Virus record (IMG/VR): IMGVR_UViG_3300021425_000008
Location: 32,001-96,000 of that record
From: a virus
Strand: one strand, 5' to 3'
Length of the DNA stretch: 64,000 nucleotides
Position numbers and translations under genes: made by a program. The notes beneath the pieces are model-generated. The model was not told the DNA's origin and made no database searches. It was given only the letters and a program-made list of their open reading frames with translations. Positions 1 through 64,000 of this stretch are shown one piece after another. The number at the start of each line of letters is the position of its first letter. Within the stretch, counting starts at the first letter, position 1.

Positions 1-140
1 GGCATCCAAGCCACAGCACATTTATAATTGTTTATCTCTTGTCCAGTCTGAGGATTATACCCCTGCACTTGTGTATACCACGCACACTTATGTCCAACAC
101 ACTTCTTCTTAATTAACGGACAAAATTCACCATCTTTCAT
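1..140 (-). CDS. Cys-rich hypothetical protein, 5' part (runs off window start)
   Basis: Manual translation of the reverse strand from ATG at 140: MKDGEFCPLIKKKCVGHKCAWYTQVQGYNPQTGQEINNYKCAVAWMP; minus-strand ATAAATA late-promoter motif at 168-174. Confidence 0.75.
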   Translation of the reverse strand, partial: MKDGEFCPLIKKKCVGHKCAWYTQVQGYNPQTGQEINNYKCAVAWM

Positions 141-184
141 CGTGTTAAATACTGAATGATTTGAAAATATTTATCTGGTTATAT

Positions 185-192
185 TATAAATA
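185..192 (+). promoter_or_regulatory. T4-type late promoter TATAAATA
   Basis: Exact gp55-type consensus 27 nt upstream of ATG 220. Confidence 0.8.
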
Positions 193-219
193 CAACTAAC
201 GGAAGGAAAATCATAGGTA

Positions 220-3200
220 ATGTCATTACTTAGGGCCGACAAGATTGCCAATAGGTTTAATAATACGGGTCCTATTATTGTAGGTCCGTCTACTGTAAGT
301 GGAAATTTCACAGTAACAGGGATCGCAACAGTTCTTGGTCTTGGTGTTACGCAGAGCATTTTAGTAGGTCAGGCAGTCACTACAAACTATCTGACCGTCA
401 ATAATGGTGCAGATGTATTCAATGCAAACCTGACAGGTATTACCACTGCAGGTATTGTCACTGGTGCTACATATTACGGTAACGGTGTCAATCTGACTGG
501 TGTTGTCACATCAGTCACCGCTGGTACAGGTATTCAAATCAGTCCTGTATCTGGTCAAGGTAGAGTTACAATTTCTGCGACTGGTGTTGCGGTTGCTGGA
601 TATGCCACAAACGCTGGTCTTGCAACTGATGTAAAAGGTGGAGCAGCTGGTGCAGTTCTGTATCAGGCGGGTGCTAACGATACTGCATTCACTGCAGTAG
701 GTTCTGGTGGAGAAATTCTTCAGTCAAACGGAACTGCGGCTCCCACCTGGGTCAGTCTTGCTGCAATTAATGTATCATATGCAGATAGTGCAGGTATTTC
801 TACTAACCTAAAGGGTGGTTCTGCTGGAAGAATTCCTGTTCAAAGTGGTATTGATCAGACATCATTCATCCCTGTTGGTGTATCTGGTAACATTCTTCTT
901 GCTCAGGGTTCATCTACCCCGATCTTTATTGATCCAAAGGCACAACTTGATGTAAGAAGAGCAAGATTTGCTGGTATTGCAACCAATTTACAGAGTGGTT
1001 ACATCTCATCCGCAACTTCATTGGAAGTTATTGGTGTCACCACACTGGGTGTTGCTACTGCAAAAACATTAGATGTCACTGGTATCACAACTACCGATCT
1101 TCTAAATGTTGGTACTGCAGGAACTATTCCTAACCTTACATTATCTAATTCAGGTATTGCAGTCACAGCGATTCTTGACGAAGATGATATGGTGTCAAAC
1201 AGAGCTGATGCTCTGGCAACACAACAATCTATTCGTGCATATGTAGATGCAACCAGAACTGGTATCGGACTGACATTCGATGCGGATACTGGTACAGGAA
1301 CAATTGACCTTGAAGAAGAGACCTTCACCATCGAAGGTACAGCGAATGAGATCTATACCATTGGTCTTGGTAATACAGTCACAGTTGGTCTGGATACTAA
1401 CGTCACTGTTCCAAACAACTTAGTTGTTTCTGGTGTCTCAACACTCTCTGGTTATGTAACTGCTGGAACTGGACTGACGGTTGCTGGTACTGGCATTACT
1501 GCAACCACACTGAATGTCACTGGATTCTCTACACAGACAGGATTTGCAACATTCGGAAGTTCGGTTAATGTTGCTAATGAATTCTATGCAGGTGGTATTT
1601 CATCTGTCGGTGCAGCAATCACGATGTTCCCTTCTTCGGGTATCGTCAGTGCTACAGCATTCTATGGTGATGGTTCAAACCTGACTGGTGTTGTTGGTCT
1701 GGTATCTGTCACCAACATCCTGTTCGTCACACCTGATGGAAACGATGATAACGATGGTTATCTTTTATCAACCGCAAAGAGAACTGTTGGTTCTGCTCTG
1801 ACAGTTGCAGAAGCATCCACAGTTATCAAGATTTCTGCTGGTAATTATACAGAAAATAACCCAATTGTTCTTCCAGAACAGGTCACACTCCTCGGTGACA
1901 GTTTGAGAGAGGTATCTCTCATCCCACAAAACGCAGATCAGGATATGATCTACGTTGCAAATGGTAGTTATGTAGAAAATATATCCTTCACAGGATCACT
2001 GGATGCGGGTAAAGCAATTATTGCGTTTAATCCTGATAAACCATCTTACGTTACTCAGGGTCCTTACATCCGTAACTGTACTAACTTCATCTCCAATAGT
2101 ATTGGTATGAAGATTGATGGCAAACATGTCATCGGTGCAACCAAGGCGATGAACGTTGATAGCTACACCCAACTCAATCAAGGTGGAATTGGTGTTTCAA
2201 TCTCCAATGATGGTTATGCTCAGTTAGTTTCTATCTTCACGATCTATAACGATCAAAGTATTGTTTGTATCAATGGTGGTCAGTGTGACCTCACAAACTC
2301 CAACTCTTCCTTCGGTAGATTAGGTTTAGTTGCTGACGGTATTGGTTCAAGACAATTCTTAGGCACTGTCACTACTGCAACTGCTGCTAACACCCAAACA
2401 TTTACACTGAATGTAGGTGTTGGAACTCTGGGTATCACCACCGCTGACTATACGGCAAGCACAGGTATTATCACGATTACAACTGATGCTAACCACGGTT
2501 TCAATGAAGGTCAATCTGTAGAGATCAGAGATCTCGAATTCCAGTGTTCAAGTGGTCCTGGTATTGTCACATTCCCGTCTGGAAACTACGGATATATCTT
2601 TACCGTAGATGCAGTCGGTGCAGCCAATAGTTTCTCAGCTTATGTTGGTGTCTCAACTCTTACACACGATTATGTAAGAGCAGGTGTCACCTCAACATTT
2701 GTCACAAGACCTTATGATGGACAAGTGGTATATATAGATGAATTATATAATTCTATTGAAGGTGTCACCATCACTAATGGTGGTTCAGGTTATACTACAC
2801 CACCAGTAGTTACGTTCTCCTCACCTTCTGAGACCTGGGGTATTACAGCAACAGGTACAGCTGTCCTTACAAATGGTGCTGTATCTTCTATTCAAATGAT
2901 TTCAAATGGTAGAGGTTACACAGGAACTCCTACAGTCACCATAGATGGTGCTGCTACTGGCACCTGTAATATCTTACCTACATACTATGTGGTTAGTAGT
3001 AGTACCCCTATTGTCGGGGGTATATCTACAGTCACGTTTACTGAAAGAGTACCTTACGCGGTTGGTGTAGGATCGACAGTTCCATTCTTCAAACAGAGTA
3101 GAGTACTTGCTTCAAGCCACGCTTTTGAATATATTGGTTCTGGAAACACTGCACTTTCTGCACTCCCACAAAGAGGTGGTGTAGTAATCCCAGAAAACGA

Positions 3201-3381
3201 AGTTACGAGTAAGAATAGTGGTCTGGTCATTTACACATCAACTGACCAAGCAGGAAACTTTAAGATTGGTGATGGTGTTATTATTAATCAATTGGAAGGT
3301 TCTATCTCAGGTGACGCATATCAAAGATCTCTGTTTGCAAACATTACACCTTATATTCTCGCATTAGGAGGAGGAGACTAA
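220..3381 (+). CDS. Tail fibre / virion structural protein
   Basis: 1053 aa, G/T/V-rich; recurrent ATxFYGDGSNLTG fibre motifs, FVTPDGND...AKRT beta-helix-like start, ITNGGSGYT repeats typical of cyanophage structural proteins. Confidence 0.75.
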   Translation: MSLLRADKIANRFNNTGPIIVGPSTVSGNFTVTGIATVLGLGVTQSILVGQAVTTNYLTVNNGADVFNANLTGITTAGIVTGATYYGNGVNLTGVVTSVTAGTGIQISPVSGQGRVTISATGVAVAGYATNAGLATDVKGGAAGAVLYQAGANDTAFTAVGSGGEILQSNGTAAPTWVSLAAINVSYADSAGISTNLKGGSAGRIPVQSGIDQTSFIPVGVSGNILLAQGSSTPIFIDPKAQLDVRRARFAGIATNLQSGYISSATSLEVIGVTTLGVATAKTLDVTGITTTDLLNVGTAGTIPNLTLSNSGIAVTAILDEDDMVSNRADALATQQSIRAYVDATRTGIGLTFDADTGTGTIDLEEETFTIEGTANEIYTIGLGNTVTVGLDTNVTVPNNLVVSGVSTLSGYVTAGTGLTVAGTGITATTLNVTGFSTQTGFATFGSSVNVANEFYAGGISSVGAAITMFPSSGIVSATAFYGDGSNLTGVVGLVSVTNILFVTPDGNDDNDGYLLSTAKRTVGSALTVAEASTVIKISAGNYTENNPIVLPEQVTLLGDSLREVSLIPQNADQDMIYVANGSYVENISFTGSLDAGKAIIAFNPDKPSYVTQGPYIRNCTNFISNSIGMKIDGKHVIGATKAMNVDSYTQLNQGGIGVSISNDGYAQLVSIFTIYNDQSIVCINGGQCDLTNSNSSFGRLGLVADGIGSRQFLGTVTTATAANTQTFTLNVGVGTLGITTADYTASTGIITITTDANHGFNEGQSVEIRDLEFQCSSGPGIVTFPSGNYGYIFTVDAVGAANSFSAYVGVSTLTHDYVRAGVTSTFVTRPYDGQVVYIDELYNSIEGVTITNGGSGYTTPPVVTFSSPSETWGITATGTAVLTNGAVSSIQMISNGRGYTGTPTVTIDGAATGTCNILPTYYVVSSSTPIVGGISTVTFTERVPYAVGVGSTVPFFKQSRVLASSHAFEYIGSGNTALSALPQRGGVVIPENEVTSKNSGLVIYTSTDQAGNFKIGDGVIINQLEGSISGDAYQRSLFANITPYILALGGGD

Positions 3382-3384
3382 AAG

Positions 3385-3729
3385 ATGGCATTAGCCCTTA
3401 ACAATTATCAGACAATCACAGGTATTGTCACAACAGGTTCAGTTGGTATCTATACTGCACCAACTGGTTATAGTGCTATTGTCCTTTTAGCACAAACTAC
3501 TAATGTTGGTAGTAATACACAGACTATTAATTTTTCTCATGAGAGGACAACTGCAGGTATTGCTGTGACAACTGAAATCCTTCAGGGATTTCCAGTTCCA
3601 GCAAATGATGCTGCAAATCTTTTGGCTGGTAAACTCGTTTTGGAAACTGGTGACTCTCTTGTTATTTCATCAAGTAGCGATACTGATGTAAAATTCATCT
3701 CATCAATCCTAGAGACACTTAATCAGTAA
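3385..3729 (+). CDS. Small virion/fibre-associated protein
   Basis: 114 aa after GGAGA SD; IYTAP...KLVLETGD beta-sandwich pattern resembling the C-terminal domains of the next gene. Confidence 0.7.
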   Translation: MALALNNYQTITGIVTTGSVGIYTAPTGYSAIVLLAQTTNVGSNTQTINFSHERTTAGIAVTTEILQGFPVPANDAANLLAGKLVLETGDSLVISSSSDTDVKFISSILETLNQ

Positions 3730-3734
3730 AAACA

Positions 3735-5501
3735 ATGGCAAGATACGGAAGTAACGACCGTCTTAATTTAAAAGTTGGTGTAAGTTCGTTTAGTGAAAAC
3801 CTCACTTCACTTGCGGTTGTTGGTCGTACTGGAATTGGTTCCACAAGTTTTGATGCGGATTATGATTTAGATGTTAGAGGAAATGCTAATTTCACTGGTA
3901 TTGTAAGTGCAGTTTCCTTTTATGGAAGTGGACAAAATTTAACAGATCTGATTGAAGGAAAAATAGCTGGATTAACAGTTCAAGAAGAGGGTGGGACTGT
4001 AGGAACTGCTGGAAGTGTCGGATTAATAAATTTTGTAGGACCAAATGTTACTGCAACTGCATCTGGAATAGCAGCAACAATCACTATATCAAGTGCTGTA
4101 TCTTATGTTGATAACGCTGGTATAGCAACAAATGTTATAGGTGGTATTGCTTCAGTTACACAACTTTCAGTTTCTGGTGTTTCGACTTTAGGTATTGTAA
4201 CATCAGGAAACATTTATTCGACAGGAATTATCACTGCTATAAACTTCGTAGGTGATCTTACTGGTAATGCCACAAGTGCAACTTATTCTACTAGTGCTGG
4301 TATTGCATCTTATTCAACTTTAAGTGGTTTAGCAACTTATGCTGATAATGCTGGTATAGCAACAAATATAAAAGGTGGTGATACAGGAGATATTCCATAT
4401 CAGTCATCAACAAATACAACTACATTTGTAGACGGATCATTAGCATCAACTGGTCAAGTTCTTATTTGGAATGGTTCCATTCCTTCTTGGGGTAATGTAA
4501 GTGCTGCTTCTGGTGCCTTTGGTGGTATTAGTGTTCAAGATGAAGGAACTCCAGTTGGAACTGCTGGAAGTATTGTAACTGTTAATTTTGTTGGTGATAA
4601 TGTAAATGTAACTGCAACATCTGGAGCAAATGGAATTGCAACAATCACTGTTTCCAATTCATTTACACAATTATCAGTCTCTGGTATCAGTACTCTTGGA
4701 TCGGTCCAAATCTCATCAGGTATTGTAACTGCAACTTCTGGTGTAGTCACTTATTATGGTGATGGTTCTAATCTATCAGGAATTGTATCACCCGCAAGTA
4801 ATGGTGAGTTTTACACTGGAGTATCAAGTTCTCTACAACTTACTCCATTATCTTATGAGACCTCAATCTATACTTTCCCATCCACAGCAGGAAAGCAATA
4901 TGTGATTGAGTCTATTAATGTTGCGAATGTTGATACTTCTGTTGGTGTCGGCACCACTGTTAATATCATTGCATCAATTCAAGATGCTACTGCTGGAGAA
5001 CAAACTTACATTGCATATAATGTCCCAATCGTCAATGGTGGTTTGATTGAGTTACTGAAGAATCCAATCGTAGCAGGACCAAGTGATGTCATTAAGATGT
5101 GGGTCACGAATGATGCTTATACTGGTGTGAATAATGCTGCAGAAGTTTATATGAATTATAGTGAATATACAAGCACAGAATACACCAGTGAGTATGCATC
5201 TACAGTATCCATTGCGACTACTGATGTAACGACTGTTTATACCTCAAGCACTTATCCATCAACGATTGAAGCAATTCACCTTGCAAATCGCACTGATACT
5301 GGTGATTATCCAGTTTCTGTGAGTATCACAAATGGAGTGACGACTACATATCTTGCAAAGAATCTAATTATACCAAGATATGCAACGGTCGATATATTAG
5401 ATAGACCAAAGAGAATTGAAACAAATGGAGTAATTAAGGTAGAAGTCGGTCAAACATCAACGATTGATGTCATTATTGCTGGTAAACAAATCACTTCGTA
5501 G
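3735..5501 (+). CDS. Tail fibre-like protein
   Basis: 588 aa; duplicated VQ(E/D)EGxxVGTAGS...NFVG module, YGDGSNLSG motif, two C-terminal IYT/VYT domains. Confidence 0.7.
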   Translation: MARYGSNDRLNLKVGVSSFSENLTSLAVVGRTGIGSTSFDADYDLDVRGNANFTGIVSAVSFYGSGQNLTDLIEGKIAGLTVQEEGGTVGTAGSVGLINFVGPNVTATASGIAATITISSAVSYVDNAGIATNVIGGIASVTQLSVSGVSTLGIVTSGNIYSTGIITAINFVGDLTGNATSATYSTSAGIASYSTLSGLATYADNAGIATNIKGGDTGDIPYQSSTNTTTFVDGSLASTGQVLIWNGSIPSWGNVSAASGAFGGISVQDEGTPVGTAGSIVTVNFVGDNVNVTATSGANGIATITVSNSFTQLSVSGISTLGSVQISSGIVTATSGVVTYYGDGSNLSGIVSPASNGEFYTGVSSSLQLTPLSYETSIYTFPSTAGKQYVIESINVANVDTSVGVGTTVNIIASIQDATAGEQTYIAYNVPIVNGGLIELLKNPIVAGPSDVIKMWVTNDAYTGVNNAAEVYMNYSEYTSTEYTSEYASTVSIATTDVTTVYTSSTYPSTIEAIHLANRTDTGDYPVSVSITNGVTTTYLAKNLIIPRYATVDILDRPKRIETNGVIKVEVGQTSTIDVIIAGKQITS

Positions 5502-5513
5502 GGGTAATATAAA

Positions 5514-8500
5514 ATGAGTATTCGTCAGGATGTCTTTGGATTAGAGACAGTTTATAGTCTTCAGATAGAAGGATTATGGAGTGTTAAACCTGATGTGTGG
5601 TTAAGTCCAAGTCCATTTTTTGGATCTTGGGAGTATGGTTACTTTGGTGGTTCTCCTTCATCATCAACAATAGACCGCATAGATTACTCTAACGATACAG
5701 CAACAGCATCAGTAAGAGGACCATTAAGTATTGATAGATATCAATTATCGGCAACAGGCAATGCTTCTTATGGTTATTTTGGTGGTGGTGGTAGTCCTGG
5801 ATTATCAATAGTAGACCGTATAGATTACTCCAATGACACTGCAACAGCATCAGTAAGAGGTTCATTAAGTATTGGTAGAAGACTTTCATCTGCAACAGGT
5901 AATGCTTCTTTTGGTTACTTTTCAGGTGCTATTCCTGCAAAATCAACAGTAGACCGTATAGATTACTCTAATGATACCGCAACAGCATCAGTAAGAGGAC
6001 CATTAAGTTCTACTAGATATGGTGCAGCAGGAACAGGAAATCAATCATTTGGTTACTTTGGTGGTGGTGGTCCTGGTCCAAAGTCAACAGTAGACCGTAT
6101 AGATTACTCTAATGATACAGCAACAGCATCACCAAAAGGACCACTAAGTCTTGCTAGAATTGGTTTAGCAGCAACAGGTAATAGTTCCTTTGGTTACTTT
6201 GGTGGTGGTGGTCCTAGTCCAGAATACTCAACAGTAGACCGTATTGATTACTCTAATGATACGGCAACAGCATCACCAAAAGGACCATTAAGTATTATTA
6301 GAGATTTATTAGCAGCAACAGGTAATGCTTCTTATGGTTATTTTGGTGGAGGAAGTTTTCCCCCATTAACAACAGTAGACCGTATAGATTACTCTAATGA
6401 TACTGCAACAGCATCACCAAAAGGTCCATTGAGTCTTGGTAGAGAGGGTCCAGCAGCATCAAGTGCCAAAGCAAACGCAATTACTGATTTAACAGTAATT
6501 CCAGCATCAACACCAAGACCAACAGAAAGTCCCATTGGTTATGATACTGGGTATTTTGGTGCTGGTCGTCCAGCAGGACCTGGAACATCAACAGTAGATC
6601 GTATTGATTACTCTAACGATACAGCAACAGCATCACCTAAAGGACCATTAAGTGTTGCCAGGGCAATGTTAGCAGCAACAGGTAATAGTTCTTTTGGTTA
6701 TTTTGGTGGTGGTTTTCCTGCTACATCATCAATAGTAGATCGGATTGATTATTCTAATGATACTGCCACTGCAGCACCAAAAGGACCATTAAGTGTGACT
6801 AGACATAATTTAGCAGCAACAGGTAATCAATCATTCGGTTACTTTGGTGGTGGTCGTGCTCCATCAGCATCATCATCAATAGACCGTGTTGATTATTCTA
6901 ATGATACTGCCACTGCAGCATCAAAAGGACCATTAACTTCTGTTAGATATTCTTTCGCAGCAACAGGTAATCAATCATTCGGTTACTTTGTTGGTGGTCG
7001 TCCTTCTCCCAATAAATCATCAGTAGACCGTGTTGATTATTCTAATGACACAGCAACAGCATCACCTAAGGGTCCATTGAGTGATGTTAGGTATGATATG
7101 GCAGCAACGGGTAATGCTGACTTTGGTTACTTTGGTGGTGGTGAAGTCGTAAACACAACTTCAACAGTAGATCGAGTTGATTATTCTAATGATACTGCAA
7201 CGGCAGTAGCAAAAGGTCCATTATCTGATGGTAGATATTCTTTAACAGCAACAGGTAATCAATCATTCGGTTACTTTGGTGGTGGTGTTGCTGCTCCAGG
7301 TCATAGATCAAATATAGACCGTATTGATTACTCTAATGATACTGTTACTGCATCACCTAAGGGTCCATTAACTGCTACAAAATATAAGTTTGCAGCATCA
7401 AGTTCAAGAGCAAATGCACTTCCAACAACAGAAACTGTATTAGTAGCACCTCCAGGACCCACAAACTTTGCAACTGGTGCAGTAGAAACCTTCCAAACTG
7501 GATACTTTGGTGGAGGTCAAGGTCCATACACATCAACAGTAGACCGTGTTGATTACTCTAATGACACGGCAACAGCATCAGTAAAAGGTCCATTGAGTCT
7601 TGCTAGAGCAGCACTAGCAGCAACAGGTAATGCTTCTTATGGTTACTTTGGTGGTGGTCAACCTGGTACAGTATCAACAGTAGACCGTATTGATTACTCT
7701 AATGATACAGCAACAGCATCACCTAAAGGACCATTAAGTTCTAACAGACAATATATGGGAGCAACAGGTAATGCTTCTTATGGTTACTTTGGTGGTGGTC
7801 TTGTAACATCAGTAGTAGACCGTATAGATTACTCTAATGACACTGCAACAGCATCACCAAAAGGTCCATTGAGTGTTGCTAGACAACAATTAGCAGCAAC
7901 AGGTAACCAAAACTTTGGTTACTTTGGTGGTGGTCAAAATCCTGGTGGTAATCTATCAACTGTAGACCGTATTGATTATAGTAATGACACTGCAACAGCA
8001 TCACCTAAAGGACCATTAAGTCTTGCTAGAAGATATCTAGCAGCAACAGGTAGCAGTTCATTTGGTTACTTTGGTGGTGGTTTTCCTGGTCCCATATCAA
8101 CAATAGACCGTATTGATTACTCTAATGACACTGCAACAGCATCACCTAAGGGTCCATTAAGTCTTGCTAGATATGGTTTAGGAGCAACTGGTAGTGCTTC
8201 TTTCGGTTATTTTGGTGGTAGTGCTCCATCAGCATCATCAACAGTAGACCGTATAGACTACTCTAATGATACCGCAACAGCAGCACCAAAAGGACCATTG
8301 AGTTCTGTTAGACAAGATATGGGAGCATCAAGCGCAAGAGCCAACGGATTTGCCGCAATTGATACTACATTACCACCAGCAAACTCACCAGTCCAAAACT
8401 TCCCAGTAACACTCTTTGGTTACTTTGGTGGTGGTGCTCCAGGTCCAGTATCAACAGTAGACCGTATCAATTATGCAAATGACACAGCAACAGCATCACC

Positions 8501-9293
8501 TAAAGGTCCATTAAGTGGTACTAAACAGGGTACAATGGCAACAGGTAATAGTTCTTATGGTTACTTTGGTGGCGGTAATCCATATGTATCAACAGTAGAC
8601 CGAATAGATTACTCTAATGATACGGCAACAGCATCTCCTAAAGGTCCATTGACTGCTGTTAAGGGATTTGGATCTGCAACAGGTAATAGTTCCTTTGGTT
8701 ACTTTGGTGGTGGAGTTAGTCCTGCTTTTAGTCCATCTACCATATCTTCAGTAGACCGCATAGATTATTCTAATGATACAGCAACAGCATCACCTAAGGG
8801 ACCATTAAGTCTTGCCAGACATTACTTAGCAGCAACAGGAAATCAATCTTATGGTTACTTTGGTGGTGGTAATGGTCCATTCTCAACAGTAGACCGTATT
8901 GATTACTCTAATGACACCGCAACAGCATCACCTAAAGGACCATTAAGTGTGGCTAGATATAATGTAGCAGCAACAGGTAATGCTTCTTATGGGTGGTTTG
9001 GTGGTGGTTTTACTCCCAGCCATAGATCAATAGTAGACCGTATTGATTACTCTAACGACACTGCTACAGCATCACCAAGAGGTCCATTAAGTTTTGATAA
9101 AAGTGCTTCAGGAGCAACAGGAAATTCTTTCTTTGGTTACTGGGGTGGTGGAGGTCAAGGAATTCCTCTATCATTAGTAGACCGTATTGATTATTCTAAC
9201 GATACAGCAACAGCATCACCTAAAGGAGCATTGAGTCTTGCTAGAGTATACTTAGCAGCAACCTCAGCAGCAGCAAACGGATTGCCACAATAA
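5514..9293 (+). CDS. Kelch-like beta-propeller repeat protein A (24 repeats, 4 blocks of 6)
   Basis: About 49-aa unit GYFGGG-var-STVDRIDYSNDTATASPKGPLS-xAR-xxLAATGN; GG/R pattern is Kelch-like; three linkers separate blocks of six. Confidence 0.85.
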   Translation: MSIRQDVFGLETVYSLQIEGLWSVKPDVWLSPSPFFGSWEYGYFGGSPSSSTIDRIDYSNDTATASVRGPLSIDRYQLSATGNASYGYFGGGGSPGLSIVDRIDYSNDTATASVRGSLSIGRRLSSATGNASFGYFSGAIPAKSTVDRIDYSNDTATASVRGPLSSTRYGAAGTGNQSFGYFGGGGPGPKSTVDRIDYSNDTATASPKGPLSLARIGLAATGNSSFGYFGGGGPSPEYSTVDRIDYSNDTATASPKGPLSIIRDLLAATGNASYGYFGGGSFPPLTTVDRIDYSNDTATASPKGPLSLGREGPAASSAKANAITDLTVIPASTPRPTESPIGYDTGYFGAGRPAGPGTSTVDRIDYSNDTATASPKGPLSVARAMLAATGNSSFGYFGGGFPATSSIVDRIDYSNDTATAAPKGPLSVTRHNLAATGNQSFGYFGGGRAPSASSSIDRVDYSNDTATAASKGPLTSVRYSFAATGNQSFGYFVGGRPSPNKSSVDRVDYSNDTATASPKGPLSDVRYDMAATGNADFGYFGGGEVVNTTSTVDRVDYSNDTATAVAKGPLSDGRYSLTATGNQSFGYFGGGVAAPGHRSNIDRIDYSNDTVTASPKGPLTATKYKFAASSSRANALPTTETVLVAPPGPTNFATGAVETFQTGYFGGGQGPYTSTVDRVDYSNDTATASVKGPLSLARAALAATGNASYGYFGGGQPGTVSTVDRIDYSNDTATASPKGPLSSNRQYMGATGNASYGYFGGGLVTSVVDRIDYSNDTATASPKGPLSVARQQLAATGNQNFGYFGGGQNPGGNLSTVDRIDYSNDTATASPKGPLSLARRYLAATGSSSFGYFGGGFPGPISTIDRIDYSNDTATASPKGPLSLARYGLGATGSASFGYFGGSAPSASSTVDRIDYSNDTATAAPKGPLSSVRQDMGASSARANGFAAIDTTLPPANSPVQNFPVTLFGYFGGGAPGPVSTVDRINYANDTATASPKGPLSGTKQGTMATGNSSYGYFGGGNPYVSTVDRIDYSNDTATASPKGPLTAVKGFGSATGNSSFGYFGGGVSPAFSPSTISSVDRIDYSNDTATASPKGPLSLARHYLAATGNQSYGYFGGGNGPFSTVDRIDYSNDTATASPKGPLSVARYNVAATGNASYGWFGGGFTPSHRSIVDRIDYSNDTATASPRGPLSFDKSASGATGNSFFGYWGGGGQGIPLSLVDRIDYSNDTATASPKGALSLARVYLAATSAAANGLPQ

Positions 9294-9296
9294 ATA
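9248..9296 (+). repeat. 49-bp 3'-terminal repeat copy 1, containing late promoter ATAAATA over the stop codon
   Basis: Identical to 16635-16683; one mismatch to 19401-19448. Confidence 0.9.
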
Positions 9297-9319
9297 GTCA
9301 AAACAACTAAAACTACACT

Positions 9320-9973
9320 ATGAGTCTAATGATTGCTCTCCCCTGTCATGGGGGAATTGTGAGTGAAAAAACAACAATGAGTTTATTCAATCTGGGTAAA
9401 CTCTTAGTAAGAAATAATATTCCTCACGGTCTTCTCACACAGGCAAACTCTTCTCTAATCACACAAGGAAGATCCAAGTGTGCTAATTTCTTCCTCAACA
9501 ACACAGAGCACGAATATCTTTTCTTCTTAGACAGTGATATTGGTTTTAATCCAGAAGATGTATTAAAACTACTCTCACATCAGGTGGATATTGTTTCTGG
9601 TGCATATCCAATGAAAACAATACCAATTCGTTATTGTTACGATACAATTCAACCAGAGCAACGCAAAGGAGATTTGGTTAAAATAGAAGGAAATGGAATG
9701 GGATTTGTTCTCATTCATCGTAATGTATTCTTGAATATGGCACAAAACTTTCCAGACCTCAAATACATTCCACCAACAAATGACAGTAATCATCCACCAT
9801 CACAGGCAGAGATGAATAATTCATATCACTACTTTATGGAGCACAAGGAAAATCAGTCCTTTATGAGTGAGGACAAAAGTTTCTTTTTTCGTGCTAGAAT
9901 GTTAGGATATGATGTCTGGTTAGATACATCAATCAAATTACAACACGTTGGTTCACATATTTTTGCTGAGTAA
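9320..9973 (+). CDS. Glycosyltransferase-like protein (GT-A fold)
   Basis: IALPC start, SLITQGR, FFLDSDI (DxD), GMGFVLIHR, SEDKSF, WLDTSIKLQHVG motifs. Confidence 0.75.
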   Translation: MSLMIALPCHGGIVSEKTTMSLFNLGKLLVRNNIPHGLLTQANSSLITQGRSKCANFFLNNTEHEYLFFLDSDIGFNPEDVLKLLSHQVDIVSGAYPMKTIPIRYCYDTIQPEQRKGDLVKIEGNGMGFVLIHRNVFLNMAQNFPDLKYIPPTNDSNHPPSQAEMNNSYHYFMEHKENQSFMSEDKSFFFRARMLGYDVWLDTSIKLQHVGSHIFAE

Positions 9974-9975
9974 TT

Positions 9976-12378
9976 ATGAAGTCTGGAGCAACTGAAAGTT
10001 CATTTCATTATCTTTCACAATATTATGAGTTTCCTGAAGAGGTAGAAGTCTCACATCTACCAGAGGAACTTAAAAAGTCTAGTAAACCATACAAAGTCTT
10101 ATGGGCACATCATGCTTATGATCAACCTGCATTTCTAAATTTCAATCATGAGACGGTAACTCACATTGTGACACCATCTCACTGGGCAAAGGAACAATTG
10201 ATCAAGTTTCATAATGTTCCTAAGAATAAAATTACTGTAATTTCAAATGGTGTGAATGATATCTTCACCTATTCTGAAAACAAAACAAAGACTTTTATTC
10301 ATACTTCTATTCCTTACAAAGGTTTAGAACTGATGCCTTCTATTATACAGAGAATTCAACAGAAGCATCCTGATGCAAAGTTTAAAATCTTTTCATCAAT
10401 GTCACTGTATGGTCCTCTGAATGATCCTTATCTTGAATTGTATGAGGATCTGAAGAAACTTCCTAATGTAGAATACTCTGCGGCAGTAGACCAAGAAGAA
10501 CTTGTTTCTGCCTATCAAGAATCTGCTTTCTTCATTCATCCAAACATTTGGGAAGAGACCTTCTGTGTATCAATGGCAGAGGCAATGAAGTCTGGTGCCT
10601 ATCCAATCATTACAAACATTGGAGCACTACAAGAAGTTGCAGGAGAAAACTTTGCATCCGTTGTACCGATTGAGGGCAACCGCACAGCAAAAGGATATCA
10701 GGTTACAGAGAACTTCCTAAATACATTTGCAGAGGTTTGTTGTACTGCTCTAGATTATTTTGACAGGGACATAACATATTATAATCAAATCTCAAAATCA
10801 CTTTCCAATCATATTTCACAGAAGTGTGACTGGAAGAAAGTTGCAAACCAGTGGGAAAAACTCATCAATACTGTTTGTAATCCTAATGTATTTTTTAGGG
10901 AAAATAGTGTTGATAAGTCAATTTATGATGAAGTTTATATTCAAAATGTTTATGAAATTGAAAACCTGAATGAAGATGATGTCATTATTGATATTGGTGC
11001 TCACTGTGGATATTTTTCCAAACTTTGTTTAGATAAGGGAAGTAAAAATGTAATTTCCTATGAGGCAGATGAAAGTAATTACCAATGTTATTTGAAAAAT
11101 CTATCCAAATATCAAGGATGGAAATGTCATAATATTGCCGTTTGGAAAAAATCTTGTGATGAAGTTCCCTTTTATACCTATCCTCACAGTGAAAATACAG
11201 GATTAAATTCTTTCTACAAGAATCCTTATATGAATTCTTATGAGGAAACAAAGGTAAAAACAATTTCTTTGGATGATATTTTATCTTCATATGATAAAAT
11301 CAAAATTTTGAAGATTGATGCAGAAGGAAGTGAGTATGATATTCTTATGAATTCAACATCAATTCAAAAAATTGAAAGTATTGTTGGAGAATATCATAAT
11401 GATATGACTGACAAAACTATGAGTGATTTGAAAACATATTTGGAAACTCAAAACTTTGTCATATACAAAACAGTTAAATACAATGAAACAAGTGGTTTAT
11501 TTTTTGCAAAACACAAGTCTAAAATGAATGGAGAAACTATGACTATTGAAAATACTGCACTGACTTATCAACCCGTTTCGGCAGAACAAGCAGTAATGGA
11601 TGATGATTATCTTCGTAAGGCATTTGATAATGTCATGAAATGGGAAGAAAGTGATAAAGAACTCGCACAAGGCAGAACTAATTTCCAGTTGGAAAAGTTT
11701 GCTCTGCTTGAAACTCATACACTTCCTGTTGCCTTTGAGAACACTCTGAAGTCCCGTCGTCAGATGGCAGAAGGTTATATGTATAAACTCATTGAGATGA
11801 AAGAAAAAGTCCGTGAGTTTGAGTACAAGTGGAAAGACCAAGATCGCACACAACCAATCTTCTGGGAAGAATCTGGTCCTGGTGGCGGATCAAAGAAACT
11901 TTGTTGGTTTGACCTGGATGAACTGGCACTGACTCATTACCTGAAGTCTTGTGAGTTAGAAATTCGTGACCGTCTTTTCCAAATGGAGCATCTGGATAAG
12001 ATTCTTGCCAAACTTGTAGAAGAAAATGGTGGTAAACCAGTCAGTAGAGAGCAGTTCCTGGAAGGTGACGCTCTGTATTGGGAGCGTCGTTTTGCTGATC
12101 AGGCAATGGATGAAATGGTTGCTGCACAGACTGGTATTTCCATTGGCAATCTTCACAGTATGCGTCGTGCTTCTGCACCTTCCATTGTTGATAAGAGAAA
12201 TGAATTACCAGAAGGATATCTGCCATTGAATAAGATGCTTGAAAGTCCTCAAGGTAAGATGGAATTCTTGAATGATCTGCAGAAAAAAGTTCTCACTGGT
12301 ATTCAAGAAGTCACTGGTGAAAATCTGGGTATGATTACTGGAAGTACAGAGGAGCAAAAGAAACTGGAAGGTAACTGA
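9976..12378 (+). CDS. Fusion: GT-B (GT4-like) glycosyltransferase + FkbM-family methyltransferase + helical C-terminal domain
   Basis: HTSIPYKGL and EETFCVSMAEAM (EX7E); IIDIGAHCG and LKIDAEGSE (FkbM); charged helical tail from Met522. Confidence 0.8.
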   Translation: MKSGATESSFHYLSQYYEFPEEVEVSHLPEELKKSSKPYKVLWAHHAYDQPAFLNFNHETVTHIVTPSHWAKEQLIKFHNVPKNKITVISNGVNDIFTYSENKTKTFIHTSIPYKGLELMPSIIQRIQQKHPDAKFKIFSSMSLYGPLNDPYLELYEDLKKLPNVEYSAAVDQEELVSAYQESAFFIHPNIWEETFCVSMAEAMKSGAYPIITNIGALQEVAGENFASVVPIEGNRTAKGYQVTENFLNTFAEVCCTALDYFDRDITYYNQISKSLSNHISQKCDWKKVANQWEKLINTVCNPNVFFRENSVDKSIYDEVYIQNVYEIENLNEDDVIIDIGAHCGYFSKLCLDKGSKNVISYEADESNYQCYLKNLSKYQGWKCHNIAVWKKSCDEVPFYTYPHSENTGLNSFYKNPYMNSYEETKVKTISLDDILSSYDKIKILKIDAEGSEYDILMNSTSIQKIESIVGEYHNDMTDKTMSDLKTYLETQNFVIYKTVKYNETSGLFFAKHKSKMNGETMTIENTALTYQPVSAEQAVMDDDYLRKAFDNVMKWEESDKELAQGRTNFQLEKFALLETHTLPVAFENTLKSRRQMAEGYMYKLIEMKEKVREFEYKWKDQDRTQPIFWEESGPGGGSKKLCWFDLDELALTHYLKSCELEIRDRLFQMEHLDKILAKLVEENGGKPVSREQFLEGDALYWERRFADQAMDEMVAAQTGISIGNLHSMRRASAPSIVDKRNELPEGYLPLNKMLESPQGKMEFLNDLQKKVLTGIQEVTGENLGMITGSTEEQKKLEGN

Positions 12379-12911
12379 TGAACCAAAAGTTTATGATTAT
12401 TGATGACTTTTATGATATTGCACATCAGTATCATCAAAGTTTCTTTAGTAAACAGTGTATGATAACTGAAGAGACTACTCAAAAACTTTCTTATATTTTG
12501 AGTAGTCCTGTGGAAATTGTAGAAGCATTCAATGAAGTTACATTTGAGAATACTGCAAATCCAATTACTGCGAATACTGCTTGTGATTGGATTGCTGTGA
12601 TTTATCTTACAATGCCACCTGATTGTGTATCAAAGAAAGGACTGAGTTTTTACAGTCATAAGAAAACAGGACTTGATAGTTTTCCAAATGAATATGCCTG
12701 TCAAATCAATGGTTGGCAGAATATGGATGATATTGTCAAGTCCTTTGATGTAAGTGATAAGAATGAATGGGAAGAATATGCAAATGTGTTTGTAAAATAT
12801 AATCGTTGTGTGATTTTTCGTGCTGATTATTGGCATTCTTATGGTAATGGTTTTGGTAGTGAAATAAATAACTCAATGCTATACCAGAAGTTGCTGATAA
12901 AAAATGCCTAG
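12378..12911 (+). CDS. DUF6445-like 2OG-Fe(II) oxygenase-fold protein, degenerate active site
   Basis: IIDDFY, WIAVIYL, YNRCVIFRADYWHS match the paralogue at 16701, but no HxD. Confidence 0.65.
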   Translation: MNQKFMIIDDFYDIAHQYHQSFFSKQCMITEETTQKLSYILSSPVEIVEAFNEVTFENTANPITANTACDWIAVIYLTMPPDCVSKKGLSFYSHKKTGLDSFPNEYACQINGWQNMDDIVKSFDVSDKNEWEEYANVFVKYNRCVIFRADYWHSYGNGFGSEINNSMLYQKLLIKNA

Positions 12912-15900
12912 TCCAAGAGGGATATTTCGACTTAAGCAAGTCTATGAGGATCAGTTAAGTGATAACTGGTCTGTTAAAACTGATGTATGGTTAAGTCCAA
13001 GTCCATTTTTTGGATCTTGGGATTATGGTTACTTTTTTGGTGGTGGTCCAGCATTTTATGGACAAACTTCTGCTGATCGTATTGATTTTTCTAATGATAC
13101 TGCTACTGCTACCCTAAAATCTGGAATTTTTGATACAAATAGTGGAACAAAGCAATGGGGTGCTGCAAGTAGTTCTACTGCATCTTATCTTGCCGGTGGT
13201 TATTTTCCAGCAAATACCGACATAAGAAAATTTAACTTTGCTAATGAAACTTCTTCAGTATTGACAACTGCATCACTAGCAACACCAGTTCCAGGATCTT
13301 ATTATGTTACTGGAACTGGAAACCAAAATTTTGGGTATTTTTCTAGTGGAGAAACTGCGACAACAATAGTAACTCGTGTTGATTATTCTAATGATACTTC
13401 AACAAGTGTAGGCAATCTTTCTTTTAGCAGCAGGAGGTCTACTGCAACTGGCAATCAGTCTTATGGATACTTTGGTGGTGGTCTTACAGTATCAACAGTA
13501 GACCGTATTGATTACTCCAATGACACTGCAACTGCATCACCAAAAGGACCATTAAGTGCTGCTAGAGGACAATTAGCAGCAACAGGTAATGCTTTTTATG
13601 GTTACTTTGGTGGTGGTGGTCCTACGTTATCAACAGTAGACCGTATAGATTATTCTAATGATACTGCTACGGCATCACCTAAGGGACCATTGAGTGTTGC
13701 CAGACGTAGTTTAGCAGCAACAGGTAATTCTTCTTATGGATACTTTGGTGGTGGCATTCCATCATCAATAGTAGACCGTATTGACTATTCTAATGACACT
13801 GCAACTGCATCTCCAAAAGGACCATTAAGTGTTGTTAGAGAAGACCCAGGTGCTGGAAGTGCTAAGGCAAACGGAATCACAGATCTGACATTATTGCCAG
13901 CATCAAGCGAGAGACCTAATGCAACACCACAAGGATATGATACTGGTTATTTTGGTGGTGGTGTTTCTCCTGGTGCATCATCAAGAGTAGACCGTATTGA
14001 TTATTCTAATGATACCGCAACAGCATCACCAAAAGGACCGTTAAGTGTTGCTAGATATAATTTAGCAGCAACAGGTAACCAAAACTTTGGTTACTTTGGT
14101 GGTGGTGATCTTTCAAAATCAACAGTAGACCGTATTGATTACTCCAACGATACTGCAACAGCATCACCAAAAGGACCATTGAGTGAAGCTAGACCCGACG
14201 TAGAAGCAACAGGTAATAGTAATTTTGGTTACTTTGGTGGTGGTTCTGGGTATCCTGCTCCTGCATATGCTACTTCTTTAATAGATCGTGTAGATTATTC
14301 TAATGATACTGCCACTGCATCACCAAAAGGTAATTTGAGTGTAATAAGACAAGGTGCTGGAGCAACAGGTACTCAATCTTTTGGTTACTTTGCGGGTGGA
14401 TTTAGTGGTCCTAGTGCAACATCAACAACAGATCGTGTTGATTATTCTAATGACACCGCAACAGCAGTGCTGAAAGGTAATTTAAGTAGTGCTAAAAATT
14501 CAACTGGAGCAACAGGAAACTCTTCTTTCGGTTACTTTGCTGGTGCTTCTTCTTATATTACAACAGTTGATCGTCTTGATTACTCTAGTGATACAACAGC
14601 AATGTCACCTAAGGGTTCACTAAGTACTGCTAGAGGAAGTATGGGAGCAACAGGAAGTGCTTCCTTTGGTTACTTTGCTGGTGGACAAACTACTGGTGGT
14701 CCCAGAATTTCAACAATAGATCGTGTAGACTATTCCAACGATACTGCAACAGCATCACCTAAGGGTTTACTTAATGCTAATGTGTCTGGTATGGGAGCAT
14801 CAAGTTCCAGAGCAAATGCAATACCACTCAAAGGACCTGGTGTTCTGTCCCAACCATTTAACCTTGCAACTGGTGCTGTAGAAACCTTTAATACTGGTTA
14901 CTTTGGTGGTGGTCAACCTTCTCCAAACTCAACAGTAGACCGTATTGATTACTCTAATGATACTGCTACTGCATCACCTAAAGGTCCATTAAGTTTTACT
15001 AGCAGAGACTTGTCAGCAACAGGTAATGCTAATTTTGGTTACTTTGGTGGTGGTTATACTCCTGCTCCATTCTCAACAGTGAGTCGTATAGATTACTTGA
15101 ATGATACAGCAACAGCAGTAGCAAAAGGACCATTGAGCACAACAAAACTTAGAACTGGAGCAACAGGTAATGCTTCATTTGGTTACTTTGGTGGTGGTCA
15201 AAATCCTGGTGGTAATCTATCAACTGTAGACCGTATTGATTATAGTAATGACACTGCAACAGCATCACCTAAAGGACCATTAAGTGATGCCAGGACAGCA
15301 CTGTCAGCAACGGGTAATCAGGATTTTGGTTACTTTGGTGGTGGGGAAAGTCCTGGTGATGTTTCAACAGTAGATCGTGTTGATTATTCTAATGATACTG
15401 CAACGGCAGTAGCAAAAGGACCACTGAGTGTTGCCTCATTAAGATTCGGAGCAACAGGTAATAGTTCTTTTGGTTACTTTGCCGGTGGATTTAGTCCTAC
15501 TATATCAACAGTAAGTAGAATTGACTATAGTAATGATACTGCAACAGCATCACCAAAAGGTCCATTAAGTGCTGCTAAAGGATATGCTGCTGCTACAGGA
15601 GATAGTTCTTTTGGATACTTTGCTGGTGGAGTTACACCTGCTATAATATCAACAATAGACCGTATTGATTATTCGAATGATACAGCAACGGCATCTCCTA
15701 AAGGGTCATTAAGTTCTACTAGGGGAAATCATGCAGCATCATCCGCAAGAGCAAACGGATTTGCCGCAGTCGGTCCAGCAGTAACAGCAAACTCACCAGT
15801 CCAAAACTTCCCAGTAACATTCTTTGGTTATTTTGGTGGTGGTTTTTCTCCTGCTACTGTATCAATAATAGACCGTATTAATTATACTAATGATACTGTA

Positions 15901-16680
15901 ACAGCCTCAGTAAGAGGATCATTAAGTGTTGGTAAGTATGGTGTAGCAGCAACAGGTAACAGTTCTTATGGTTACTTTGGTGGTGGTTTTCCTGGACCAT
16001 TATCAACAGTAGACCGTATAGATTACTCTAATGATACCGCAACAGCATCACCAAAAGGACCATTAAGTCTTGCTAGAAATTACTTAGCAGCAACAGGTAA
16101 TGGTTCTTTTGGTTACTTTGGTGGTGGTAGTCCAACATTATCAACAGTAGACCGTATTGATTACTCTAATGATACCGCAACAGCATCACCTAAGGGACCA
16201 TTGAGTTCTGCTAGAGAGTTTTTAGCAGCAACAGGTAATGCTTCTTTTGGTTACTTTGGTGGTGGTAGTCCTACAACATCAGTAGTAGACCGCATTGATT
16301 ACTCCAATGATACTGCAACAGCATCACCTAAAGGACCATTGAGTGTTGCTAGGGGATATACTGGAGCAACAGGTAATGGTTCTTTTGGTTACTTTGGTGG
16401 TGGTCTTCCTTCGGGAGCAACAGTAGACCGTATAGATTATTCTAATGACACAGCAACAGCATCACCTAAGGGTCCATTGAGTCTTGCTAGAAATGGTTTA
16501 GCAGCAACAGGTAATAGTTCCTTTGGTTATTTTGGTGGTGGTGGTCCTGGTCCAAGATCAACAGTAGATCGTATTGATTACTCTAACGATACAACAACAG
16601 CATCAGTAAAAAGTCCATTGAGTCTTGCTAGACAATACTTAGCAGCAACCTCAGCAGCAGCAAACGGATTGCCACAATAA
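12904..16680 (+). CDS. Kelch-like beta-propeller repeat protein B (24 repeats, 4 blocks of 6)
   Basis: Same unit, linkers and termini as protein A; first three repeats divergent. Confidence 0.85.
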   Translation: MPSPRGIFRLKQVYEDQLSDNWSVKTDVWLSPSPFFGSWDYGYFFGGGPAFYGQTSADRIDFSNDTATATLKSGIFDTNSGTKQWGAASSSTASYLAGGYFPANTDIRKFNFANETSSVLTTASLATPVPGSYYVTGTGNQNFGYFSSGETATTIVTRVDYSNDTSTSVGNLSFSSRRSTATGNQSYGYFGGGLTVSTVDRIDYSNDTATASPKGPLSAARGQLAATGNAFYGYFGGGGPTLSTVDRIDYSNDTATASPKGPLSVARRSLAATGNSSYGYFGGGIPSSIVDRIDYSNDTATASPKGPLSVVREDPGAGSAKANGITDLTLLPASSERPNATPQGYDTGYFGGGVSPGASSRVDRIDYSNDTATASPKGPLSVARYNLAATGNQNFGYFGGGDLSKSTVDRIDYSNDTATASPKGPLSEARPDVEATGNSNFGYFGGGSGYPAPAYATSLIDRVDYSNDTATASPKGNLSVIRQGAGATGTQSFGYFAGGFSGPSATSTTDRVDYSNDTATAVLKGNLSSAKNSTGATGNSSFGYFAGASSYITTVDRLDYSSDTTAMSPKGSLSTARGSMGATGSASFGYFAGGQTTGGPRISTIDRVDYSNDTATASPKGLLNANVSGMGASSSRANAIPLKGPGVLSQPFNLATGAVETFNTGYFGGGQPSPNSTVDRIDYSNDTATASPKGPLSFTSRDLSATGNANFGYFGGGYTPAPFSTVSRIDYLNDTATAVAKGPLSTTKLRTGATGNASFGYFGGGQNPGGNLSTVDRIDYSNDTATASPKGPLSDARTALSATGNQDFGYFGGGESPGDVSTVDRVDYSNDTATAVAKGPLSVASLRFGATGNSSFGYFAGGFSPTISTVSRIDYSNDTATASPKGPLSAAKGYAAATGDSSFGYFAGGVTPAIISTIDRIDYSNDTATASPKGSLSSTRGNHAASSARANGFAAVGPAVTANSPVQNFPVTFFGYFGGGFSPATVSIIDRINYTNDTVTASVRGSLSVGKYGVAATGNSSYGYFGGGFPGPLSTVDRIDYSNDTATASPKGPLSLARNYLAATGNGSFGYFGGGSPTLSTVDRIDYSNDTATASPKGPLSSAREFLAATGNASFGYFGGGSPTTSVVDRIDYSNDTATASPKGPLSVARGYTGATGNGSFGYFGGGLPSGATVDRIDYSNDTATASPKGPLSLARNGLAATGNSSFGYFGGGGPGPRSTVDRIDYSNDTTTASVKSPLSLARQYLAATSAAANGLPQ

Positions 16681-16683
16681 ATA
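16635..16683 (+). repeat. 49-bp 3'-terminal repeat copy 2, containing late promoter ATAAATA
   Basis: Identical to 9248-9296; a second ATAAATA at 16690-16696. Confidence 0.9.
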
Positions 16684-16700
16684 CTTCAAATAAATATATT

Positions 16701-17318
16701 ATGAGACAAAACATCATTGTTGTGGATGACTTCTACTCAAATCCACAAGAAGTTAGAGAGTTTGCACTCAAGGCAGAATATCCAGAACCAACAGACGACT
16801 ATACATATCCAGGAAGAAACTCAGAAGATTCTTATTATTCTCAAGACATTCATAAGTCCTTTGAGAATATCATCAAAGAACCACTCATACCAGCAGATAA
16901 GAATGGATATTTTCGCATCTCATTAGAAACTGATACTCATAAACAGGATGTTCATGTAGATCCATCTTGGGAATGGGGTGCCGTAATTTATATGTCATCA
17001 CCAGAAGATTGTGTTGATGAAGGTGGCACATCATTCTGGAAACATAATACTCTTCAGTCAGAAAACATTCCAAAGACTGATGAAGAAGCACAGTTTTATG
17101 GATATCCAACTTATAAAGAATGTTGGTGGACGACAGTATATGGTGATGGACTTGACAGAAATAAATGGACTCGTTACTTTCTGTGCCCGATGAGGTATAA
17201 TAGACTAGTATTATTTCGCACTCATTTGTGGCACTCTCATAATTTTAACTTTGGAAATACATTAGAAAACGGTAGATTGGTTCAGTTATTTTTCTTCAAT
17301 CCAGTCAAGGAGTGGTAA
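16701..17318 (+). CDS. DUF6445-like 2OG-Fe(II) oxygenase
   Basis: VVDDFYSNP, YPGR, HVD, GGTSFW, YNRLVLFR..WHS, GRLVQLFFF: intact HxD...H...R. Confidence 0.75.
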   Translation: MRQNIIVVDDFYSNPQEVREFALKAEYPEPTDDYTYPGRNSEDSYYSQDIHKSFENIIKEPLIPADKNGYFRISLETDTHKQDVHVDPSWEWGAVIYMSSPEDCVDEGGTSFWKHNTLQSENIPKTDEEAQFYGYPTYKECWWTTVYGDGLDRNKWTRYFLCPMRYNRLVLFRTHLWHSHNFNFGNTLENGRLVQLFFFNPVKEW

Positions 17319-17869
17319 TGAAACATAAGGTTTATATTTCTGGCACTGGACGATGTGGAACAACATTTCTTGTGATTATTCTTTCCTATCTTGGTCTTGA
17401 TACTGGATACACAAAAGAAACATTCACCAATCACATCTATGAAAACTGCAATTCTGGATTGGATAAACAATGGGATGATACACCATATATTCTAAAGTCC
17501 CCAGCATTTCTTAATCAAATGGATAGACTTCTGAATTCATTCATTATTGATTATATGATTATTCCAGTAAGAAAGTTTGAGGATTCGGCAAAGTCCAGAG
17601 CATTTCATAATCAACAACCAGGAGGATTGTGGGAGGCAAAAAATTATGAAGAACAACTTTCATTTTTTTATAAAATATTTGAGAACTATAAGAAACTAGA
17701 AAAAGAACATCATATACCAACAATCTATCTGGATTTTGATACAATGATATCATCACCAGAGTATCTTTATGAAAATCTAAAACCAATTCTCAAAGAAACT
17801 ACACTAGAACAATTCACAGGAGCATTTGAGTTTGCAACAAATCATCAAAGGAGAAAGAAAAATGTATAG
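17318..17869 (+). CDS. Sulfotransferase-like P-loop protein
   Basis: ISGTGRCGTTFL 5'-PSB loop, LKSP, IIPVR; ATG overlaps upstream TAA. Confidence 0.65.
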   Translation: MKHKVYISGTGRCGTTFLVIILSYLGLDTGYTKETFTNHIYENCNSGLDKQWDDTPYILKSPAFLNQMDRLLNSFIIDYMIIPVRKFEDSAKSRAFHNQQPGGLWEAKNYEEQLSFFYKIFENYKKLEKEHHIPTIYLDFDTMISSPEYLYENLKPILKETTLEQFTGAFEFATNHQRRKKNV

Positions 17870-18344
17870 TGCATATTATGTTCCAAAGTTTCCAGTTTCT
17901 TATATCACACAAGATGGAAGAGACCTGTGGATCAATAATCCAAATCATATAAAACATCAGTGTGGATTATTGCAAGCGATATTAGAGCACATAGATAATA
18001 CAAATCATATTGATCCAGTTCGTATTGTTATTCCAGTAGAAGGTCAGGTTCAGGCAGGACCAGCAGGAGTGCAGAGATTATATGCACTGACATATTTAAA
18101 AGGTCATACGCATGTCCCTGCAATTGTATCAACTCAAAAATTGTATGATTGGTTTGGTGAAGGTGTAGTAGAAATTAAAGATAAAGATCAACTTAGGTCA
18201 TATCTTTCAATAGAACCTGTTGATTATGGTATTGACCCTGATGGAAAAGCACACTGGCATAATCAAAATCCAAATGAAAAACAAATGAGAGAAACCCTTA
18301 AAGTATCTGAGAAAACATTAAATAAAATTTTGAAGTGTATATGA
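17862..18344 (+). CDS. Hypothetical protein
   Basis: AAGGAG SD then ATG 17862; tightly coupled to both neighbours. Confidence 0.65.
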   Translation: MYSAYYVPKFPVSYITQDGRDLWINNPNHIKHQCGLLQAILEHIDNTNHIDPVRIVIPVEGQVQAGPAGVQRLYALTYLKGHTHVPAIVSTQKLYDWFGEGVVEIKDKDQLRSYLSIEPVDYGIDPDGKAHWHNQNPNEKQMRETLKVSEKTLNKILKCI

Positions 18345-19159
18345 AAAAATATCATTTTATGGCAGGACTTCCACGATCAGGAAGCACCTTATTGAAAAGT
18401 TTGATTGACCAGAACCCAAACATTCATACAGAACCTGTGAGTTCTGTGATGGAACTGATGTATCATACTGAAGAATATTTTAAGCATTCAGAACAATACT
18501 TAGGATATCCAAAACCACAGAATGCTCATAAGATCATCAGTAGTTTTATAGAGAATTATTATTACGAAAGAGAAGAAGATATTATTATAGATCACTGCCG
18601 TGCTTGGCCCAATAATATTGAAAGAATCAAAACTTATATCACACCCAATCCAAAGATTATCTGTCCTGTAAGAGACATCGCAGAAATTCTCACATCTTTT
18701 ATTACAATGGTGCATCGTAATGACGACCAAGTTTCATTTATAGATCAACACCTGATTGAAAAAGGTGTCACTGTGGATGATGATAATCGTTGTCAGTATT
18801 TGATGAGTGATGATGGGATTATAGAGCAAGCACTGTGGGCACAAAGTCAGGCATTTATCAAGAATGATACAAGACACTTATTGATGGTTGAATATAATGA
18901 CTTAGTGAATACTCCTGATGAAACGATGAGAAGGATTTATGATTTCTTAGAGATGGATGATTACGATCATAACTTCAAGAATGTGGAAAATCATCATCGT
19001 GAAAATGATGACCAATGGTATCTCAAGGATATGCACTATGTGAGAAAAGAAGTGAAAAAGACTTCTAAGAAGCCAGAGGATGTTTTGTCTCCTTACATTC
19101 TAAATAAGTATAAGAAACTGGAATACTGGAAGTATCCCGATAGTCCTTATTTAATATAA
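18341..19159 (+). CDS. Sulfotransferase family protein
   Basis: MAGLPRSGSTLL, KIICPVRD...S, VEYNDLV..P...RIYDFL. Confidence 0.85.
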   Translation: MKKYHFMAGLPRSGSTLLKSLIDQNPNIHTEPVSSVMELMYHTEEYFKHSEQYLGYPKPQNAHKIISSFIENYYYEREEDIIIDHCRAWPNNIERIKTYITPNPKIICPVRDIAEILTSFITMVHRNDDQVSFIDQHLIEKGVTVDDDNRCQYLMSDDGIIEQALWAQSQAFIKNDTRHLLMVEYNDLVNTPDETMRRIYDFLEMDDYDHNFKNVENHHRENDDQWYLKDMHYVRKEVKKTSKKPEDVLSPYILNKYKKLEYWKYPDSPYLI

Positions 19160-19160
19160 G

Positions 19161-19445
19161 ATGGCAGTAACTAATAAAAGAGGAATATTCGCACTTTTAG
19201 ATGTAAGAGAACGACAGGCAACTGGAAATTGGCCTGTTAAACCTGATGTATGGTTAAGTCCTAGTCCTTTTACTTCTCCTTCTCCAAATACTGGTTACTT
19301 TGGTGGTGGTGCTCCTACAATATCAAGAGTAGACCGTATAGATTACTCTAATGACACTGCAACAGCATCAGTAAGAGGACCATTAAGTGTTGGTAGATAT
19401 TACTTAGCAGCAACCTCAGCAGCAGCAAACGGACTGCCACAATAA
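19161..19445 (+). CDS. Single-repeat paralogue of the Kelch-like proteins (protein C)
   Basis: Same N-terminal header (WxVKPDVWLSPSPF), one repeat, same C-terminus YLAATSAAANGLPQ. Confidence 0.8.
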   Translation: MAVTNKRGIFALLDVRERQATGNWPVKPDVWLSPSPFTSPSPNTGYFGGGAPTISRVDRIDYSNDTATASVRGPLSVGRYYLAATSAAANGLPQ

Positions 19446-19448
19446 ATA
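19401..19448 (+). repeat. 3'-terminal repeat copy 3 with late promoter ATAAATA
   Basis: 47/48 identical to copies 1 and 2; shares a further GTCAAAA with copy 1. Confidence 0.9.
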
Positions 19449-19466
19449 GTCAAAATCACATATATT

Positions 19467-20129
19467 ATGATTGAAAATCCATTATCATATATTCTTATTC
19501 GTCCTAATGTCATCAACTCACAAGGTCTTCAAGAACTTGTATCACATATCAAGTCGTCTCCAGCAGAAGATTTATCAGTCTTTGATCCAGACAAAACAAA
19601 TGCAACTGGAAAAACATCTTGGATTGTAGATAAACAAACCAGAGATACTCAAATCGTTCCAATGGGTCCTTTGTATCCTAAGATTGAGGACTTATTTCGT
19701 AATACAGTAAAGAATATCATCAATCCTTTCTATCAGGTAGAAGTGGATAGTAGTGAAATACCACAAGTATTATCTTATGGTATTGGTGGTCATTATCGTC
19801 CTCACATTGATGGTGAAAGTATTTGGATGACACCAAGAGGTGAAAAGATATGGAAAAAAAGTACGAACAGAGATTTATCCATAATTTTTTATTTGAACAA
19901 TGACTTTGAGGGTGGTGATTTTATTTTCCCAGAACTTAAGATAAGAATAAGACCAGAACCAGGTATGTTGGTTTGTTTTCCTTCTAATCATCATTATTCT
20001 CATGGAGTTGAGTCCGTTACCAAAGGTAAGAGGTATTCAATTGTCTCATGGGCAACTGTCAAAGGATTTCCATCTATGGATGATGTCAATCAACAACTCT
20101 CACAAGAGTATGGAGTTCCAGTCATATAA
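19467..20129 (+). CDS. Prolyl 4-hydroxylase-like 2OG-Fe(II) oxygenase
   Basis: YRPHID, SIIFYLNNDFEGGDF, FPS...HGVESVTKGKRYSIVSW. Confidence 0.85.
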   Translation: MIENPLSYILIRPNVINSQGLQELVSHIKSSPAEDLSVFDPDKTNATGKTSWIVDKQTRDTQIVPMGPLYPKIEDLFRNTVKNIINPFYQVEVDSSEIPQVLSYGIGGHYRPHIDGESIWMTPRGEKIWKKSTNRDLSIIFYLNNDFEGGDFIFPELKIRIRPEPGMLVCFPSNHHYSHGVESVTKGKRYSIVSWATVKGFPSMDDVNQQLSQEYGVPVI

Positions 20130-20132
20130 ATA
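20125..20132 (+). promoter_or_regulatory. Late promoter TATAAATA
   Basis: Consensus overlapping the stop codon, 21 nt before ATG 20154. Confidence 0.75.
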
Positions 20133-20153
20133 CTCACAAACAGTTATAGAACT

Positions 20154-20540
20154 ATGAAATATCTCAAGCACTACTGGATTTGTGTTCATTCTGGCAATTA
20201 TATGTGTGGAAATAATCCAGTTGAAAAGAGACATCCAGAAGCAGAGTTTCCTGGTCTTGATGTAAGAATCTGGATGAACGATGAAGATGGAATTGATGTA
20301 TGTCTTTCCAGAGTTCCTGATACAACAACGATTACTGATATTGTAAATCCTGATAATGGTAAGAAGGTCGTTCAGGAATTGACCGAAGCAGAATTCAATT
20401 CAGTTCAAACTCCACTTACTGAGTCACAAACACTTCGTCAGCAAGCACAACAAGAGACTGATGAGGTTCTTAAGGCAGACCTAGAGGCACAAGCAGATGC
20501 TAAGTTTGAGGAAGCAAGACAGGCACTTTTTGCTCTTTGA
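20154..20540 (+). CDS. Hypothetical protein
   Basis: 128-aa ORF behind a late promoter; helical C-terminus. Confidence 0.7.
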   Translation: MKYLKHYWICVHSGNYMCGNNPVEKRHPEAEFPGLDVRIWMNDEDGIDVCLSRVPDTTTITDIVNPDNGKKVVQELTEAEFNSVQTPLTESQTLRQQAQQETDEVLKADLEAQADAKFEEARQALFAL

Positions 20541-20610
20541 TTTTTATAAAAATAGAACCTCCAAAAATGAAGGTTTTTTTGTGAGAATAAATAATTAAAA
20601 ACATTCTAAA

Positions 20611-20946
20611 ATGGCAGTCCCAGTAGTAAATTTAACTATTGATAAAGGCACTGATTTTGAAGCAACTTTTACTGTCACTAATTCTGATGGTTCTATTTTT
20701 TCTTTGACAAATTATAGTGCAACATCAAAAGTAAGAAAACATCCAACTGCAGCAGAATTTAAATCATTTTCAACAACAGTTACTGTTGCAACTGGACAAA
20801 TTAAAATATCAATGGGATCTACAGTGACTGCTGAGTTAGATGAAGGTAGAAATTATTATGATATAATAATTACTCAATCAGGTACAGGAAAAATTGTAAA
20901 AGTATTTGAAGGTATGGCTATTGTATCTAATACGGTATCTTTATGA
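20611..20946 (+). CDS. Ig-like small virion protein (cyanophage conserved)
   Basis: NLTIDKGTDF...LTNYSATSKVRK...GRNYYDI...EG pattern; ATAAATA at 20587-20593. Confidence 0.7.
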   Translation: MAVPVVNLTIDKGTDFEATFTVTNSDGSIFSLTNYSATSKVRKHPTAAEFKSFSTTVTVATGQIKISMGSTVTAELDEGRNYYDIIITQSGTGKIVKVFEGMAIVSNTVSL

Positions 20947-21005
20947 CAATTAAAGAACAACAAAAACAAATTGAAGAACTTAAAGAAATAATTCAAAATA
21001 TGTAA
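20943..21005 (+). pseudogene. 20-codon remnant resembling a tail-fibre chaperone coiled-coil end
   Basis: MTIKEQQKQIEELKEIIQNM resembles the AIKEQQxQIEELK C-terminus of peptidase S74 chaperone domains. Confidence 0.35.
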
Positions 21006-21014
21006 AGATCTTTT

Positions 21015-21072
21015 GTGACACTTTTAAAACTGTCCTATAAGACCTTCAGAACGCCACTGAAGGTCTTATACT
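21015..21072 (+). promoter_or_regulatory. Promoter with GTGACA-N10-TGTCCT operator, perfect 14-bp hairpin and -10 TATACT
   Basis: TATAAGACCTTCAG (21036-21049) / CTGAAGGTCTTATA (21057-21070); same operator-to--10 spacing as the sites at 22306 and 25144. Confidence 0.6.
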
Positions 21073-21097
21073 ATATCAGTAAGACATTTCATTTACT

Positions 21098-21301
21098 ATG
21101 GATCATCAAGTTAAACAAGTTCTTCTATCTTACCAAAATTGGTTAAAGAATCAACCAAAAAATCATTATGAAATAAATGGAATTATCATTGATGGTATTG
21201 AATTGAATATTCCAAATGATCAAGATACGATTTTATCATTTGAAGAAGATGCTTCAAAGTTAAATGTGACTATTGATTACTATATGGATGAATTTCTATG
21301 A
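21098..21301 (+). CDS. Hypothetical protein
   Basis: 67-aa ORF downstream of the promoter. Confidence 0.6.
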   Translation: MDHQVKQVLLSYQNWLKNQPKNHYEINGIIIDGIELNIPNDQDTILSFEEDASKLNVTIDYYMDEFL

Positions 21302-21399
21302 CAATAAAAGAAAAACTGATCTTCATTGGATCCTTCATGTGGATGATGCAATGGGGTACCAGAGTTGTCTATCAAGGACTGTCACATGCATTCTATTGA
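21298..21399 (+). CDS. Small hydrophobic protein
   Basis: ATGA overlap; MTIKEKLIFIGSFMWMMQWGTRVVYQGLSHAFY. Confidence 0.5.
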   Translation: MTIKEKLIFIGSFMWMMQWGTRVVYQGLSHAFY

Positions 21400-21724
21400 A
21401 GTTGTTCCGTCATTCACTTTTGTCCCTTCCTGTAAACCCCTTCTACATTGGTTTATGGGTGAATATCTATCTGACCATGGTATTGACCTAACTGTGGTCT
21501 ATATGGACCTGTCTGATGAGGGTGTGACTGGGTGGTGTATGAGAGAGGAGGACAATGAGTTTATCATTCAAATAGATGAAAGTCTAAGAGGTGATGAACA
21601 TGATCGAACTCTGATACACGAGATGGTACATATGAAACAACATTTGATGGGTATTCCACGATGTGAGATATGTGCTAATCTATCAGAAAACTTGTTACTT
21701 GACAAGTACAACAATCAGGACTAG
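21386..21724 (+). CDS. Zinc metallopeptidase-like protein (HExxH)
   Basis: GWC...FIIQID...TLIHEMVHMKQ...E. Confidence 0.7.
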   Translation: MHSIEVVPSFTFVPSCKPLLHWFMGEYLSDHGIDLTVVYMDLSDEGVTGWCMREEDNEFIIQIDESLRGDEHDRTLIHEMVHMKQHLMGIPRCEICANLSENLLLDKYNNQD

Positions 21725-21727
21725 AAT
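21699..21727 (+). promoter_or_regulatory. Sigma70-type promoter
   Basis: TTGACA-N17-TAGAAT. Confidence 0.75.
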
Positions 21728-21770
21728 AGGCTTGTCCTGGAAGATGAGGAACCTTTAAGTTATTAAGACC

Positions 21771-21965
21771 ATGAAAACCAAGTTCATTTGCGTACAACCG
21801 AAGACCAACAAGGCAGTGAATCGTTTCCATAATATGATGGACGAACTTCATAGTTGCCGTGTGGAACAAGAGACTGAAGATAAAATGTTTCTTGCATCTA
21901 TCTCAGGTCGGTACCACTTCTGGATGAATAAGATGAACGACAATGATTGGGAAGTCATTAAGTAA
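21771..21965 (+). CDS. Hypothetical protein
   Basis: 64-aa ORF downstream of the promoter. Confidence 0.7.
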   Translation: MKTKFICVQPKTNKAVNRFHNMMDELHSCRVEQETEDKMFLASISGRYHFWMNKMNDNDWEVIK

Positions 21966-22026
21966 TCTTAACATCGTTTGACTACCTGTTTGTAAATACT
22001 AACATGGTGACACATTCGGAGGCTCT

Positions 22027-22254
22027 ATGACCCATAGTCCAAAAGAAAAGAAACTTTCGAGTCAAGAGATAGAATCCATGGAAATTGCAGTCGAACAAAC
22101 TGACATCCGTGCCATTCATCCTGATAAAATGGAAGCATTTGCAGATTACCTAGTTCAAAAACTACAGAATGAAGAAAATTCAGGACCAAAATTTAAAGCT
22201 TGTGATTGCACTTGCTCAAGTGGACAATCTATTTGCTCTGACGGAGGGAAATGA
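22027..22254 (+). CDS. Hypothetical protein
   Basis: GGAGG SD before ATG. Confidence 0.65.
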   Translation: MTHSPKEKKLSSQEIESMEIAVEQTDIRAIHPDKMEAFADYLVQKLQNEENSGPKFKACDCTCSSGQSICSDGGK

Positions 22255-22351
22255 GTATGAAACTTATCTGCAGATGAGTTTATGGAAGATCAAATCTGAA
22301 CTCGAAAGACAGATGAAAAAGTGTCCACCATCACTTGACAAAGTATCTTAA
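22169..22351 (+). CDS. Hypothetical protein
   Basis: 60-aa helical ORF overlapping the previous gene's tail. Confidence 0.55.
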   Translation: MKKIQDQNLKLVIALAQVDNLFALTEGNEYETYLQMSLWKIKSELERQMKKCPPSLDKVS

Positions 22352-22363
22352 TTCTTATATACT
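22306..22363 (+). promoter_or_regulatory. Sigma70-type promoter with upstream GACA-N10-TGTCCA operator
   Basis: TTGACA (22335)-N17-TATACT; operator ends 7 nt before -35. Confidence 0.75.
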
Positions 22364-22385
22364 TAAAGTGTAATTTCAGGAGTCA

Positions 22386-22616
22386 ATGAAGTATCTCTAT
22401 GTTGTCCAACATTATGTACCATTCCCTCAGTCAGAGTATGGTGGTATTTGGGTCGTCAGAGCAGAATCTGATGAAGAGTGTTTTGATTTGATTTCAACAC
22501 ACGATGATCTATACCCACAATTTTATGGTAAATTGAGAGAGAACATCATGAATTCAAATAAATACGAATTGACTGATGATTCAGCTTCTGAAGTTATCGA
22601 GAGTTTTCTAACATGA
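22386..22616 (+). CDS. Hypothetical protein
   Basis: AGGAG SD; VPFPQSEYGG motif. Confidence 0.75.
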   Translation: MKYLYVVQHYVPFPQSEYGGIWVVRAESDEECFDLISTHDDLYPQFYGKLRENIMNSNKYELTDDSASEVIESFLT

Positions 22617-22822
22617 CTCAAAAACCAGAAAAAGATCCGAACGACAAGTACGCCAAATATGATTTTGGCGTAAGATGTAATGAACATCATGATGAGGATG
22701 AATTTGATCCAGAAAAAGATGCCAATATCGATGATTGGCACAATCGTCACAGAGATAAACTGTTAGACGAATTTTGTGATACACACCCAGGTGCTCCACA
22801 ATGTAAAGTTTTCGATGAATGA
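22613..22822 (+). CDS. CP12-like small protein
   Basis: Acidic; C-terminus DEFCDTHPGAPQCKVFDE matches the CP12 C-terminal C-x8-C-xxYD/FD motif; near talC. Confidence 0.75.
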   Translation: MTQKPEKDPNDKYAKYDFGVRCNEHHDEDEFDPEKDANIDDWHNRHRDKLLDEFCDTHPGAPQCKVFDE

Positions 22823-23006
22823 ATCCGAAAAACGTGCTCTTGGTCTTATGATCGAGAGTGTCCTCAAACCAGACAGTAAACTCCGCGAATGTGCACACAA
22901 TCAAGGATGTTTCGATGAATTGATGGAATGGCGTCAGGTGATGCTTGACCTACTATATGATTACAACCGACATGGAATTCCCGCACAAACCGCCGACAGG
23001 GTATGA
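22815..23006 (+). CDS. Hypothetical protein
   Basis: ATG overlapping the previous gene end; 63 aa. Confidence 0.65.
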   Translation: MNESEKRALGLMIESVLKPDSKLRECAHNQGCFDELMEWRQVMLDLLYDYNRHGIPAQTADRV

Positions 23007-23250
23007 GTATTGGACTGACCAATATTCTAAGACTGTTATTCGTATCTGGATTCGTAACATAGGGACAACATTTGTCTACACAGATGCACCTCCAAGTTCA
23101 GTCTGGGGGTTTTTCTGTCAAAAGACTAAACAATTCAAGGCTCCTGTGAACCACAAGAAACCAGGTAAAGTTGTAAAACCAGAAGACACGACTCCATATT
23201 CTGCAATGCAATTGAATCTAAATCCACTCATGGCTGCATTCTACCAATGA
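22972..23250 (+). CDS. Hypothetical protein
   Basis: MEFPHKPP...SVWGF...APVN..KPGK...TTPYSAM. Confidence 0.7.
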   Translation: MEFPHKPPTGYEYWTDQYSKTVIRIWIRNIGTTFVYTDAPPSSVWGFFCQKTKQFKAPVNHKKPGKVVKPEDTTPYSAMQLNLNPLMAAFYQ

Positions 23251-23450
23251 AAGACCTAGATCCTTCTTCAATTACATTATCATCACCATCTAAATCATTT
23301 GCATATGAGAAGATGTCTCGTGATATTGACGAGTGTGATGACATTGTGGTCCTGAAGGACGCTCTACGTTGTTATGTCAAGTTGTATTTTAAACAACAAG
23401 AAACTATTTCACTGATTGGAGTTCCGAACATTAACGATGAAAACATTTGA
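23247..23450 (+). CDS. Hypothetical protein (possibly NblA-like small helical protein)
   Basis: LSSPSKSFAYEKMSRDI...YVKLYFKQQ pattern; family call tentative. Confidence 0.55.
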   Translation: MKDLDPSSITLSSPSKSFAYEKMSRDIDECDDIVVLKDALRCYVKLYFKQQETISLIGVPNINDENI

Positions 23451-23736
23451 TGTTCAACTTAATGATTATGTCAAATGGCATCATCATCAATGGATAGACG
23501 AGGGATGGGTATATTTCAAATGTGATGACTATATCACCATTGAAGTTGGTGTGAAACCTAAACCGATTTGTAATCTAGTCAGAAATAGGTTACACTGTAA
23601 TGAACACATTCTAGTAGTCTGTCATAAAAAATTTTGGGACGAACTAGAATATATTAAAACAAGGGAAACAAATGATGAAAATTCGCAATGTTTTGTTAGG
23701 ACTATCTCTATTGATCGTCCCTCCAGCAATGGCTGA
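23437..23736 (+). CDS. Hypothetical protein
   Basis: DYVKW...EGWVYFKCDDYITIEVG. Confidence 0.65.
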   Translation: MKTFDVQLNDYVKWHHHQWIDEGWVYFKCDDYITIEVGVKPKPICNLVRNRLHCNEHILVVCHKKFWDELEYIKTRETNDENSQCFVRTISIDRPSSNG

Positions 23737-24349
23737 TGAGACAAAGATTACCAAAGGATATAATTCCATGGATGCCATGGGTTGTATGTTGGTGAGAGAT
23801 TGTAAAGAAGATGTAGAAGAAGTTCATAGTCTTTTGGATATTTCCTCACAGTATCCTAATACTGCGGAGTTTACATCATCTGCATACGAATTCAACACAA
23901 TGTTGATGACACTCAAACGTATGGGTGTCAAAGTATATCTTGCAGATCAAAGATATTTCCCGATCATGCATCGTGGCGTATATCACACGGTAAGTAACAA
24001 CATCTATCTCAATCGTAGATACATGGGTGAACCAAATGTATTGATGCAATTGATGAGACATGAAGGGTGGCATGCTGCTCAGGATTGTATGGCTGGTACT
24101 ATTAAAAATAGTATGATCGCTATTATCAAACCAGAAGATGAAGTTCCCATGATTTGGCGTGTCATGGCTGAACGAACTTATCCTGCCTCAGCTGTACCCT
24201 GGGAGGCAGAAGCACAATGGGCTGGACGTACTGAAGGTATGACACAAAATGCTCTTAATGCGTGCGCAAATGGTAAAATGTGGGAGGTATTCGAGCCAAC
24301 GCCAATGACCCGTGAATGGTTAGAAAAAAACAATTACATCAAGAACTAA
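23672..24349 (+). CDS. Secreted/membrane-anchored zincin-like protein
   Basis: Signal peptide; RHEGWHAAQDC...EAEA. Confidence 0.7.
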   Translation: MMKIRNVLLGLSLLIVPPAMADETKITKGYNSMDAMGCMLVRDCKEDVEEVHSLLDISSQYPNTAEFTSSAYEFNTMLMTLKRMGVKVYLADQRYFPIMHRGVYHTVSNNIYLNRRYMGEPNVLMQLMRHEGWHAAQDCMAGTIKNSMIAIIKPEDEVPMIWRVMAERTYPASAVPWEAEAQWAGRTEGMTQNALNACANGKMWEVFEPTPMTREWLEKNNYIKN

Positions 24350-25005
24350 TGAAAATCTTTTTAGACACAGCAGACACAGAAATCATCAAAAAGTATTGGT
24401 CTACTGGACTGATTGATGGTATCACTACAAATCCATCTCTGATTATGAAGAGTGGTCGTAATCCTGAGGATGTATATCAAGAACTCGTGGATCTTGGTGT
24501 ACCTGACATCAGTATGGAAGTTGTTGGATCTGACCTTGAAATGTATGACGAAGGTATTCGTCTGTACGAAAAGTTTGGTCCTGTATGTACTGTCAAGGTT
24601 CCATGTACCCGTGAGGGACTCATCGTATGTAAGCGATTGTCTGAACAAGGTATCAAAGTGAATGTCACCTTGATCTTCTGTGCAGCACAGGCAGTTCTTG
24701 CGGCGAAGGCTGGTGCAACTTATGTGTCACCATTCGTAGGACGATTGGACGATCAATCTGTCGCTGGTCTTGAAGTTGTACGTTCAATCTTTGAACTGTA
24801 TCGTATTCACGGTATTCGTACTCAGGTATTATCTGCATCGATTCGTAGTGTTCAACGTGCAATTCGTTCTTGGTACAATGGTGCTGAAATCTGTACGATG
24901 CCACCTAAAGTTTTTGATCAAATGTATGATCACATTCTTACCGATAAAGGTCTAGAAATCTTTGATAAGGATTGGAAAGAAGTATGTGGAGAATCTGGAG
25001 TCTAG
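24349..25005 (+). CDS. talC: Transaldolase (MipB/TalC/FSA family), auxiliary metabolic gene
   Basis: MKIFLDTAD, GITTNPSL, VKVP (Schiff-base Lys), NVTLIF, AGATYVSPFVGRLDD, ASIR. Confidence 0.95.
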   Translation: MKIFLDTADTEIIKKYWSTGLIDGITTNPSLIMKSGRNPEDVYQELVDLGVPDISMEVVGSDLEMYDEGIRLYEKFGPVCTVKVPCTREGLIVCKRLSEQGIKVNVTLIFCAAQAVLAAKAGATYVSPFVGRLDDQSVAGLEVVRSIFELYRIHGIRTQVLSASIRSVQRAIRSWYNGAEICTMPPKVFDQMYDHILTDKGLEIFDKDWKEVCGESGV

Positions 25006-25193
25006 CTCTAGGCAGAAAAGATGGACGAGATGATAGAGAAGCAGATATTATTGCTGGCATACGTACCTTTATTCTTGTGTTTTACATGGTTACCAATGTG
25101 GCTATCGTTGCCAACGCAGTAAGACATTGGAATGACGGTCAATGTGACAACACTATATCTGGCACAACTTCCTTGACAACCGACCCTAAATAA
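24984..25193 (+). CDS. Small membrane protein
   Basis: MWRIWSLALGRKDG...AD..A.IRT + TM + NAVRHW. Confidence 0.7.
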   Translation: MWRIWSLALGRKDGRDDREADIIAGIRTFILVFYMVTNVAIVANAVRHWNDGQCDNTISGTTSLTTDPK

Positions 25194-25201
25194 CATATGA
25201 T
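25144..25201 (+). promoter_or_regulatory. Sigma70-type promoter with upstream GTGACA-N10-TGGCAC operator
   Basis: TTGACA (25173)-N17-TATGAT; operator ends 7 nt before -35. Confidence 0.75.
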
Positions 25202-25226
25202 TTATAGGTAGTCAACAGGAGTCACC

Positions 25227-25403
25227 ATGTCTGCCACTTATCTCCCTCAGCGTCAAAAGTATCGTATCACTCTTGAACTCGATGTAATGGACGATTTCAA
25301 TCCACATAATATCGATTGGGAAAAGGTTCTTGATGTTCAAGGTGGCGAAAGTGTTGATTCCTATGTGGAAGATCTGTCTGTACCAGACTGTTTCTTCTCC
25401 TGA
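25227..25403 (+). CDS. Hypothetical protein (58 aa, not in ORF track)
   Basis: AGGAG SD; MSATYLPQRQKYRITLELDVMDDFNPHNIDWEKV... Confidence 0.7.
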   Translation: MSATYLPQRQKYRITLELDVMDDFNPHNIDWEKVLDVQGGESVDSYVEDLSVPDCFFS

Positions 25404-25410
25404 TAATATC

Positions 25411-25442
25411 GGGGGTGATAAATAAAATATATTATCATCCCC
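25411..25442 (+). promoter_or_regulatory. Late promoter ATAAATA within a hairpin abutting a start codon
   Basis: GGGGGTGATAA/TTATCATCCCC stem; ATAAATA at 25418-25424; ATG 25446. Confidence 0.6.
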
Positions 25443-25445
25443 ATC

Positions 25446-25637
25446 ATGGCTTTCTACACAACAAAACCATCATTGATTGATCCATCTATCACACTTTATT
25501 ATGCTGGTGGTAATAGATGGTGCGATGTGCCATCTGAAAAAGCGACTTACGCTACAAGAGAAGGTCTTGATCGTAAAGTTGCCAATGAAGATGGTAAGAC
25601 GGGATCATTCAAAACAGCTACAGTGGTAGAAGAATGA
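25446..25637 (+). CDS. Hypothetical protein
   Basis: 63-aa ORF after the late promoter. Confidence 0.7.
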   Translation: MAFYTTKPSLIDPSITLYYAGGNRWCDVPSEKATYATREGLDRKVANEDGKTGSFKTATVVEE

Positions 25638-26266
25638 AGACTTTAAGAGAGTTTTTAGAAGCATATGATCCTGAGATTCAAGGTAGATCTCAGATCAAAC
25701 AAACTGGCGACGAAGGTAGGAAAGAGCCTAAAAGAGACACCGCTAGTAGACGTAAGGCTGGTGTAAAACCCAGGGTTAAAGCCGTCGGTGGTGGTAAGAC
25801 TGCGCCAGTCGGAGAGTATAAAACTCGTTCAGACGTAGGATCTACCAAAGCAAGATCCGAGAGAGAACAACAACCTACCAAAGAGAGAGGTAGTAAAGAA
25901 GTCAAGCAATCTTACGCCGATAAAGTTAAGGCTGAGAGAAAGAAAGCCGCTCAAGCCAGAATCGCAGCCAAAAAGGCTGGTGGTGAAGTTAAGAAGACTG
26001 AAACGAAGAAGAATACAGATAAAGAAGCATCTCAACTCCTGAAGAAGAAAGAGACCAAGAAAGTCAATCCTAACTATAAACCTAAAGAAGCATCAGGTTA
26101 TACAAGACAAGAGCGCATGAAGATTACTCGTGCAGGTGAACGTGAACTGAAGAAAGACTTCAAACAACAAGAGACAGATCGCTACAAAAAAGAGACTGGG
26201 CGTAACCCAGATGCTAAAGGTAGAACTAAGATCGTTGCAAGAGTGCATAAGAGGATGTCAACATGA
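25634..26266 (+). CDS. Highly basic protein, candidate internal head protein
   Basis: K/R/E-rich; N-terminus MKTLREFLE resembles the T4 capsid-targeting sequence. Confidence 0.6.
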   Translation: MKTLREFLEAYDPEIQGRSQIKQTGDEGRKEPKRDTASRRKAGVKPRVKAVGGGKTAPVGEYKTRSDVGSTKARSEREQQPTKERGSKEVKQSYADKVKAERKKAAQARIAAKKAGGEVKKTETKKNTDKEASQLLKKKETKKVNPNYKPKEASGYTRQERMKITRAGERELKKDFKQQETDRYKKETGRNPDAKGRTKIVARVHKRMST

Positions 26267-26418
26267 CCCAAAAGATGATGAAACTGTTCTCCAATGTGAC
26301 GGAGGCAAGATCATATCTAAGGACAAACAATAGTATGACTGTGGTACAAGCCAAACAATATGTTGACAAACATACTACCATGACTAATGGTAACAAAGTC
26401 TGGGTAGTTCTCCCATAA
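26263..26418 (+). CDS. Hypothetical protein (51 aa)
   Basis: ATGA overlap; stop 4 nt before motif copy 1. Confidence 0.55.
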   Translation: MTQKMMKLFSNVTEARSYLRTNNSMTVVQAKQYVDKHTTMTNGNKVWVVLP

Positions 26419-26466
26419 TAAAGTTAGTAACCTTGAAATGTCCACTATAGTATAAGACTGAGAATT

Positions 26467-27363
26467 ATGGCAATCACACATCTGGACCATCCTGAAGATT
26501 CTGTCCTGACTGGTGATCTATCAGTCCTGGATGTATTGTATGATGAAGCAACCATCTCTATGAAGATGGACGGAATGTCGTTGGTCTGGGGTACCAATCC
26601 TGCCAATGGTAAGTTCTTTTGCTGTACAAAATCCGCATTTAATAAAAAGAAAATCAAACTTTGCTACACCACTGACGACATTTTCACTCACTTTGGTCAT
26701 CAAATTGAAGTTGTAGAGATTCTGTCATATTGTCTCAAGTATCTCCCTCGTACCGAGAACATTTACTGGGGTGATTGGCTTGGTTTCGGTCGTACTGATG
26801 TGATCACTCAGAACACTCTGACTTATGTGTTCCCTGAGGCAATCAGTCAGAAACTTGTCATCGCACCTCACACACAAGTTTTTGTCACTCAGGATGGACT
26901 ATTGTCGAATGCAGTGTGTAAACCACTGACTGAGACCTTTGTTGATACTTCTATCATCAAGTGGGTACAGCCTTGTGTTGATCGTCTGGGTCTAAAGTCT
27001 GATGTTCCTAACATCAACACTGACAAGATCAAGTTCCTGACTAAGAAGGAAGCAGAAAAGGCTAAGACTGCTATCAATGCACTGATCAAATCTGGCCAGA
27101 GTCTGACACCAGGTGATCAACCAAAGTTGATTGACATTCTGGGTTGTCCTTTTCTCACTAACTTGTATCTACTTGTGATTGACATCAAACATGAGATTAT
27201 GGACTCACTGATTGTAAACGACGCACCTGAAGCTTATCTTCCTAATGGTCAACGTTGTGAAGGTGAGGGTTATGTCCTTCACTCTATTGCTCATGGTTCA
27301 GTGAAACTGGTCGATCGTACCGAGTTTGCGTACGCTAACTTCCACAATGGGTACGGTGTTTGA
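26467..27363 (+). CDS. ATP-dependent ligase/nucleotidyltransferase-fold protein (DUF6267-like)
   Basis: THLDHPED, motif I KMDG, motif IV EGYVL, motif V VKLVDR. Confidence 0.65.
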   Translation: MAITHLDHPEDSVLTGDLSVLDVLYDEATISMKMDGMSLVWGTNPANGKFFCCTKSAFNKKKIKLCYTTDDIFTHFGHQIEVVEILSYCLKYLPRTENIYWGDWLGFGRTDVITQNTLTYVFPEAISQKLVIAPHTQVFVTQDGLLSNAVCKPLTETFVDTSIIKWVQPCVDRLGLKSDVPNINTDKIKFLTKKEAEKAKTAINALIKSGQSLTPGDQPKLIDILGCPFLTNLYLLVIDIKHEIMDSLIVNDAPEAYLPNGQRCEGEGYVLHSIAHGSVKLVDRTEFAYANFHNGYGV

Positions 27364-27406
27364 GTTAGTAACCTCGAAAGGTCTTCATTATTAGATTCGT
27401 ACCGTT

Positions 27407-27997
27407 ATGACTGTTACCACTAAGAAGTTTTTGACTAATCAACTTAAGTTGATCATGTCACTGACTGATGAACAGGTCAATATCTACACTCGCGAGACAA
27501 TGTTCAAGGTTGTGGAAGATCTTTCGGGTGGTATTTGTTGGGCTAGTTCACACAAAATTGATGACACTGGTGCACTTCTGACACCACAAGCATTTCTTAA
27601 ATGGAGTGAACATCCTGAGAAAACTTTGTCTGGTGTGATTGACATGAAGGTCAAAGGTGGACACAGTTTGACTAAAGAACACTTTGGTGGTGTTCGTAGT
27701 GGTTCGAAGTTCATCTTTGCACACCATTATGATAAGTTTGTCGAAGATCGTTCGTATGATCTTATCAACAACTTCTTGACAGATATTGATAAACTGTCTA
27801 AAGTTGTTGTGTCCACTCGTGAAGAGAATGAGGCGTTTGCATTGATTCGTAAACGGTCTCCACAAGACTATAAAGATATTGATATTGATCACCTGATCTA
27901 CGTTGAGAATGTATCAAGGAAGAAGTTTGTTAAATGTGAACACCGTGTCGTAGATTCTGACCTTACTCCATACTTTCCTGAGGTATTGTTGGGGTAA
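27407..27997 (+). CDS. Hypothetical protein
   Basis: 196-aa ORF flanked by motif copies 2 and 3. Confidence 0.75.
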   Translation: MTVTTKKFLTNQLKLIMSLTDEQVNIYTRETMFKVVEDLSGGICWASSHKIDDTGALLTPQAFLKWSEHPEKTLSGVIDMKVKGGHSLTKEHFGGVRSGSKFIFAHHYDKFVEDRSYDLINNFLTDIDKLSKVVVSTREENEAFALIRKRSPQDYKDIDIDHLIYVENVSRKKFVKCEHRVVDSDLTPYFPEVLLG

Positions 27998-28045
27998 TAC
28001 TGTTAGTAACCTCCAAAGATCCACTATATTACAGGCAACACTTAC

Positions 28046-29224
28046 ATGATCAAACTTCGCCCTCATCAACAGGACGCTGTTTACGCACTTCGTAATAATT
28101 CAATCGGACAAGTTATTGTTCCCACTGGAGGAGGCAAGACGTTGATTGCTATTATGGATGCAGTCAAACGTTTTGAAGTAAATGTTCCTCGGACTATTGT
28201 TGTTGTGGGTCCACGTATTCTGTTGATGGAACAGTTATCATCAGAGTATTTGGAACATATTACAAATGCAAACACTCTTCACGTTCACAGTGGAGAGACA
28301 CAGCATTTCAGTACCACTAAACCTGAACGTATCAAACTGTTTGTTGATATGTGTCAGACTATGCGTGAACATGTCATCATCTTCACCACTTATCATTCTC
28401 TCCATCGTATTCAAGAGAGTGGTATTGATGTAGATACGATTTACTTTGACGAGGCACATAATTCTGTTCAACGTAACTTCTACGGTCCCACTGAGTATTT
28501 CAGTAAGAAGGCAGATCGTTGTTTCTACTTCACCGCGACTCGTAAAACCAGTGTGACTGTGAAGAAACCAGGTATGAACTGGGTTGATACTTATGGTCAA
28601 GTGATTGCACGTGTGTCTGCACCTGACTTGGTACAGAATGGTTACATTCTTCCTCCTAAAGTCAAGGTGATTAAGATGGATAAGGTGGACAAAAAGTCTC
28701 TCACTCCTCACATGGAGGGGAACAATGTTCTCGCATCTATTGATGATATCAACATCAAAAAGATCCTTGTTTGTGTCAAGACCACACGACAGTTGCAGAA
28801 TCTGTTCATGACAGATTTTGCAAAACAACTCAGTGACCGTGGTTATTCTTACCTCTACATCACCTCAAAAACGGGTCCGATTGTTGACGGTCAGAAAGTA
28901 TCTCGTGAAGAGTTCTTCCAAACCCTCAACACTTGGGGCAAAGACAAATCTAAAAAGTTTGTCTGTCTCCACAGAAGTATCCTCAGTGAGGGTATTAACG
29001 TGAGTGAACTCGAAGCTGTTATCTTCCTTCGTAACATGGACAGTATTGAGCTTCTTCAAACTGTCGGACGTGTGATTCGTGTGGGTTCGTCTGCTAAAAC
29101 CTACGGTATGCTCTGCGTGCCAGTCTATAACAACGTTGGAGTTTCCACTGAGAAAGCCCTTCAACGTTGTGTAGATATTGTGTTTGAGAAGGGCGAAATC
29201 CTTGACAGTGTAACTCGGCGATGA
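28046..29224 (+). CDS. Superfamily II (DEAH) helicase, ResIII-like
   Basis: LRPHQ, PTGGGKT, FDEAH, TAT, ILSEGIN, QTVGRVIR. Confidence 0.92.
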   Translation: MIKLRPHQQDAVYALRNNSIGQVIVPTGGGKTLIAIMDAVKRFEVNVPRTIVVVGPRILLMEQLSSEYLEHITNANTLHVHSGETQHFSTTKPERIKLFVDMCQTMREHVIIFTTYHSLHRIQESGIDVDTIYFDEAHNSVQRNFYGPTEYFSKKADRCFYFTATRKTSVTVKKPGMNWVDTYGQVIARVSAPDLVQNGYILPPKVKVIKMDKVDKKSLTPHMEGNNVLASIDDINIKKILVCVKTTRQLQNLFMTDFAKQLSDRGYSYLYITSKTGPIVDGQKVSREEFFQTLNTWGKDKSKKFVCLHRSILSEGINVSELEAVIFLRNMDSIELLQTVGRVIRVGSSAKTYGMLCVPVYNNVGVSTEKALQRCVDIVFEKGEILDSVTRR

Positions 29225-29421
29225 ACTTTACTAAAGCACAACTTATTAATGCACTTGTGGCAGAGTGGGAGTATCTCTGCCACGATGATTATGATCCAGA
29301 AGATCAAACACCCGAAGAATATCGTGAAGATTTGATTGAAATGAGTTTGGAGGAGTTAGTAGAAGAAACCAGTACAGGAGAAGGTTACACTTTGGAAGAA
29401 TATATGGAGAATTGGGGATGA
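29221..29421 (+). CDS. Acidic hypothetical protein
   Basis: ATGA overlap; 66 aa. Confidence 0.7.
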   Translation: MNFTKAQLINALVAEWEYLCHDDYDPEDQTPEEYREDLIEMSLEELVEETSTGEGYTLEEYMENWG

Positions 29422-29621
29422 ATTACACAAACTCAGCCATTCTTGATTGTAAACCAGGTCCATTACCTATTGTTGTTGGTGATGGATACCTGGCTGCAAT
29501 TCCTATGGGAGGATCACAAACTCAAATGTGTGTGATACACAATGGTGTCCCTGTCAAAGTATGTCGTAACCACAAATCTGCGATGACTTTGATTAACAAA
29601 CTTAAAAAAAGAAAGAGTTAG
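29418..29621 (+). CDS. Hypothetical protein
   Basis: ATGA overlap; TAG stop supplied by motif copy 4. Confidence 0.65.
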   Translation: MNYTNSAILDCKPGPLPIVVGDGYLAAIPMGGSQTQMCVIHNGVPVKVCRNHKSAMTLINKLKKRKS

Positions 29622-29701
29622 TAACCTCGGAATGTCCCCTATAGTGTAGACACCTCTCAGAGCCACCTTAAAGACCCTAGAGCACCACTTTTCTCCTTAT
29701 C

Positions 29702-29902
29702 ATGAACATCGACACCCAACTTCAAACAATTATCGAAAATCTGGAAGATGGCGTAAAAGTGTCATACGAATCACTGAATGATCCTGATCAGGGTTATCCT
29801 TACGCCACTGGCTATTCACGGTCTACGATGCGTCATTGTATCGAAGATCTTCGATATGTTATCGAACAGTACCGTACTATTACTCTGGAGGAAGGAAAAT
29901 GA
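29702..29902 (+). CDS. Hypothetical protein
   Basis: GYPYATGYSRS motif; 66 aa. Confidence 0.7.
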   Translation: MNIDTQLQTIIENLEDGVKVSYESLNDPDQGYPYATGYSRSTMRHCIEDLRYVIEQYRTITLEEGK

Positions 29903-30147
29903 TTACGGCTCAAACTATTACCGTCAAATACGATTTTGATTGTGATTATATTTGGTCTGATATTTCTGGTCTCATCAATGAGTCTGGTGTCGAGCCTTTG
30001 ACTGTCATTGTTCATAATGATCGGACGATTGACAATGTGGAGATGATATTCTCTAATGTAGATGACGCAGTTCGTGTCACTGAAACTTATCTTGACAGTG
30101 ATGATCCTGCTGACATAATGACGTACGTTGATCCATCTCTTCTATGA
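29899..30147 (+). CDS. Hypothetical protein
   Basis: GGAGGAAGGA SD, ATGA overlap. Confidence 0.65.
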   Translation: MITAQTITVKYDFDCDYIWSDISGLINESGVEPLTVIVHNDRTIDNVEMIFSNVDDAVRVTETYLDSDDPADIMTYVDPSLL

Positions 30148-30689
30148 AAAAGATCATTCTTGCCACACTATCAGCACTCAGTCTGATTCCGTTTAATTCA
30201 GTTCATGCCTCAACATTCAAAGATCATGTTAAACTCTGGAAAGTATTGGACCAGATCGGTGTCACAACCGTCGTCAATAATCCCGTCCATTGTTATGATG
30301 CTAAGCCTCAGCTTGATGGTATTTACTTCCCTTATTCTGGATTACTCGTTGTCTGTCAAGACAATAGAAAACCTGGAGAGGGTCAAGTTGAGTGGACAGA
30401 AAACGATCTAGACACACTCAGACATGAAGCACAACATGTAGTCCAAGATTGTGCTAATGGTCCACTATTTGATGGTAAATCTCGGTCAATGTTCGATCAA
30501 GATGAACTCTTAGCATTCATTGGAGCATCAACATGGACCAAGGAAAAGGTCAACGGTTTGTATAAACGACTCGATGATTTAGGCCTGACTGAGAAAGAGA
30601 TCATCATGGAAATTGAGGCCTATGTAGTTGCATCTGGTATTTCTGCCGATGCTATTGCAGACAAACTACTTGAATTCTGTAAGAATTAA
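30144..30689 (+). CDS. Secreted zincin-like protein, paralogue of 23672
   Basis: Signal peptide; RHEAQHVVQDC...EIEA. Confidence 0.7.
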   Translation: MKKIILATLSALSLIPFNSVHASTFKDHVKLWKVLDQIGVTTVVNNPVHCYDAKPQLDGIYFPYSGLLVVCQDNRKPGEGQVEWTENDLDTLRHEAQHVVQDCANGPLFDGKSRSMFDQDELLAFIGASTWTKEKVNGLYKRLDDLGLTEKEIIMEIEAYVVASGISADAIADKLLEFCKN

Positions 30690-30733
30690 AGTTAGTAACC
30701 ACCAAACGTCACTATTATTGTAAGACACACATT

Positions 30734-30943
30734 ATGAACAATTCTTCTCAAATTCTGCGTGAACTTCAGGAACTCCGTAAATCGTGGAGGGCACAAAACT
30801 TCAACTACACTGTCAATCAACAGTCACGATATGATGAGTTGATGATGCTCCGTCGCGCATTTATTGCTAAGTGGCAAGAAGATGGCCTGGTCTGGAAAGG
30901 CCCATCTAACGTTGGCAAAGCTTCTACCGTGACTGCAGAATGA
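30734..30943 (+). CDS. Hypothetical protein
   Basis: 14 nt after motif copy 5. Confidence 0.7.
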   Translation: MNNSSQILRELQELRKSWRAQNFNYTVNQQSRYDELMMLRRAFIAKWQEDGLVWKGPSNVGKASTVTAE

Positions 30944-31263
30944 TGAAATTTGATTCTTCTAACACCGAAACATTCACTGTTGATGGTACTGAATTCCAGT
31001 TCAATACTGATCGAGTTCAGTACATCGCTGAAGAACAAATTGATCATTATGAAACACGAGTCAAGCAACTTGCCAAGAGTCTGAAGAAGAAAAAGAACAA
31101 AGAACAGCTGTCAAATGATATTGTTGCTCTCTATCAAGAGTGGAATGTGAAAGATAACGATGAGATTCTTTATCTGTTGTTCTCTAAAGACAATGAAGAC
31201 ATCTTCACCGATGTAACTACAGAGAATGATCTTTATGCCAATCCTGAGGAACCAATTGCATGA
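30940..31263 (+). CDS. Hypothetical protein
   Basis: ATGA overlap; 107 aa. Confidence 0.7.
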   Translation: MMKFDSSNTETFTVDGTEFQFNTDRVQYIAEEQIDHYETRVKQLAKSLKKKKNKEQLSNDIVALYQEWNVKDNDEILYLLFSKDNEDIFTDVTTENDLYANPEEPIA

Positions 31264-31340
31264 TTGCACTTTTCAAATACTTCTATTATGTTTTTCTTGG
31301 TTGTATTGTGATGATGATCGTCAAACTATTGGCGAATTAA
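31260..31340 (+). CDS. 26-aa membrane peptide
   Basis: MIALFKYFYYVFLGCIVMMIVKLLAN; ATGA overlap; stop 1 nt before motif copy 6. Confidence 0.5.
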   Translation: MIALFKYFYYVFLGCIVMMIVKLLAN

Positions 31341-31370
31341 AGTTAGTAACCTCCAAATGTCCACTTTAGT

Positions 31371-31727
31371 ATGAACAACACTTCCGCTATGAAAACTCAA
31401 ACTAAAGGTGAGTTTCTCTCTGATTGTCTGATTGAAACTCTCAACGACATGTGGAAAGTTAATTCTCTTGAAAACAGTCGTAATTCATATCAACAACTTG
31501 AATGTGAAGTTGGACGCAAATATGTAAAGATCTGGGATTATCTTGTGAGTGATGGTGAGAGAGTCCGTGGACGTTCTTGCTGGATGTTTGTAGATAAGGA
31601 AACTGGTTCCTGCTATAAACCTGCCTCACACAAAGCACCAGCAGTTGGTATCAGGTATCAGATCGAAGATCTTATCGAATCTCCTATGATTTGCGACCCA
31701 TATGGGTCATTCTTGTACCTGAAATAG
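31371..31727 (+). CDS. Conserved phage hypothetical protein
   Basis: GRKYVKI...FVDKETG..YKPAS.KAPA.GIRY; true start may be ATG 31389. Confidence 0.75.
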   Translation: MNNTSAMKTQTKGEFLSDCLIETLNDMWKVNSLENSRNSYQQLECEVGRKYVKIWDYLVSDGERVRGRSCWMFVDKETGSCYKPASHKAPAVGIRYQIEDLIESPMICDPYGSFLYLK

Positions 31728-31768
31728 GTTGGAATTAAAGTTAGTAACCTCCAAATGTCTCCTATAGT

Positions 31769-32011
31769 ATGAACAACACTCCAATGACTCTCACCGAACG
31801 AAACCAAAAGCTTTACGACTTGCGTCAGAAACTCGACAAAGCTCGTGCAGAAGTTGCATGGATCGAACAAGAGATCTGGCTTGTTAAGGATCAATACGAT
31901 CGTCAAGATCTTGATCTCTTCCAGGAAATGTTTGGCGAGAAAAACACACTGTGGGATCATCTTGATCGCATGAGTGACACTCCCATGGCCGAAGAAGTCT
32001 ACGGAGGTTGA
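31769..32011 (+). CDS. Coiled-coil hypothetical protein
   Basis: After motif copy 7; true start may be 31784. Confidence 0.7.
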   Translation: MNNTPMTLTERNQKLYDLRQKLDKARAEVAWIEQEIWLVKDQYDRQDLDLFQEMFGEKNTLWDHLDRMSDTPMAEEVYGG

Positions 32012-32012
32012 T

Positions 32013-32171
32013 ATGGCTTACCCTCTCGGCATTGATAACCCTATTCTGATCAAAGGTGTGATTGGTTCACACAAATGGGCATTGTATTGGCGTGAAGACA
32101 TGACCAAGATTGCCACATTTAATTCGCAGTTCCAAGCATACGAAGCCCGTCGTTTTCTTCTCTCCAAATAA
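32013..32171 (+). CDS. Hypothetical protein
   Basis: GGAGGT SD; MAYPLGIDNP... Confidence 0.65.
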   Translation: MAYPLGIDNPILIKGVIGSHKWALYWREDMTKIATFNSQFQAYEARRFLLSK

Positions 32172-32329
32172 TGAACCAACTCGAAATGTTGTCTGCCCGT
32201 GAACAACTCATGGAAGACATTGATTGTATCATCACTGATTACTTTGCACAGTTTGATGTCAATTATGACGAAGAACTTGTGAAGATTTTGTGTGATGCCG
32301 TCTGTAACAACTTTCCTACACAAAAATGA
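32171..32329 (+). CDS. Hypothetical protein (52 aa, not in track)
   Basis: TAATG coupling; MNQLEMLSAREQLMEDIDCII...LCDAVCNNFP. Confidence 0.65.
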   Translation: MNQLEMLSAREQLMEDIDCIITDYFAQFDVNYDEELVKILCDAVCNNFPTQK

Positions 32330-32499
32330 AACTATCTAAAGCACAAGTTATTCGTGTGGTCAGAGATACTGCGTTGAATGTTGATAAGAACCTCACACGA
32401 GAAGAGAAACAACAAGTCTTCAATAATGTGGTCGATGGTCTACATCGTGACGGAAGAATCACGAAGAAACAACAAATGGCATGGACACATCCGTTCTGA
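32326..32499 (+). CDS. Hypothetical protein (57 aa, not in track)
   Basis: ATGA coupling; FNNVVDGLHRDGRITKKQ..W.HPF. Confidence 0.65.
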   Translation: MKLSKAQVIRVVRDTALNVDKNLTREEKQQVFNNVVDGLHRDGRITKKQQMAWTHPF

Positions 32500-32552
32500 T
32501 TATTGTTAGTAACCTCGAAATGTCCCCTATAGTGTAGGAACCACTCAACCAC

Positions 32553-32876
32553 ATGCGTAAGATCGAAACCCTGATGAACGAAGCAGTTGCCAACAACAAA
32601 GATTGGCAATCTTCCAACACCAGTGTTACCTACAACGAAGAGAATGATGTCTCTATTGTTCGTCTTCACGGTAACAAGATCGCAGAGATTGGTGATGACT
32701 ACCTTCAGATCTTTGATGGCGGTTGGCAATCCAACACCACCAAATCACGTCTGAATGCACTCATCAACCGTTTCTGCAATGCAGTCACTGATGGTGTATT
32801 TCAGAAGGATTATGTTTGGTACGTTCGTGACAACAACGTGACCAAAGAATTTACTTCTGGTTACATCTTTGCCTAA
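32553..32876 (+). CDS. Conserved phage early protein
   Basis: MRKIE...LHGNKIA...DGGWQSNTTKSRLNAL. Confidence 0.75.
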   Translation: MRKIETLMNEAVANNKDWQSSNTSVTYNEENDVSIVRLHGNKIAEIGDDYLQIFDGGWQSNTTKSRLNALINRFCNAVTDGVFQKDYVWYVRDNNVTKEFTSGYIFA

Positions 32877-32942
32877 GATGACTCACGGAGAGACCAACAC
32901 TCTCTCCCTATAGTTTTCCCTTCATTCTTTACATTCTTTCTA

Positions 32943-33137
32943 ATGAAAACCACCACAAAAAGTACTAATCACAAAGTTGAATTTGATTCGTCCGAATATA
33001 TTCTTTTGATGGATATGCTCTCAGATGTTATTAACAATGATGGTAAATTAGATGATGATTTGATGGATTATATTAACACTGATAGTGATAACAATGCCTT
33101 TAATTCTCTCCATTATAAACTCATGCAAGCGATGTAA
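32943..33137 (+). CDS. Hypothetical protein
   Basis: 64-aa acidic ORF. Confidence 0.6.
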   Translation: MKTTTKSTNHKVEFDSSEYILLMDMLSDVINNDGKLDDDLMDYINTDSDNNAFNSLHYKLMQAM

Positions 33138-33155
33138 TCTTGTTCCCTCTTTTTT

Positions 33156-33398
33156 ATGTCTTTCATCGCACATTACACTGATCCAATGACTCTCACTCCT
33201 CAACAACTTGAAAATCTAAAGAGTGACTATGCCTGGCAAATTGTCGATGGTATGGATCTCAAAACACTTTGCCAGTGGGCAGCAGAACAAATTGAAGCAA
33301 ATATGAAGGATTACGATGAGACTGACCTGCAAGAAGAGATTAGTGATATGATGGGCGAAGATGTATGGGAGGACATGAAGAAAGATGCAATCGGGTGA
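33156..33398 (+). CDS. Hypothetical protein
   Basis: YAWQIVDGMDLKTL; acidic. Confidence 0.7.
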   Translation: MSFIAHYTDPMTLTPQQLENLKSDYAWQIVDGMDLKTLCQWAAEQIEANMKDYDETDLQEEISDMMGEDVWEDMKKDAIG

Positions 33399-33585
33399 TA
33401 TAGTAGAATTCAAGGGAGCATCACGATGGCAAGTGTTATGGGCATCGACTGATTATCCATCACATCTTATCATTGGTAAACGCTATGTTGTGGAGAGTGT
33501 ACACACTTATCCATGGTTCACAAAGATCACATTAGAACACAAGTCTGGTCAGTTCAATTCAGTTCATTTCACAAAAGTATCATGA
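33385..33585 (+). CDS. Hypothetical protein
   Basis: 66 aa, coupled to both neighbours. Confidence 0.65.
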   Translation: MQSGDIVEFKGASRWQVLWASTDYPSHLIIGKRYVVESVHTYPWFTKITLEHKSGQFNSVHFTKVS

Positions 33586-33716
33586 ACAAGTTCACTGTCA
33601 CACTCGAAATTGAGACCTATTCTGATGATCCAGAAGATTGGATTATTGACAGCATCTCCGAGAATCTTGAGGATGATGAACAAATTACGAGCATAAACGT
33701 TCAGTTACAAAGTTAG
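33582..33716 (+). CDS. Acidic hypothetical protein (44 aa)
   Basis: ATGA overlap; TAG stop supplied by motif copy 9. Confidence 0.6.
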   Translation: MNKFTVTLEIETYSDDPEDWIIDSISENLEDDEQITSINVQLQS

Positions 33717-33836
33717 TAACCTCGAAAGGTCCACAGTAGTATAAGAGTCGGACTTCTCTCACCTGATTGCTTCTCCGAATAGGACTTCTCTCAGGTGATT
33801 GTTTCTCTGGCTCACAAGCTTTTCTTTTTTTCCATC

Positions 33837-33980
33837 ATGAAAATCGCACTTCTGATTGTTGTTGGTATTCTGTTCTGGACGAGTGATGATGCACGAAACT
33901 TCACCGCAGATCAACTCAACAATGCAAGTGAAATTGTGCGGCCTGATGTTGAGAAGAAAGTCTTCAGCATTAGTTTCTAA
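33837..33980 (+). CDS. Small membrane-anchored protein
   Basis: MKIALLIVVGILFW... Confidence 0.6.
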   Translation: MKIALLIVVGILFWTSDDARNFTADQLNNASEIVRPDVEKKVFSISF

Positions 33981-34013
33981 TCTTGTTAGTTACCTCCAAA
34001 CGTCCCCTATAGT

Positions 34014-34268
34014 ATGAACATGACTCAAACCACGATGACCAACGAAACTTACAACGGTTGGGCAAATTACGAGACCTGGAATGTGGCTCTCTGGCTTGGC
34101 AATGACGAGGGTATGTATCGAATGGCTCGTATGTATCGCCATCATGGTTATAAGTCTCTGAGCCATATGTTGGAAGAATCTTATGGCTCAGTCACGCCTG
34201 ATGGTGTATATTGGAAACACGCAGATCTTGATATTGACGAACTGAACGAAATGCTGGAGGATCTTTGA
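34014..34268 (+). CDS. Conserved phage hypothetical protein
   Basis: YNGWANYETWNVALW...TPDGV.W; true start may be 34020 or 34035. Confidence 0.75.
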   Translation: MNMTQTTMTNETYNGWANYETWNVALWLGNDEGMYRMARMYRHHGYKSLSHMLEESYGSVTPDGVYWKHADLDIDELNEMLEDL

Positions 34269-34270
34269 TC

Positions 34271-34549
34271 ATGAATGCACCTGAGTTCGCCACATCTAAT
34301 CTGTCAAAGATCCGTCCTAAACTTCGTACTCAAGGCAATGTGACTGGTAACTTTGGAAGACCAAAAGTCAAAGCCGCAAACAATCAACAACTCGGATATA
34401 CCAAGAAAGATCACATTAACATGATCACCTGTAAGGAAGATTATATTGCCAAAATGTATCAGATCCTGGATACTACTGATGATCAAAAGATTCGTAACTT
34501 TGCCTATTCAGAAATCAAGAAGTATTTGATACAAACTGGCCAATGGTAA
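34271..34549 (+). CDS. Hypothetical protein
   Basis: GGAGGA SD upstream; basic N-terminal half. Confidence 0.65.
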   Translation: MNAPEFATSNLSKIRPKLRTQGNVTGNFGRPKVKAANNQQLGYTKKDHINMITCKEDYIAKMYQILDTTDDQKIRNFAYSEIKKYLIQTGQW

Positions 34550-34582
34550 TAAAGTTAGTAACCTCCAAATGTCTTCTATAGT

Positions 34583-34807
34583 ATGAATACAACTCAAGCT
34601 CTCTCAATTCTCTCTGAACAGTTCAACGCTACTTACACAGGTTCTAAAACAGTTCGTGAAATGTGTTCTAATCTGATCGATGCATGTTATTGGGATAAGG
34701 AAGATCCCAACACTGTATATCATCAGTTTAAGACTCAAGATGGTATGCCAAATCGTATTGTTGAAGATAGTCAAATCATCTCTCTTGCTCTTTCCTATTC
34801 CAACTAA
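34583..34807 (+). CDS. Hypothetical protein
   Basis: ATG directly after motif copy 11. Confidence 0.65.
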   Translation: MNTTQALSILSEQFNATYTGSKTVREMCSNLIDACYWDKEDPNTVYHQFKTQDGMPNRIVEDSQIISLALSYSN

Positions 34808-34809
34808 TT

Positions 34810-34968
34810 ATGCTCTTTAATTGTGACATTGCCTGGTATGATAGCAAAGGTAGGAGACACACTACAACGATTGAATCTGATCGAACAGATAGAGACTTTA
34901 TCCGTCAATTAGTCGAAGCTCGTTATCCTACATCTAAGGTCATTATCAACCGAGTCTATCAAAAATGA
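34810..34968 (+). CDS. Hypothetical protein (52 aa, not in track)
   Basis: MLFNCDIAWYDSKGRRH...VEARYP. Confidence 0.55.
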   Translation: MLFNCDIAWYDSKGRRHTTTIESDRTDRDFIRQLVEARYPTSKVIINRVYQK

Positions 34969-35012
34969 ACCGTTAATTTATCCCCTTCGGGTATCCATTC
35001 ATTTCATTCATT

Positions 35013-35180
35013 ATGAATCATCACATTTACCATCTAAGGAACACTGAGCTAGATCAGGATTTAGCTCTTATGTTATCACCTATTATAGCTGCCTATCGTC
35101 CCCATGATGACATCCCCAGTAAGGAACAATTAGGTGATCCCATACAACGAGCTACCTGTAATCCTTTCACTAATGTATAA
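35013..35180 (+). CDS. Hypothetical protein (55 aa, not in track)
   Basis: Open frame after a CU-rich leader. Confidence 0.45.
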   Translation: MNHHIYHLRNTELDQDLALMLSPIIAAYRPHDDIPSKEQLGDPIQRATCNPFTNV

Positions 35181-35185
35181 CGAGT

Positions 35186-35240
35186 GATAGCTAGATTTAA
35201 CCCCTAAAATAAGGTCTAAATACTAGCTATTGCCTTTTTT
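35186..35240 (+). terminator. Long imperfect hairpin followed by T-run
   Basis: GATAGCTAG-ATTTA-ACC...GGT-TAAAT-CTAGCTATT, then GCCTTTTTT. Confidence 0.45.
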
Positions 35241-35369
35241 ATGCCAAATAAATGGCTAATTAAATATAAGCTAATGTTTGCGCTAAGTTACTACAAAGGG
35301 GCTACAGAGTGACTCGCTAGGTACTCATGGGTGCTTAAAATGGCTGATCTTATAGTCATCTAAGATCGT

Positions 35370-35398
35370 ATTCTATCAGACCTTCTGCATAATGTCAA
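35370..35398 (-). promoter_or_regulatory. Antisense sigma70-type promoter
   Basis: Reverse complement reads TTGACA-N17-TAGAAT. Confidence 0.6.
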
Positions 35399-35519
35399 CC
35401 CCCAAATCCTGTCAAATCACTAATCCTTATCTGTCATAAATCTCCGAGTCCTCAGAGACACATAAGAGGGTCTTATTTTCCGCCATTATTGTTAGTAACC
35501 TCGAAAGGTCTTCTACAGT

Positions 35520-35729
35520 ATGAACACAACTCAAATGCATAAGTTCAACATCTACGGTGAGTTTATCCGCCCTAATGGTCATCAACAGTATGACATTCTG
35601 AGCTACATTGCCGAGACAAGAGAAGAGGCAATTGCTACATGTAGGAAGAACAATCCTCACTTCAACATTATCACAATTCAGGTAGATGATACAGCACCTG
35701 AGGTAGTGAGAATGCAACCCCTTATATAA
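35520..35729 (+). CDS. Hypothetical protein
   Basis: After motif copy 12; true start may be 35535. Confidence 0.65.
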   Translation: MNTTQMHKFNIYGEFIRPNGHQQYDILSYIAETREEAIATCRKNNPHFNIITIQVDDTAPEVVRMQPLI

Positions 35730-35799
35730 CACTTACTACATGACCTGATGATGTCATTAAACCCATCACACATACACACACTATTTCACACAAACTCTC

Positions 35800-35940
35800 A
35801 TGTCCCGTTCTGTTCTCATTGGTCTGCTGCGTAAGGGAAAGACTGGTGAAGAAGTCCTTGCTATCTTGGACGCCATTTGTAACAACGAAGAACCACAGAT
35901 TGAGAAGAGCTATGGTACACTCGAACCCCTGACATTCTGA
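35800..35940 (+). CDS. Hypothetical protein (46 aa, not in track)
   Basis: MSRSVLIGLLRKGKTGEEVLAILDAI. Confidence 0.6.
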   Translation: MSRSVLIGLLRKGKTGEEVLAILDAICNNEEPQIEKSYGTLEPLTF

Positions 35941-35979
35941 GGGTATTATTGTTAGTTACCTCGAAATGTCCCCTATAGT

Positions 35980-36228
35980 ATGAACATGACTCAAACCACA
36001 ATGGTTAACACTTTCACTGAGAACTTTGACATCATGGGTGATATGACCATCGATGAACTTATCTCGTTCGTTGATATCAACCCCGTGTCAGTTGTTCACT
36101 CTCCCTCTCCAAATTGTTCGGAGTCTTATGACATCACCTTCAAAACATTTGAAGACATGATGACATTTACCAGAGGATACTTTGGAGACTACAGTGATAC
36201 CGAGATCCGTGAAGTTATGGGTTGGTAA
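35980..36228 (+). CDS. Hypothetical protein
   Basis: After motif copy 13; true start may be 35986 or 36001. Confidence 0.65.
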   Translation: MNMTQTTMVNTFTENFDIMGDMTIDELISFVDINPVSVVHSPSPNCSESYDITFKTFEDMMTFTRGYFGDYSDTEIREVMGW

Positions 36229-36309
36229 GTAACACTCACTGGGGTCACAGTTGTTATCAATTAGTGACCCTACAGTTCTTGACACTTAGAGGGGTTATAT
36301 GGTAGACTG

Positions 36310-36445
36310 ACAGTGTATCGATTCGACAGTGTTTTTGGCGGGTCGTTGATACCGCGGGGACCGCAAAGAGCCCCCCCTTAAAAGAAATTGCGGCAACTCT
36401 AACCTACAAAGGTCCCCAAACGGCCTTAAGAAAAGCCGCCGATAA
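36310..36445 (+). ncRNA. Candidate structured non-coding element
   Basis: GC-rich nested complementary segments downstream of TTGACA-N18-TAGACT (36279-36308); no ORF in track. Confidence 0.35.
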
Positions 36446-36488
36446 AAAAAATTTCTATATAAAAAATTCCCCCATAAAGATTTTCCAT

Positions 36489-36710
36489 ATGGCCCCTTCA
36501 GAAGACACGAAGTTATATCACATCTACTTAAAGAACGAGTGTGTACTTCATAGTTTGTCAGAGGAGAATTTTAAGAGTAGTTGGGAGACCTTACAGAATC
36601 TGGTGGGGCTTGTGAAGACTGACTATCATTCTGAGGATCTCTCATATGAAGTAGTGGATGTACTACAGGATAGAGAGGATATCAGTAATCTGTCAGATAG
36701 TTCACACTGA
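36489..36710 (+). CDS. Hypothetical protein
   Basis: YHIYLK..C...LSEE.F...W..L..LVGL.KTDY. Confidence 0.7.
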   Translation: MAPSEDTKLYHIYLKNECVLHSLSEENFKSSWETLQNLVGLVKTDYHSEDLSYEVVDVLQDREDISNLSDSSH

Positions 36711-36739
36711 CAGTGAGGAATACCGAAGGTATTTCGAGA

Positions 36740-36768
36740 TTGACAGAGTACTACATAATTGGTATAAT
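36740..36768 (+). promoter_or_regulatory. Perfect sigma70 promoter
   Basis: TTGACA-N17-TATAAT with TGn extension. Confidence 0.85.
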
Positions 36769-36796
36769 AATGATTGAAATGGAGTGATTCTAATTC

Positions 36797-37573
36797 ATGG
36801 CAAAAGGTTTTACAGTAAAGGCTTCAACACCAAAAAAAGATAAAGGTCCAGAGTGGGACTACGAAGCCATTAAAGAGAGAATGAGGGGCAAAGCGATTGT
36901 CTTCTGTCTACCTGGAAGGGGATGTTCATATGCATTCATGAAGAACTTTGTACAATTGTGTTTTGACTTGGTTCAGAACCAGATGAGTATTCAGATCAGT
37001 CAGGACTACTCGTCGATGGTGAACTTCGCACGTTGTAAGTGTCTCGGCGCCAATGTATTGAGAGGGCCTGACCAGATTCCTTGGGACGGTAAGCTTCAGT
37101 ATGATTATCAGTTGTGGATTGACTCTGATATTATTTTTAACACCGAGAAGTTCTGGCAGCTGTGCGACCTAGCGTTAAACTCTGAGGGAGAAGAGAAGGA
37201 GATTGTTGCTGGTTGGTATTCGACTGAGGACGGGCGAACAACCTCTGTTGCACATTGGCTGGAAGAAGATGACTTCAGGAATAATGGTGGTGTGATGAAT
37301 CATGAGATGGTTGATGGTATTCAGAAACGTAAGAAACCCTTTACTGTTGACTACACTGGTTTTGGATGGGTGATGATTCAGAATGGTGTCTTTGAGAATA
37401 AGGCAATGAAGTATCCTTGGTTTGCACCAAAGATGCAAGTGTTTGAATCTGGTGCAGTTCAAGATATGTGTGGTGAAGACGTTTCGTTCTGTCTGGATGC
37501 AATTGACGCAGGATATAATATTTGGTGTGATCCACGGATTCGAGTTGGTCACGAGAAGACAAGAGTCATTTGA
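36797..37573 (+). CDS. Glycosyltransferase-like protein (GT-A fold), cyanophage conserved
   Basis: LWIDSDI, VDYTGFGWV, GEDVSFC, WCDPRIRVGHEK. Confidence 0.8.
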   Translation: MAKGFTVKASTPKKDKGPEWDYEAIKERMRGKAIVFCLPGRGCSYAFMKNFVQLCFDLVQNQMSIQISQDYSSMVNFARCKCLGANVLRGPDQIPWDGKLQYDYQLWIDSDIIFNTEKFWQLCDLALNSEGEEKEIVAGWYSTEDGRTTSVAHWLEEDDFRNNGGVMNHEMVDGIQKRKKPFTVDYTGFGWVMIQNGVFENKAMKYPWFAPKMQVFESGAVQDMCGEDVSFCLDAIDAGYNIWCDPRIRVGHEKTRVI

Positions 37574-37578
37574 TTCTG

Positions 37579-37618
37579 AGGTGGGTTCCTTGACAGGACC
37601 CACCTTTTTTAGTATGAT
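37579..37618 (+). terminator. Intrinsic terminator superimposed on a sigma70 promoter
   Basis: AGGTGGGTTCCT-TGAC-AGGACCCACCT-TTTTT; TTGACA (37590)-N17-TATGAT. Confidence 0.75.
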
Positions 37619-37641
37619 ATGGGGGTACAAATGAGACAGGC

Positions 37642-37929
37642 ATGACCTATCGACCAAAGAACGAGTGTGACGATTGTGGTTACACTTGGTATCCAAGAGG
37701 AAAGAATCGTTCACTGAGATGTCCACATTGTGGAAGTCGTGATATCATTCAATATGAAACTCGATACACCACTAATTGGTGGCCTCTTAAATTCTTAGTG
37801 ATTTTATTTGTGTCTTTCATTATTGGTATGAAGGCTCAAGAAGCTAAGAATGATGTTCTGACTAATGTGGCTATGATTGGTTGTCTAGGTGGTGCAGTTG
37901 GTTTCACTATTTCTTACGCAAGAGATTAA
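37642..37929 (+). CDS. Zinc-ribbon protein with two C-terminal TM helices
   Basis: CDDCGYTW...CPHCGS followed by two hydrophobic stretches. Confidence 0.75.
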   Translation: MTYRPKNECDDCGYTWYPRGKNRSLRCPHCGSRDIIQYETRYTTNWWPLKFLVILFVSFIIGMKAQEAKNDVLTNVAMIGCLGGAVGFTISYARD

Positions 37930-38075
37930 TGGCAAAACTCAAAAAATCTTTGACTGGTCAGACGATGATCGACTCGACTCCGAAGAAGACTCGTCAGGGC
38001 ATGGGTAAACACACGAAACTTGCAGCAACTTCTGCTAATAAGAAGAAGAAGCGTTATCGTGGTCAAGGACGTTGA
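37929..38075 (+). CDS. Small basic protein
   Basis: TAATG coupling; PKKTRQG.G.HTK...KKRYRGQGR. Confidence 0.7.
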   Translation: MAKLKKSLTGQTMIDSTPKKTRQGMGKHTKLAATSANKKKKRYRGQGR

Positions 38076-38446
38076 TCGAAGGTTATAACCTAACTGTATA
38101 CACTTATCTCGCTCCCAGTAAAGTCTGTGACGGGGTAGGTGTTTTTTCTTTGGTTGATATTCCAAGAGATACTATTATCTTCAAACCAAAGAGGTGTATT
38201 CAGATTACTGATGTGTCTCCTGAGATACAGACCTATCTCAAGAAGATGACTTATTATGATGGTAATGGGTATTGGATTGATGATGATCTACAACGATTAG
38301 GTCAACAGTATTATATCAATCATTCACATCATCCGAATGTAGCTTACGAACGTAGTACAGGACAACTGTATGCGATTCGTGATATAATTAAGGACGAAGA
38401 ACTCACTGATTATTATTTTCCAGGAGAAAGGGATTGGCTTACTTAA
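38072..38446 (+). CDS. SET-domain protein
   Basis: GVGVFS, YINHSHHPN, AIRDIIKDEELTDYY. Confidence 0.85.
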   Translation: MIEGYNLTVYTYLAPSKVCDGVGVFSLVDIPRDTIIFKPKRCIQITDVSPEIQTYLKKMTYYDGNGYWIDDDLQRLGQQYYINHSHHPNVAYERSTGQLYAIRDIIKDEELTDYYFPGERDWLT

Positions 38447-39135
38447 ATCACAGTTTACCTGATTGGTCTTGTTACATTCGTAATGAGTTCCTGTATAACC
38501 ATAAGAAGGGACATGGAGAAGTTACTAAGGCTGATGTCCATAGTGTCGCGAGTATGGAGAAACGTGTCCCTTTGTTTGAGGCGTTTTTGGAGAATGGTGT
38601 CAATTGGACACGGAGACCACTACATGCCTTCTGTTGGGACCCACAGGCCGAGATAGAACCCTTAGAGGACATCATGTACTGGGATTGCTTTAGTCCTTAT
38701 ATTGACGTACAGAGACGACATCGACTTGCTGGTCTTCAGGCACAATTGATTCGACCTGATGATAAGAAAGTATTGGGTGATTATATGTTCACCTTAGATT
38801 GGTCCTGGGAGAATAAAGGTGTACCAGACCTAAACTATTCAGAAACTCCTGAACATAAGTGTGCACACCTGTTTAAGGTTGAAACTGGTAATTATTACGC
38901 CTATCCTAATAATCGGATCATTTGGTACGATAATGCATGGACATTCAAACGTATTGATAAGAATCCTGGTTTTGAGATTGATACCACTGTCTATAGTGTA
39001 GAGAACAAGAGAAAGATGGAAACATCTGATCACTACATGTATGAGGTGACTGATCTAGAAGAACCACAAGATGATTATGATGGTTTGATTGATACTTGGA
39101 AATCACAAGAGTTTAGATACGCTGATCCGCAATAA
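38434..39135 (+). CDS. Conserved hypothetical protein
   Basis: 233 aa; YMFTLDW, EHKCAH, AYPNNRIIW. Confidence 0.75.
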   Translation: MAYLNHSLPDWSCYIRNEFLYNHKKGHGEVTKADVHSVASMEKRVPLFEAFLENGVNWTRRPLHAFCWDPQAEIEPLEDIMYWDCFSPYIDVQRRHRLAGLQAQLIRPDDKKVLGDYMFTLDWSWENKGVPDLNYSETPEHKCAHLFKVETGNYYAYPNNRIIWYDNAWTFKRIDKNPGFEIDTTVYSVENKRKMETSDHYMYEVTDLEEPQDDYDGLIDTWKSQEFRYADPQ

Positions 39136-39151
39136 ATAATCAAAAAGTGTT

Positions 39152-39307
39152 ATGGACGATAAGAACTTTTTGAGAGAGATTAATCACGATCAGAAAACAC
39201 CAAAGAATCAGAAGAAAGTCCGTCAAGATGGTTTCTATGAAGCGTCTGAAGCGGACTGGAAAGACTTCTGGGAGAATGAAGATAAAACTGAAATTTTAAC
39301 TGAGTAA
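39152..39307 (+). CDS. Hypothetical protein (51 aa, not in track)
   Basis: After ATAAATA at 39132-39138. Confidence 0.6.
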   Translation: MDDKNFLREINHDQKTPKNQKKVRQDGFYEASEADWKDFWENEDKTEILTE

Positions 39308-39323
39308 TTTGTCGGGATACCCC

Positions 39324-39331
39324 TATAAATA
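39324..39331 (+). promoter_or_regulatory. Late promoter TATAAATA
   Basis: Consensus 26 nt upstream of gp25. Confidence 0.8.
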
Positions 39332-39357
39332 ACCCTAGATTGTTGTAACATAGTTAA

Positions 39358-39759
39358 GTGCCAGTCCAAAGGGTAAGTAAAGGGTTCAAGGACGTTAGTG
39401 CAACGTTCAAGATCAACCCTATGAATTTCGACCTGATTTCAATATCAAATGAGACTGCGATTGCACGTGCAATTCGTAATCTTGTATTTACGGTACCTGG
39501 CGAAAAACCATTTGAACCTAATATCGGTTCTAGGGTCACTGCTCTGTTATTTGAAAATCTGGACGTTCTAACTGCTAGTACAATTCAAAGTGAGATTGAA
39601 TCTACAATCATCAACTATGAACCTAGAGTAGAATTAGTACAGGTTAGAGTAACACCTGATTATGATAACGGAGCATTTGATTGTTACATCAAATATAATA
39701 TTGTTGGAATCGATGTTCCACAACAACAATTATCATTTGTATTACAACCGACTAGGTAA
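39358..39759 (+). CDS. gp25: Baseplate wedge subunit gp25
   Basis: AIARAIRNLVFTVPGEKPFEPNIGS...INYEPRV; precedes gp6. Confidence 0.9.
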   Translation: MPVQRVSKGFKDVSATFKINPMNFDLISISNETAIARAIRNLVFTVPGEKPFEPNIGSRVTALLFENLDVLTASTIQSEIESTIINYEPRVELVQVRVTPDYDNGAFDCYIKYNIVGIDVPQQQLSFVLQPTR

Positions 39760-41805
39760 ATGCCTCTAGTTAATTTCGCAAACTTAGATTTTGATCAGAT
39801 CAAGGAATCCATTAAGGATTACCTTCGTACAAACTCAAACTTCACTGACTACGATTTTGAGGGATCGAATCTAAGCACAATTATCGATACGTTAGCATAT
39901 AATACGTACATTACCTCATATAATGCCAATATGGTATCTAATGAGGTATTCATTGATAGCGCCACTCTCAGGGAGAATGTGGTGTCTCTCGCGAGGAATA
40001 TAGGATATGTACCAAGGTCTAGAAAGAGTTCAGTAGCAAATGTATCTTTCGTTGTAAATGCATCTGGTACAACAGCAGTTGCGCTGACACTAAAAGCTGG
40101 TGCTGTATTGACTTCAAGATCAACACAGTCTGATAGAAATAAAAATTATATCTTCTCAATTCCAAATGATATCACCGTTCCTGTAGAATCGGACGGTTTT
40201 GCACGTTTTAATATTGATGTATACGAAGGAACATTCTTAACTCAGACGTTTACTGTCGATACTGGTAACCCTCAACAGAAATTTATCCTTCCAAACTCTG
40301 GTATTGACACCGACACCTTGTCAGTAATCGTCAAAGATACTGAACTTTCGACAGTTTCAAGAAAATTTGAACTTTTTGACAGTCTTTTTAACGTTACTAA
40401 GGATACTAGGTGTTATTTCGTACATGAAATTTCGCAGGAGAGGTATGAATTACTGTTCGGAGATGGAATTTTTGGCGTCAAACTTGATAATAATAACTTT
40501 GTTCAGGCAACATACATTGTTTCCAACGGTTCAGCCGCCAACAATATCAATAATTTCACTTATATCGGCAATATCGTAGATAATAACGGTGCAAGTGTAA
40601 GTCAAGGAGTCTCAGTTGTCTCTACAAACGTTCCTTCTTACGGCGGAAAAGAGATCGAAAGTGTCGAATCGGTCAAAAAATACGCTCCGCAGATCTACGC
40701 ATCACAAAATAGGGCAGTCACAGCAGCAGATTATGAGGCTTTAGTCCCTCAAATCTACCCAGAAGCCGAATCTGTGTCTGCTTTTGGTGGCGAAGACTTG
40801 AATCCACCTGAATTTGGTAAGGTTTTCATCAGTATTAAGCCTTATAACGGCGTATTTTTGTCAACTGCCATCAAACAAAACCTCCAACAACACATTAAAA
40901 AGTACACTGTTGCAGGAATTAGACCCGAAATCATCGATCTTAAGTATCTTTACGTCGAAGCAGACGTTGAAGCGTATTATAATCCAAATAAAGCACCATC
41001 TGGATCGTTTGTTCAGAATGTGGTAACTCAAAATATTGCAAAATATGCAGATTCTTCAGAATTAAACCAATTTGGTGCTCGATTTAAGTATTCAAAGTTC
41101 CAAAAAGTCGTAGATAGCAGTAATGAATCGATGACATCGAACATTACGACCATCAAAATGAGAAGAGATATGCAAGCAAGGCTAAATACCTTTGCTGAAT
41201 ACGAACTTTGCTTCGGAAATCGCTTCCATGTCAAGAATCATGGCCACACTCCAGTCTATGATGGTACTTTACTTGGTTATAATATTAGATCAACTGGATT
41301 TACAGTAAGTGGAATTAGTGGAACTGTATATCTTGGTGATAGACCGACTGGAAACCTTCAAAAAGGAACAGTTTTCCTATTCAAATTAAATTCACCAACT
41401 GAACCAATTATCGTTAAGCAGAATGTTGGTACGATTGATTATATAAAGGGAGAAATAAGATTGAATCCTATTAATATTATTAGTACACAAGTAAATAAGA
41501 ACTCTCCTATTGTCGAAGTATCTGCAAATCCATTCTCAAATGACGTTATTGGTCTCCAAGATCTCTTCCTACAATTGGATGTAAATAATACAACAGTGAG
41601 TGCTGTATCTGACAACATTTCTTCTGGAAATGATGTTTCTGGTACAAATTACATCGTATCATCAAGTTACAGTGTGAATACATTGGTAAGAGGAAATCCA
41701 ATTGTCACCATTGATGTGAATTCAGAGACTGCGTCCGCAACTTCTGCTTCACAAACGGTGACACCTTCAACAACATCTTCTAACACGTTCGGCAGATCCT
41801 ACTAA
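39760..41805 (+). CDS. gp6: Baseplate wedge subunit gp6
   Basis: LDFDQIK, FTDYDFEGSN, LAYNT, SATLRENVVS, FGDG, QNRAVTAADY. Confidence 0.93.
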   Translation: MPLVNFANLDFDQIKESIKDYLRTNSNFTDYDFEGSNLSTIIDTLAYNTYITSYNANMVSNEVFIDSATLRENVVSLARNIGYVPRSRKSSVANVSFVVNASGTTAVALTLKAGAVLTSRSTQSDRNKNYIFSIPNDITVPVESDGFARFNIDVYEGTFLTQTFTVDTGNPQQKFILPNSGIDTDTLSVIVKDTELSTVSRKFELFDSLFNVTKDTRCYFVHEISQERYELLFGDGIFGVKLDNNNFVQATYIVSNGSAANNINNFTYIGNIVDNNGASVSQGVSVVSTNVPSYGGKEIESVESVKKYAPQIYASQNRAVTAADYEALVPQIYPEAESVSAFGGEDLNPPEFGKVFISIKPYNGVFLSTAIKQNLQQHIKKYTVAGIRPEIIDLKYLYVEADVEAYYNPNKAPSGSFVQNVVTQNIAKYADSSELNQFGARFKYSKFQKVVDSSNESMTSNITTIKMRRDMQARLNTFAEYELCFGNRFHVKNHGHTPVYDGTLLGYNIRSTGFTVSGISGTVYLGDRPTGNLQKGTVFLFKLNSPTEPIIVKQNVGTIDYIKGEIRLNPINIISTQVNKNSPIVEVSANPFSNDVIGLQDLFLQLDVNNTTVSAVSDNISSGNDVSGTNYIVSSSYSVNTLVRGNPIVTIDVNSETASATSASQTVTPSTTSSNTFGRSY

Positions 41806-41815
41806 TTAATAAAAA

Positions 41816-44800
41816 ATGGCAGTAGATAGAGTAAAATTCCAGGAAATTGTCACCAGTCAACTTCCAAGATATATTAGAGAAGATTTTCCTCTTCTTTCGG
41901 ATTTTTTAGAGCAATATTATATTTCCCAAGAGTCTCAAAGTGGACCTGCTGATATTATTCAAAACATTGATCAATATGTTAAGGTAGAAGAGTTATTTGA
42001 TATTGTAGATAATACGACTTTATCGTCGAATCTCAGTCTGACGGCGAAAACCATCCCTGTATCGTCAACTATTGGTTTTCCTGAAAATAATGGTATCGTT
42101 CAAATTGATAATGAGGTCATATTTTACTCTGGTGTCACTCCAACCTCATTAACTGGATGTAAAAGGGGATTTAGTGGTATCACAACCTATATCACTACAG
42201 GAAATCCTGATGAATTGACTTTTAGTCAAACTGATTCCGAAACACATAGTTCAGGTGCAGAGGTAAAGAACCTTAATGTGCTGTTTTTGAAGGAATTCTT
42301 CAAAAAACTCAAAAAACAGGTCACACCAGGCTATGACGATAGAAATTTTTACGGAGATTTAAATAAAAAGAATTTTATCTACAATGCTAAGAGTTTTTAC
42401 TCTTCAAAGGGTACCGATCAATCATTTGAAATTTTATTCAGAGCATTGTATGGTGAGGATGTCGAAATCCTGAAGCCATCAGAATTTCTTTTCACACCAT
42501 CTAATGCAAACTATAAAGTTACTAAGGATTATGTTGTTGAAAAACTTCAAGGCGATCCCTTAGACTTAAAAAATCTCACTATCTTCCAAAAGAGGACAGG
42601 GGCAAGGGGTGCAGTCACGAATGTTCAGAGAATTCCCTATGCAGACTACCAATTTTATCAAATCAGCATTGATCAAGGTTTTGATTACACCAGTGACACT
42701 GCTTCAATCTATGGTGAATTCAAACCAAATCCATTAACGAAAATTCTTGAGAGTGTCAGTATTGGTGCATCTATCATCAGTGTTGATTCTACCATAGATT
42801 TCCCTGAGTTTGGAAATTTGGCTATCAAGAACGTTGATGGTCAGGAAATGTCCATTGGATACTCTGGAAAGACTTCAAACCAGTTTTTCAATTGTGATGG
42901 GATCGGTAGAAACATCGATAAGACAGAAGATGTCAAACTTGATGACTATTCTTATGCATATGTTGGAATTAATACCGATACAGAGATTCAGGTACGTTTT
43001 ACATCGACTCTGAAAGACTTTGTTCAAAATGAGAGAACAAATTACTTCAGACCTCTTGATACTATTCAGATTAAATCTCTTGGTTATGAGGCTACAACCA
43101 AAAAGAGTAATAATTGGTTCCTCAACATCAAACCAAAGTATAGAGTTGCTGAAACCACAGTCATTGATCCTCTTGCTTTTATATACCAGTTTAAATTCTA
43201 TGATACTCACTTCTTTAGTGAAGGATATGAGTTAAGGTATGAAAATCCCGATCAAAATATCTCTTTGTTGGGAACAGTCATTAGGGTTATTTCAAAAGAT
43301 ACAGTCAATGTAAGATTTTCCGTACAAGTTCCTCTTACAGGTGAATTTTACGTTGAAAATCAACTTTTGAAGGGATCTTCAACAAGATATCCTTATATCG
43401 AAGAATTTGTTGCAAACGTTCAGAATACGTATGCCAAGTTTGATGGTGAGGTGATGGTTTCATCGAACTCAATTCCAAAATTTGATAATATTTTAACGAA
43501 TACCTACAATTGTAGTGTAACCTTTTCAACATCCCTTCAAAGCACACAGGTTATAACTCTTCCGACCAACCCAACGACTTTACCTGATCATGGGTTCCAT
43601 ACAGGTGACTCTGTTTACTTCCAGTCAGCTGGTCAAGGTTTTGAGGGTGTGTCATCAGGATCTTATTTCGTAAGAAGAATCAATGAGAGTCAGATTAGTC
43701 TCTCAAGAAGTAAGGCAGACTTATTCAAAGGAACATACCTCACTTTCAATGGTAATGTCACAAATGCATCTCTGACATTACTTGAATTCTATAAGAAAAA
43801 TATCGAACCTCAGGGTATTTACAGAGAAATACTTGAACCTACTAATAATAGAATTGATAATCAATTTACAAAATCTGGTACTACTGGTATTTGGAATAAT
43901 GGTGTTGAACTGTTAAATTATAAGTCTACGAATAGTGTCTACTATGGTGACATCATTAGCTTTAATGTTACGAGAGGTGGAGAAAATTATGACATCATTA
44001 CTCCTCCTGTTGTAAAAATAACTGATGAAACAGGTGTTGGTGCAACAGCTATTGCCAACGTAATTGGAAGTCTGGAAAGACTTGACGTTACTGACCCTGG
44101 TTTGGGTTATTATGCACCACCGACCATTACGATTAAGGGTGGTAATGGTGTAGGTGCGGCTGCAAAACCAAGAATGGTTTCTATTGTTCATGAAAATCCA
44201 TTCAATGCAAATTCAAATGAAGTAAATCTTGCCACTGACGAATTATCCTTTAAAACAGATCACAAATTACTAGATGGTGAAAGTGTCATCTATCAACCAA
44301 GAGGTACAAAAGGAATCGCTGGTCTCACAACTGATTCCGAATATTTCGTATTTGTAACTGGTCAAAAAACTCTTAAACTTCATAGAAACAGAGCTGATGC
44401 TATTGTTGGTATCAATACTGTGATTCTAACTCAGTTTGGTGATGGTGTTCAATACATTACCGCATCTAAACTGAAATCCGTTGTCTCCAGTGTCGTAATC
44501 ACTAATCCTGGAACAGGTTATGAAAATAAGAAGAGAACAATCCCATCTGTTGGTGTCAATACCGTTTCAAACAGAGTTGAGATTGTAAATCATGGTTATA
44601 AAGATAGAGAAATTGTAAGATATACAAGAGATGACTCTTTACCAAGAGTTGAGGGACTATCCGAAAATAAAGATTATTATGTCTTGAAAATTAATGATGA
44701 CGAATTTGCTCTCACTGAAGTTGGTACTGATGGTAAACCAGCATCATATTACTTTGACAGAAGAATAACAATTGATTTTACTAATGCAGGTAAAGGTTCT

Positions 44801-47800
44801 TTCAACTATCCACCTATCACCGTTGATGTTGAAGGGGCAGCAGCATCATTTGATAAAACCTTTGTTGAGGATTTCCAAGAACTTTACGTAATTGAATCTC
44901 CAATTACTGAAAATATTATCACACCAGTATCAGTTCTTGCTTGGACAGATACAGAAGCAGAGATTCATAATCCATATTATGTTCTCGTCAGTGAAGGTGC
45001 AAACTGGCTTATCAGTGATGACCCCTTCATTGGTAATATTTTTCTGTATGAAGCAAAATTACAACCAATATTCAGAGGTTCTATTCAAACCATCGATACG
45101 GTAAACGGTGGTGTTGGATACGGTGCATCAACAATTATTGACTTTAACAGACAACCAGAAGTCACTTTCCAATCAGGCGAAGGAGCACTATTGACTCCTA
45201 TCATCAACAACGGTCAGATATCAGAAGTTGTTGTTCTCTCTCCTGGTAATGGATATAATTCTCCACCAGATTTAGTTGTCAGAAGTTTAGATGGTAAGGG
45301 TGATTTTGCAATTCTTGTTCCAGTAATCTCAAATGGCCAAATTGATAGTGTAATCGTTCAAAAAGGTGGAGCTGGATATACAGCAGGTAAAACATCTGTT
45401 GATGTAATTGCAGCAGGTCAGGGTGCAAGAGTTCAAACCATGATCAGGGGTTGGAACATTAACCTGTTTGAGAAGAACTTTAACAATATCTTGGACGATG
45501 ATTGTGTATTGACGGAGAATATCGCTAATACATCTTTACAATTTGCATCCTTCTTTGCCCAGAGACCCCTTAGAGCAGCTTCTAATTCAATTAATGGATT
45601 TGAAGAGGATAATATCAAGTATGGTCTTTTTGATCTTCAATTGACCACAGGTGGTGAGGAAACATCCAGTGGATTCCACTCTCCTATTTTTGGATGGGCA
45701 TATGATGGAAATCCAATTTATGGTCCATATGCATACGATAAGATTAATGGATCTGGTAGCATTCGTCGAATGCAGAGTGGATATAAGTTGAAGAATACAC
45801 CAGTCAACAGACCATCATACACAGCATTCCGTAATGGATTCTTCGTTGATGACTACGAATTTGTTGGAGATGGTGATCTTGATGAATACAACGGTAGATT
45901 CTGTGTCACACCTGATTATCCAAATGGTGTGTATGCTTACTTCTGTACTATCAGTAATGATATTGAATCTTCTGGTCCTTTCAATAAATATAGACTTCCA
46001 CAGTTCCCATATGTTATTGGTGACAAGTTCAAGTCTTTACCGAATGCATTCAACTTCAGATCATCGTCCAATCAAACTGAATATGACATCACCAAAAATA
46101 ACTGGTTGAGAAATACCAGATACTATTTTACTAATGGTGGAAATAATGGATACGATTATATCTTTAATTCGGATCTGATAAGAAATTCATCTGTAGATAT
46201 CACTGCAACCACTAGTGGTGGTATTGATATTGTTGATATCAAAGATCCAGGTGAAAATTATAAAGTAAATGATAAAGTCATCTTTGATTCATCTCAAACT
46301 GATGGAAGAGGTGTAAATTGGAGAGTTGCTGAAATTAAGGGTAAAGATGTCACTCAGGTAAGTCTTGCAAAAACAGTATTTGAAGATTCTGAATTTGTAG
46401 GTGATGCATCTAGAAATGCTTTCACTGGAATCACTTCAGTACCTCATGATTTCTTGACGAATGATATTGTCTTTGTTGATGGTCTGTCAGAATTCTATAG
46501 GGGATTTACTGGACCATTCAGAGCGGGTGTTTCAAGTGAAAGATGGTATACATCAGTTGGTATTAAGACTGGAACAGTCACTGGTATCGTAACGTTTGTT
46601 TATCTCAGCGGTATTATTGATGAAGCTATTATTAGACCGAATGACATTCTAAGAATTGATCGTGAACAATTCAAAGTATTAAATCTTGATGTTGCATCAG
46701 GAAGAGTGAGAGTTGAGAGAGGTTATAACAGCTCACCACAAACTACTCACACAGCTGGTACTCTTGTGAGAGATGATCCCAGAAAGATTAGATTTAGTGC
46801 TCCAGGTATCTCTACATTCAAACCTTTAAATTTAAACAAGACTCATTACTTCATGCCTAATGAGTCTGTTGGTCTTGGAACTGCTACTGCAGGTACTGCA
46901 ACGACAATTACATTCTCAAATCCTGGTGTTGGTATCACACAGTTGAGACTTCAACAACAACAATTCTATTATCCAGATCACGGACTTGAATTAAATACTC
47001 CACTCAAATATTATAAGGGTGGTGGTACTTCCTTAGCAGTTTGGAGTGGTATTCAATCTTCCTCGATATTCAATCTTGATGAGACAAGAGATTTGTTTGC
47101 TGTACCTATTACTCAAGATATTATTGGTCTGGCATCGGATAGAGTTGCCTTGAGTACGGTAACCAATCAATATGTTGGTGTCGATAGTACTAAAGGTGGA
47201 TTATTATACTATACCAATTCTACCAATCTTGGACAGACACATAGTCTTGTTACTGTTCTTCCAACAGTTCTCACGGGTAGAATCTCTCAAAATGTAGTGA
47301 CAGTTTCTACTGGTGAAACTCATGGTATGAAGAGGGGTGATAGGATTTTGGTTGATGTAAATCCAACGACAACCACAACAGTTAAGGTTCTTTATGATGA
47401 TTACAATAGAAGAATAGTATTTGATAGAGATACCATTGAACCATCTGGTATCAACACAAGTAATAATTCGTTTACTGTTCCAATTAACAAGTATAGAACT
47501 GGTGATAAAGTCATTTACACTTCTGGAGATCCATCAGAGGGTCTGAATGCAAATGAAATGTATTATGTTTATGTCTACAAGGATGACGTAATCAAACTTA
47601 CAGATGAAGTTTATCAATTGTTCTCAGAAAACCCAACTTTTGTCAATGTTGGTTCTGCAACAACTGGAAGTATTGCAAGAATTAATCCAAGAATCGAAGT
47701 TCAGAAGAATCAGGATTTGAAGTTTGATTTATCCGATCCCTCATTGTCATTTGTTGATAAGACAATCACATATTCTGCATTTGAGATGCATCTTTATAGT

Positions 47801-50800
47801 GACTCTCAGAAGATTAATGAATTCTTCACAACAAAAACAAATTCAAAATTTGAAGTTACAACTTCAGGACAAATTGGTATCGATAGTACGGCAAACCTCA
47901 CTTTAAGTATAAGTAACGAACTTCCTGAGAGTCTGTATTATGGTTTTGAACCAGATAACCTAGACATCATACCACCAGTCAAGTTGAGAATATTTGAAGA
48001 TGACCAAGTATTCAAACATAACACTATTGGTGTCGTACCAAATAAGTTTGATGGTGTTTATAGTGTTGTGGGGGTAACTTCAGATACCTTTGATTATAAT
48101 ATCCCTTATGATAGTGATACTGTTACTTCTTATGGTTCAACCAATTCAACGGTTAAGTATAACACCACTTCACCAACTGCATTTGGACCTATTAATAGAG
48201 TAACTGCAGTCAATGAAGGAATTGGTTACAAAACTCTGCCTGGATTTACATCTGTAAGAAGTGCAAAAGGAACTGGTGCATTATTAGAGCCAAGAAGTAC
48301 AACAATTGGTTCGGTTCTCAAACAGAAGATAAACTATATTGGATTTGGTTTCCCATCCGACAATACTCTGAACATTGTTGCAAATCTTCCACAGGTTCTC
48401 AGAGTAGAACCACTTGGTAAATTCGAACAGATCGGTATTTCTTCGGGTGGTGTTAATTATAGTCAACCTCCACAATTGGTTGTTCTTGACGGTTTAACAG
48501 GATTACAAATTACTGACCTTGATCTGAGATTTGACTTTGATCAGACCTTTGTAGATATTGTTCAGAATACACAATCTCTGAATGATGTTATACCAGAGAT
48601 TATTCCCGTTCAAAACACTAATGGTTTCAGTATTAGTTCAATCACTTACAACAATACCTCAAAAGTTGTACGTTTGACTTTCTCTCATCAATTCAGTGAT
48701 CCTGAAGATTGGCCATTTAAGGTTGGTGAAGAATTCCTCGTAGAAAACGTTGCAATTGGTTTTGGAACTGTAGGTAAAGGTTACAACTCTGAAGATTATG
48801 GATATAAACTCTTCAAGGTGACTTCATTAGATAGTCAACTCGGAGGAAGTGGTGCATTTATTGAATATAGTCTTTCAGACGTTCTTGGTACAGGCGAAGT
48901 TCCTGGAGCAGTTGTAAGTACTGTATCTGGTACTGTAACTCCTAGAGTATACTTCCCGATCTTTGATCCTGTCATTAAAACTTCACCTCTGTTGACTGGA
49001 GAAAGGGTCACAAATGAAGGAAGAACTGGTATTGTTGAAAGATTTGATGAGGTAAGTAGATATCTCTTCGTTTCTGCTGAAGATGACTTTGTGGTTGGAA
49101 CAGATGTGGTCTCTGAAACATCTGGTGTAAGAGCAACAATTTTAGACACAACTGTGTTTGATTCAACGATCAAACTTGGTGTTGGTGCAACATTTATTGA
49201 TGGTTGGCAAACAAACTCTGGTTTCTTGAACGATAATCTTCAGGTGATTCCTAATAATGAATATTATCAAAACTTCTCATACTCTCTTAAATCGAGAGTT
49301 GCTTTAGACACATGGGATGATGCTGTAAGTTCTCTGAACCACACTGCAGGTTTTGAAAAATTTGCTGACTTGGTTATTGATAATAATGCACCTGGTATCG
49401 TAACAGCAGCAGACATTGAGATTTCAACTGTTGTCGATCTCATTGGTGAGGGAATGCTCAACTGTTTCCCTGACTTTGATGGTGCAACTGAAAGAACTTT
49501 GGATATTTCGAATGGAAGAACTATCTCCAATGAGATTGTATTTGAAACAAAAGTTCTTGTTGACTACTTCGAGTCAAGAGGAAATAGAGTTCTTAAAATC
49601 GATGACTTTAGTGATGAGTTTGATAGTGATCCAAGAGATACACCTTTCTCAATCATCAGTTTCTTTGATAACAAGTATGCATGGAATAAGTTCTTTACTC
49701 TTATTCAAGATACTGAAATTAGAAATAGAAAACAGTTTGGTATTGTCACCCTCCTTCAAAATGGTTCAGATGGTTTCTTGAATCAATACGGTACAGTTGA
49801 TACAGGTAAAGCACTTGGTTCATTTGAACATATCAGTATTGGTACAAGTCAGTTTGGTCTCGCATGGTACCCAAATCTCTTCGAATACAACAACTATGAA
49901 GTATCTTACTTCAACTTTGCTGGTGTAGAAAGTCTGACAGGAATTGGATCAACTGCAATCGGTAGTATGGTTTCAATAGCTTCATCTTCTGTCGCTGTTG
50001 GTGTTGGTACTACAACCACATTATTAGAACTTCCAACTGCAACTAGATCTGCAAAAGTTCACATTCAAATGGAAGATGGTAATGACAACTACTTCTATAA
50101 TGAACTGAACGTCCTTCATGATGGTACAAATGTACAACTCCTTCAATATGGCGATATTGATACTACCACCGATCCATCTTCAGGGTTTGGAACTTACACT
50201 GCAAACATAAGTGGTAGTAATATCGAGATTGACATTCATCCTACCGTAGGAACTGCTGTAACGGCAAACATCTTGTCAGTCGAGGTACATGGTACAAACA
50301 CTGGTGTTGACACCACTGGAATGATCGTGACTAACCTTTCATCATACCATACAAGTATCTCTTCATCTGGTACACCTACTGCCAATGAGATTGCATCTTT
50401 CAATAATCCATTTGCTGCAGAGTACTTCATGGTAACTGTCCATGATACTACGAATGATGAGTATGAAATGTTTGAGTGTCATGTCTTGGACTCCACTAGT
50501 AATCAAAATATTACTAAGTACGGTAGAATTGACACTATCTCTGGTGTAGGACTTGGTACCGTTGGTATGACCAAGACTGGAAGTTCGATTAGTTTGAACT
50601 TCACTCCAAATGCAAACATCGCTGTTGATGTGAAGACATTTGGTATTGGTCTAAAGAACTATAACAATATTACGGGTATCACTTCAATCAGTGACCTTCA
50701 AAATAATATTCTCTTCTCTAACCATGGTACTTACACAGGTACCCAGTTCGATACAAGAAGAGCATTTAACCTGAAGCACAATGATCTTCCAATCTTCCAG

Positions 50801-53800
50801 AGAGCATTCCTTGGAAATAATTCAAGTATTGTAGATCTTACAAATAATTTGATCACCGTTCCTGATCACTTCTTTGTCACTGGCGAAAAACTCATTTACA
50901 GCTATGAGAATTCATTATATGAGTCCACTAATGCAATAGGAATTGTCACACAATCAATCGCAGGTGTTTCCACTGACAAACTTCCAACAGAAGTCTATGC
51001 AGTTAAAGTAAGTGAAACTCAGGTCGGTCTTGCTACTAATGCAGCTGCAGCACTTAAAGGCACTCCTGACACCATTGATCTTTTGACTCTTGGTATTGGA
51101 ACATTCCACAAGTTGACATCAACCAATCAAAATGCAAGAGCATTGTTGGCTATCGATAATATGATTCAGGCTCCAGTCACTGAGGTTGTAGTCTCAACAA
51201 CTCTGAATGAGGAAATTATATTCGATGTTGACTTTGAAGTCACTGGAATCACATCATTCAAAGCAAATGATCTGATTAAGATTGACGATGAGATCATGTT
51301 GATTCAGAACGTTGGTGTGACTGCAGCAAATAGTTTCAAGGTTCTGAGAGCACAGATGGGTACTGGTGTTGGTACTCATGCAAACGGTACCACGGTTCAG
51401 AAACTTGGCGGTAACTACAATATTATTGATAACACTGTTCACTTTGCTTCTGCACCTTACGGAAATATTCCAATCGGAACAGATACTGCAGGTCCTGATA
51501 ATGTAGATTGGTCAGGTATCACCACTCATTCTACATTCCAAGGTAGAACATTCATGAGAAGTGGTATTGAAGATGAAACTACAAGTACTTATAGTACCAA
51601 CTTCACTTTTGATAACATTCAAAAGGATTTCAATGGTCAGAAGAAGGTATTCTCACTTCGTCAGAATGGAAGTAATATTACTGGATTTGCAACTAACCAA
51701 GCAATCATTCTGAACTCTAACATTCTTCAAGAACCACAGGGTGCTCAGGCAACTACTGGTGACTTTACTCTAAGTGAAACTGCTGGTGTTACGAGTATTA
51801 CTTATCTTGGTGAAAGTAGTTCTTCTGAGGATGATCCTAACAGAGCAACTCTTCCAAGAGGTGGCACTATTATCTCGGTTGCATCAACACCAGGTTTTGG
51901 TTTCCAACCTCTGATCTCTGCTGGTGCTTCATGTTTCGTCTCTGGTGGTGGTACAATCACTTCAATCGAAATTGGTAATCCTGGATCTGGATACAGAGTT
52001 GGTGTTCAGACAGTTCAGGTTGGTATCATTACAACTAACGTTGGTTTTGCAACTGTTGTCAACATTGGTACTGCAACCGTTCAAAACGGTGAGGTCGTAG
52101 CAATTACGACATCTTTCTTCGGATCAAATCTTGATCAGAATAATCCACCACAAGTTGTAATTGATGCACCTCTTCCGTATCAAGGTATTCCACTTGTATA
52201 TGCAGATGGAACGACTGGTATAGGTACTGGTGCTAGGGTTGATGTCAAGGTTGGTCAAGGTTCAAGTGTAATTAATTTTGAACTTGTAAGTGGTGGTCTT
52301 GGTTATGGTGAGAGTGAAGTACTCAGACTTGCCATTGGTGGTACTACAGGTATTCAAACAACCTCAAGTGCATCATTTGAACACTTTGAACTTACCGTAT
52401 CTGATGTTTATCGTGATACCTTCAACGGATTCACAATTGGCGAACTCGACGTATTTGATAGACTTGATCCTCTGTTTGATGGGGTCAGAAAGACATTCCC
52501 ACTTGAAATTGCAGGAAACTTATATGCAATTGAAACTGCTAAAGGTTCAAACATTGACATTGCACAGTGTCTGATTATCACCATCAATGACATTCTTCAG
52601 GTTCCTAATGTAGCATATAAGTTCAATGGTGGTAGTATTATTGAATTTACAGAACCACCTAAGAAAGGTGATGTATCTAAGATTATCTTCTACAAAGGCA
52701 CTCCAGATATTGACGTTGTTCTGGTTGATATTCTCGAAACCATCAAGATTGGTGATACCTTACAACTGAAGAATGATTCTGGAAAGGGTCAGACATTGGC
52801 ATTGTTCCAGGAGGAAAGAATTGTCACAGGTATCACAACCCTGGATACTGTCACAACTTTTGCTTATGATGGTCCTGGTATTACGACAAATCAGTCTCTG
52901 GTAAGACCAGTAACATGGTGTAAGCAGATTGACGACATTGTTATTAATGGTTCCTTTGTTACAAAGGATAGGGTTGAGTTTGAGCCATCGATCTATCCTT
53001 ACGGATACATCACTCAATATATTGGTGTGAATACTACTGACGCATATGTCGATAGTGTAAGACCATTCTTCAATTCAACAAATGAAACGGCACTTCTTGA
53101 TTATAACGATAGAGTAACGATCATCGACCAGACACCTATCGTTGGTGCATTAGCAACAGTTTCTGTCAGTACCGCTGGAACTGTCACTGGTTTTACAATC
53201 AGCAATGTTGGTTCTGGTTATTCTGGTTCAGCTGCTGTTTCTATCTCACAACCATTTGACATTGTGGGTGGTACAAGAGCAACTGCAACAGCCAACATCT
53301 CTGGTGGTGGTGTGACATCATTCACAATCACTAATGCTGGTGCTGGTTATTCAGCTGCTTATCCTCCACAAGTTCTAGTTGAAGTCCCTGAAGCAAGAAA
53401 AGAAACTGTTGGTGTCAATTCTTACTTCGGAGATCAAGGTATCATTGTTGGTTATGCTCAATCTGCTGGTGCTTTGGGAATCCTTGAACTGTATCTTCCA
53501 TATGATTCGTTCATGAGAGATACCACCATTGTAGGAACAGCTCTTACAGTCAGTACACTCAGAACTGGTGATCTGTTTGTTGTCAATCTTTCCAACTTCG
53601 GATTATCGACGAATACTAGTGATGGTATCTATCGTGCACATTATGTTTATGACCATACGGTTGATTTGACATCTGTTGGTATCGGAACAACCGTAGTCAA
53701 GAGAGTTGAAATTGAAAATGTTGGATTTGGTGTTACTGCAGTTGGAACATTTACAAGAGGTAAGGATCTGGGTGAATACACCTGGGGTAGAGTTCAATTT

Positions 53801-53917
53801 AAGAATAGAGTTGCTGCTAAAGCTCTCACATTTACACCAAATGGATATGCTGGATTGACCACATCTCCAATCATACAGAGGACCAGACCTCTGAAGTTCA
53901 ACAACTATCTAGTTTAA
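41816..53917 (+). CDS. gp7: Baseplate wedge initiator gp7 (large cyanophage type)
   Basis: QLPRYIREDFP..FLEQYY, FYSSKGT..SF..LFRALY, YYQNFSYSLKS...HTAGF; lies between gp6 and gp8. Confidence 0.8.
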   Translation: MAVDRVKFQEIVTSQLPRYIREDFPLLSDFLEQYYISQESQSGPADIIQNIDQYVKVEELFDIVDNTTLSSNLSLTAKTIPVSSTIGFPENNGIVQIDNEVIFYSGVTPTSLTGCKRGFSGITTYITTGNPDELTFSQTDSETHSSGAEVKNLNVLFLKEFFKKLKKQVTPGYDDRNFYGDLNKKNFIYNAKSFYSSKGTDQSFEILFRALYGEDVEILKPSEFLFTPSNANYKVTKDYVVEKLQGDPLDLKNLTIFQKRTGARGAVTNVQRIPYADYQFYQISIDQGFDYTSDTASIYGEFKPNPLTKILESVSIGASIISVDSTIDFPEFGNLAIKNVDGQEMSIGYSGKTSNQFFNCDGIGRNIDKTEDVKLDDYSYAYVGINTDTEIQVRFTSTLKDFVQNERTNYFRPLDTIQIKSLGYEATTKKSNNWFLNIKPKYRVAETTVIDPLAFIYQFKFYDTHFFSEGYELRYENPDQNISLLGTVIRVISKDTVNVRFSVQVPLTGEFYVENQLLKGSSTRYPYIEEFVANVQNTYAKFDGEVMVSSNSIPKFDNILTNTYNCSVTFSTSLQSTQVITLPTNPTTLPDHGFHTGDSVYFQSAGQGFEGVSSGSYFVRRINESQISLSRSKADLFKGTYLTFNGNVTNASLTLLEFYKKNIEPQGIYREILEPTNNRIDNQFTKSGTTGIWNNGVELLNYKSTNSVYYGDIISFNVTRGGENYDIITPPVVKITDETGVGATAIANVIGSLERLDVTDPGLGYYAPPTITIKGGNGVGAAAKPRMVSIVHENPFNANSNEVNLATDELSFKTDHKLLDGESVIYQPRGTKGIAGLTTDSEYFVFVTGQKTLKLHRNRADAIVGINTVILTQFGDGVQYITASKLKSVVSSVVITNPGTGYENKKRTIPSVGVNTVSNRVEIVNHGYKDREIVRYTRDDSLPRVEGLSENKDYYVLKINDDEFALTEVGTDGKPASYYFDRRITIDFTNAGKGSFNYPPITVDVEGAAASFDKTFVEDFQELYVIESPITENIITPVSVLAWTDTEAEIHNPYYVLVSEGANWLISDDPFIGNIFLYEAKLQPIFRGSIQTIDTVNGGVGYGASTIIDFNRQPEVTFQSGEGALLTPIINNGQISEVVVLSPGNGYNSPPDLVVRSLDGKGDFAILVPVISNGQIDSVIVQKGGAGYTAGKTSVDVIAAGQGARVQTMIRGWNINLFEKNFNNILDDDCVLTENIANTSLQFASFFAQRPLRAASNSINGFEEDNIKYGLFDLQLTTGGEETSSGFHSPIFGWAYDGNPIYGPYAYDKINGSGSIRRMQSGYKLKNTPVNRPSYTAFRNGFFVDDYEFVGDGDLDEYNGRFCVTPDYPNGVYAYFCTISNDIESSGPFNKYRLPQFPYVIGDKFKSLPNAFNFRSSSNQTEYDITKNNWLRNTRYYFTNGGNNGYDYIFNSDLIRNSSVDITATTSGGIDIVDIKDPGENYKVNDKVIFDSSQTDGRGVNWRVAEIKGKDVTQVSLAKTVFEDSEFVGDASRNAFTGITSVPHDFLTNDIVFVDGLSEFYRGFTGPFRAGVSSERWYTSVGIKTGTVTGIVTFVYLSGIIDEAIIRPNDILRIDREQFKVLNLDVASGRVRVERGYNSSPQTTHTAGTLVRDDPRKIRFSAPGISTFKPLNLNKTHYFMPNESVGLGTATAGTATTITFSNPGVGITQLRLQQQQFYYPDHGLELNTPLKYYKGGGTSLAVWSGIQSSSIFNLDETRDLFAVPITQDIIGLASDRVALSTVTNQYVGVDSTKGGLLYYTNSTNLGQTHSLVTVLPTVLTGRISQNVVTVSTGETHGMKRGDRILVDVNPTTTTTVKVLYDDYNRRIVFDRDTIEPSGINTSNNSFTVPINKYRTGDKVIYTSGDPSEGLNANEMYYVYVYKDDVIKLTDEVYQLFSENPTFVNVGSATTGSIARINPRIEVQKNQDLKFDLSDPSLSFVDKTITYSAFEMHLYSDSQKINEFFTTKTNSKFEVTTSGQIGIDSTANLTLSISNELPESLYYGFEPDNLDIIPPVKLRIFEDDQVFKHNTIGVVPNKFDGVYSVVGVTSDTFDYNIPYDSDTVTSYGSTNSTVKYNTTSPTAFGPINRVTAVNEGIGYKTLPGFTSVRSAKGTGALLEPRSTTIGSVLKQKINYIGFGFPSDNTLNIVANLPQVLRVEPLGKFEQIGISSGGVNYSQPPQLVVLDGLTGLQITDLDLRFDFDQTFVDIVQNTQSLNDVIPEIIPVQNTNGFSISSITYNNTSKVVRLTFSHQFSDPEDWPFKVGEEFLVENVAIGFGTVGKGYNSEDYGYKLFKVTSLDSQLGGSGAFIEYSLSDVLGTGEVPGAVVSTVSGTVTPRVYFPIFDPVIKTSPLLTGERVTNEGRTGIVERFDEVSRYLFVSAEDDFVVGTDVVSETSGVRATILDTTVFDSTIKLGVGATFIDGWQTNSGFLNDNLQVIPNNEYYQNFSYSLKSRVALDTWDDAVSSLNHTAGFEKFADLVIDNNAPGIVTAADIEISTVVDLIGEGMLNCFPDFDGATERTLDISNGRTISNEIVFETKVLVDYFESRGNRVLKIDDFSDEFDSDPRDTPFSIISFFDNKYAWNKFFTLIQDTEIRNRKQFGIVTLLQNGSDGFLNQYGTVDTGKALGSFEHISIGTSQFGLAWYPNLFEYNNYEVSYFNFAGVESLTGIGSTAIGSMVSIASSSVAVGVGTTTTLLELPTATRSAKVHIQMEDGNDNYFYNELNVLHDGTNVQLLQYGDIDTTTDPSSGFGTYTANISGSNIEIDIHPTVGTAVTANILSVEVHGTNTGVDTTGMIVTNLSSYHTSISSSGTPTANEIASFNNPFAAEYFMVTVHDTTNDEYEMFECHVLDSTSNQNITKYGRIDTISGVGLGTVGMTKTGSSISLNFTPNANIAVDVKTFGIGLKNYNNITGITSISDLQNNILFSNHGTYTGTQFDTRRAFNLKHNDLPIFQRAFLGNNSSIVDLTNNLITVPDHFFVTGEKLIYSYENSLYESTNAIGIVTQSIAGVSTDKLPTEVYAVKVSETQVGLATNAAAALKGTPDTIDLLTLGIGTFHKLTSTNQNARALLAIDNMIQAPVTEVVVSTTLNEEIIFDVDFEVTGITSFKANDLIKIDDEIMLIQNVGVTAANSFKVLRAQMGTGVGTHANGTTVQKLGGNYNIIDNTVHFASAPYGNIPIGTDTAGPDNVDWSGITTHSTFQGRTFMRSGIEDETTSTYSTNFTFDNIQKDFNGQKKVFSLRQNGSNITGFATNQAIILNSNILQEPQGAQATTGDFTLSETAGVTSITYLGESSSSEDDPNRATLPRGGTIISVASTPGFGFQPLISAGASCFVSGGGTITSIEIGNPGSGYRVGVQTVQVGIITTNVGFATVVNIGTATVQNGEVVAITTSFFGSNLDQNNPPQVVIDAPLPYQGIPLVYADGTTGIGTGARVDVKVGQGSSVINFELVSGGLGYGESEVLRLAIGGTTGIQTTSSASFEHFELTVSDVYRDTFNGFTIGELDVFDRLDPLFDGVRKTFPLEIAGNLYAIETAKGSNIDIAQCLIITINDILQVPNVAYKFNGGSIIEFTEPPKKGDVSKIIFYKGTPDIDVVLVDILETIKIGDTLQLKNDSGKGQTLALFQEERIVTGITTLDTVTTFAYDGPGITTNQSLVRPVTWCKQIDDIVINGSFVTKDRVEFEPSIYPYGYITQYIGVNTTDAYVDSVRPFFNSTNETALLDYNDRVTIIDQTPIVGALATVSVSTAGTVTGFTISNVGSGYSGSAAVSISQPFDIVGGTRATATANISGGGVTSFTITNAGAGYSAAYPPQVLVEVPEARKETVGVNSYFGDQGIIVGYAQSAGALGILELYLPYDSFMRDTTIVGTALTVSTLRTGDLFVVNLSNFGLSTNTSDGIYRAHYVYDHTVDLTSVGIGTTVVKRVEIENVGFGVTAVGTFTRGKDLGEYTWGRVQFKNRVAAKALTFTPNGYAGLTTSPIIQRTRPLKFNNYLV

Positions 53918-53951
53918 AATAAATAAAACATAGAAAAGGATCCTACAGTAG

Positions 53952-54617
53952 ATGGCATACCAAGGTATTAATACTGGCACAACGCCAAATGATGGTACTG
54001 GTGACACTCTAGTTGCTGGTGGTGTAAAAATCAACAGCAACTTCACTGAGATTTATAATCTCCTTGGTAATGGAACCACTTTATCTGTTGGAGTTGTATC
54101 TGCAATAACCGCAGGAACAAATGTTTCGTTAAACACAACAACTGGTAATGTAACGGTATCTGTACCAACTCCAGTTTCTATTGCAACCACAGACGTTGAC
54201 ATTTCGAGAAACCTCAAGGTTGCTGGGATTACGACCTTAGGAGTTGTCACTGGAGCTACATATTATGGTAATGCATCTTATATCACACATTCTAAGTGGG
54301 ATCTTGGTGCAGATGGATCCACACACTATCTCTTTACGGGTCCGGCTGGATTAAGTTCTACAGCAGATCCAGTCATCTACTTGGCAAGAGGTCAGAATTA
54401 CGAATTTGTCAATAATATGGGTGCCCATCCATTTGAAATTCGTTCATCAAATGGTGGATCCGCATTCTCAACAGGTGTTACAAATAATGCAGTGTCTAAC
54501 GGAACTCTGAGATTTGAAGTTCCATTCAGTGCACCAAACTCGCTGTACTATCAATGTACAACTCACGCTGGTATGGGTGGAACGATTGTTATCTATCCGA
54601 ACTTGTTCACGGTCTAA
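53952..54617 (+). CDS. Baseplate-associated protein: gp9/gp10-like N-terminus + cupredoxin-like C-terminus
   Basis: INTGTTPNDGTGDTL..GGVKINSNFTEIY; HPF...LYYQCTTHAGMGG; late promoter at 53919-53925. Confidence 0.7.
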   Translation: MAYQGINTGTTPNDGTGDTLVAGGVKINSNFTEIYNLLGNGTTLSVGVVSAITAGTNVSLNTTTGNVTVSVPTPVSIATTDVDISRNLKVAGITTLGVVTGATYYGNASYITHSKWDLGADGSTHYLFTGPAGLSSTADPVIYLARGQNYEFVNNMGAHPFEIRSSNGGSAFSTGVTNNAVSNGTLRFEVPFSAPNSLYYQCTTHAGMGGTIVIYPNLFTV

Positions 54618-54652
54618 ATTAACGTCTAAATAAGAAAAAAGTCCTCTAACAA

Positions 54653-56212
54653 ATGGCTGCGATAATTACTGATCAACTGCGTATCTTGAATGCGAAAAAT
54701 TTTGTAGATTCTGTACAAGATTCTTCTAATTCGTATTATGCATGGATTGGTCTTCCAGATGCTCCTGAGTTTCAGAGTGATTGGAATACTGCTCCTCCTG
54801 CACCAAAGGATAGTTTAGATGATTCCAATTATTATTGGGATACTATGTTGGCCCTTAAAAAGATCAACAGTGGTGATGTAAGTCAGGTTGTAAGAAAGAT
54901 TTCTTGGCAGTCAGGTACCACATACGACATGTGGAGAAATGATATTGACAGAGATAATCCTTCTCAACCATCTGGAGCATTTGATATCTATGACTCCAAC
55001 TTCTATGTAATGAATAGTGAGTATAAAGTTTATATTTGTCTCTTCAATAACGCAAATCCAGAGAATAGTTTTAGAGGTGGTCCTTCTCTCGATGAACCTA
55101 ATTTCACTGACTTAGAACCAAGACAAGCTGGAAGTAGTGGTGATGGTTATATTTGGAAATATCTTTATACTATCAAACCAAATCAAATTATTAAGTTTGA
55201 TTCTACGAATTATATTGCCGTTCCAACTGACTGGGACACTAATGCATCTTACCAATCAGTTAGAGAAAATGCAGGTACAAGTGGTCAGTTAAAAATCGTC
55301 ACGATCAGAAATCGTGGTGTTGGTATTGGAACAGCTAATGTAACTTACACAAGAGTTCCTATTCTTGGTGATGGTAGAGGTGCTGAAGCAACTGTTGTTA
55401 TCAACAATGACTCCAAAGTACAGTCTGTCACTGTATCAAGAGGTGGTGAAGGATATTCATTCGGTACACTAGATCTTGAAAGGGGTGGTGTTCCTACAGG
55501 AACAATTACTCCAGTATTTGATGTAATCATTCCTCCTAGTGGTGGTCATGGTGCTGACATTTATCGTGAGTTGGGTGCATATAATGTTCTCTCTTATGCA
55601 AGATTTGAAAATGATACTCAGAACCCAGATTTCATCACTGGTAACCAGTTTGCACAAGTTGGTATTGTTAAGAATCCAAAGGCTTACAATTCAACCACTA
55701 ATTTGACACTTGACAAAGCCAGTGCAGTATATGCACTGAAATTGGTTGGTACTGGATATAGTCAAGCAAAATTCACAGCAGATACTTTTGTTACTCAGAC
55801 TGTTGGTCTTGGTTCAACTGCTGTTGGTAGAGTTGTTTCATACGATCAACAAACTGGCATCTTAAAGTATTGGCAGGACAGAAGAACTGCTGGTTTCAAT
55901 ACTGATGGTACAAAACTTACCACACCTCAGTATGGATTCGGACAATTAAAGTTCACCGCCGATCCTGTAAGTGGTGGTAGCGTAGACATTATTCCTACAT
56001 CTGGAAATACTCTTCAAATTGACGGTGCTTTTACGGGTGTCTCAACGGTAATAAATAATCGTACCTACTACTTGGGTCAGGACTTCACTAAAGGAGTCTC
56101 TAATCCAGAGTCTGATAAGTACTCTGGTGACATCATTTATGTTGACAACAGACCTTCAGTTACTAGATCAGCTTCACAGAAAGAAGACGTTAAAGTTATC
56201 TTGCAATTTTAA
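54653..56212 (+). CDS. gp8: Baseplate wedge subunit gp8
   Basis: MAAIITDQLRI.NA, FYVMNSEYKVYICL.N, DGYIWKYLYTI, YVDNR...QKEDVKVILQF. Confidence 0.9.
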   Translation: MAAIITDQLRILNAKNFVDSVQDSSNSYYAWIGLPDAPEFQSDWNTAPPAPKDSLDDSNYYWDTMLALKKINSGDVSQVVRKISWQSGTTYDMWRNDIDRDNPSQPSGAFDIYDSNFYVMNSEYKVYICLFNNANPENSFRGGPSLDEPNFTDLEPRQAGSSGDGYIWKYLYTIKPNQIIKFDSTNYIAVPTDWDTNASYQSVRENAGTSGQLKIVTIRNRGVGIGTANVTYTRVPILGDGRGAEATVVINNDSKVQSVTVSRGGEGYSFGTLDLERGGVPTGTITPVFDVIIPPSGGHGADIYRELGAYNVLSYARFENDTQNPDFITGNQFAQVGIVKNPKAYNSTTNLTLDKASAVYALKLVGTGYSQAKFTADTFVTQTVGLGSTAVGRVVSYDQQTGILKYWQDRRTAGFNTDGTKLTTPQYGFGQLKFTADPVSGGSVDIIPTSGNTLQIDGAFTGVSTVINNRTYYLGQDFTKGVSNPESDKYSGDIIYVDNRPSVTRSASQKEDVKVILQF

Positions 56213-56217
56213 GAGAT

Positions 56218-59200
56218 ATGCCACAGGAAACTAATCTCAATGTCGCTCCGTATTTTGACGACTTTGATCCGCAGTCGAATTATTACAAGGTTTTATTTAA
56301 GCCTGGTTTCCCAGTTCAAGCAAGAGAACTGACTGGTCTGCAGTCTATTCTGCAAAATCAAGTTGAACAAATGGGCAACCATTTCTTCAAAGAAGGTGCG
56401 AAGGTAATTCCTGGTGATCTGACTTACATTAAAGATTATTATGGTATTCAAATTGAACCAGAATTCTTAGGTATTCCTGTTGGTATCTACCTGGATCAAA
56501 TTCTTAATACAACAATTACTGGTGCTACTTCTGGTGTCACCGCAAAAGTCGTAAAATATATTACAAACGAAGAATCGGAAAGAGGTGTATATACTCTTTA
56601 TTTGAACTATGAAAACTCCGCAACTTCTGACGAAGAGGTTAGCACTTTCTTAAGTGGAGAAATTTTATTAACAAGTAAGATTATTACATATGCATCAACC
56701 TTTATCTCAGCAGGTGAAGGTTTTGCAACTTCTATCCCATCAAATGCACCTATCATTGGTTCGTCATTCAACATTTCTGATGGTGTATATTTCTTAAGAG
56801 GGCATTTTGTCAATGTAAGTGCTGAGACTCTTATTCTTGATCAGTATAGTAATACTCCTTCCTACAGGGTTGGTTTGGATGTTATTGAAGAAATCGTATC
56901 TTCAGATATTGATCCAAATCTTGCAGATAATGCTCAAGGTTTCAATAATTTCACTGCTCCTGGTGCAGATAGATTAAAAATTGGTACATATCTCGCCAAG
57001 AAAGCACTAGACAATTTTGAAGATGCGAATTTTGTCCAATTGTCCGAAGTTAAGGACGGTATACTTAGACTTGTAAATACAAATACTGACTACAATTTTA
57101 TTGGTGATGAGTTTGCAAGAAGAACTTTCGATGAGTCAGGACATTATTATGTAAGGGCATTCAGAACAACTGTTAGAAATAGTCTAAACGATAACGAAGG
57201 AAACAGAGGTATATTTGAAGAGGGCCAAACCACTGATTATGGTCAAACACCAAATGACAACCTAGGTATCTATAAGGTAAGTCCTGGTAAAGCATATGTT
57301 AAAGGATATGAGGTAGAGACAATTGCCCCTACACTGATTGACTTCTTCAAACCAAGAACAAAGAAGACTAATAAAAATCAGGCTGTAAACTTTGGTTTTG
57401 GACCAACTCTGACATTGAATAGAGTTTATGGTTCTGCGACTATTGGTATTAATACAGACGGATCATTAAGTTTAAGAAGCGAAAGAGTAGGTTCTGATCA
57501 ACTGGTAGCAGCAGGAAAAGAAATTGGTGTTGCTAGAGTATATGACTTTGCTCTTGAGTCTGGTTCTTATGACTCAAGTATTCCCAACATCAATCAATGG
57601 GACCTCTCATTGTTTGACATTCAAACATATTCTGATATTTCAGTAAATGAACCTGTCACACTTACAACATCGACTCACATCAAAGGTGAGTCGAGTGGTG
57701 CTACAGGATTCCTGAAGTACAATGTATCTGCAGGAACGGCACTAACTGCTTATGGTGTCAATGGAAACTTCCACAGAGGTGAGAGACTTCTGTTCAATGG
57801 AGTTTTGGATGATGCAAGATTCGTAACAGATGATACTAATTATTCATTATCGGATGTAAAATCGGTCCATGGTATTGTAGGTACTGCAAATACATTTACT
57901 GGAGACCTTGTTCAAGATTCTGTTCGTAATTTTGGTTCTGCAAATGTTGCTGCAGCAAGTGGTTCTCAGTCAAAAGTCTCTATCCCTGCCGATGCTGGAT
58001 TTACTTTTGTTGGAATTGTTACCGTAGGCAATCTTGTCAGTTATTCAAGAGATTCACTCGACATCCAAAGTTTTGGTAGAGTTGTTAGTGTTGCAACAAC
58101 TAATTTTGACATTGAGGCTGTTCAAACCGTAAATGGCGTATGTAATGGTGCTCTTCCAACATCATCCGAAACTGTTCAGAACTTGAAATTAATTTCAACT
58201 AAAGTTTCTGGTGGACCTGGGTCTGGTAATATTGCTAGTAATGAAGCATTATACAGTACATTACCTAAACTCAATATCAGTGATGTAAGTCTTGTAGGTT
58301 CTGATATTACAATCAGAAGACAATATACTACTAATATTTCAAATAATTCTACTGCCGCAATCAATGCAGGAGATAATGAAGTATTCTTACCATTTGACGA
58401 AGAAAGATATACTCTTATCAGATCGGACGGTACGACTGAAATTTTAACAGAGGATAAGATCTCTCTGACAAATGGATCAACAACTTTGACTATCAATGGT
58501 CTAGGTACAAATGATAGTGGTTCACGATTGATTACTACTCTCAGAAAGACTAACCTTAAATCAAAAGTTAAAACAAGAAGTATCGCTAAAGATCTTGTTA
58601 TTAGTAAGTCTAAAGATTCTGCATCTGGTATTGGCTCTACAACCTTAAATGATGGTCTTGTATATGGAGACTATCCATATGGAACTAGAGTTCAGGATGA
58701 AGTAATTTCACTAAACATACCAGATGTATATAAGATCTATGGTATTTTTGAATCTGAAGATAACAGTGATCCAGTTGCTCCTAATATGACTTTAGGACAA
58801 CTTGATGGTGAAACTTCGACCACTAATGATCTGATTATAGGCGAAACTTTAATCGGTCAGACAAGTGGTGCAAAAGGTATATTATTATCGAAAATTGATG
58901 ATACACAGGTTGTTTTTACATACTTAAACAGCACAAGCTTTTCTAACAATGAAGTTATTAAATTCAAAACTTCAAATGTAAATGGTGTTTCGTCTGGTGT
59001 TAAGGCTGGTTCTAAGGAAATAACTGCCGACTTTAAATTTGATAATGGTCAAAGACAATCAATCTATGATTACTCTCGTATATTGAGAAAGTCTGAGGTA
59101 CCAGTACCTGCAAGAAAAATCAGAGTTTATTTTGCATCTGCAGGATATCAAGACTCTGATGATGGTGACATCACCACAATCAATTCTTACGAAGGATTCG

Positions 59201-62200
59201 ATTATACTAAGGATATTGGTGTGATCGGAAATTCTAGAGTCTCTGATATTATTGATGCAAGACCAAGAGTCACCGAATATTCAATCTCCGAAGGGGCAAA
59301 CTCTCCATTCGAATTCAGTGGTAGAACTTTTGAAGATGGTCAAAATGGTAGAACACACAGTTCATCCCACATCTTGGCATCTGATGAATCTATGACTCTT
59401 GATTATTCCTATTTCTTAGGAAGAATCGATAGATTATACGTAGATACCACTGGTCGAATTGGTGTAGCTCAAGGTGCACCTGACGATAATCCAAAGGCAC
59501 CTGATCCAATTAGCAATTGTATGAATATTGCTACGGTGTATCTCCCAGCATATCTTTATAATACTTCTGACGCTCAAGTATCATTTATTGATCATAAGAG
59601 ATATCAGATGAGTGATATCGCTAAACTTGAGCAAAGAATTGCAAGTCTTGAATATTATACATCACTGAGTTTAATGGAGACTCAGACTCTCAACCTGTTT
59701 GTCAGTGATGCTAATGGACTTAATAGATTTAAGTCTGGAATATTTGTAGATAACTTCTCTACCCTTGCACCTCAAGATACAACAATTGGTATCAGAAATG
59801 CCATTGATAGAAAAAATGGTATCTTGAGACCAGCTCACTATACCACTGCACTAAATCTTCAACTTGCTACTAATGCAATCAGTGGTGTTGGAACAACCTC
59901 CAATACAAGTCAAGATGCTGAATTTGCAGATCCTGTAGGTGTTAACGTAAGAAGAACTGGTCAAATGGTAACACTTGACTATTCTGATGTTGAGTGGTTG
60001 AATCAACCATTTGCAACAAGAGTTGAGAACGTCACACCATACCTGGTTCAATTCTGGCAAGGAAACATTGAATTGATCCCAGATGTTGATGTCTGGATTG
60101 ACACCACTCTGTTGGAAGTCAATAGTGTCATGATGGAAGGTTCTTTCCAAGGTATTGTAGAAGCACTTGGTGCAGAAATCACTACAAATGCAGATGGTCA
60201 GAGTGTAGGTGTTACTCCAATTATTTGGAACTCCTGGGAAACGACTGGTGTCAACTTGGATATATCCTTGGATAACCAAGTCAATCAGAGTACATCAACA
60301 TCCCAGAACACAGTTTCTTCAAACGCTTCTACCAACTTTGGTGATGGTGGTAGTGCCAGTGTTGGTATTGATATTGCCCAAACAACCACAACGACAACTA
60401 CAACAAATAATATTACTGCAACATCATCAATCTCCCTTAATCAACAACAAACTGGTGTTCAACATACAATTACTGAGAATATTGATACTGAATCACTTGG
60501 TACTAACGTGATTAATACTGAGATCATCAACTTTATGAGATCTCGTAATATTAATTTTGATGGAAGATCATTCAAACCATTTACTAGACTATATTCATTC
60601 TTTGATTCTGTCGATGTTACAAAATTCTGTACTCCAAAACTAATTGAAATTGAAATGCAGCATGGTACGTTTACCATCGGAGAGACTGTAGTTGGTACAA
60701 TGAACAATGGTGGTTCAGTGGCAAATAATACTGATTCCATTCCAGAAATTACATTTAGAGTTGCCAATTCAAATCATAAGTTTGGTCCCTTCTCTGCACC
60801 TGAAGACATTTACATCACTAACCCATACAATCGTGACCTTACTATTCCTGCAAATTATTCGGAATCATCAACAATCCTCAATGTAGACCTCTTTAGTCTA
60901 CAGTCTCAGGATACACCAGAATTCTATGGCTGGATTGAAACTGACATGATCTTAACGGGTCAAACCAGTGGTGCTCAGGCAAGGGTTACAAATAGAAGAA
61001 TTACATCTGATAGAGTTGGTACTATTCAGGGTTCGTTCTGTGTTCCACCTACTGGCAATTCTGCAAATCCAACATTTGAAGCTGGAACATCTTCATTCAG
61101 ACTTACAAACAGTAGCACGAATAGCTCAATCGAAGGTGTAACAACCACCGCTGGTGACGCACTTTTCTATTCACAAGGTACTCTTCAAACTACTCAAGAG
61201 ACCACGTTGTCTCTTAAGAATGCATCAGTCGTCACACAAGACTTTGTTCAGTTCCAGACTATTAGAGACACTGCAACATCTAATACTATTCAAGTTATCT
61301 CTACAGATACGAATACTCAAATTACAGATGTTGACCTTGATATTGACGTTGAGGCTCCTGATCCCCCAGAACCAATCGTTATTGTTGAACCAGCACCAGC
61401 TCCACCTGCTGGTGGTGGAAATGGTGGTGGTGACCCACTGGCTCAAACATTCACAGTTGATGATAAGACAGGTATCTTTGTCACGAAGGTTGACTTCTAC
61501 TTTAGAACAAAGGGCGAAAGTGCTCCTGTAATATTCCACATCAGAGAAACAACACTTGGTACACCAAATGCTAGAGTTCTTCCTTTCTCTGAAGTATCAC
61601 TTGATCCAGACAAGATCAACCTCAGTGAAGACGGTACAGTAGCAACGACTTTCCAATTCCCATCACCAGTCTATCTTGAGGGAGAGACTGAATATGCGAT
61701 GGTCTTGATGTCTCACTCAACAGACTATACCGTCTATATTAGTAGACTTGGTGAAGCAGACATCACTACATTAGGTGGTGGTGAGTCTGATCAGGTTATT
61801 GTATCAGAACAGCCTCTCCTTGGTTCGTTGTTCAAGTCACAAAACGCTTCTGTTTGGACACCAAGTCAATATGAAGACCTTAAGTTCAAACTCTATAGAG
61901 CTAATTTCAAACAATCTGGTAGTGTTTCTTTCTTCAACCCAAGATTGCCAGATTCTCTTGGTGTAGTCGATACAAATGGACTTTCACTTGAGCCAAGACA
62001 AATTAGAGTCGGACTTGGTACAACTGTCAATGATGCCAGTGTACCTGAAAGACTAACACTTGGTAATACCGTCAAACAGTTAAGTATTGGAGCACAAGGT
62101 ACTCTTGTTGCTTTAGCTGGTTCTGCAACAGGTGATCTTTCACTTACAAACGTTGGTGCTGGATATACACCTTCATCTGGTGGATTTACTTACACTGGTG

Positions 62201-63921
62201 TTGCACTTACGGCAATTACGGGTAAGGGTATAAACGGTACTGCAGATATCACCATCCAAAATGGTGTTGCAATTGGTGCAACAATTAGAGCAGGAGGTAG
62301 TGGTTATGTTGTTGGTGATGTATTGACTCCAGTTAGTGTTGGTTCTCTTGATCTTGGATCTAATATTCAACTTTCAGTACAAGAAATTCTTGGAAACAAC
62401 ACTCTTGTTCTCGAAAATGTTCAGGGTAACTTCTCTACCAGTTCTGCATATCCATTGTATTATGAAAACAATGTTGGTTTCACTACAGAACTCAACGGTG
62501 TTGGTGGAAATGTCGTTCCTACATCACCAATTGCTATTACTCATCAGGGTGATTACATTAGAGTATTCAAGAGAAATCATGGTTTGTACTCTAATGTCAA
62601 CAGGGTCACTATTTCAGACACAAGAAGTGATGTAACTCCAAGTACTCTTGCACAGCAATATACGTTCGATACAACATCCTTCATTACTCTCGAAGGTGTA
62701 GCAACTAATTATGAAACATTTGAAAATCTTGGAGTTGGTGGCACCAATCCTGGATACGTGAAGATTGGTAATGAAATCATTAGTTACACAGGTACTTCTG
62801 GAAGAACACTCACTGGTATCACCAGAGGTGTTGATAATACTACGATCGCAACCCATGCAGCTGATGAATTGGTATACAAGTATGAGTTGAATGGTGTATC
62901 ACTTAGAAGAATTAATAGAGAACATCAACTGATTCAGGTAAATGCATCTGACCTTGAAGAAGCACCAATTGGACTTGATTACTACTATGTGAAAATTCAA
63001 ATGAATGCCAATGGTACCAACAGAGCACCATCAAACTCTGAAGGATTCCCCCCACTTTACTTCAACGAGAGAAAGGTTGCTGGTGGTCCTGATGTGAAGT
63101 CTACTTATAACTTACCGTTCCATTTGATTACCCCAAGAGTCACAAACATCACACCTCTTGGAACAACTTTGATCTCTCAGGCTAGAACAGTCAGTGCATC
63201 AAGTGTTTCTGGCAATCAAGAGAATATGATTGATCAGGGATATCAGAGAGTTAATCTGTTTAACGAGAATTATTTTGATTCTCTTAGAATGGTTTCATCT
63301 GCAAGAAATGAGGAACTCTTATTAGATTCTGATCTCTTCCCTGGAGACAGATCATTCTCTATGTTATTCAATCTTGTAACAACAGATACAAGATTAAGTC
63401 CAGCAATTGACCTTGATAATGCATCTGTCGTATTCACATCTAACAGAGTTAATCAACCTATCACCAACTACGCTGATGACTTTAGGGTGGCTACAACAAC
63501 AGATGATCCAAATAGATTCTTCTATGTTTCTAAGAACATTGTTTTAGAAAATCCTGCAACATCTCTTGAAGTCTTGTTGGATGGATACTGTACAACTAGA
63601 AATGACATTAGAGTCTTCTATTCTGTTGATCAAGATGCACCTGTTGATGAAACAGTCTTTATTCCTTTCCCTGGATATGCAAATCTTGGTTCGAATGGTC
63701 AAGTTCTTGATCGTGGTAATAGTAATGGAACTCCTGATGAGTTTGTTCCTAAGAGAGACTCTTACGAGACCAATCCGTCACCAAACCTCTTCAGAGAATA
63801 CCAGTACACTGTTGACGATTTAGTATCCTTTAGATCTTTCAGAATCAAGGTTATTGGTACTTCTACCGATCAGGCAGTTGCACCAATGATTAGAAACCTC
63901 AGAGCAATAGCATTAGCATAA
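56218..63921 (+). CDS. vrlC: VrlC/DUF4815-like large virion structural protein
   Basis: NLNVAPYFDDFD, LFKPGFPVQARELT.LQSILQNQ, APGADR, ARRTFDESG, DPLAQTF. Confidence 0.8.
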   Translation: MPQETNLNVAPYFDDFDPQSNYYKVLFKPGFPVQARELTGLQSILQNQVEQMGNHFFKEGAKVIPGDLTYIKDYYGIQIEPEFLGIPVGIYLDQILNTTITGATSGVTAKVVKYITNEESERGVYTLYLNYENSATSDEEVSTFLSGEILLTSKIITYASTFISAGEGFATSIPSNAPIIGSSFNISDGVYFLRGHFVNVSAETLILDQYSNTPSYRVGLDVIEEIVSSDIDPNLADNAQGFNNFTAPGADRLKIGTYLAKKALDNFEDANFVQLSEVKDGILRLVNTNTDYNFIGDEFARRTFDESGHYYVRAFRTTVRNSLNDNEGNRGIFEEGQTTDYGQTPNDNLGIYKVSPGKAYVKGYEVETIAPTLIDFFKPRTKKTNKNQAVNFGFGPTLTLNRVYGSATIGINTDGSLSLRSERVGSDQLVAAGKEIGVARVYDFALESGSYDSSIPNINQWDLSLFDIQTYSDISVNEPVTLTTSTHIKGESSGATGFLKYNVSAGTALTAYGVNGNFHRGERLLFNGVLDDARFVTDDTNYSLSDVKSVHGIVGTANTFTGDLVQDSVRNFGSANVAAASGSQSKVSIPADAGFTFVGIVTVGNLVSYSRDSLDIQSFGRVVSVATTNFDIEAVQTVNGVCNGALPTSSETVQNLKLISTKVSGGPGSGNIASNEALYSTLPKLNISDVSLVGSDITIRRQYTTNISNNSTAAINAGDNEVFLPFDEERYTLIRSDGTTEILTEDKISLTNGSTTLTINGLGTNDSGSRLITTLRKTNLKSKVKTRSIAKDLVISKSKDSASGIGSTTLNDGLVYGDYPYGTRVQDEVISLNIPDVYKIYGIFESEDNSDPVAPNMTLGQLDGETSTTNDLIIGETLIGQTSGAKGILLSKIDDTQVVFTYLNSTSFSNNEVIKFKTSNVNGVSSGVKAGSKEITADFKFDNGQRQSIYDYSRILRKSEVPVPARKIRVYFASAGYQDSDDGDITTINSYEGFDYTKDIGVIGNSRVSDIIDARPRVTEYSISEGANSPFEFSGRTFEDGQNGRTHSSSHILASDESMTLDYSYFLGRIDRLYVDTTGRIGVAQGAPDDNPKAPDPISNCMNIATVYLPAYLYNTSDAQVSFIDHKRYQMSDIAKLEQRIASLEYYTSLSLMETQTLNLFVSDANGLNRFKSGIFVDNFSTLAPQDTTIGIRNAIDRKNGILRPAHYTTALNLQLATNAISGVGTTSNTSQDAEFADPVGVNVRRTGQMVTLDYSDVEWLNQPFATRVENVTPYLVQFWQGNIELIPDVDVWIDTTLLEVNSVMMEGSFQGIVEALGAEITTNADGQSVGVTPIIWNSWETTGVNLDISLDNQVNQSTSTSQNTVSSNASTNFGDGGSASVGIDIAQTTTTTTTTNNITATSSISLNQQQTGVQHTITENIDTESLGTNVINTEIINFMRSRNINFDGRSFKPFTRLYSFFDSVDVTKFCTPKLIEIEMQHGTFTIGETVVGTMNNGGSVANNTDSIPEITFRVANSNHKFGPFSAPEDIYITNPYNRDLTIPANYSESSTILNVDLFSLQSQDTPEFYGWIETDMILTGQTSGAQARVTNRRITSDRVGTIQGSFCVPPTGNSANPTFEAGTSSFRLTNSSTNSSIEGVTTTAGDALFYSQGTLQTTQETTLSLKNASVVTQDFVQFQTIRDTATSNTIQVISTDTNTQITDVDLDIDVEAPDPPEPIVIVEPAPAPPAGGGNGGGDPLAQTFTVDDKTGIFVTKVDFYFRTKGESAPVIFHIRETTLGTPNARVLPFSEVSLDPDKINLSEDGTVATTFQFPSPVYLEGETEYAMVLMSHSTDYTVYISRLGEADITTLGGGESDQVIVSEQPLLGSLFKSQNASVWTPSQYEDLKFKLYRANFKQSGSVSFFNPRLPDSLGVVDTNGLSLEPRQIRVGLGTTVNDASVPERLTLGNTVKQLSIGAQGTLVALAGSATGDLSLTNVGAGYTPSSGGFTYTGVALTAITGKGINGTADITIQNGVAIGATIRAGGSGYVVGDVLTPVSVGSLDLGSNIQLSVQEILGNNTLVLENVQGNFSTSSAYPLYYENNVGFTTELNGVGGNVVPTSPIAITHQGDYIRVFKRNHGLYSNVNRVTISDTRSDVTPSTLAQQYTFDTTSFITLEGVATNYETFENLGVGGTNPGYVKIGNEIISYTGTSGRTLTGITRGVDNTTIATHAADELVYKYELNGVSLRRINREHQLIQVNASDLEEAPIGLDYYYVKIQMNANGTNRAPSNSEGFPPLYFNERKVAGGPDVKSTYNLPFHLITPRVTNITPLGTTLISQARTVSASSVSGNQENMIDQGYQRVNLFNENYFDSLRMVSSARNEELLLDSDLFPGDRSFSMLFNLVTTDTRLSPAIDLDNASVVFTSNRVNQPITNYADDFRVATTTDDPNRFFYVSKNIVLENPATSLEVLLDGYCTTRNDIRVFYSVDQDAPVDETVFIPFPGYANLGSNGQVLDRGNSNGTPDEFVPKRDSYETNPSPNLFREYQYTVDDLVSFRSFRIKVIGTSTDQAVAPMIRNLRAIALA

Positions 63922-64000
63922 TGACAAATTTGATTCCAGTTGAAGGTATGGACGGGTATTATAGGGATGCCCGTTCTGGTGCCGTTGTCAATAAAAATAA
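63921..64000 (+). CDS. Hypothetical protein, 5' part
   Basis: TAATG coupling; MTNLIPVEGMDGYYRDARSGAVVNKN. Confidence 0.65.
   Translation, partial: MTNLIPVEGMDGYYRDARSGAVVNKN

What the first reader, a model, noticed from the sequence alone, without database searches (positions are those of the whole stretch)
5514..20129. Repeat-protein plus tailoring-enzyme island: candidate phage-encoded virion surface modification system
Seen: three paralogous Kelch-like genes, each followed by its own enzyme set. A is followed by a GT-A glycosyltransferase, a GT-B/FkbM fusion and a DUF6445-like protein. B is followed by an intact DUF6445 oxygenase, two sulfotransferases and an unknown gene. C is followed by a prolyl-4-hydroxylase-like enzyme. 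All lie behind late promoters, directly downstream of tail-fibre genes. Known: these families hydroxylate, glycosylate, O-methylate and sulfate substrates. Inference: a pathway that builds a hydroxylated, glycosylated, methylated and sulfated coat on the propeller proteins or fibres, tuning host binding or shielding the virion. Late timing argues against a DNA-base or early host-takeover role.
Basis: partly seen in the sequence, partly recalled or inferred. Interest (0 to 1): 0.8.

Follow-up and report, generated by a model that had tools for sequence, protein, structure and literature searches.

The report
Cyanophage propeller fibres with tailoring enzymes
Behind its tail-fibre genes, a T4-like marine cyanophage encodes strings of Kelch-type propellers mixed with hydroxylase, sugar-adding, methyl-adding and sulfate-adding enzymes; the set travels together in many phages, so the phage probably decorates its own host-binding proteins, but no chemistry shows this yet.

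Summary
Genes A and B (1259 and 1258 aa) each hold 24 repeats of about 47 aa, in four blocks of six. A modelled block is a six-bladed Kelch propeller. Gene C (94 aa) is a one-blade remnant of a gene that is 1267-1900 aa in relatives.

Between them lie a GT-A glycosyltransferase, a GT4-FkbM-helical-domain fusion, a degenerate DUF6445 paralogue, an intact DUF6445 oxygenase, one clear sulfotransferase and a prolyl-hydroxylase-like oxygenase. A second sulfotransferase rests on a motif only. Late-promoter-like motifs sit at the stop codons of A, B and C, not before every gene.

50 of 53 loci found through the repeat carry core enzymes. All 33 loci found through the sulfotransferase carry a repeat gene. 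Gene order and repeat-gene number vary while the enzyme set stays. Orthologues occur only in phages that have such propellers, including the siphovirus S-SKS1.

Self-decoration of virion propellers is the best reading (about 0.5) but is unproven. The conserved blade motif is explained by the Kelch fold and DNA-level homogenisation. One bacterial homologue lacks two of the enzymes.

This scan noted the same system earlier in at least seven other genomes.

The parts
220..3381 (+). Tail fibre gene (context, upstream of the island)
   Evidence: phrog_17885 tail fiber protein, E 2e-152
3735..5501 (+). Fibre-like gene TF2, directly upstream of the first propeller gene; this position is conserved in relatives
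   Evidence: Matches to tail fibre PHROGs, E 3e-10. Homologues at 44-78% identity sit before the island in related loci.
5514..9293 (+). Propeller gene A: about 35-aa leader, then 4 blocks of 6 Kelch-type blades, then the shared tail ending AANGLPQ
   Evidence: AlphaFold2 pLDDT 89.8 and Kelch fold matches.
9290..9296 (+). Late-promoter-like ATAAATA overlapping the stop codon of A, 24 nt before the GT-A start
   Evidence: The same 3' end DNA is found in A, B and C.
9320..9973 (+). GT-A-type glycosyltransferase (217 aa)
   Evidence: phrog_1574. Invariant DSD motif. Profile match to the STIV A197 GT-A structure 2c0n, E 1.6e-6. Pfam GT2 only at E 0.03.
9976..12378 (+). Three-part fusion: GT4 glycosyltransferase (aa 1-326), FkbM methyltransferase (about 327-517), and a conserved helical domain of unknown function (518-800)
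   Evidence: Pfam and NCBIfam. Relatives mostly have a GT4-helical fusion of about 585 aa without FkbM. Helical domain: AlphaFold2 pLDDT 83.5; the only confident fold match is the S-SKS1 orthologue.
12378..12911 (+). Degenerate DUF6445 paralogue (177 aa) that overlaps the start of gene B by 8 nt. It lacks the HxD motif and the Arg of the intact paralogue.
   Evidence: Pfam 22.5 bits, below the cut-off of 24. Alignment and sequence.
12864..12870 (+). Late-promoter-like ATAAATA 34 nt before the start of B
12904..16680 (+). Propeller gene B (1258 aa), paralogue of A with a different leader type (MPSPRGIFRLKQVYE)
16677..16683 (+). Late-promoter-like ATAAATA at the stop codon of B (a second copy lies at 16690)
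16701..17318 (+). Intact DUF6445 protein, a probable 2OG/Fe(II) oxygenase (HVD ... WHSH ... GR)
   Evidence: Pfam PF20043, 7.5e-14. Motifs. The nearest named Atlas clusters are 2OG-FeII_Oxy_3, score 0.90-0.91, a lead only.
17312..17869 (+). Unassigned 185-aa ORF with a PAPS-loop-like N-terminus (GTGRCGTT); rare accessory gene
   Evidence: No HMM match. hhalign to the sulfotransferase covers only 25 residues, E 9e-4. Found in only one other contig.
17826..18344 (+). Unassigned 172-aa ORF; accessory, present in a minority of relatives
   Evidence: No HMM match. Present in 6 of 53 loci.
18335..19159 (+). Sulfotransferase (274 aa) with an intact PAPS-binding loop
   Evidence: Pfam Sulfotransfer_3, 8.3e-18. 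Invariant GLPRSGST-type loop.
19161..19445 (+). Propeller gene C, contracted to 94 aa: C-type leader, one blade and the shared tail
   Evidence: phrog_19111, E 5.6e-8. C-type genes are 1267-1900 aa in relatives.
19442..19448 (+). Late-promoter-like ATAAATA at the stop codon of C
19467..20129 (+). Prolyl-hydroxylase-like 2OG/Fe(II) oxygenase with invariant H-x-D, distal His and Arg
   Evidence: Pfam PF13640, 1.6e-16. Sequence matches to solved P3H1 and Bacillus P4H structures. Invariant H113, D115, H179, R189.
20154..20540 (+). Conserved 128-aa partner gene that follows the P4H-like gene in most relatives; function unknown
   Evidence: A longer homologue follows the P4H gene in S-SKS1.
20611..20946 (+). 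LtfC-like tail-fibre assembly protein (context, downstream end of the island)
   Evidence: phrog_3304, E 5e-26. Pfam LtfC, 3.3e-5.

Best explanation
The island is one functional module of the tail-fibre region of a T4-like cyanophage.

The propeller proteins are probably virion fibre or adhesin subunits. Each has a short conserved leader followed by strings of six-bladed Kelch propellers. One face of each propeller carries hypervariable loops rich in Pro, Ser and Thr.

The co-inherited enzymes most likely modify these proteins in the infected cell before assembly:
- The P4H-like enzyme and the intact DUF6445 oxygenase hydroxylate side chains. The best candidate sites are prolines in the first variable loop.
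- The GT-A and GT4 enzymes add sugars.
- The FkbM domain, where present, O-methylates a sugar.
- The sulfotransferase sulfates a sugar or a hydroxyl group, using host PAPS.

The helical domain fused to GT4 and the catalytically degenerate DUF6445 paralogue may act as recruiting or assembly factors rather than enzymes.

Shown: the gene content, the Kelch fold, intact catalytic motifs, and conserved linkage across lineages. Inferred: virion location, substrate identity, modification sites and the order of reactions.
For: 1. Reciprocal co-occurrence.
- 50 of 53 IMG/VR loci fetched with the repeat carry at least one of six core enzymes within 10 kb. The exceptions are two short contigs and a second site on a contig that holds the island elsewhere.
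- 33 of 33 loci fetched with the sulfotransferase carry a repeat gene.

2. The set is kept while the order changes.
- AG-345-L05 has the cassettes permuted.
- A contig binned in a Paceibacterota MAG has repeat gene, GT4, sulfotransferase, GT-A, helical protein, P4H and DUF6445 in a new order, at 28-48% identity.
- Relatives keep all enzymes with one to three propeller genes.

3. Orthologue specificity. In 50,697 phage records, homologues above 40% identity of the sulfotransferase, DUF6445 and P4H occur only in S-SKS1 and the AG-345 viruses. The only GT-A homologue above 40% is in AG-345-L05. All these records have the propellers. Identity then falls below about 37%.

4. The siphovirus S-SKS1 repeats the layout: helical protein, propeller gene, sulfotransferase, mini propeller gene, P4H, g128-like gene.

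5. AG-345-E08 has an analogous island. Three RCC1-type propellers with a similar leader are interleaved with P4H-like, 2OG-FeII_Oxy_5, GT25, sulfotransferase and DUF6445 genes.

6. Fusion evidence. GT4 is fused to the helical domain that stands alone next to the propeller gene in S-SKS1. GT4 is the only recurring fusion partner of that domain among 135 family representatives.

7. Structural-module context and late-promoter-like motifs. ATAAATA follows 20 of 56 repeat genes, against 47 of 386 other ORFs.

8. Catalytic motifs are intact.

9. 36 of 41 first variable loops in the window contain Pro in a Ser/Thr-rich context.

10. Precedents. A Kelch protein is part of the virion of phage CBB (PMC5259590). 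A propeller protein and a 2OG oxygenase were found in cyanophage virion preparations (PMC12801897). Bacterial 'hydroxylate then sulfate' operons with co-encoded structural substrates have been predicted (PMC2938197).
Against: - There are no chemical or proteomic data for any member.
- The near-invariant blade motif follows the Kelch pattern. Its conserved residues keep position-specific codons (for example Ser at -3 is TCA in 39 of 41 blades, and Ser at +18 is AGT in 39 of 40). This points to DNA-level homogenisation rather than selection by an enzyme.
- A Hyphomicrobiaceae MAG encodes a single-propeller homologue with the motif intact, at host-like GC content. No P4H or sulfotransferase orthologue was found in its 4.9 Mb.
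- Four of that homologue's six loops still contain Pro, so loop prolines do not depend on the hydroxylase.
- Pro at blade position +16 is not kept in lineages that still have the P4H gene.
- The literature usually reads cyanophage glycosyltransferase clusters as modifiers of the host cell surface (PMC12801897).
- Linkage inside a hypervariable fibre region could partly reflect shared recombination history.
Confidence: 0.5

Rival explanations
1. The enzymes act on host envelope glycans (LPS, exopolysaccharide) or make a free glycan. The propellers are independent, lectin-like receptor-binding proteins. The genes travel together because both serve adsorption or exclusion of other phages.
For: - GT4, GT-A, FkbM and NodH/NoeE-like sulfotransferases are typical glycan-building enzymes.
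- The literature reads cyanophage glycosyltransferase clusters this way (PMC12801897).
- AG-345-E08 adds sugar-nucleotide genes next to its island.
- Some relatives fuse the propeller to a ConA-like lectin domain.
Against: - The orthologous enzymes are never seen without a propeller gene in the phage records and loci examined.
- They sit inside the late structural module, behind late-promoter-like motifs.
- GT4 is fused to a domain that stands alone beside the propeller gene in S-SKS1.
- Two protein-type hydroxylases are hard to place in a glycan pathway.
- Surface conversion is typical of temperate phages, not lytic ones (general knowledge).
Confidence: 0.2
2. The enzymes modify other virion proteins, such as the upstream fibre proteins, rather than the propellers.
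For: The island lies directly after two fibre genes, and TF2 is kept at that position in relatives.
Against: - No collagen-like or Pro-rich repeats are present in the neighbouring fibre proteins.
- S-SKS1 and the MAG contig L093 keep the enzymes beside propeller genes without detectable TF1 or TF2 homologues in the locus.
Confidence: 0.12
3. There is no functional link. The enzymes and propeller genes are neighbours only because both sit in a recombination-prone accessory region of the fibre module.
For: The region shows blade-level recombination: a 108-bp identical tract shared out of register, contraction of gene C, and variable accessory ORFs.
Against: - The same enzyme set recurs with propellers in a myovirus, a siphovirus and very divergent contigs, in different orders.
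- The enzymes are better conserved than the propellers: about 60% against about 30% identity in AG-345-L05.
Confidence: 0.08
4. The oxygenases, transferases and sulfotransferase make a small secondary metabolite, as was once proposed for cyanophage dioxygenase arrays.
For: PMC2938197 suggested secondary-metabolite roles for tandem dioxygenases in cyanophage Syn9.
Against: No peptide synthetase, halogenase or other scaffold-forming enzyme is present in the island. The placement is late and structural.
Confidence: 0.05

Closest known systems
Predicted bacterial 'hydroxylate then sulfate' operons: 2OG dioxygenases plus sulfotransferase (and methyltransferase) with co-encoded tail-collar or collagen-like proteins (Iyer, Abhiman, de Souza, Aravind 2010, PMC2938197)
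   Same: 2OG/Fe(II) oxygenases, a sulfotransferase and a methyltransferase are encoded beside a repetitive, phage-fibre-related structural protein that is proposed as their substrate. Both are predictions from gene neighbourhood only.
   Different: Here the putative substrate is a string of Kelch propellers, not a tail-collar or collagen-like protein. The oxygenases are P4H-like and DUF6445 types. Two glycosyltransferases are added. No PAPS synthetase lies in the island. The carrier is a lytic phage.
Virion glycosylation in mycobacteriophages (Freeman et al. 2023, cited in PMC12801897; details from my own knowledge)
   Same: Phage-encoded glycosyltransferases next to structural genes decorate the phage's own virion proteins.
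   Different: There the targets are capsid and tail-tube subunits and only sugars are added. Here the likely targets are fibre propellers, and hydroxylases, a methyltransferase and a sulfotransferase are added. Nothing has been shown at the bench.
Chlorovirus PBCV-1: a virus-encoded prolyl 4-hydroxylase (A085R) and virus-encoded glycosyltransferase/methyltransferase enzymes for the capsid glycan (my own knowledge; A085R is named in the abstract listed)
   Same: A virus brings its own prolyl hydroxylase and its own multi-domain sugar- and methyl-transferases to modify viral structural proteins.
   Different: That is a eukaryotic giant virus with different enzyme families and targets. No sulfation is known there. 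No sequence relationship was tested here.
Kelch-repeat six-bladed propellers (Keap1, KLHL12) and the Kelch virion protein CBB_552 of jumbo phage CBB (PMC5259590)
   Same: Six four-stranded blades of about 47 aa with a GG doublet and a conserved Arg. Fold match at TM 0.8-0.9 by target. A Kelch protein in a phage virion has been shown by mass spectrometry.
   Different: The window proteins do not reach any Pfam Kelch threshold. Four propellers are strung in one chain behind a phage-specific leader. The blades are unusually uniform apart from two variable loops.
Hydroxyproline-rich glycoproteins of plants and green algae (Hyp O-glycosylation; my own knowledge)
   Same: [Ser/Thr/Ala]-Pro contexts together with a prolyl hydroxylase and glycosyltransferases. 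Sulfated forms exist in algae.
   Different: This is an analogy only. No homology of the glycosyltransferases was tested, and the site and chemistry are unknown here.

Membership tests
Kelch-repeat beta-propeller | Repeats of 44-56 aa, each forming one four-stranded blade; six blades per domain | tested here: met
   Repeat spacing is 45-52 aa in blocks of six. The AlphaFold2 model (pLDDT 89.8) matches six-bladed Kelch domains.
Kelch-repeat beta-propeller | Sequence signature: hydrophobic run plus GG doublet, conserved aromatic/Asp, conserved Arg | tested here: met
   The consensus over 781 blades has FGYFGGG, DRIDY and PLS-x-AR. The Kelch Trp is replaced by Ala/Thr.
Kelch-repeat beta-propeller | Match to a Pfam Kelch model above the gathering score | tested here: not met
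   The window proteins have no Pfam match. Relatives reach Kelch_KLHDC2 at E 1.7e-11 but 44 bits, below the cut-off of 50. It works like a Kelch propeller; sequence-family membership is only borderline.
2OG-Fe(II) oxygenase, prolyl-hydroxylase-like (PF13640) | Pfam match above cut-off; H-x-D ... H iron triad and a basic residue for 2-oxoglutarate | tested here: met
   61.4 bits against a cut-off of 27. Invariant H113, D115, H179 and R189 in 29 orthologues.
2OG-Fe(II) oxygenase, prolyl-hydroxylase-like (PF13640) | Hydroxylates peptidyl proline | not testable with these tools
   There is only sequence similarity to solved P3H1 and P4H enzymes, E 7e-10 to 2e-5, over the catalytic core.
DUF6445 (PF20043) | Pfam match above cut-off, with an H-x-D ... 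H ... R pattern | tested here: met
   16701-17318 scores 52.6 bits against a cut-off of 24 and has HVD, WHSH and GR. The paralogue 12378-12911 fails both tests: 22.5 bits, and ITANT in place of HVD.
Sulfotransferase (PF13469/PF00685) | Pfam match above cut-off and a PAPS-binding loop | tested here: met
   65.9 bits against a cut-off of 27. The PRSGST loop is invariant. The acceptor cannot be tested. The second candidate, 17312-17869, does not meet the test.
GT4 glycosyltransferase (Glycos_transf_1 / Glyco_transf_4) | Pfam matches to both GT-B halves above cut-off | tested here: met
   47.7 bits and 32.1 bits, both above their cut-offs.
FkbM-family methyltransferase | Match to PF05050 / TIGR01444 above cut-off | tested here: met
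   47.7 bits and 81.5 bits. The domain is absent from most relatives.
GT-A glycosyltransferase (GT2-like) | DxD motif and a GT-A family match | tested here: inconclusive
   The DSD motif is invariant. The profile matches the STIV A197 GT-A structure at E 1.6e-6. Pfam GT2 reaches only E 0.03, below its cut-off.
'Hydroxylate then sulfate' operons of Iyer et al. 2010 | 2OG dioxygenase(s) and a sulfotransferase co-encoded with a repetitive structural protein | tested here: met
'Hydroxylate then sulfate' operons of Iyer et al. 2010 | The substrate protein is a tail-collar or collagen-like protein, and the oxygenases belong to the beta-hydroxylase or PhyH families | tested here: not met
   The protein is a Kelch propeller. 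No collagen-like runs occur nearby. The oxygenases are PF13640 and PF20043. It may work like these operons but is not a member of that set.
Phage virion glycosylation systems | Glycans shown on virion proteins and dependent on the phage glycosyltransferases | not testable with these tools
   This needs mass spectrometry of virions.

The most novel reading that the evidence does not exclude
The phage builds a hydroxyproline-linked, partly O-methylated and sulfated glycan on the hypervariable Pro/Ser/Thr loops of its Kelch propellers. Its host-binding surface would then be a glycoprotein, resembling algal or plant hydroxyproline-rich glycoproteins, made by viral enzymes in a bacterial cytoplasm. 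The GT4-fused helical domain and the dead DUF6445 paralogue would serve as substrate-recruiting factors.
Probability: 0.22. Interest if true: 0.85.

Novelty: new variant of a known kind. Interest (0 to 1): 0.62.

Why it matters
If the enzymes do decorate the propellers, this would be the first multi-step modification pathway for receptor-binding proteins of a bacterial virus, combining hydroxylation, glycosylation, methylation and sulfation. It occurs in abundant marine cyanophages. It would add a chemical layer to host recognition and to the phage-host arms race in the ocean.

It would also give simple bacterial-cytoplasm enzymes for site-specific hydroxylation, glycosylation and sulfation of a repeat scaffold.

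The system is directly testable, because one carrier, Synechococcus phage S-SKS1 on strain WH7803, is in culture.

Tried and rejected
- A query for the helical domain was cut one base out of frame. It was redone in frame. The conclusions did not change, but the 'Cterm800' column should be ignored.
- DUF6445 has no sequence match to solved structures, either as a single sequence or as a profile.
- hhalign of DUF6445 against the P4H orthologues found nothing. Its oxygenase reading rests on motifs and a weak Atlas lead.
- The helical domain has no Pfam, Atlas or solved-structure sequence match. Fold searches give only generic coiled-coil or prefoldin-like matches (Foldseek E about 1; VIA Z 7), so a chaperone reading is only a guess.
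- Collagen-like repeats, the classical P4H substrate, were looked for in neighbouring fibre proteins. None were found.
- The idea that the invariant SNDT / KGP blade motif is the enzyme recognition site was considered and downgraded.
The one P4H-less homologue still has Pro in 4 of 6 loops.
- Exact TATAAATA is not enriched in the window.
- 17312-17869 as a second sulfotransferase has motif-level support only.
- psbA was not found in this 68%-complete record. The cyanophage assignment rests on gp23 and on the nearest relatives.

Full report
**Setting.** The window is bases 32001-96000 of a 141-kb IMG/VR virus record that CheckV rates 68% complete. The record encodes a T4-type major capsid protein (Pfam Gp23, E 3.6e-150). 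Its nearest public relatives are Synechococcus phages and single-cell 'Marine virus AG-345' records, one of which is classed in Kyanoviridae. The finding lies in the tail-fibre part of the structural module. Upstream genes 220-3381 and 3735-5501 match tail-fibre PHROGs, and 20611-20946 is an LtfC-like fibre assembly protein.

**The propeller genes.** A (5514-9293, 1259 aa) and B (12904-16680, 1258 aa) are paralogues (61% identity over the first block).
- A holds 24 repeats spaced 45-52 aa in four blocks of six, separated by linkers of about 25 aa. B has the same length and layout; 20 of its repeats fit the strict anchor.
- Both match phrog_19111 and no Pfam family.
- An AlphaFold2 model of A residues 1-335, built on 47 homologous N-terminal blocks, has pLDDT 89.8 and pTM 0.85.
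- Its best Foldseek matches are six-bladed Kelch domains: Keap1, KLHL12 and the SAKe designs, with E about 1e-16 and TM 0.73 by query, 0.8-0.9 by target.
- The consensus of 781 distinct blades follows the Kelch pattern of a hydrophobic run with a GG doublet, an aromatic/Asp pair and a conserved Arg.
- C (19161-19445) is 94 aa: a leader, one blade, and the tail shared with A and B.
- In relatives the gene with the C-type leader is 1267-1900 aa, so C is a contraction product.
- Three leader types (A, B and C) are conserved across relatives. No other ORF of this genome has such a leader.

**The enzymes.**
- 9320-9973 is GT-A-like. It has an invariant DSD motif, and its profile matches the STIV A197 structure at E 1.6e-6. 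Pfam GT2 falls below its cut-off.
- 9976-12378 is a fusion of GT4, an FkbM methyltransferase and a 283-aa helical domain.
- In most relatives GT4 and the helical domain form one ORF of about 585 aa. FkbM is an insertion found in a minority. In a few lineages the two are separate genes, and in S-SKS1 the helical protein stands alone.
- The helical domain models well (pLDDT 83.5). It matches only its S-SKS1 orthologue with confidence; other matches are generic coiled-coil or prefoldin-like.
- Its family is small: 135 representatives among 1.84 billion proteins. GT4 is its only recurring fusion partner.
- 16701-17318 is an intact DUF6445 protein with an HVD ... WHSH ... GR pattern.
- 12378-12911 is a paralogue that lacks the HxD and the Arg, yet is conserved in nearly all relatives and overlaps the start of B.
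- 18335-19159 is a sulfotransferase with an intact PAPS loop.
- 19467-20129 is a P4H-like 2OG oxygenase with an invariant iron triad.
- 17312-17869 has only a PAPS-loop-like N-terminus, and 17826-18344 has no match. Both are rare accessory ORFs.
- 20154-20540 is a conserved partner of the P4H gene, of unknown function.

**Promoter claim.** ATAAATA, the core of the NATAAATA motif that I recall as the cyanomyovirus late promoter (my own knowledge), overlaps the stop codons of A, B and C and precedes B.
- The 3' ends of the three genes are nearly identical DNA, so the motif was copied with the gene end.
- In relatives it follows 20 of 56 repeat genes against 47 of 386 other ORFs. Many others carry a different conserved AT-rich element at the same place.
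- Exact TATAAATA is not enriched in the window.
- The claim therefore holds for the first enzyme gene after each propeller gene, not for all genes.

- 53 IMG/VR loci were fetched with the repeat. 50 of them carry at least one of six core enzymes within 10 kb. The exceptions are two contigs under 6 kb and a second site on a contig that has the island elsewhere.
- 33 loci were fetched with the sulfotransferase. All 33 carry a repeat gene, 31 carry DUF6445 and 28 carry the P4H-like gene.
- The enzyme set persists while the number of propeller genes varies from one to three and the cassette order changes.
- A very divergent contig binned in a Paceibacterota MAG has the repeat gene, GT4, sulfotransferase, GT-A, helical protein, P4H and DUF6445 in yet another order, at 28-48% identity.
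- Among 50,697 phage records, homologues above 40% identity occur only in records that also have the propellers: S-SKS1 and the AG-345 viruses for the sulfotransferase, DUF6445 and P4H, and AG-345-L05 alone for the GT-A. The next best matches are below about 37%.
- S-SKS1, a siphovirus, repeats the layout, including a 168-aa mini propeller gene ahead of the P4H gene.
- AG-345-E08 has three RCC1-type propellers with a similar leader (judged by eye). They are interleaved with P4H-like, 2OG-FeII_Oxy_5, GT25, sulfotransferase and DUF6445 genes.
- In AG-345-L05 the enzymes are about 60% identical to the window's while the propellers are about 30%. The enzymes are therefore the conserved part and the propellers the fast-evolving part.

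**What this supports.** The genes form one functional module. The most economical reading is that the enzymes modify the propeller proteins, which are probably virion fibre or adhesin subunits.
- Candidate sites are the first variable loops. 36 of 41 in the window contain Pro in a Ser/Thr-rich context.
- The literature gives precedents. A Kelch protein has been found in a phage virion (PMC5259590). A propeller protein and a 2OG oxygenase have been found in cyanophage virion preparations (PMC12801897). Bacterial operons have been predicted in which 2OG dioxygenases and sulfotransferases modify co-encoded tail-collar or collagen-like proteins (PMC2938197).

**What weakens it.**
- No chemistry exists for any member.
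- The striking blade motif is not evidence for enzyme recognition. It follows the Kelch pattern. Its conserved residues keep position-specific synonymous codons. A 108-bp tract is identical between A and B. Together these point to DNA-level homogenisation.
- A Hyphomicrobiaceae MAG carries a single-propeller homologue with the motif intact, at host-like GC content. No P4H or sulfotransferase orthologue was found in its 4.9 Mb.
- The family is otherwise almost absent from 185,579 species genomes, but it is large in metagenomes: at least 1396 proteins of 184-587 aa, some fused to ConA-like or Ig-like domains.

**Rivals.** The alternatives are action on host surface glycans, modification of other fibre proteins, mere hitch-hiking in a variable region, and a small-molecule product. 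They are weighed in their own sections. None explains the reciprocal linkage and the GT4-helical-domain fusion as well.

**Novelty and earlier notes.** I found no paper describing this island. Notes of this scan, which I read after reaching my own conclusion, describe the same system in at least seven other genomes with the same reading. It is therefore recurrent and not unique to this window. I class it as a new variant of a known kind: viruses and bacteria that tailor their own surface proteins.

Noticed in passing
window 7914-8021 and 15178-15285: A 108-bp tract is identical between genes A and B. It lies in different blades of the third block, which suggests recent blade-level gene conversion.
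   Followed up: partly
window 5514-9293, 12904-16680: Conserved blade residues use position-specific synonymous codons (for example Ser at -3 is TCA in 39 of 41 blades, and Ser at +18 is AGT in 39 of 40). The constant framework is therefore homogenised at the DNA level while the loops diverge.
   Followed up: partly
L091:9521-10855 (Hyphomicrobiaceae MAG contig, 121 kb): A 444-aa protein with an N-terminal beta-rich domain and one six-blade propeller, 62% identical to the phage block. Its GC content is host-like (about 56%). No P4H or sulfotransferase orthologue was found in the 4.9-Mb genome. This may be a transfer between phage and bacterium.
   Followed up: partly
L090 (Marine virus AG-345-E08), about 5000-17000: An analogous island in which three RCC1-type propellers with a similar N-terminal leader replace the Kelch type. 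It also holds P4H-like, 2OG-FeII_Oxy_5, GT25, sulfotransferase, DUF6445, TPR and sugar-nucleotide genes.
   Followed up: partly
related loci, e.g. L002:14770-14800, L005:13745-13775, L011:5558-5590: A conserved AT-rich element (TATGCTATAATAAACAAAA) follows the stop codon of many propeller genes in relatives. It sits where the window has CAATAAATA and may be a variant promoter.
   Followed up: no
L001:6226-6887 (S-SKS1 SWZG_00286/00285): The P4H-like gene of S-SKS1 is annotated as two overlapping ORFs. This is either a frameshift or a sequencing error. S-SKS1 also has a 168-aa mini propeller gene (SWZG_00287), comparable to gene C here.
   Followed up: no
window 41816-53917 and 56218-63921: Two giant ORFs of 4033 and 2567 aa lie further downstream in the structural region. 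They were not examined.
   Followed up: no
window 12378-12911: A DUF6445 paralogue without the metal-binding HxD is conserved in nearly all relatives and overlaps the start of propeller gene B. It is a candidate pseudo-enzyme with a binding or assembly role.
   Followed up: partly

Follow-up and report, generated by a model that had tools for sequence, protein, structure and literature searches.

An uncultured S-B05-like T4-type Synechococcus myovirus carries, in its hyperplastic region, thirteen copies of a repeated element which are probably compact promoter-like heads of early-type transcription units and which would double as recombination seams. The anatomy of the element, its distribution and its junctions in relatives are direct observations, and they are the ground for this reading. 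All coordinates refer to the window, that is, the whole stretch of 64,000 nucleotides that was analysed; the genome context of the array is T4-like.

The array of element-headed cassettes

A weight-matrix scan of both strands of the whole S-B05-like contig (141,061 bp) found exactly 13 copies, all on the plus strand, which is the count given in the earlier note on this DNA, and none outside window positions 26423-35979 or on the minus strand. The copies are packed into 9.6 kb. The strict pattern GTTAGT-N17-TATAGT has seven matches, all on the plus strand, against 0.01 expected, and with a second matrix the 13 copies score 19-45, the null maximum being 3.3.

Copy 1 (26423-26451, exact pattern) heads a DUF6267 gene (26467-27363), copy 2 (27364-27392, -10 region CATTATT) a gene for a 196-aa protein (27407-27997), and copy 3 (28002-28030, CTATATT) a ResIII/DEAD helicase gene (28046-29224) with two small ORFs reaching to 29621. 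The stop codon of the last of these lies inside copy 4 (29617-29645, exact), which heads three ORFs (29702-30689). Copy 5 (30691-30719) has an ACCACC core and the -10 region TATTATT and heads ORFs at 30734-31263; copy 6 (31342-31370, CTTTAGT) heads a DUF7717 gene (31371-31727); copy 7 (31740-31768, exact) heads four small ORFs (31769-32499). Copy 8 (32505-32533), identical to the consensus, stands before Kyano_Gp96 (32553-32876) and a run of more ORFs that reaches 33716, a DUF7326 gene among them. Copy 9 (33712-33740, CAGTAGT) again holds the upstream stop and is followed by a long leader and a 47-aa ORF (33837-33980). Copy 10 (33985-34013), with a GTTAGTTAC head, heads a DUF7249 gene (34014-34268) and the ORF at 34271-34549, and copy 11 (34554-34582, exact) heads three small ORFs (34583-35180). 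Upstream of copy 12 (35491-35519, CTACAGT) lies a non-coding gap of 310 nt, and the ORFs of this copy are those at 35520-35729 and 35800-35940, while the last copy of the array, copy 13 (35951-35979), has the GTTAGTTAC head too and precedes the ORF at 35980-36228. The -10 region is thus degenerate in six of the 13, and in copies 10 and 13 identity continues for 20 nt beyond TATAGT.

According to the ORF map each copy heads one to five ORFs, as had been noted before, and the products, for which the earlier note had suggested roles in host takeover or anti-defence, are DUF proteins, a helicase and unknowns. The upstream stop codon lies inside the element or at most 5 nt from it in nine copies and 10-12 nt off in two more, close to the earlier count of 10 out of 13; in relatives a stop codon ends 0-9 nt upstream at 229 of 362 sites. 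Canonical promoters flank the array: TTGACA-N17-TATGAT at 25173-25201 on the plus strand, upstream of it, from which it follows that the phage uses the ordinary sigma70 class as well, and TTGACA-N18-TAGACT at 36279-36308, also on the plus strand and directly 3' of the array.

Anatomy of the element and its likely mode of action

The full unit comprises about 45 bases. An AT-rich stretch at its 5' end, which holds the upstream stop codon, is followed by the head GTTAGTWAC (-35 to -27), the core CCTCNAAANGTCYNC (-26 to -13), the -10 box TATAGT and RTRANCA, within which a CA is conserved 6-7 nt past TATAGT; a CA-rich leader of 8-12 nt then leads to an ATG, usually 15-19 nt past TATAGT (172 of 359 sites). 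The 29-bp unit first described is a real repeat that was cut too short, since conservation runs from -6 to +36, with AWTAWW before the element and RTRANCA after it. Promoter geometry and the CA at +1 are conserved over 266 unique sites, and 361 of 364 sites are on the coding strand and not within any ORF. Judged by its bases, the geometry is that of a sigma70-type promoter (-10 box, 17-bp spacing, CA at +1) lacking both TTGACA and a stem-loop.

The absence of these two parts had been remarked on from the letters, and both the consensus scan and the folding of 278 sites bear it out. None of the 13 copies has a TTGACA-like -35, and the consensus scan skips them all, yet finds the canonical promoters at 25173 and 36279 and others at 36740 and 37590. 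At most three of six bases match TTGACA at the -35 position, where the sequence is wholly different between lineages; set against a PeSL-type -35/-10 promoter, the element has TATAGT, the 17-bp head position and a CA at +1, the -35 hexamer being GTTAGT here and unrelated in other lineages. The 46 nt upstream of the sites form no stem-loop (MFE -5.7 versus -5.3 kcal in the control, p=0.10), and a terminator-like site is absent before most copies. The earlier remark that the spacer is conserved beyond the needs of sigma70 was likewise sound, positions outside the hexamers being indeed conserved.

From this anatomy we infer that host RNA polymerase would start about 7 nt past TATAGT, with head and core standing in for the -35 hexamer and being read either directly or via a protein. 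Early timing is suggested by the position of the array and by homology to Syn9 genes. Given the -35 mismatch and its divergence between lineages, the host sigma alone may not suffice.

The same features could be taken for a signal at the RNA level, a processing or translation-initiation mark in a read-through polycistronic RNA, for which speak the fixed distance to the ATG, the leaders devoid of any Shine-Dalgarno sequence, and the lack of terminators between cassettes, owing to which the element is probably transcribed from upstream. We nevertheless regard such a signal as very improbable. The element has no RNA structure (42-mers fold at -2.3 kcal on the plus and -4.6 on the minus strand, versus -3.5 and -4.3 for shuffles) and no Rfam match, its CCTC has the anti-Shine-Dalgarno sense and not the complement, and the conserved TAnnnT box, which lines up with the -10 of the Syn9 and S-RIM2 promoters and is followed 7 nt later by a CA, fits recognition in DNA.

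At 98 sites an ATG abuts the element, and these apparently have an in-frame ATG at +15 to +21 as well, as is the case in six of the window copies. For annotation this matters in practice, as start codons placed directly after TATAGT are probably wrong by 5-7 codons.

A universal core and a private head

The element belongs to a family that is widespread among cyanomyoviruses, with members in the S-B05 group, SynMITS9220M01, S-SM2, P-TIM68 and many uncultured phages; at least five cultured phage-host systems carry it and it is abundant in marine viral contigs. The core CTAAAG-N-GTCCCTATAGT is universal, and a genome-specific head of 9-12 bp occupies the -35 position. Complete relatives have 9-10 copies within one 14-kb region, and in the window contig as in those relatives the element is confined to a single region of 10-14 kb. 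The core pattern was not found in cyanobacterial genomes, and Syn9, S-PM2 and S-RIM2 contain no copy of head plus core.

Heads are uniform inside one genome; close relatives have different heads, and the same head can reappear in distant ones. Their identity is 94% within a locus versus 60% between loci (purity 0.97). The 76 loci comprise at least 22 majority head types but have the core in common. Orthologues of the DUF6267 gene and of Kyano_Gp96 carry the same core and different heads in four lineages, and relatives whose helicases are 90% and 83% identical differ in head. Inside one genome, positions 13, 17 and 22 vary while the remaining positions are fixed, which indicates selection rather than homogenisation of copies; as these three lie unhomogenised a few bases off, copy conversion fails to explain the uniformity of the heads.

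These observations fit a factor-dependent promoter, in which host polymerase would contact the universal core and the -10 box, and a phage protein, possibly delivered with the virion, would dock on a co-evolving head at -35 to -27. It would be the counterpart of the MotA box and of sigma appropriation in phages without MotA and AsiA, with shuffling as a by-product, and we hold it to be a real possibility, albeit one falling short of an even chance. The genome-specific head argues that a dedicated reading factor is plausible. A gene next to the array may have a link to the element: the one at 25634-26266 (plus strand) encodes a very basic, low-complexity protein of 210 aa with an N-terminus like the capsid-targeting one of T4 internal proteins, and this protein is a candidate injected protein. 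In all isolates with the element family its gene is the immediate upstream neighbour of the array, and the set of phage isolates that have it almost coincides with the set that has the element, where control proteins are found in 4, 104 or 406 records, although this co-occurrence may reflect physical linkage. Against a dedicated factor, no reader was found in the material searched, and the basic protein does not track the head, since the head is the same in S-B05 and SynMITS9220M01, whose versions of the protein are 41% identical. Arrays with mixed heads occur (L029, L106), and a single region of 10-14 kb is no genome-wide regulon. MotA and AsiA (PF09114, PF09010) gave no matches, in a weak test in which the control genomes were silent as well.

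More tentatively still, the family could constitute a two-part promoter across cyanomyovirus genera, with a core read by the host and a head read by a fast-evolving, possibly injected phage protein, which we consider somewhat unlikely. If true, each lineage would have a private switch for one early-gene block, phages that lack Alt, Mod, MotA and AsiA would possess an equivalent of sigma appropriation that has so far gone undescribed, and the recombination that shuffles cassettes would also swap heads between lineages.

Shuffling at the element in relatives

In S-B05 and RB11-B a single hybrid element joins the DUF6267 gene to the helicase gene, where the present genome has element, cassette and element. 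The cassette in question (27364-28001) is missing from this place in S-B05, and in RB11-B it is found elsewhere, flanked by two other elements. Both ends of the relocated cassette thus lie within elements and one hybrid copy stands at the empty site, which is the signature of direct-repeat exchange. In several relatives the aligned pieces share an overlap of 26-33 nt that falls exactly on the element. The comparison that the earlier note had called for, of indel breakpoints in relatives with the position of the element, therefore came out in its favour: junctions of cassette gain, loss and reordering do fall inside it.

In a comparison of 77 loci, a gene common to two loci has retained its left neighbour in 11% of locus pairs when an element lies between the genes, versus 48% when none does; within arrays the figures are 12.8% and, at element-free gene boundaries, 41.1%, a contrast that holds at the family level (Mann-Whitney p 0.016). 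For the helicase, 32 loci show 18 different left neighbours. Identity tied to the downstream gene begins at about element position 17-28; as an argument for a junction within the element, this profile is confounded by the relatedness of the loci. The enrichment is not exclusive to the element, however, for many element-free boundaries, such as those before gene families F11, F24, F29 and F47, are as variable, and single-gene indels occur at overlapping stop/start junctions that have no element at all. Shuffling hence does not require recombination at the element, and of the earlier proposal of a recombination joint it is the junctions that stand and the exclusivity that does not.

Selection for intact transcription units alone could enrich surviving junctions at promoters. 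The copies would then be lineage-specific early promoters and nothing else, not recombinogenic, with junctions coinciding through the survival of whole units; the fluid element-free boundaries agree with this, and so does the canonical promoter at 36279, which is a breakpoint in relatives too. We find it unlikely in view of the element-bound ends of the relocated cassette, its lone hybrid remnant and the exact overlaps. Moreover, T4-type recombination uses homologies below 50 bp, and circles have been shown experimentally for PeSL units (PMC2839356).

Under the reading that we prefer, promoter-like heads that are also seams, the repeats of about 30-45 bp would act as short homologies for the deletion, insertion and movement of cassettes, with the junction falling within the element and one hybrid copy remaining. 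A RecA/UvsX gene is present, and with 13 copies in direct orientation this recombination system points to such a role. Tyrosine and serine recombinases (PF00589, PF00239) are absent from the 141-kb contig and from five complete genomes bearing the family, control genomes being positive, so that a PeSL-like rather than an integron-like working is indicated.

The earlier note had gone further and seen an integron-like array, which would have an attC-type site, a dedicated recombinase and excisable circles. The look of a cassette array and the element-bounded moves of cassettes are all that speaks for it, and it is extremely improbable: besides the missing recombinase, neither strand of the site shows hairpin potential, each cassette comes with a promoter in place of one common to all, and cassettes hold up to five genes. 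What holds from that overall reading is the promoter geometry heading every cassette and the junctions within the element.

Significance

T4-like cyanophages do without Alt, Mod, MotA and AsiA, and how they start and time their transcription is a recognised question of the field (PMC2984593). The family offers a concrete handle on it, being abundant and present in cultured systems, with universal and lineage-private parts that are separable and lend themselves to exchange in reporter or in-vitro assays. The findings also bring marine cyanophages, with a terminator-free form, within the range of modular shuffling at promoters as known from PeSL, and help to explain the turnover of cyanophage blocks of small unknown genes.

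Comparison with known systems

With integron attC arrays the present one shares same-strand cassettes, a repeated site between them and an order varying among relatives; it differs in having no integrase, no folded site and no common promoter, and in its multi-gene cassettes with promoters of their own. T4 middle promoters, which have a -10 box and a MotA box at -30, are read by MotA and AsiA-remodelled sigma70. Like them and the PmSL units, which sit at shuffling sites in nt-1 (PMC4122927), the element pairs a -10 box with a conserved non-sigma box near -30 that replaces the -35 hexamer. This box is unrelated to TGCTT, which does not occur within the element, no MotA or AsiA homologue was matched in the weak test described above, and the element heads no replication genes and is confined to one region.

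In cyanomyoviruses of the Syn9 type, early genes have a sigma70-like promoter motif (PMC2984593). The element stands before orthologues of genes that this motif heads (the helicase, gp90/Kyano_Gp96), and the genome region is the same; the Syn9 and S-RIM2 orthologues have a different promoter in the same place, the -10 of which (TATTCT/CATACT) and ATAAGAGTC align with TATAGT-ATAAGAGTC here, and their upstream AAGTGTCCAC box is similar to the stretch AAANGTCC within the core. Their unit is longer, about 70 bp, with a GTGTCCAC box some 45 nt before the -10 and a TTGA-type -35, and no box of the GTGTCCAC type is present at that distance in the 13 copies. Doron et al. (2016, ISME J 10:1437) reportedly detail the promoter element of Syn9-type early genes.

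PeSL (promoter-early stem-loop) units are known from the T4-type phages RB49/phi1, T4/PST and KVP40/nt-1, and in RB49/phi1 they mediate shuffling and mini-circles (Arbiol et al. 2010, PMC2839356; Comeau et al. 2014, PMC4122927). The element differs from them in lacking a stem-loop or terminator, so that cassettes are not transcriptionally insulated, in lacking a TTGACA-like -35 box and a Shine-Dalgarno sequence, and in its strongly conserved cross-genus "spacer" core with a genome-specific head; its host is cyanobacterial, and circles, known from PeSL, are putative in its case. In both, the hyperplastic region of a T4-type myovirus contains a conserved composite regulatory unit, with an AT-rich part, a promoter and a start codon at a set distance, that is repeated among small non-essential genes. 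The sequence of the unit is particular to the phage lineage, the ends of indels, replacements and displacements that distinguish relatives lie in the units, and no dedicated recombinase is involved.

The repeat and its array

The repeat that heads the gene cassettes at 26423-35979, a 29-bp unit as first delimited, is real and more than chance would give. The pattern GTTAGT-N17-TATAGT matches seven times, always on the + strand of the window, against an expected 0.01, and a weight matrix built from the 13 sites of the earlier note and run over the whole 141,061-bp contig (the window being contig positions 32001-96000) recovered those 13 sites with no extra one and none on the opposite strand, which bears out the claim of 13 same-strand copies and none elsewhere. 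With a matrix of positions 8-36 only, the copies scored between 19 and 45 bits, and the highest null score was 3.3; the -10 box is weakened in six of them. The figure of one to five genes per copy was matched by our ORF counts (1-5), and TTGACA and a stem-loop are absent from the element, as had been claimed. The proximity of upstream stop codons, put at within 5 nt or inside the element in 10 copies, also held: the ORF map places the stop inside the element or at most 5 nt away in nine copies, and at most 12 nt away in 11.

The contig, an IMG/VR virus record with a completeness rating of 68%, comes from a T4-like Synechococcus myovirus whose closest isolates, S-B05, RB11-B, RN05-S and S-B43, all have Synechococcus MW02 as host. 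The array occupies a variable region bordered by transaldolase and other auxiliary genes on one side and the baseplate module on the other, and a run of small genes is found at the equivalent place in Syn9, S-RIM2, S-SM2, P-TIM68 and SynMITS9220M01. The array products are DUF6267, a ResIII/DEAD helicase, DUF7717, Kyano_Gp96, DUF7326, DUF7249 and about 20 further small proteins without a family. Comparison of 30 cassette products with Pfam and PHROGs returned DUFs, Kyano_Gp96 and the helicase only, and none of these families points either way regarding the host-takeover or anti-defence role that the earlier note had proposed. A 310-nt gap without a convincing ORF (35181-35490) contains, on the minus strand at 35398-35370, a TTGACA-N17-TAGAAT sequence directed against the array.

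Anatomy of the element and its reading as a promoter

In 266 unique sites from 74 viral contigs containing GTTAGTAACCTCNAAANGTC, conservation spans -6 to +36 from the first base of the 29-bp unit, in the order AWTAWW, GTTAGTWAC (the head, at the -35 place), CTC, N, AAA, N, GTC, YN (the core), CTATAGT and RTRANCA. The conserved CA (positions 35-36) comes 6-7 nt past TATAGT, where a sigma70-type polymerase would be expected to start. Only 3 of 364 sites fall within an ORF. The distance from TATAGT to ATG is 15-19 nt in 172 of 359 sites, and in 98 an ATG directly abuts the box. Six window copies are of this abutting kind (31342-31390, 31740-31790, 33985-34035, 34554-34600, 35491-35540 and 35951-36000) and each has an in-frame ATG 15-21 nt downstream, so the abutting ATG probably arises incidentally from the RTRANCA consensus and start codons called there are probably too early; the actual leader would have 8-12 nt, be CA-rich and lack a Shine-Dalgarno sequence. 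Folding revealed no stem-loop upstream of the element and no hairpin within it, and Rfam gave no match in 20000-41000 at E up to 0.1. In copies 10 and 13 identity continues 20 nt past TATAGT despite unrelated downstream genes. A hairpin at 32887-32914 (GGAGAGA-N7-TCTCTCC), followed by CTATAGT before the ORF at 32943-33137, may represent a relic or a variant of the element that lacks head and core.

Because of this geometry, and because the copies strictly point the same way as the genes, we infer that the element is a promoter; its start site, timing and polymerase form are likewise predictions. Ordinary TTGACA-N17-TAnnnT promoters are also present in this phage, four of them flanking the array, and the element would thus be a second promoter class rather than the phage's own version of the standard one. 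Replication and virion genes are not preceded by the element, which by position suggests an early class. The early genes of Syn9 and S-PM2 have a sigma70-like motif upstream, according to a review (PMC2984593). In Syn9 and S-RIM2 the orthologues of the helicase and of gp90/Kyano_Gp96 carry a different repeated unit upstream, whose -10 box (TATTCT, CATACT) plus ATAAGAGTC aligns base for base with TATAGT-ATAAGAGTC here. That unit, of about 70 bp in the loci compared (Syn9, L103, 44000-62000; S-RIM2, L078), consists of a AAGTGTCCAC(TATC) box, resembling the AAANGTCC part of the element core, a TTGA-type -35 box, and TATTCT or CATACT followed by ATAAGAGTCAAAGG.

Downstream of the array, at 36279-36450, a canonical promoter (TTGACA-N18-TAGACT) is directed into a GC-rich, apparently structured non-coding stretch, which has no Rfam match. 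RB11-B, several uncultured relatives and S-RIM2, the last without the element, all have this stretch in conserved form. The stretch includes a core-like sequence at 36401-36416, AACCTACAAAGGTCCC, that matches the element core at 17 of 18 positions in the same sense.

A universal core with a genome-specific head

Neither S-B05 nor RB11-B has GTTAGTWAC; in them ATTACTCAC precedes an unchanged core and -10 box. The head is GTTACTCAC/ATTACTCAC in SynMITS9220M01, GGGGGGTCG in S-SM2 and GTTAGTTAC, with an AT-rich core, in P-TIM68. The core CTAAAGNGTCCCTATAGT alone matched at least 120 further viral stretches, and the heads among the matches listed include GGGGGGACG, ACTGGTCCC, ACTGAGGCC, CTTGGATCC, CAGGGAGCC and ATAGCTCAC. 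Among 50,697 phage records the family occurs only in the S-B05 group, S-B43, SynMITS9220M01, S-SM2 and one single-cell virus, to which P-TIM68 was added by direct reading of its sequence; Syn9, S-PM2 and S-RIM2 have no copy. Where the genome is complete, all copies lie on one strand within a single 14-kb region. We found no published description of the element in a full-text search that covered part of the cyanophage literature.

Across 76 loci with at least three copies, head identity is 94% within a locus versus 60% between loci, and on average 97% of a locus's copies are within two mismatches of its majority head. Orthologous genes of different lineages keep the core and change the head. 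The head differs in two close pairs, one formed by this phage and S-B05 (90% identity between their helicases) and the other by SynMITS9220M01 and S-SM2 (83%), and one head is common to the distant S-B05 and SynMITS9220M01. Such uniformity could be ascribed to wholesale conversion among copies, but similarity at positions 13, 17 and 22 is hardly higher within genomes than between them, and conversion therefore does not explain it. The simplest reading would be selection for an exact head in each genome, implying a head-recognising protein that differs between phages. The dedicated reading factor postulated earlier is thus kept in a sharper form, with a genome-specific head and a universal core, although we identified no such reader.

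Several sources of recognition were considered. Searches for MotA and AsiA gave no match, the control genomes being equally silent, and a Sigma70_r2 match at contig positions 117902-118042 was weak and below cut-off. Readings of the head as an NtcA site (GTA-N8-TAC), a Pho box or a LexA box were rejected by eye, the second half-site being absent. A promoter for a T7-type single-subunit polymerase (CCCTATAGT resembling CACTATAG) was dropped, the phage being T4-like. That the element copies a host regulon was ruled out, since the core pattern gave six scattered single matches in 185,579 prokaryote genomes and none in a cyanobacterium.

Directly upstream of the array, the gene at 25634-26266 encodes a very basic, low-complexity protein of 210 aa. 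It begins with MKTLREFLEA (MKTFQQFIAEA in relatives), matching MKTYQEFIAEA, the start of T4 internal proteins II/III. In T4, MKTYQEFIAEA directs to the capsid those proteins that are injected along with the DNA, and the product here is likely, from this N-terminus, an injected head protein. Homologues occur in 10 of the 50,697 phage records, nearly the same set as the element family (control proteins from the same region: 4, 104 and 406 records), and always physically adjoin the array on its upstream side. As a candidate reader of the head it has three points against it: resemblance among its homologues does not track head type, its sequence is of low complexity and it always sits next to the array.

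Gene junctions in relatives

In blastn comparisons of 24001-38500 with the fetched loci, alignment ends cluster at the 5' edge of the element copies. The cassette at 27364-28001, made up of copy 2 and a 196-aa gene, is the clearest example. In S-B05 and RB11-B a single element stands between the DUF6267 gene and the helicase; its upstream flank is like that of copy 2, and its 3' half and downstream flank are like those of copy 3. In RB11-B the cassette is found 5 kb away, flanked by two other elements and preceding the gene headed here by copy 7 (31740). Such a pattern is what exchange between direct repeats leaves behind, and together the alignment ends and the moved cassette agree with the breakpoints at the element that had been predicted for relatives.

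ORFs called in 77 loci were clustered into families, and for each pair of loci with a gene in common it was scored whether that gene's left neighbour was shared too. The left neighbour was kept in 11% of comparisons across an element (294/2614) versus 48% without one (2239/4688); for genes inside arrays only, the values were 12.8% (232/1811) and 41.1% (694/1688), and the difference held at the family level (Mann-Whitney p=0.016). Across 32 loci, 18 different genes stand to the left of the helicase, which is always headed by an element. Presence of the element is stable for a given downstream family (93-100% for the helicase, DUF6267, DUF7717, Kyano_Gp96 and the copy-7 gene family). Where pairs share the downstream gene and differ in the upstream one, the additional identity sets in around positions 17-28 of the element, with none upstream of the element, which fits crossovers in the conserved core but is confounded by locus relatedness. 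Several element-free boundaries are equally variable in the neighbour test, and single-gene indels also occur at overlapping stop/start junctions, so the element is a preferred seam and not the only one. Part of the enrichment may be due to selection for intact transcription units.

Other rearrangements were seen in relatives. The S-B05 array (L075, MK799832) is split, with two copies beside the helicase at about 156 kb and the other seven at 31-41 kb on the opposite strand, and the RB11-B array is contiguous. An HNH/homing endonuclease follows the helicase directly in S-B05 and RB11-B and is absent here. In one uncultured locus (L029, IMGVR_UViG_3300032087_005064) the helicase is headed by a ATTACTCAC-type element like that of S-B05 and later cassettes have GTTAGTAAC heads, an apparent recombinant of the two lineages.

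Mode of exchange and comparison with known cassette systems

The integron-like array suggested in the earlier note did not survive: no tyrosine or serine recombinase, integrase or resolvase was found in the contig or in five complete genomes holding the family, with positive controls, and the element contains no hairpin. A RecA/UvsX gene is present at contig positions 133232-134026. In T4-type recombination homologies of less than 50 bp suffice, and circles between promoter-early stem-loop (PeSL) units were shown in RB49 and phi1 (PMC2839356); PeSL units also mark indels in T4/PST and KVP40/nt-1 (PMC4122927). Short direct-repeat homology at the elements, together with RecA/UvsX, could thus allow cassettes to be exchanged as in PeSL.

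The reading of the element as both promoter and seam is well supported by its anatomy and by comparison with relatives, while the integron analogy fails. Given the lack of a recombinase and of a hairpin, the RecA/UvsX gene and the PeSL precedent, the array would work like PeSL cassettes, with which it shares shuffling at repeated units without a dedicated recombinase. However, the defining PeSL stem-loop is absent and the -35 box is not sigma70-like, and the array is therefore not a strict member of the PeSL class.
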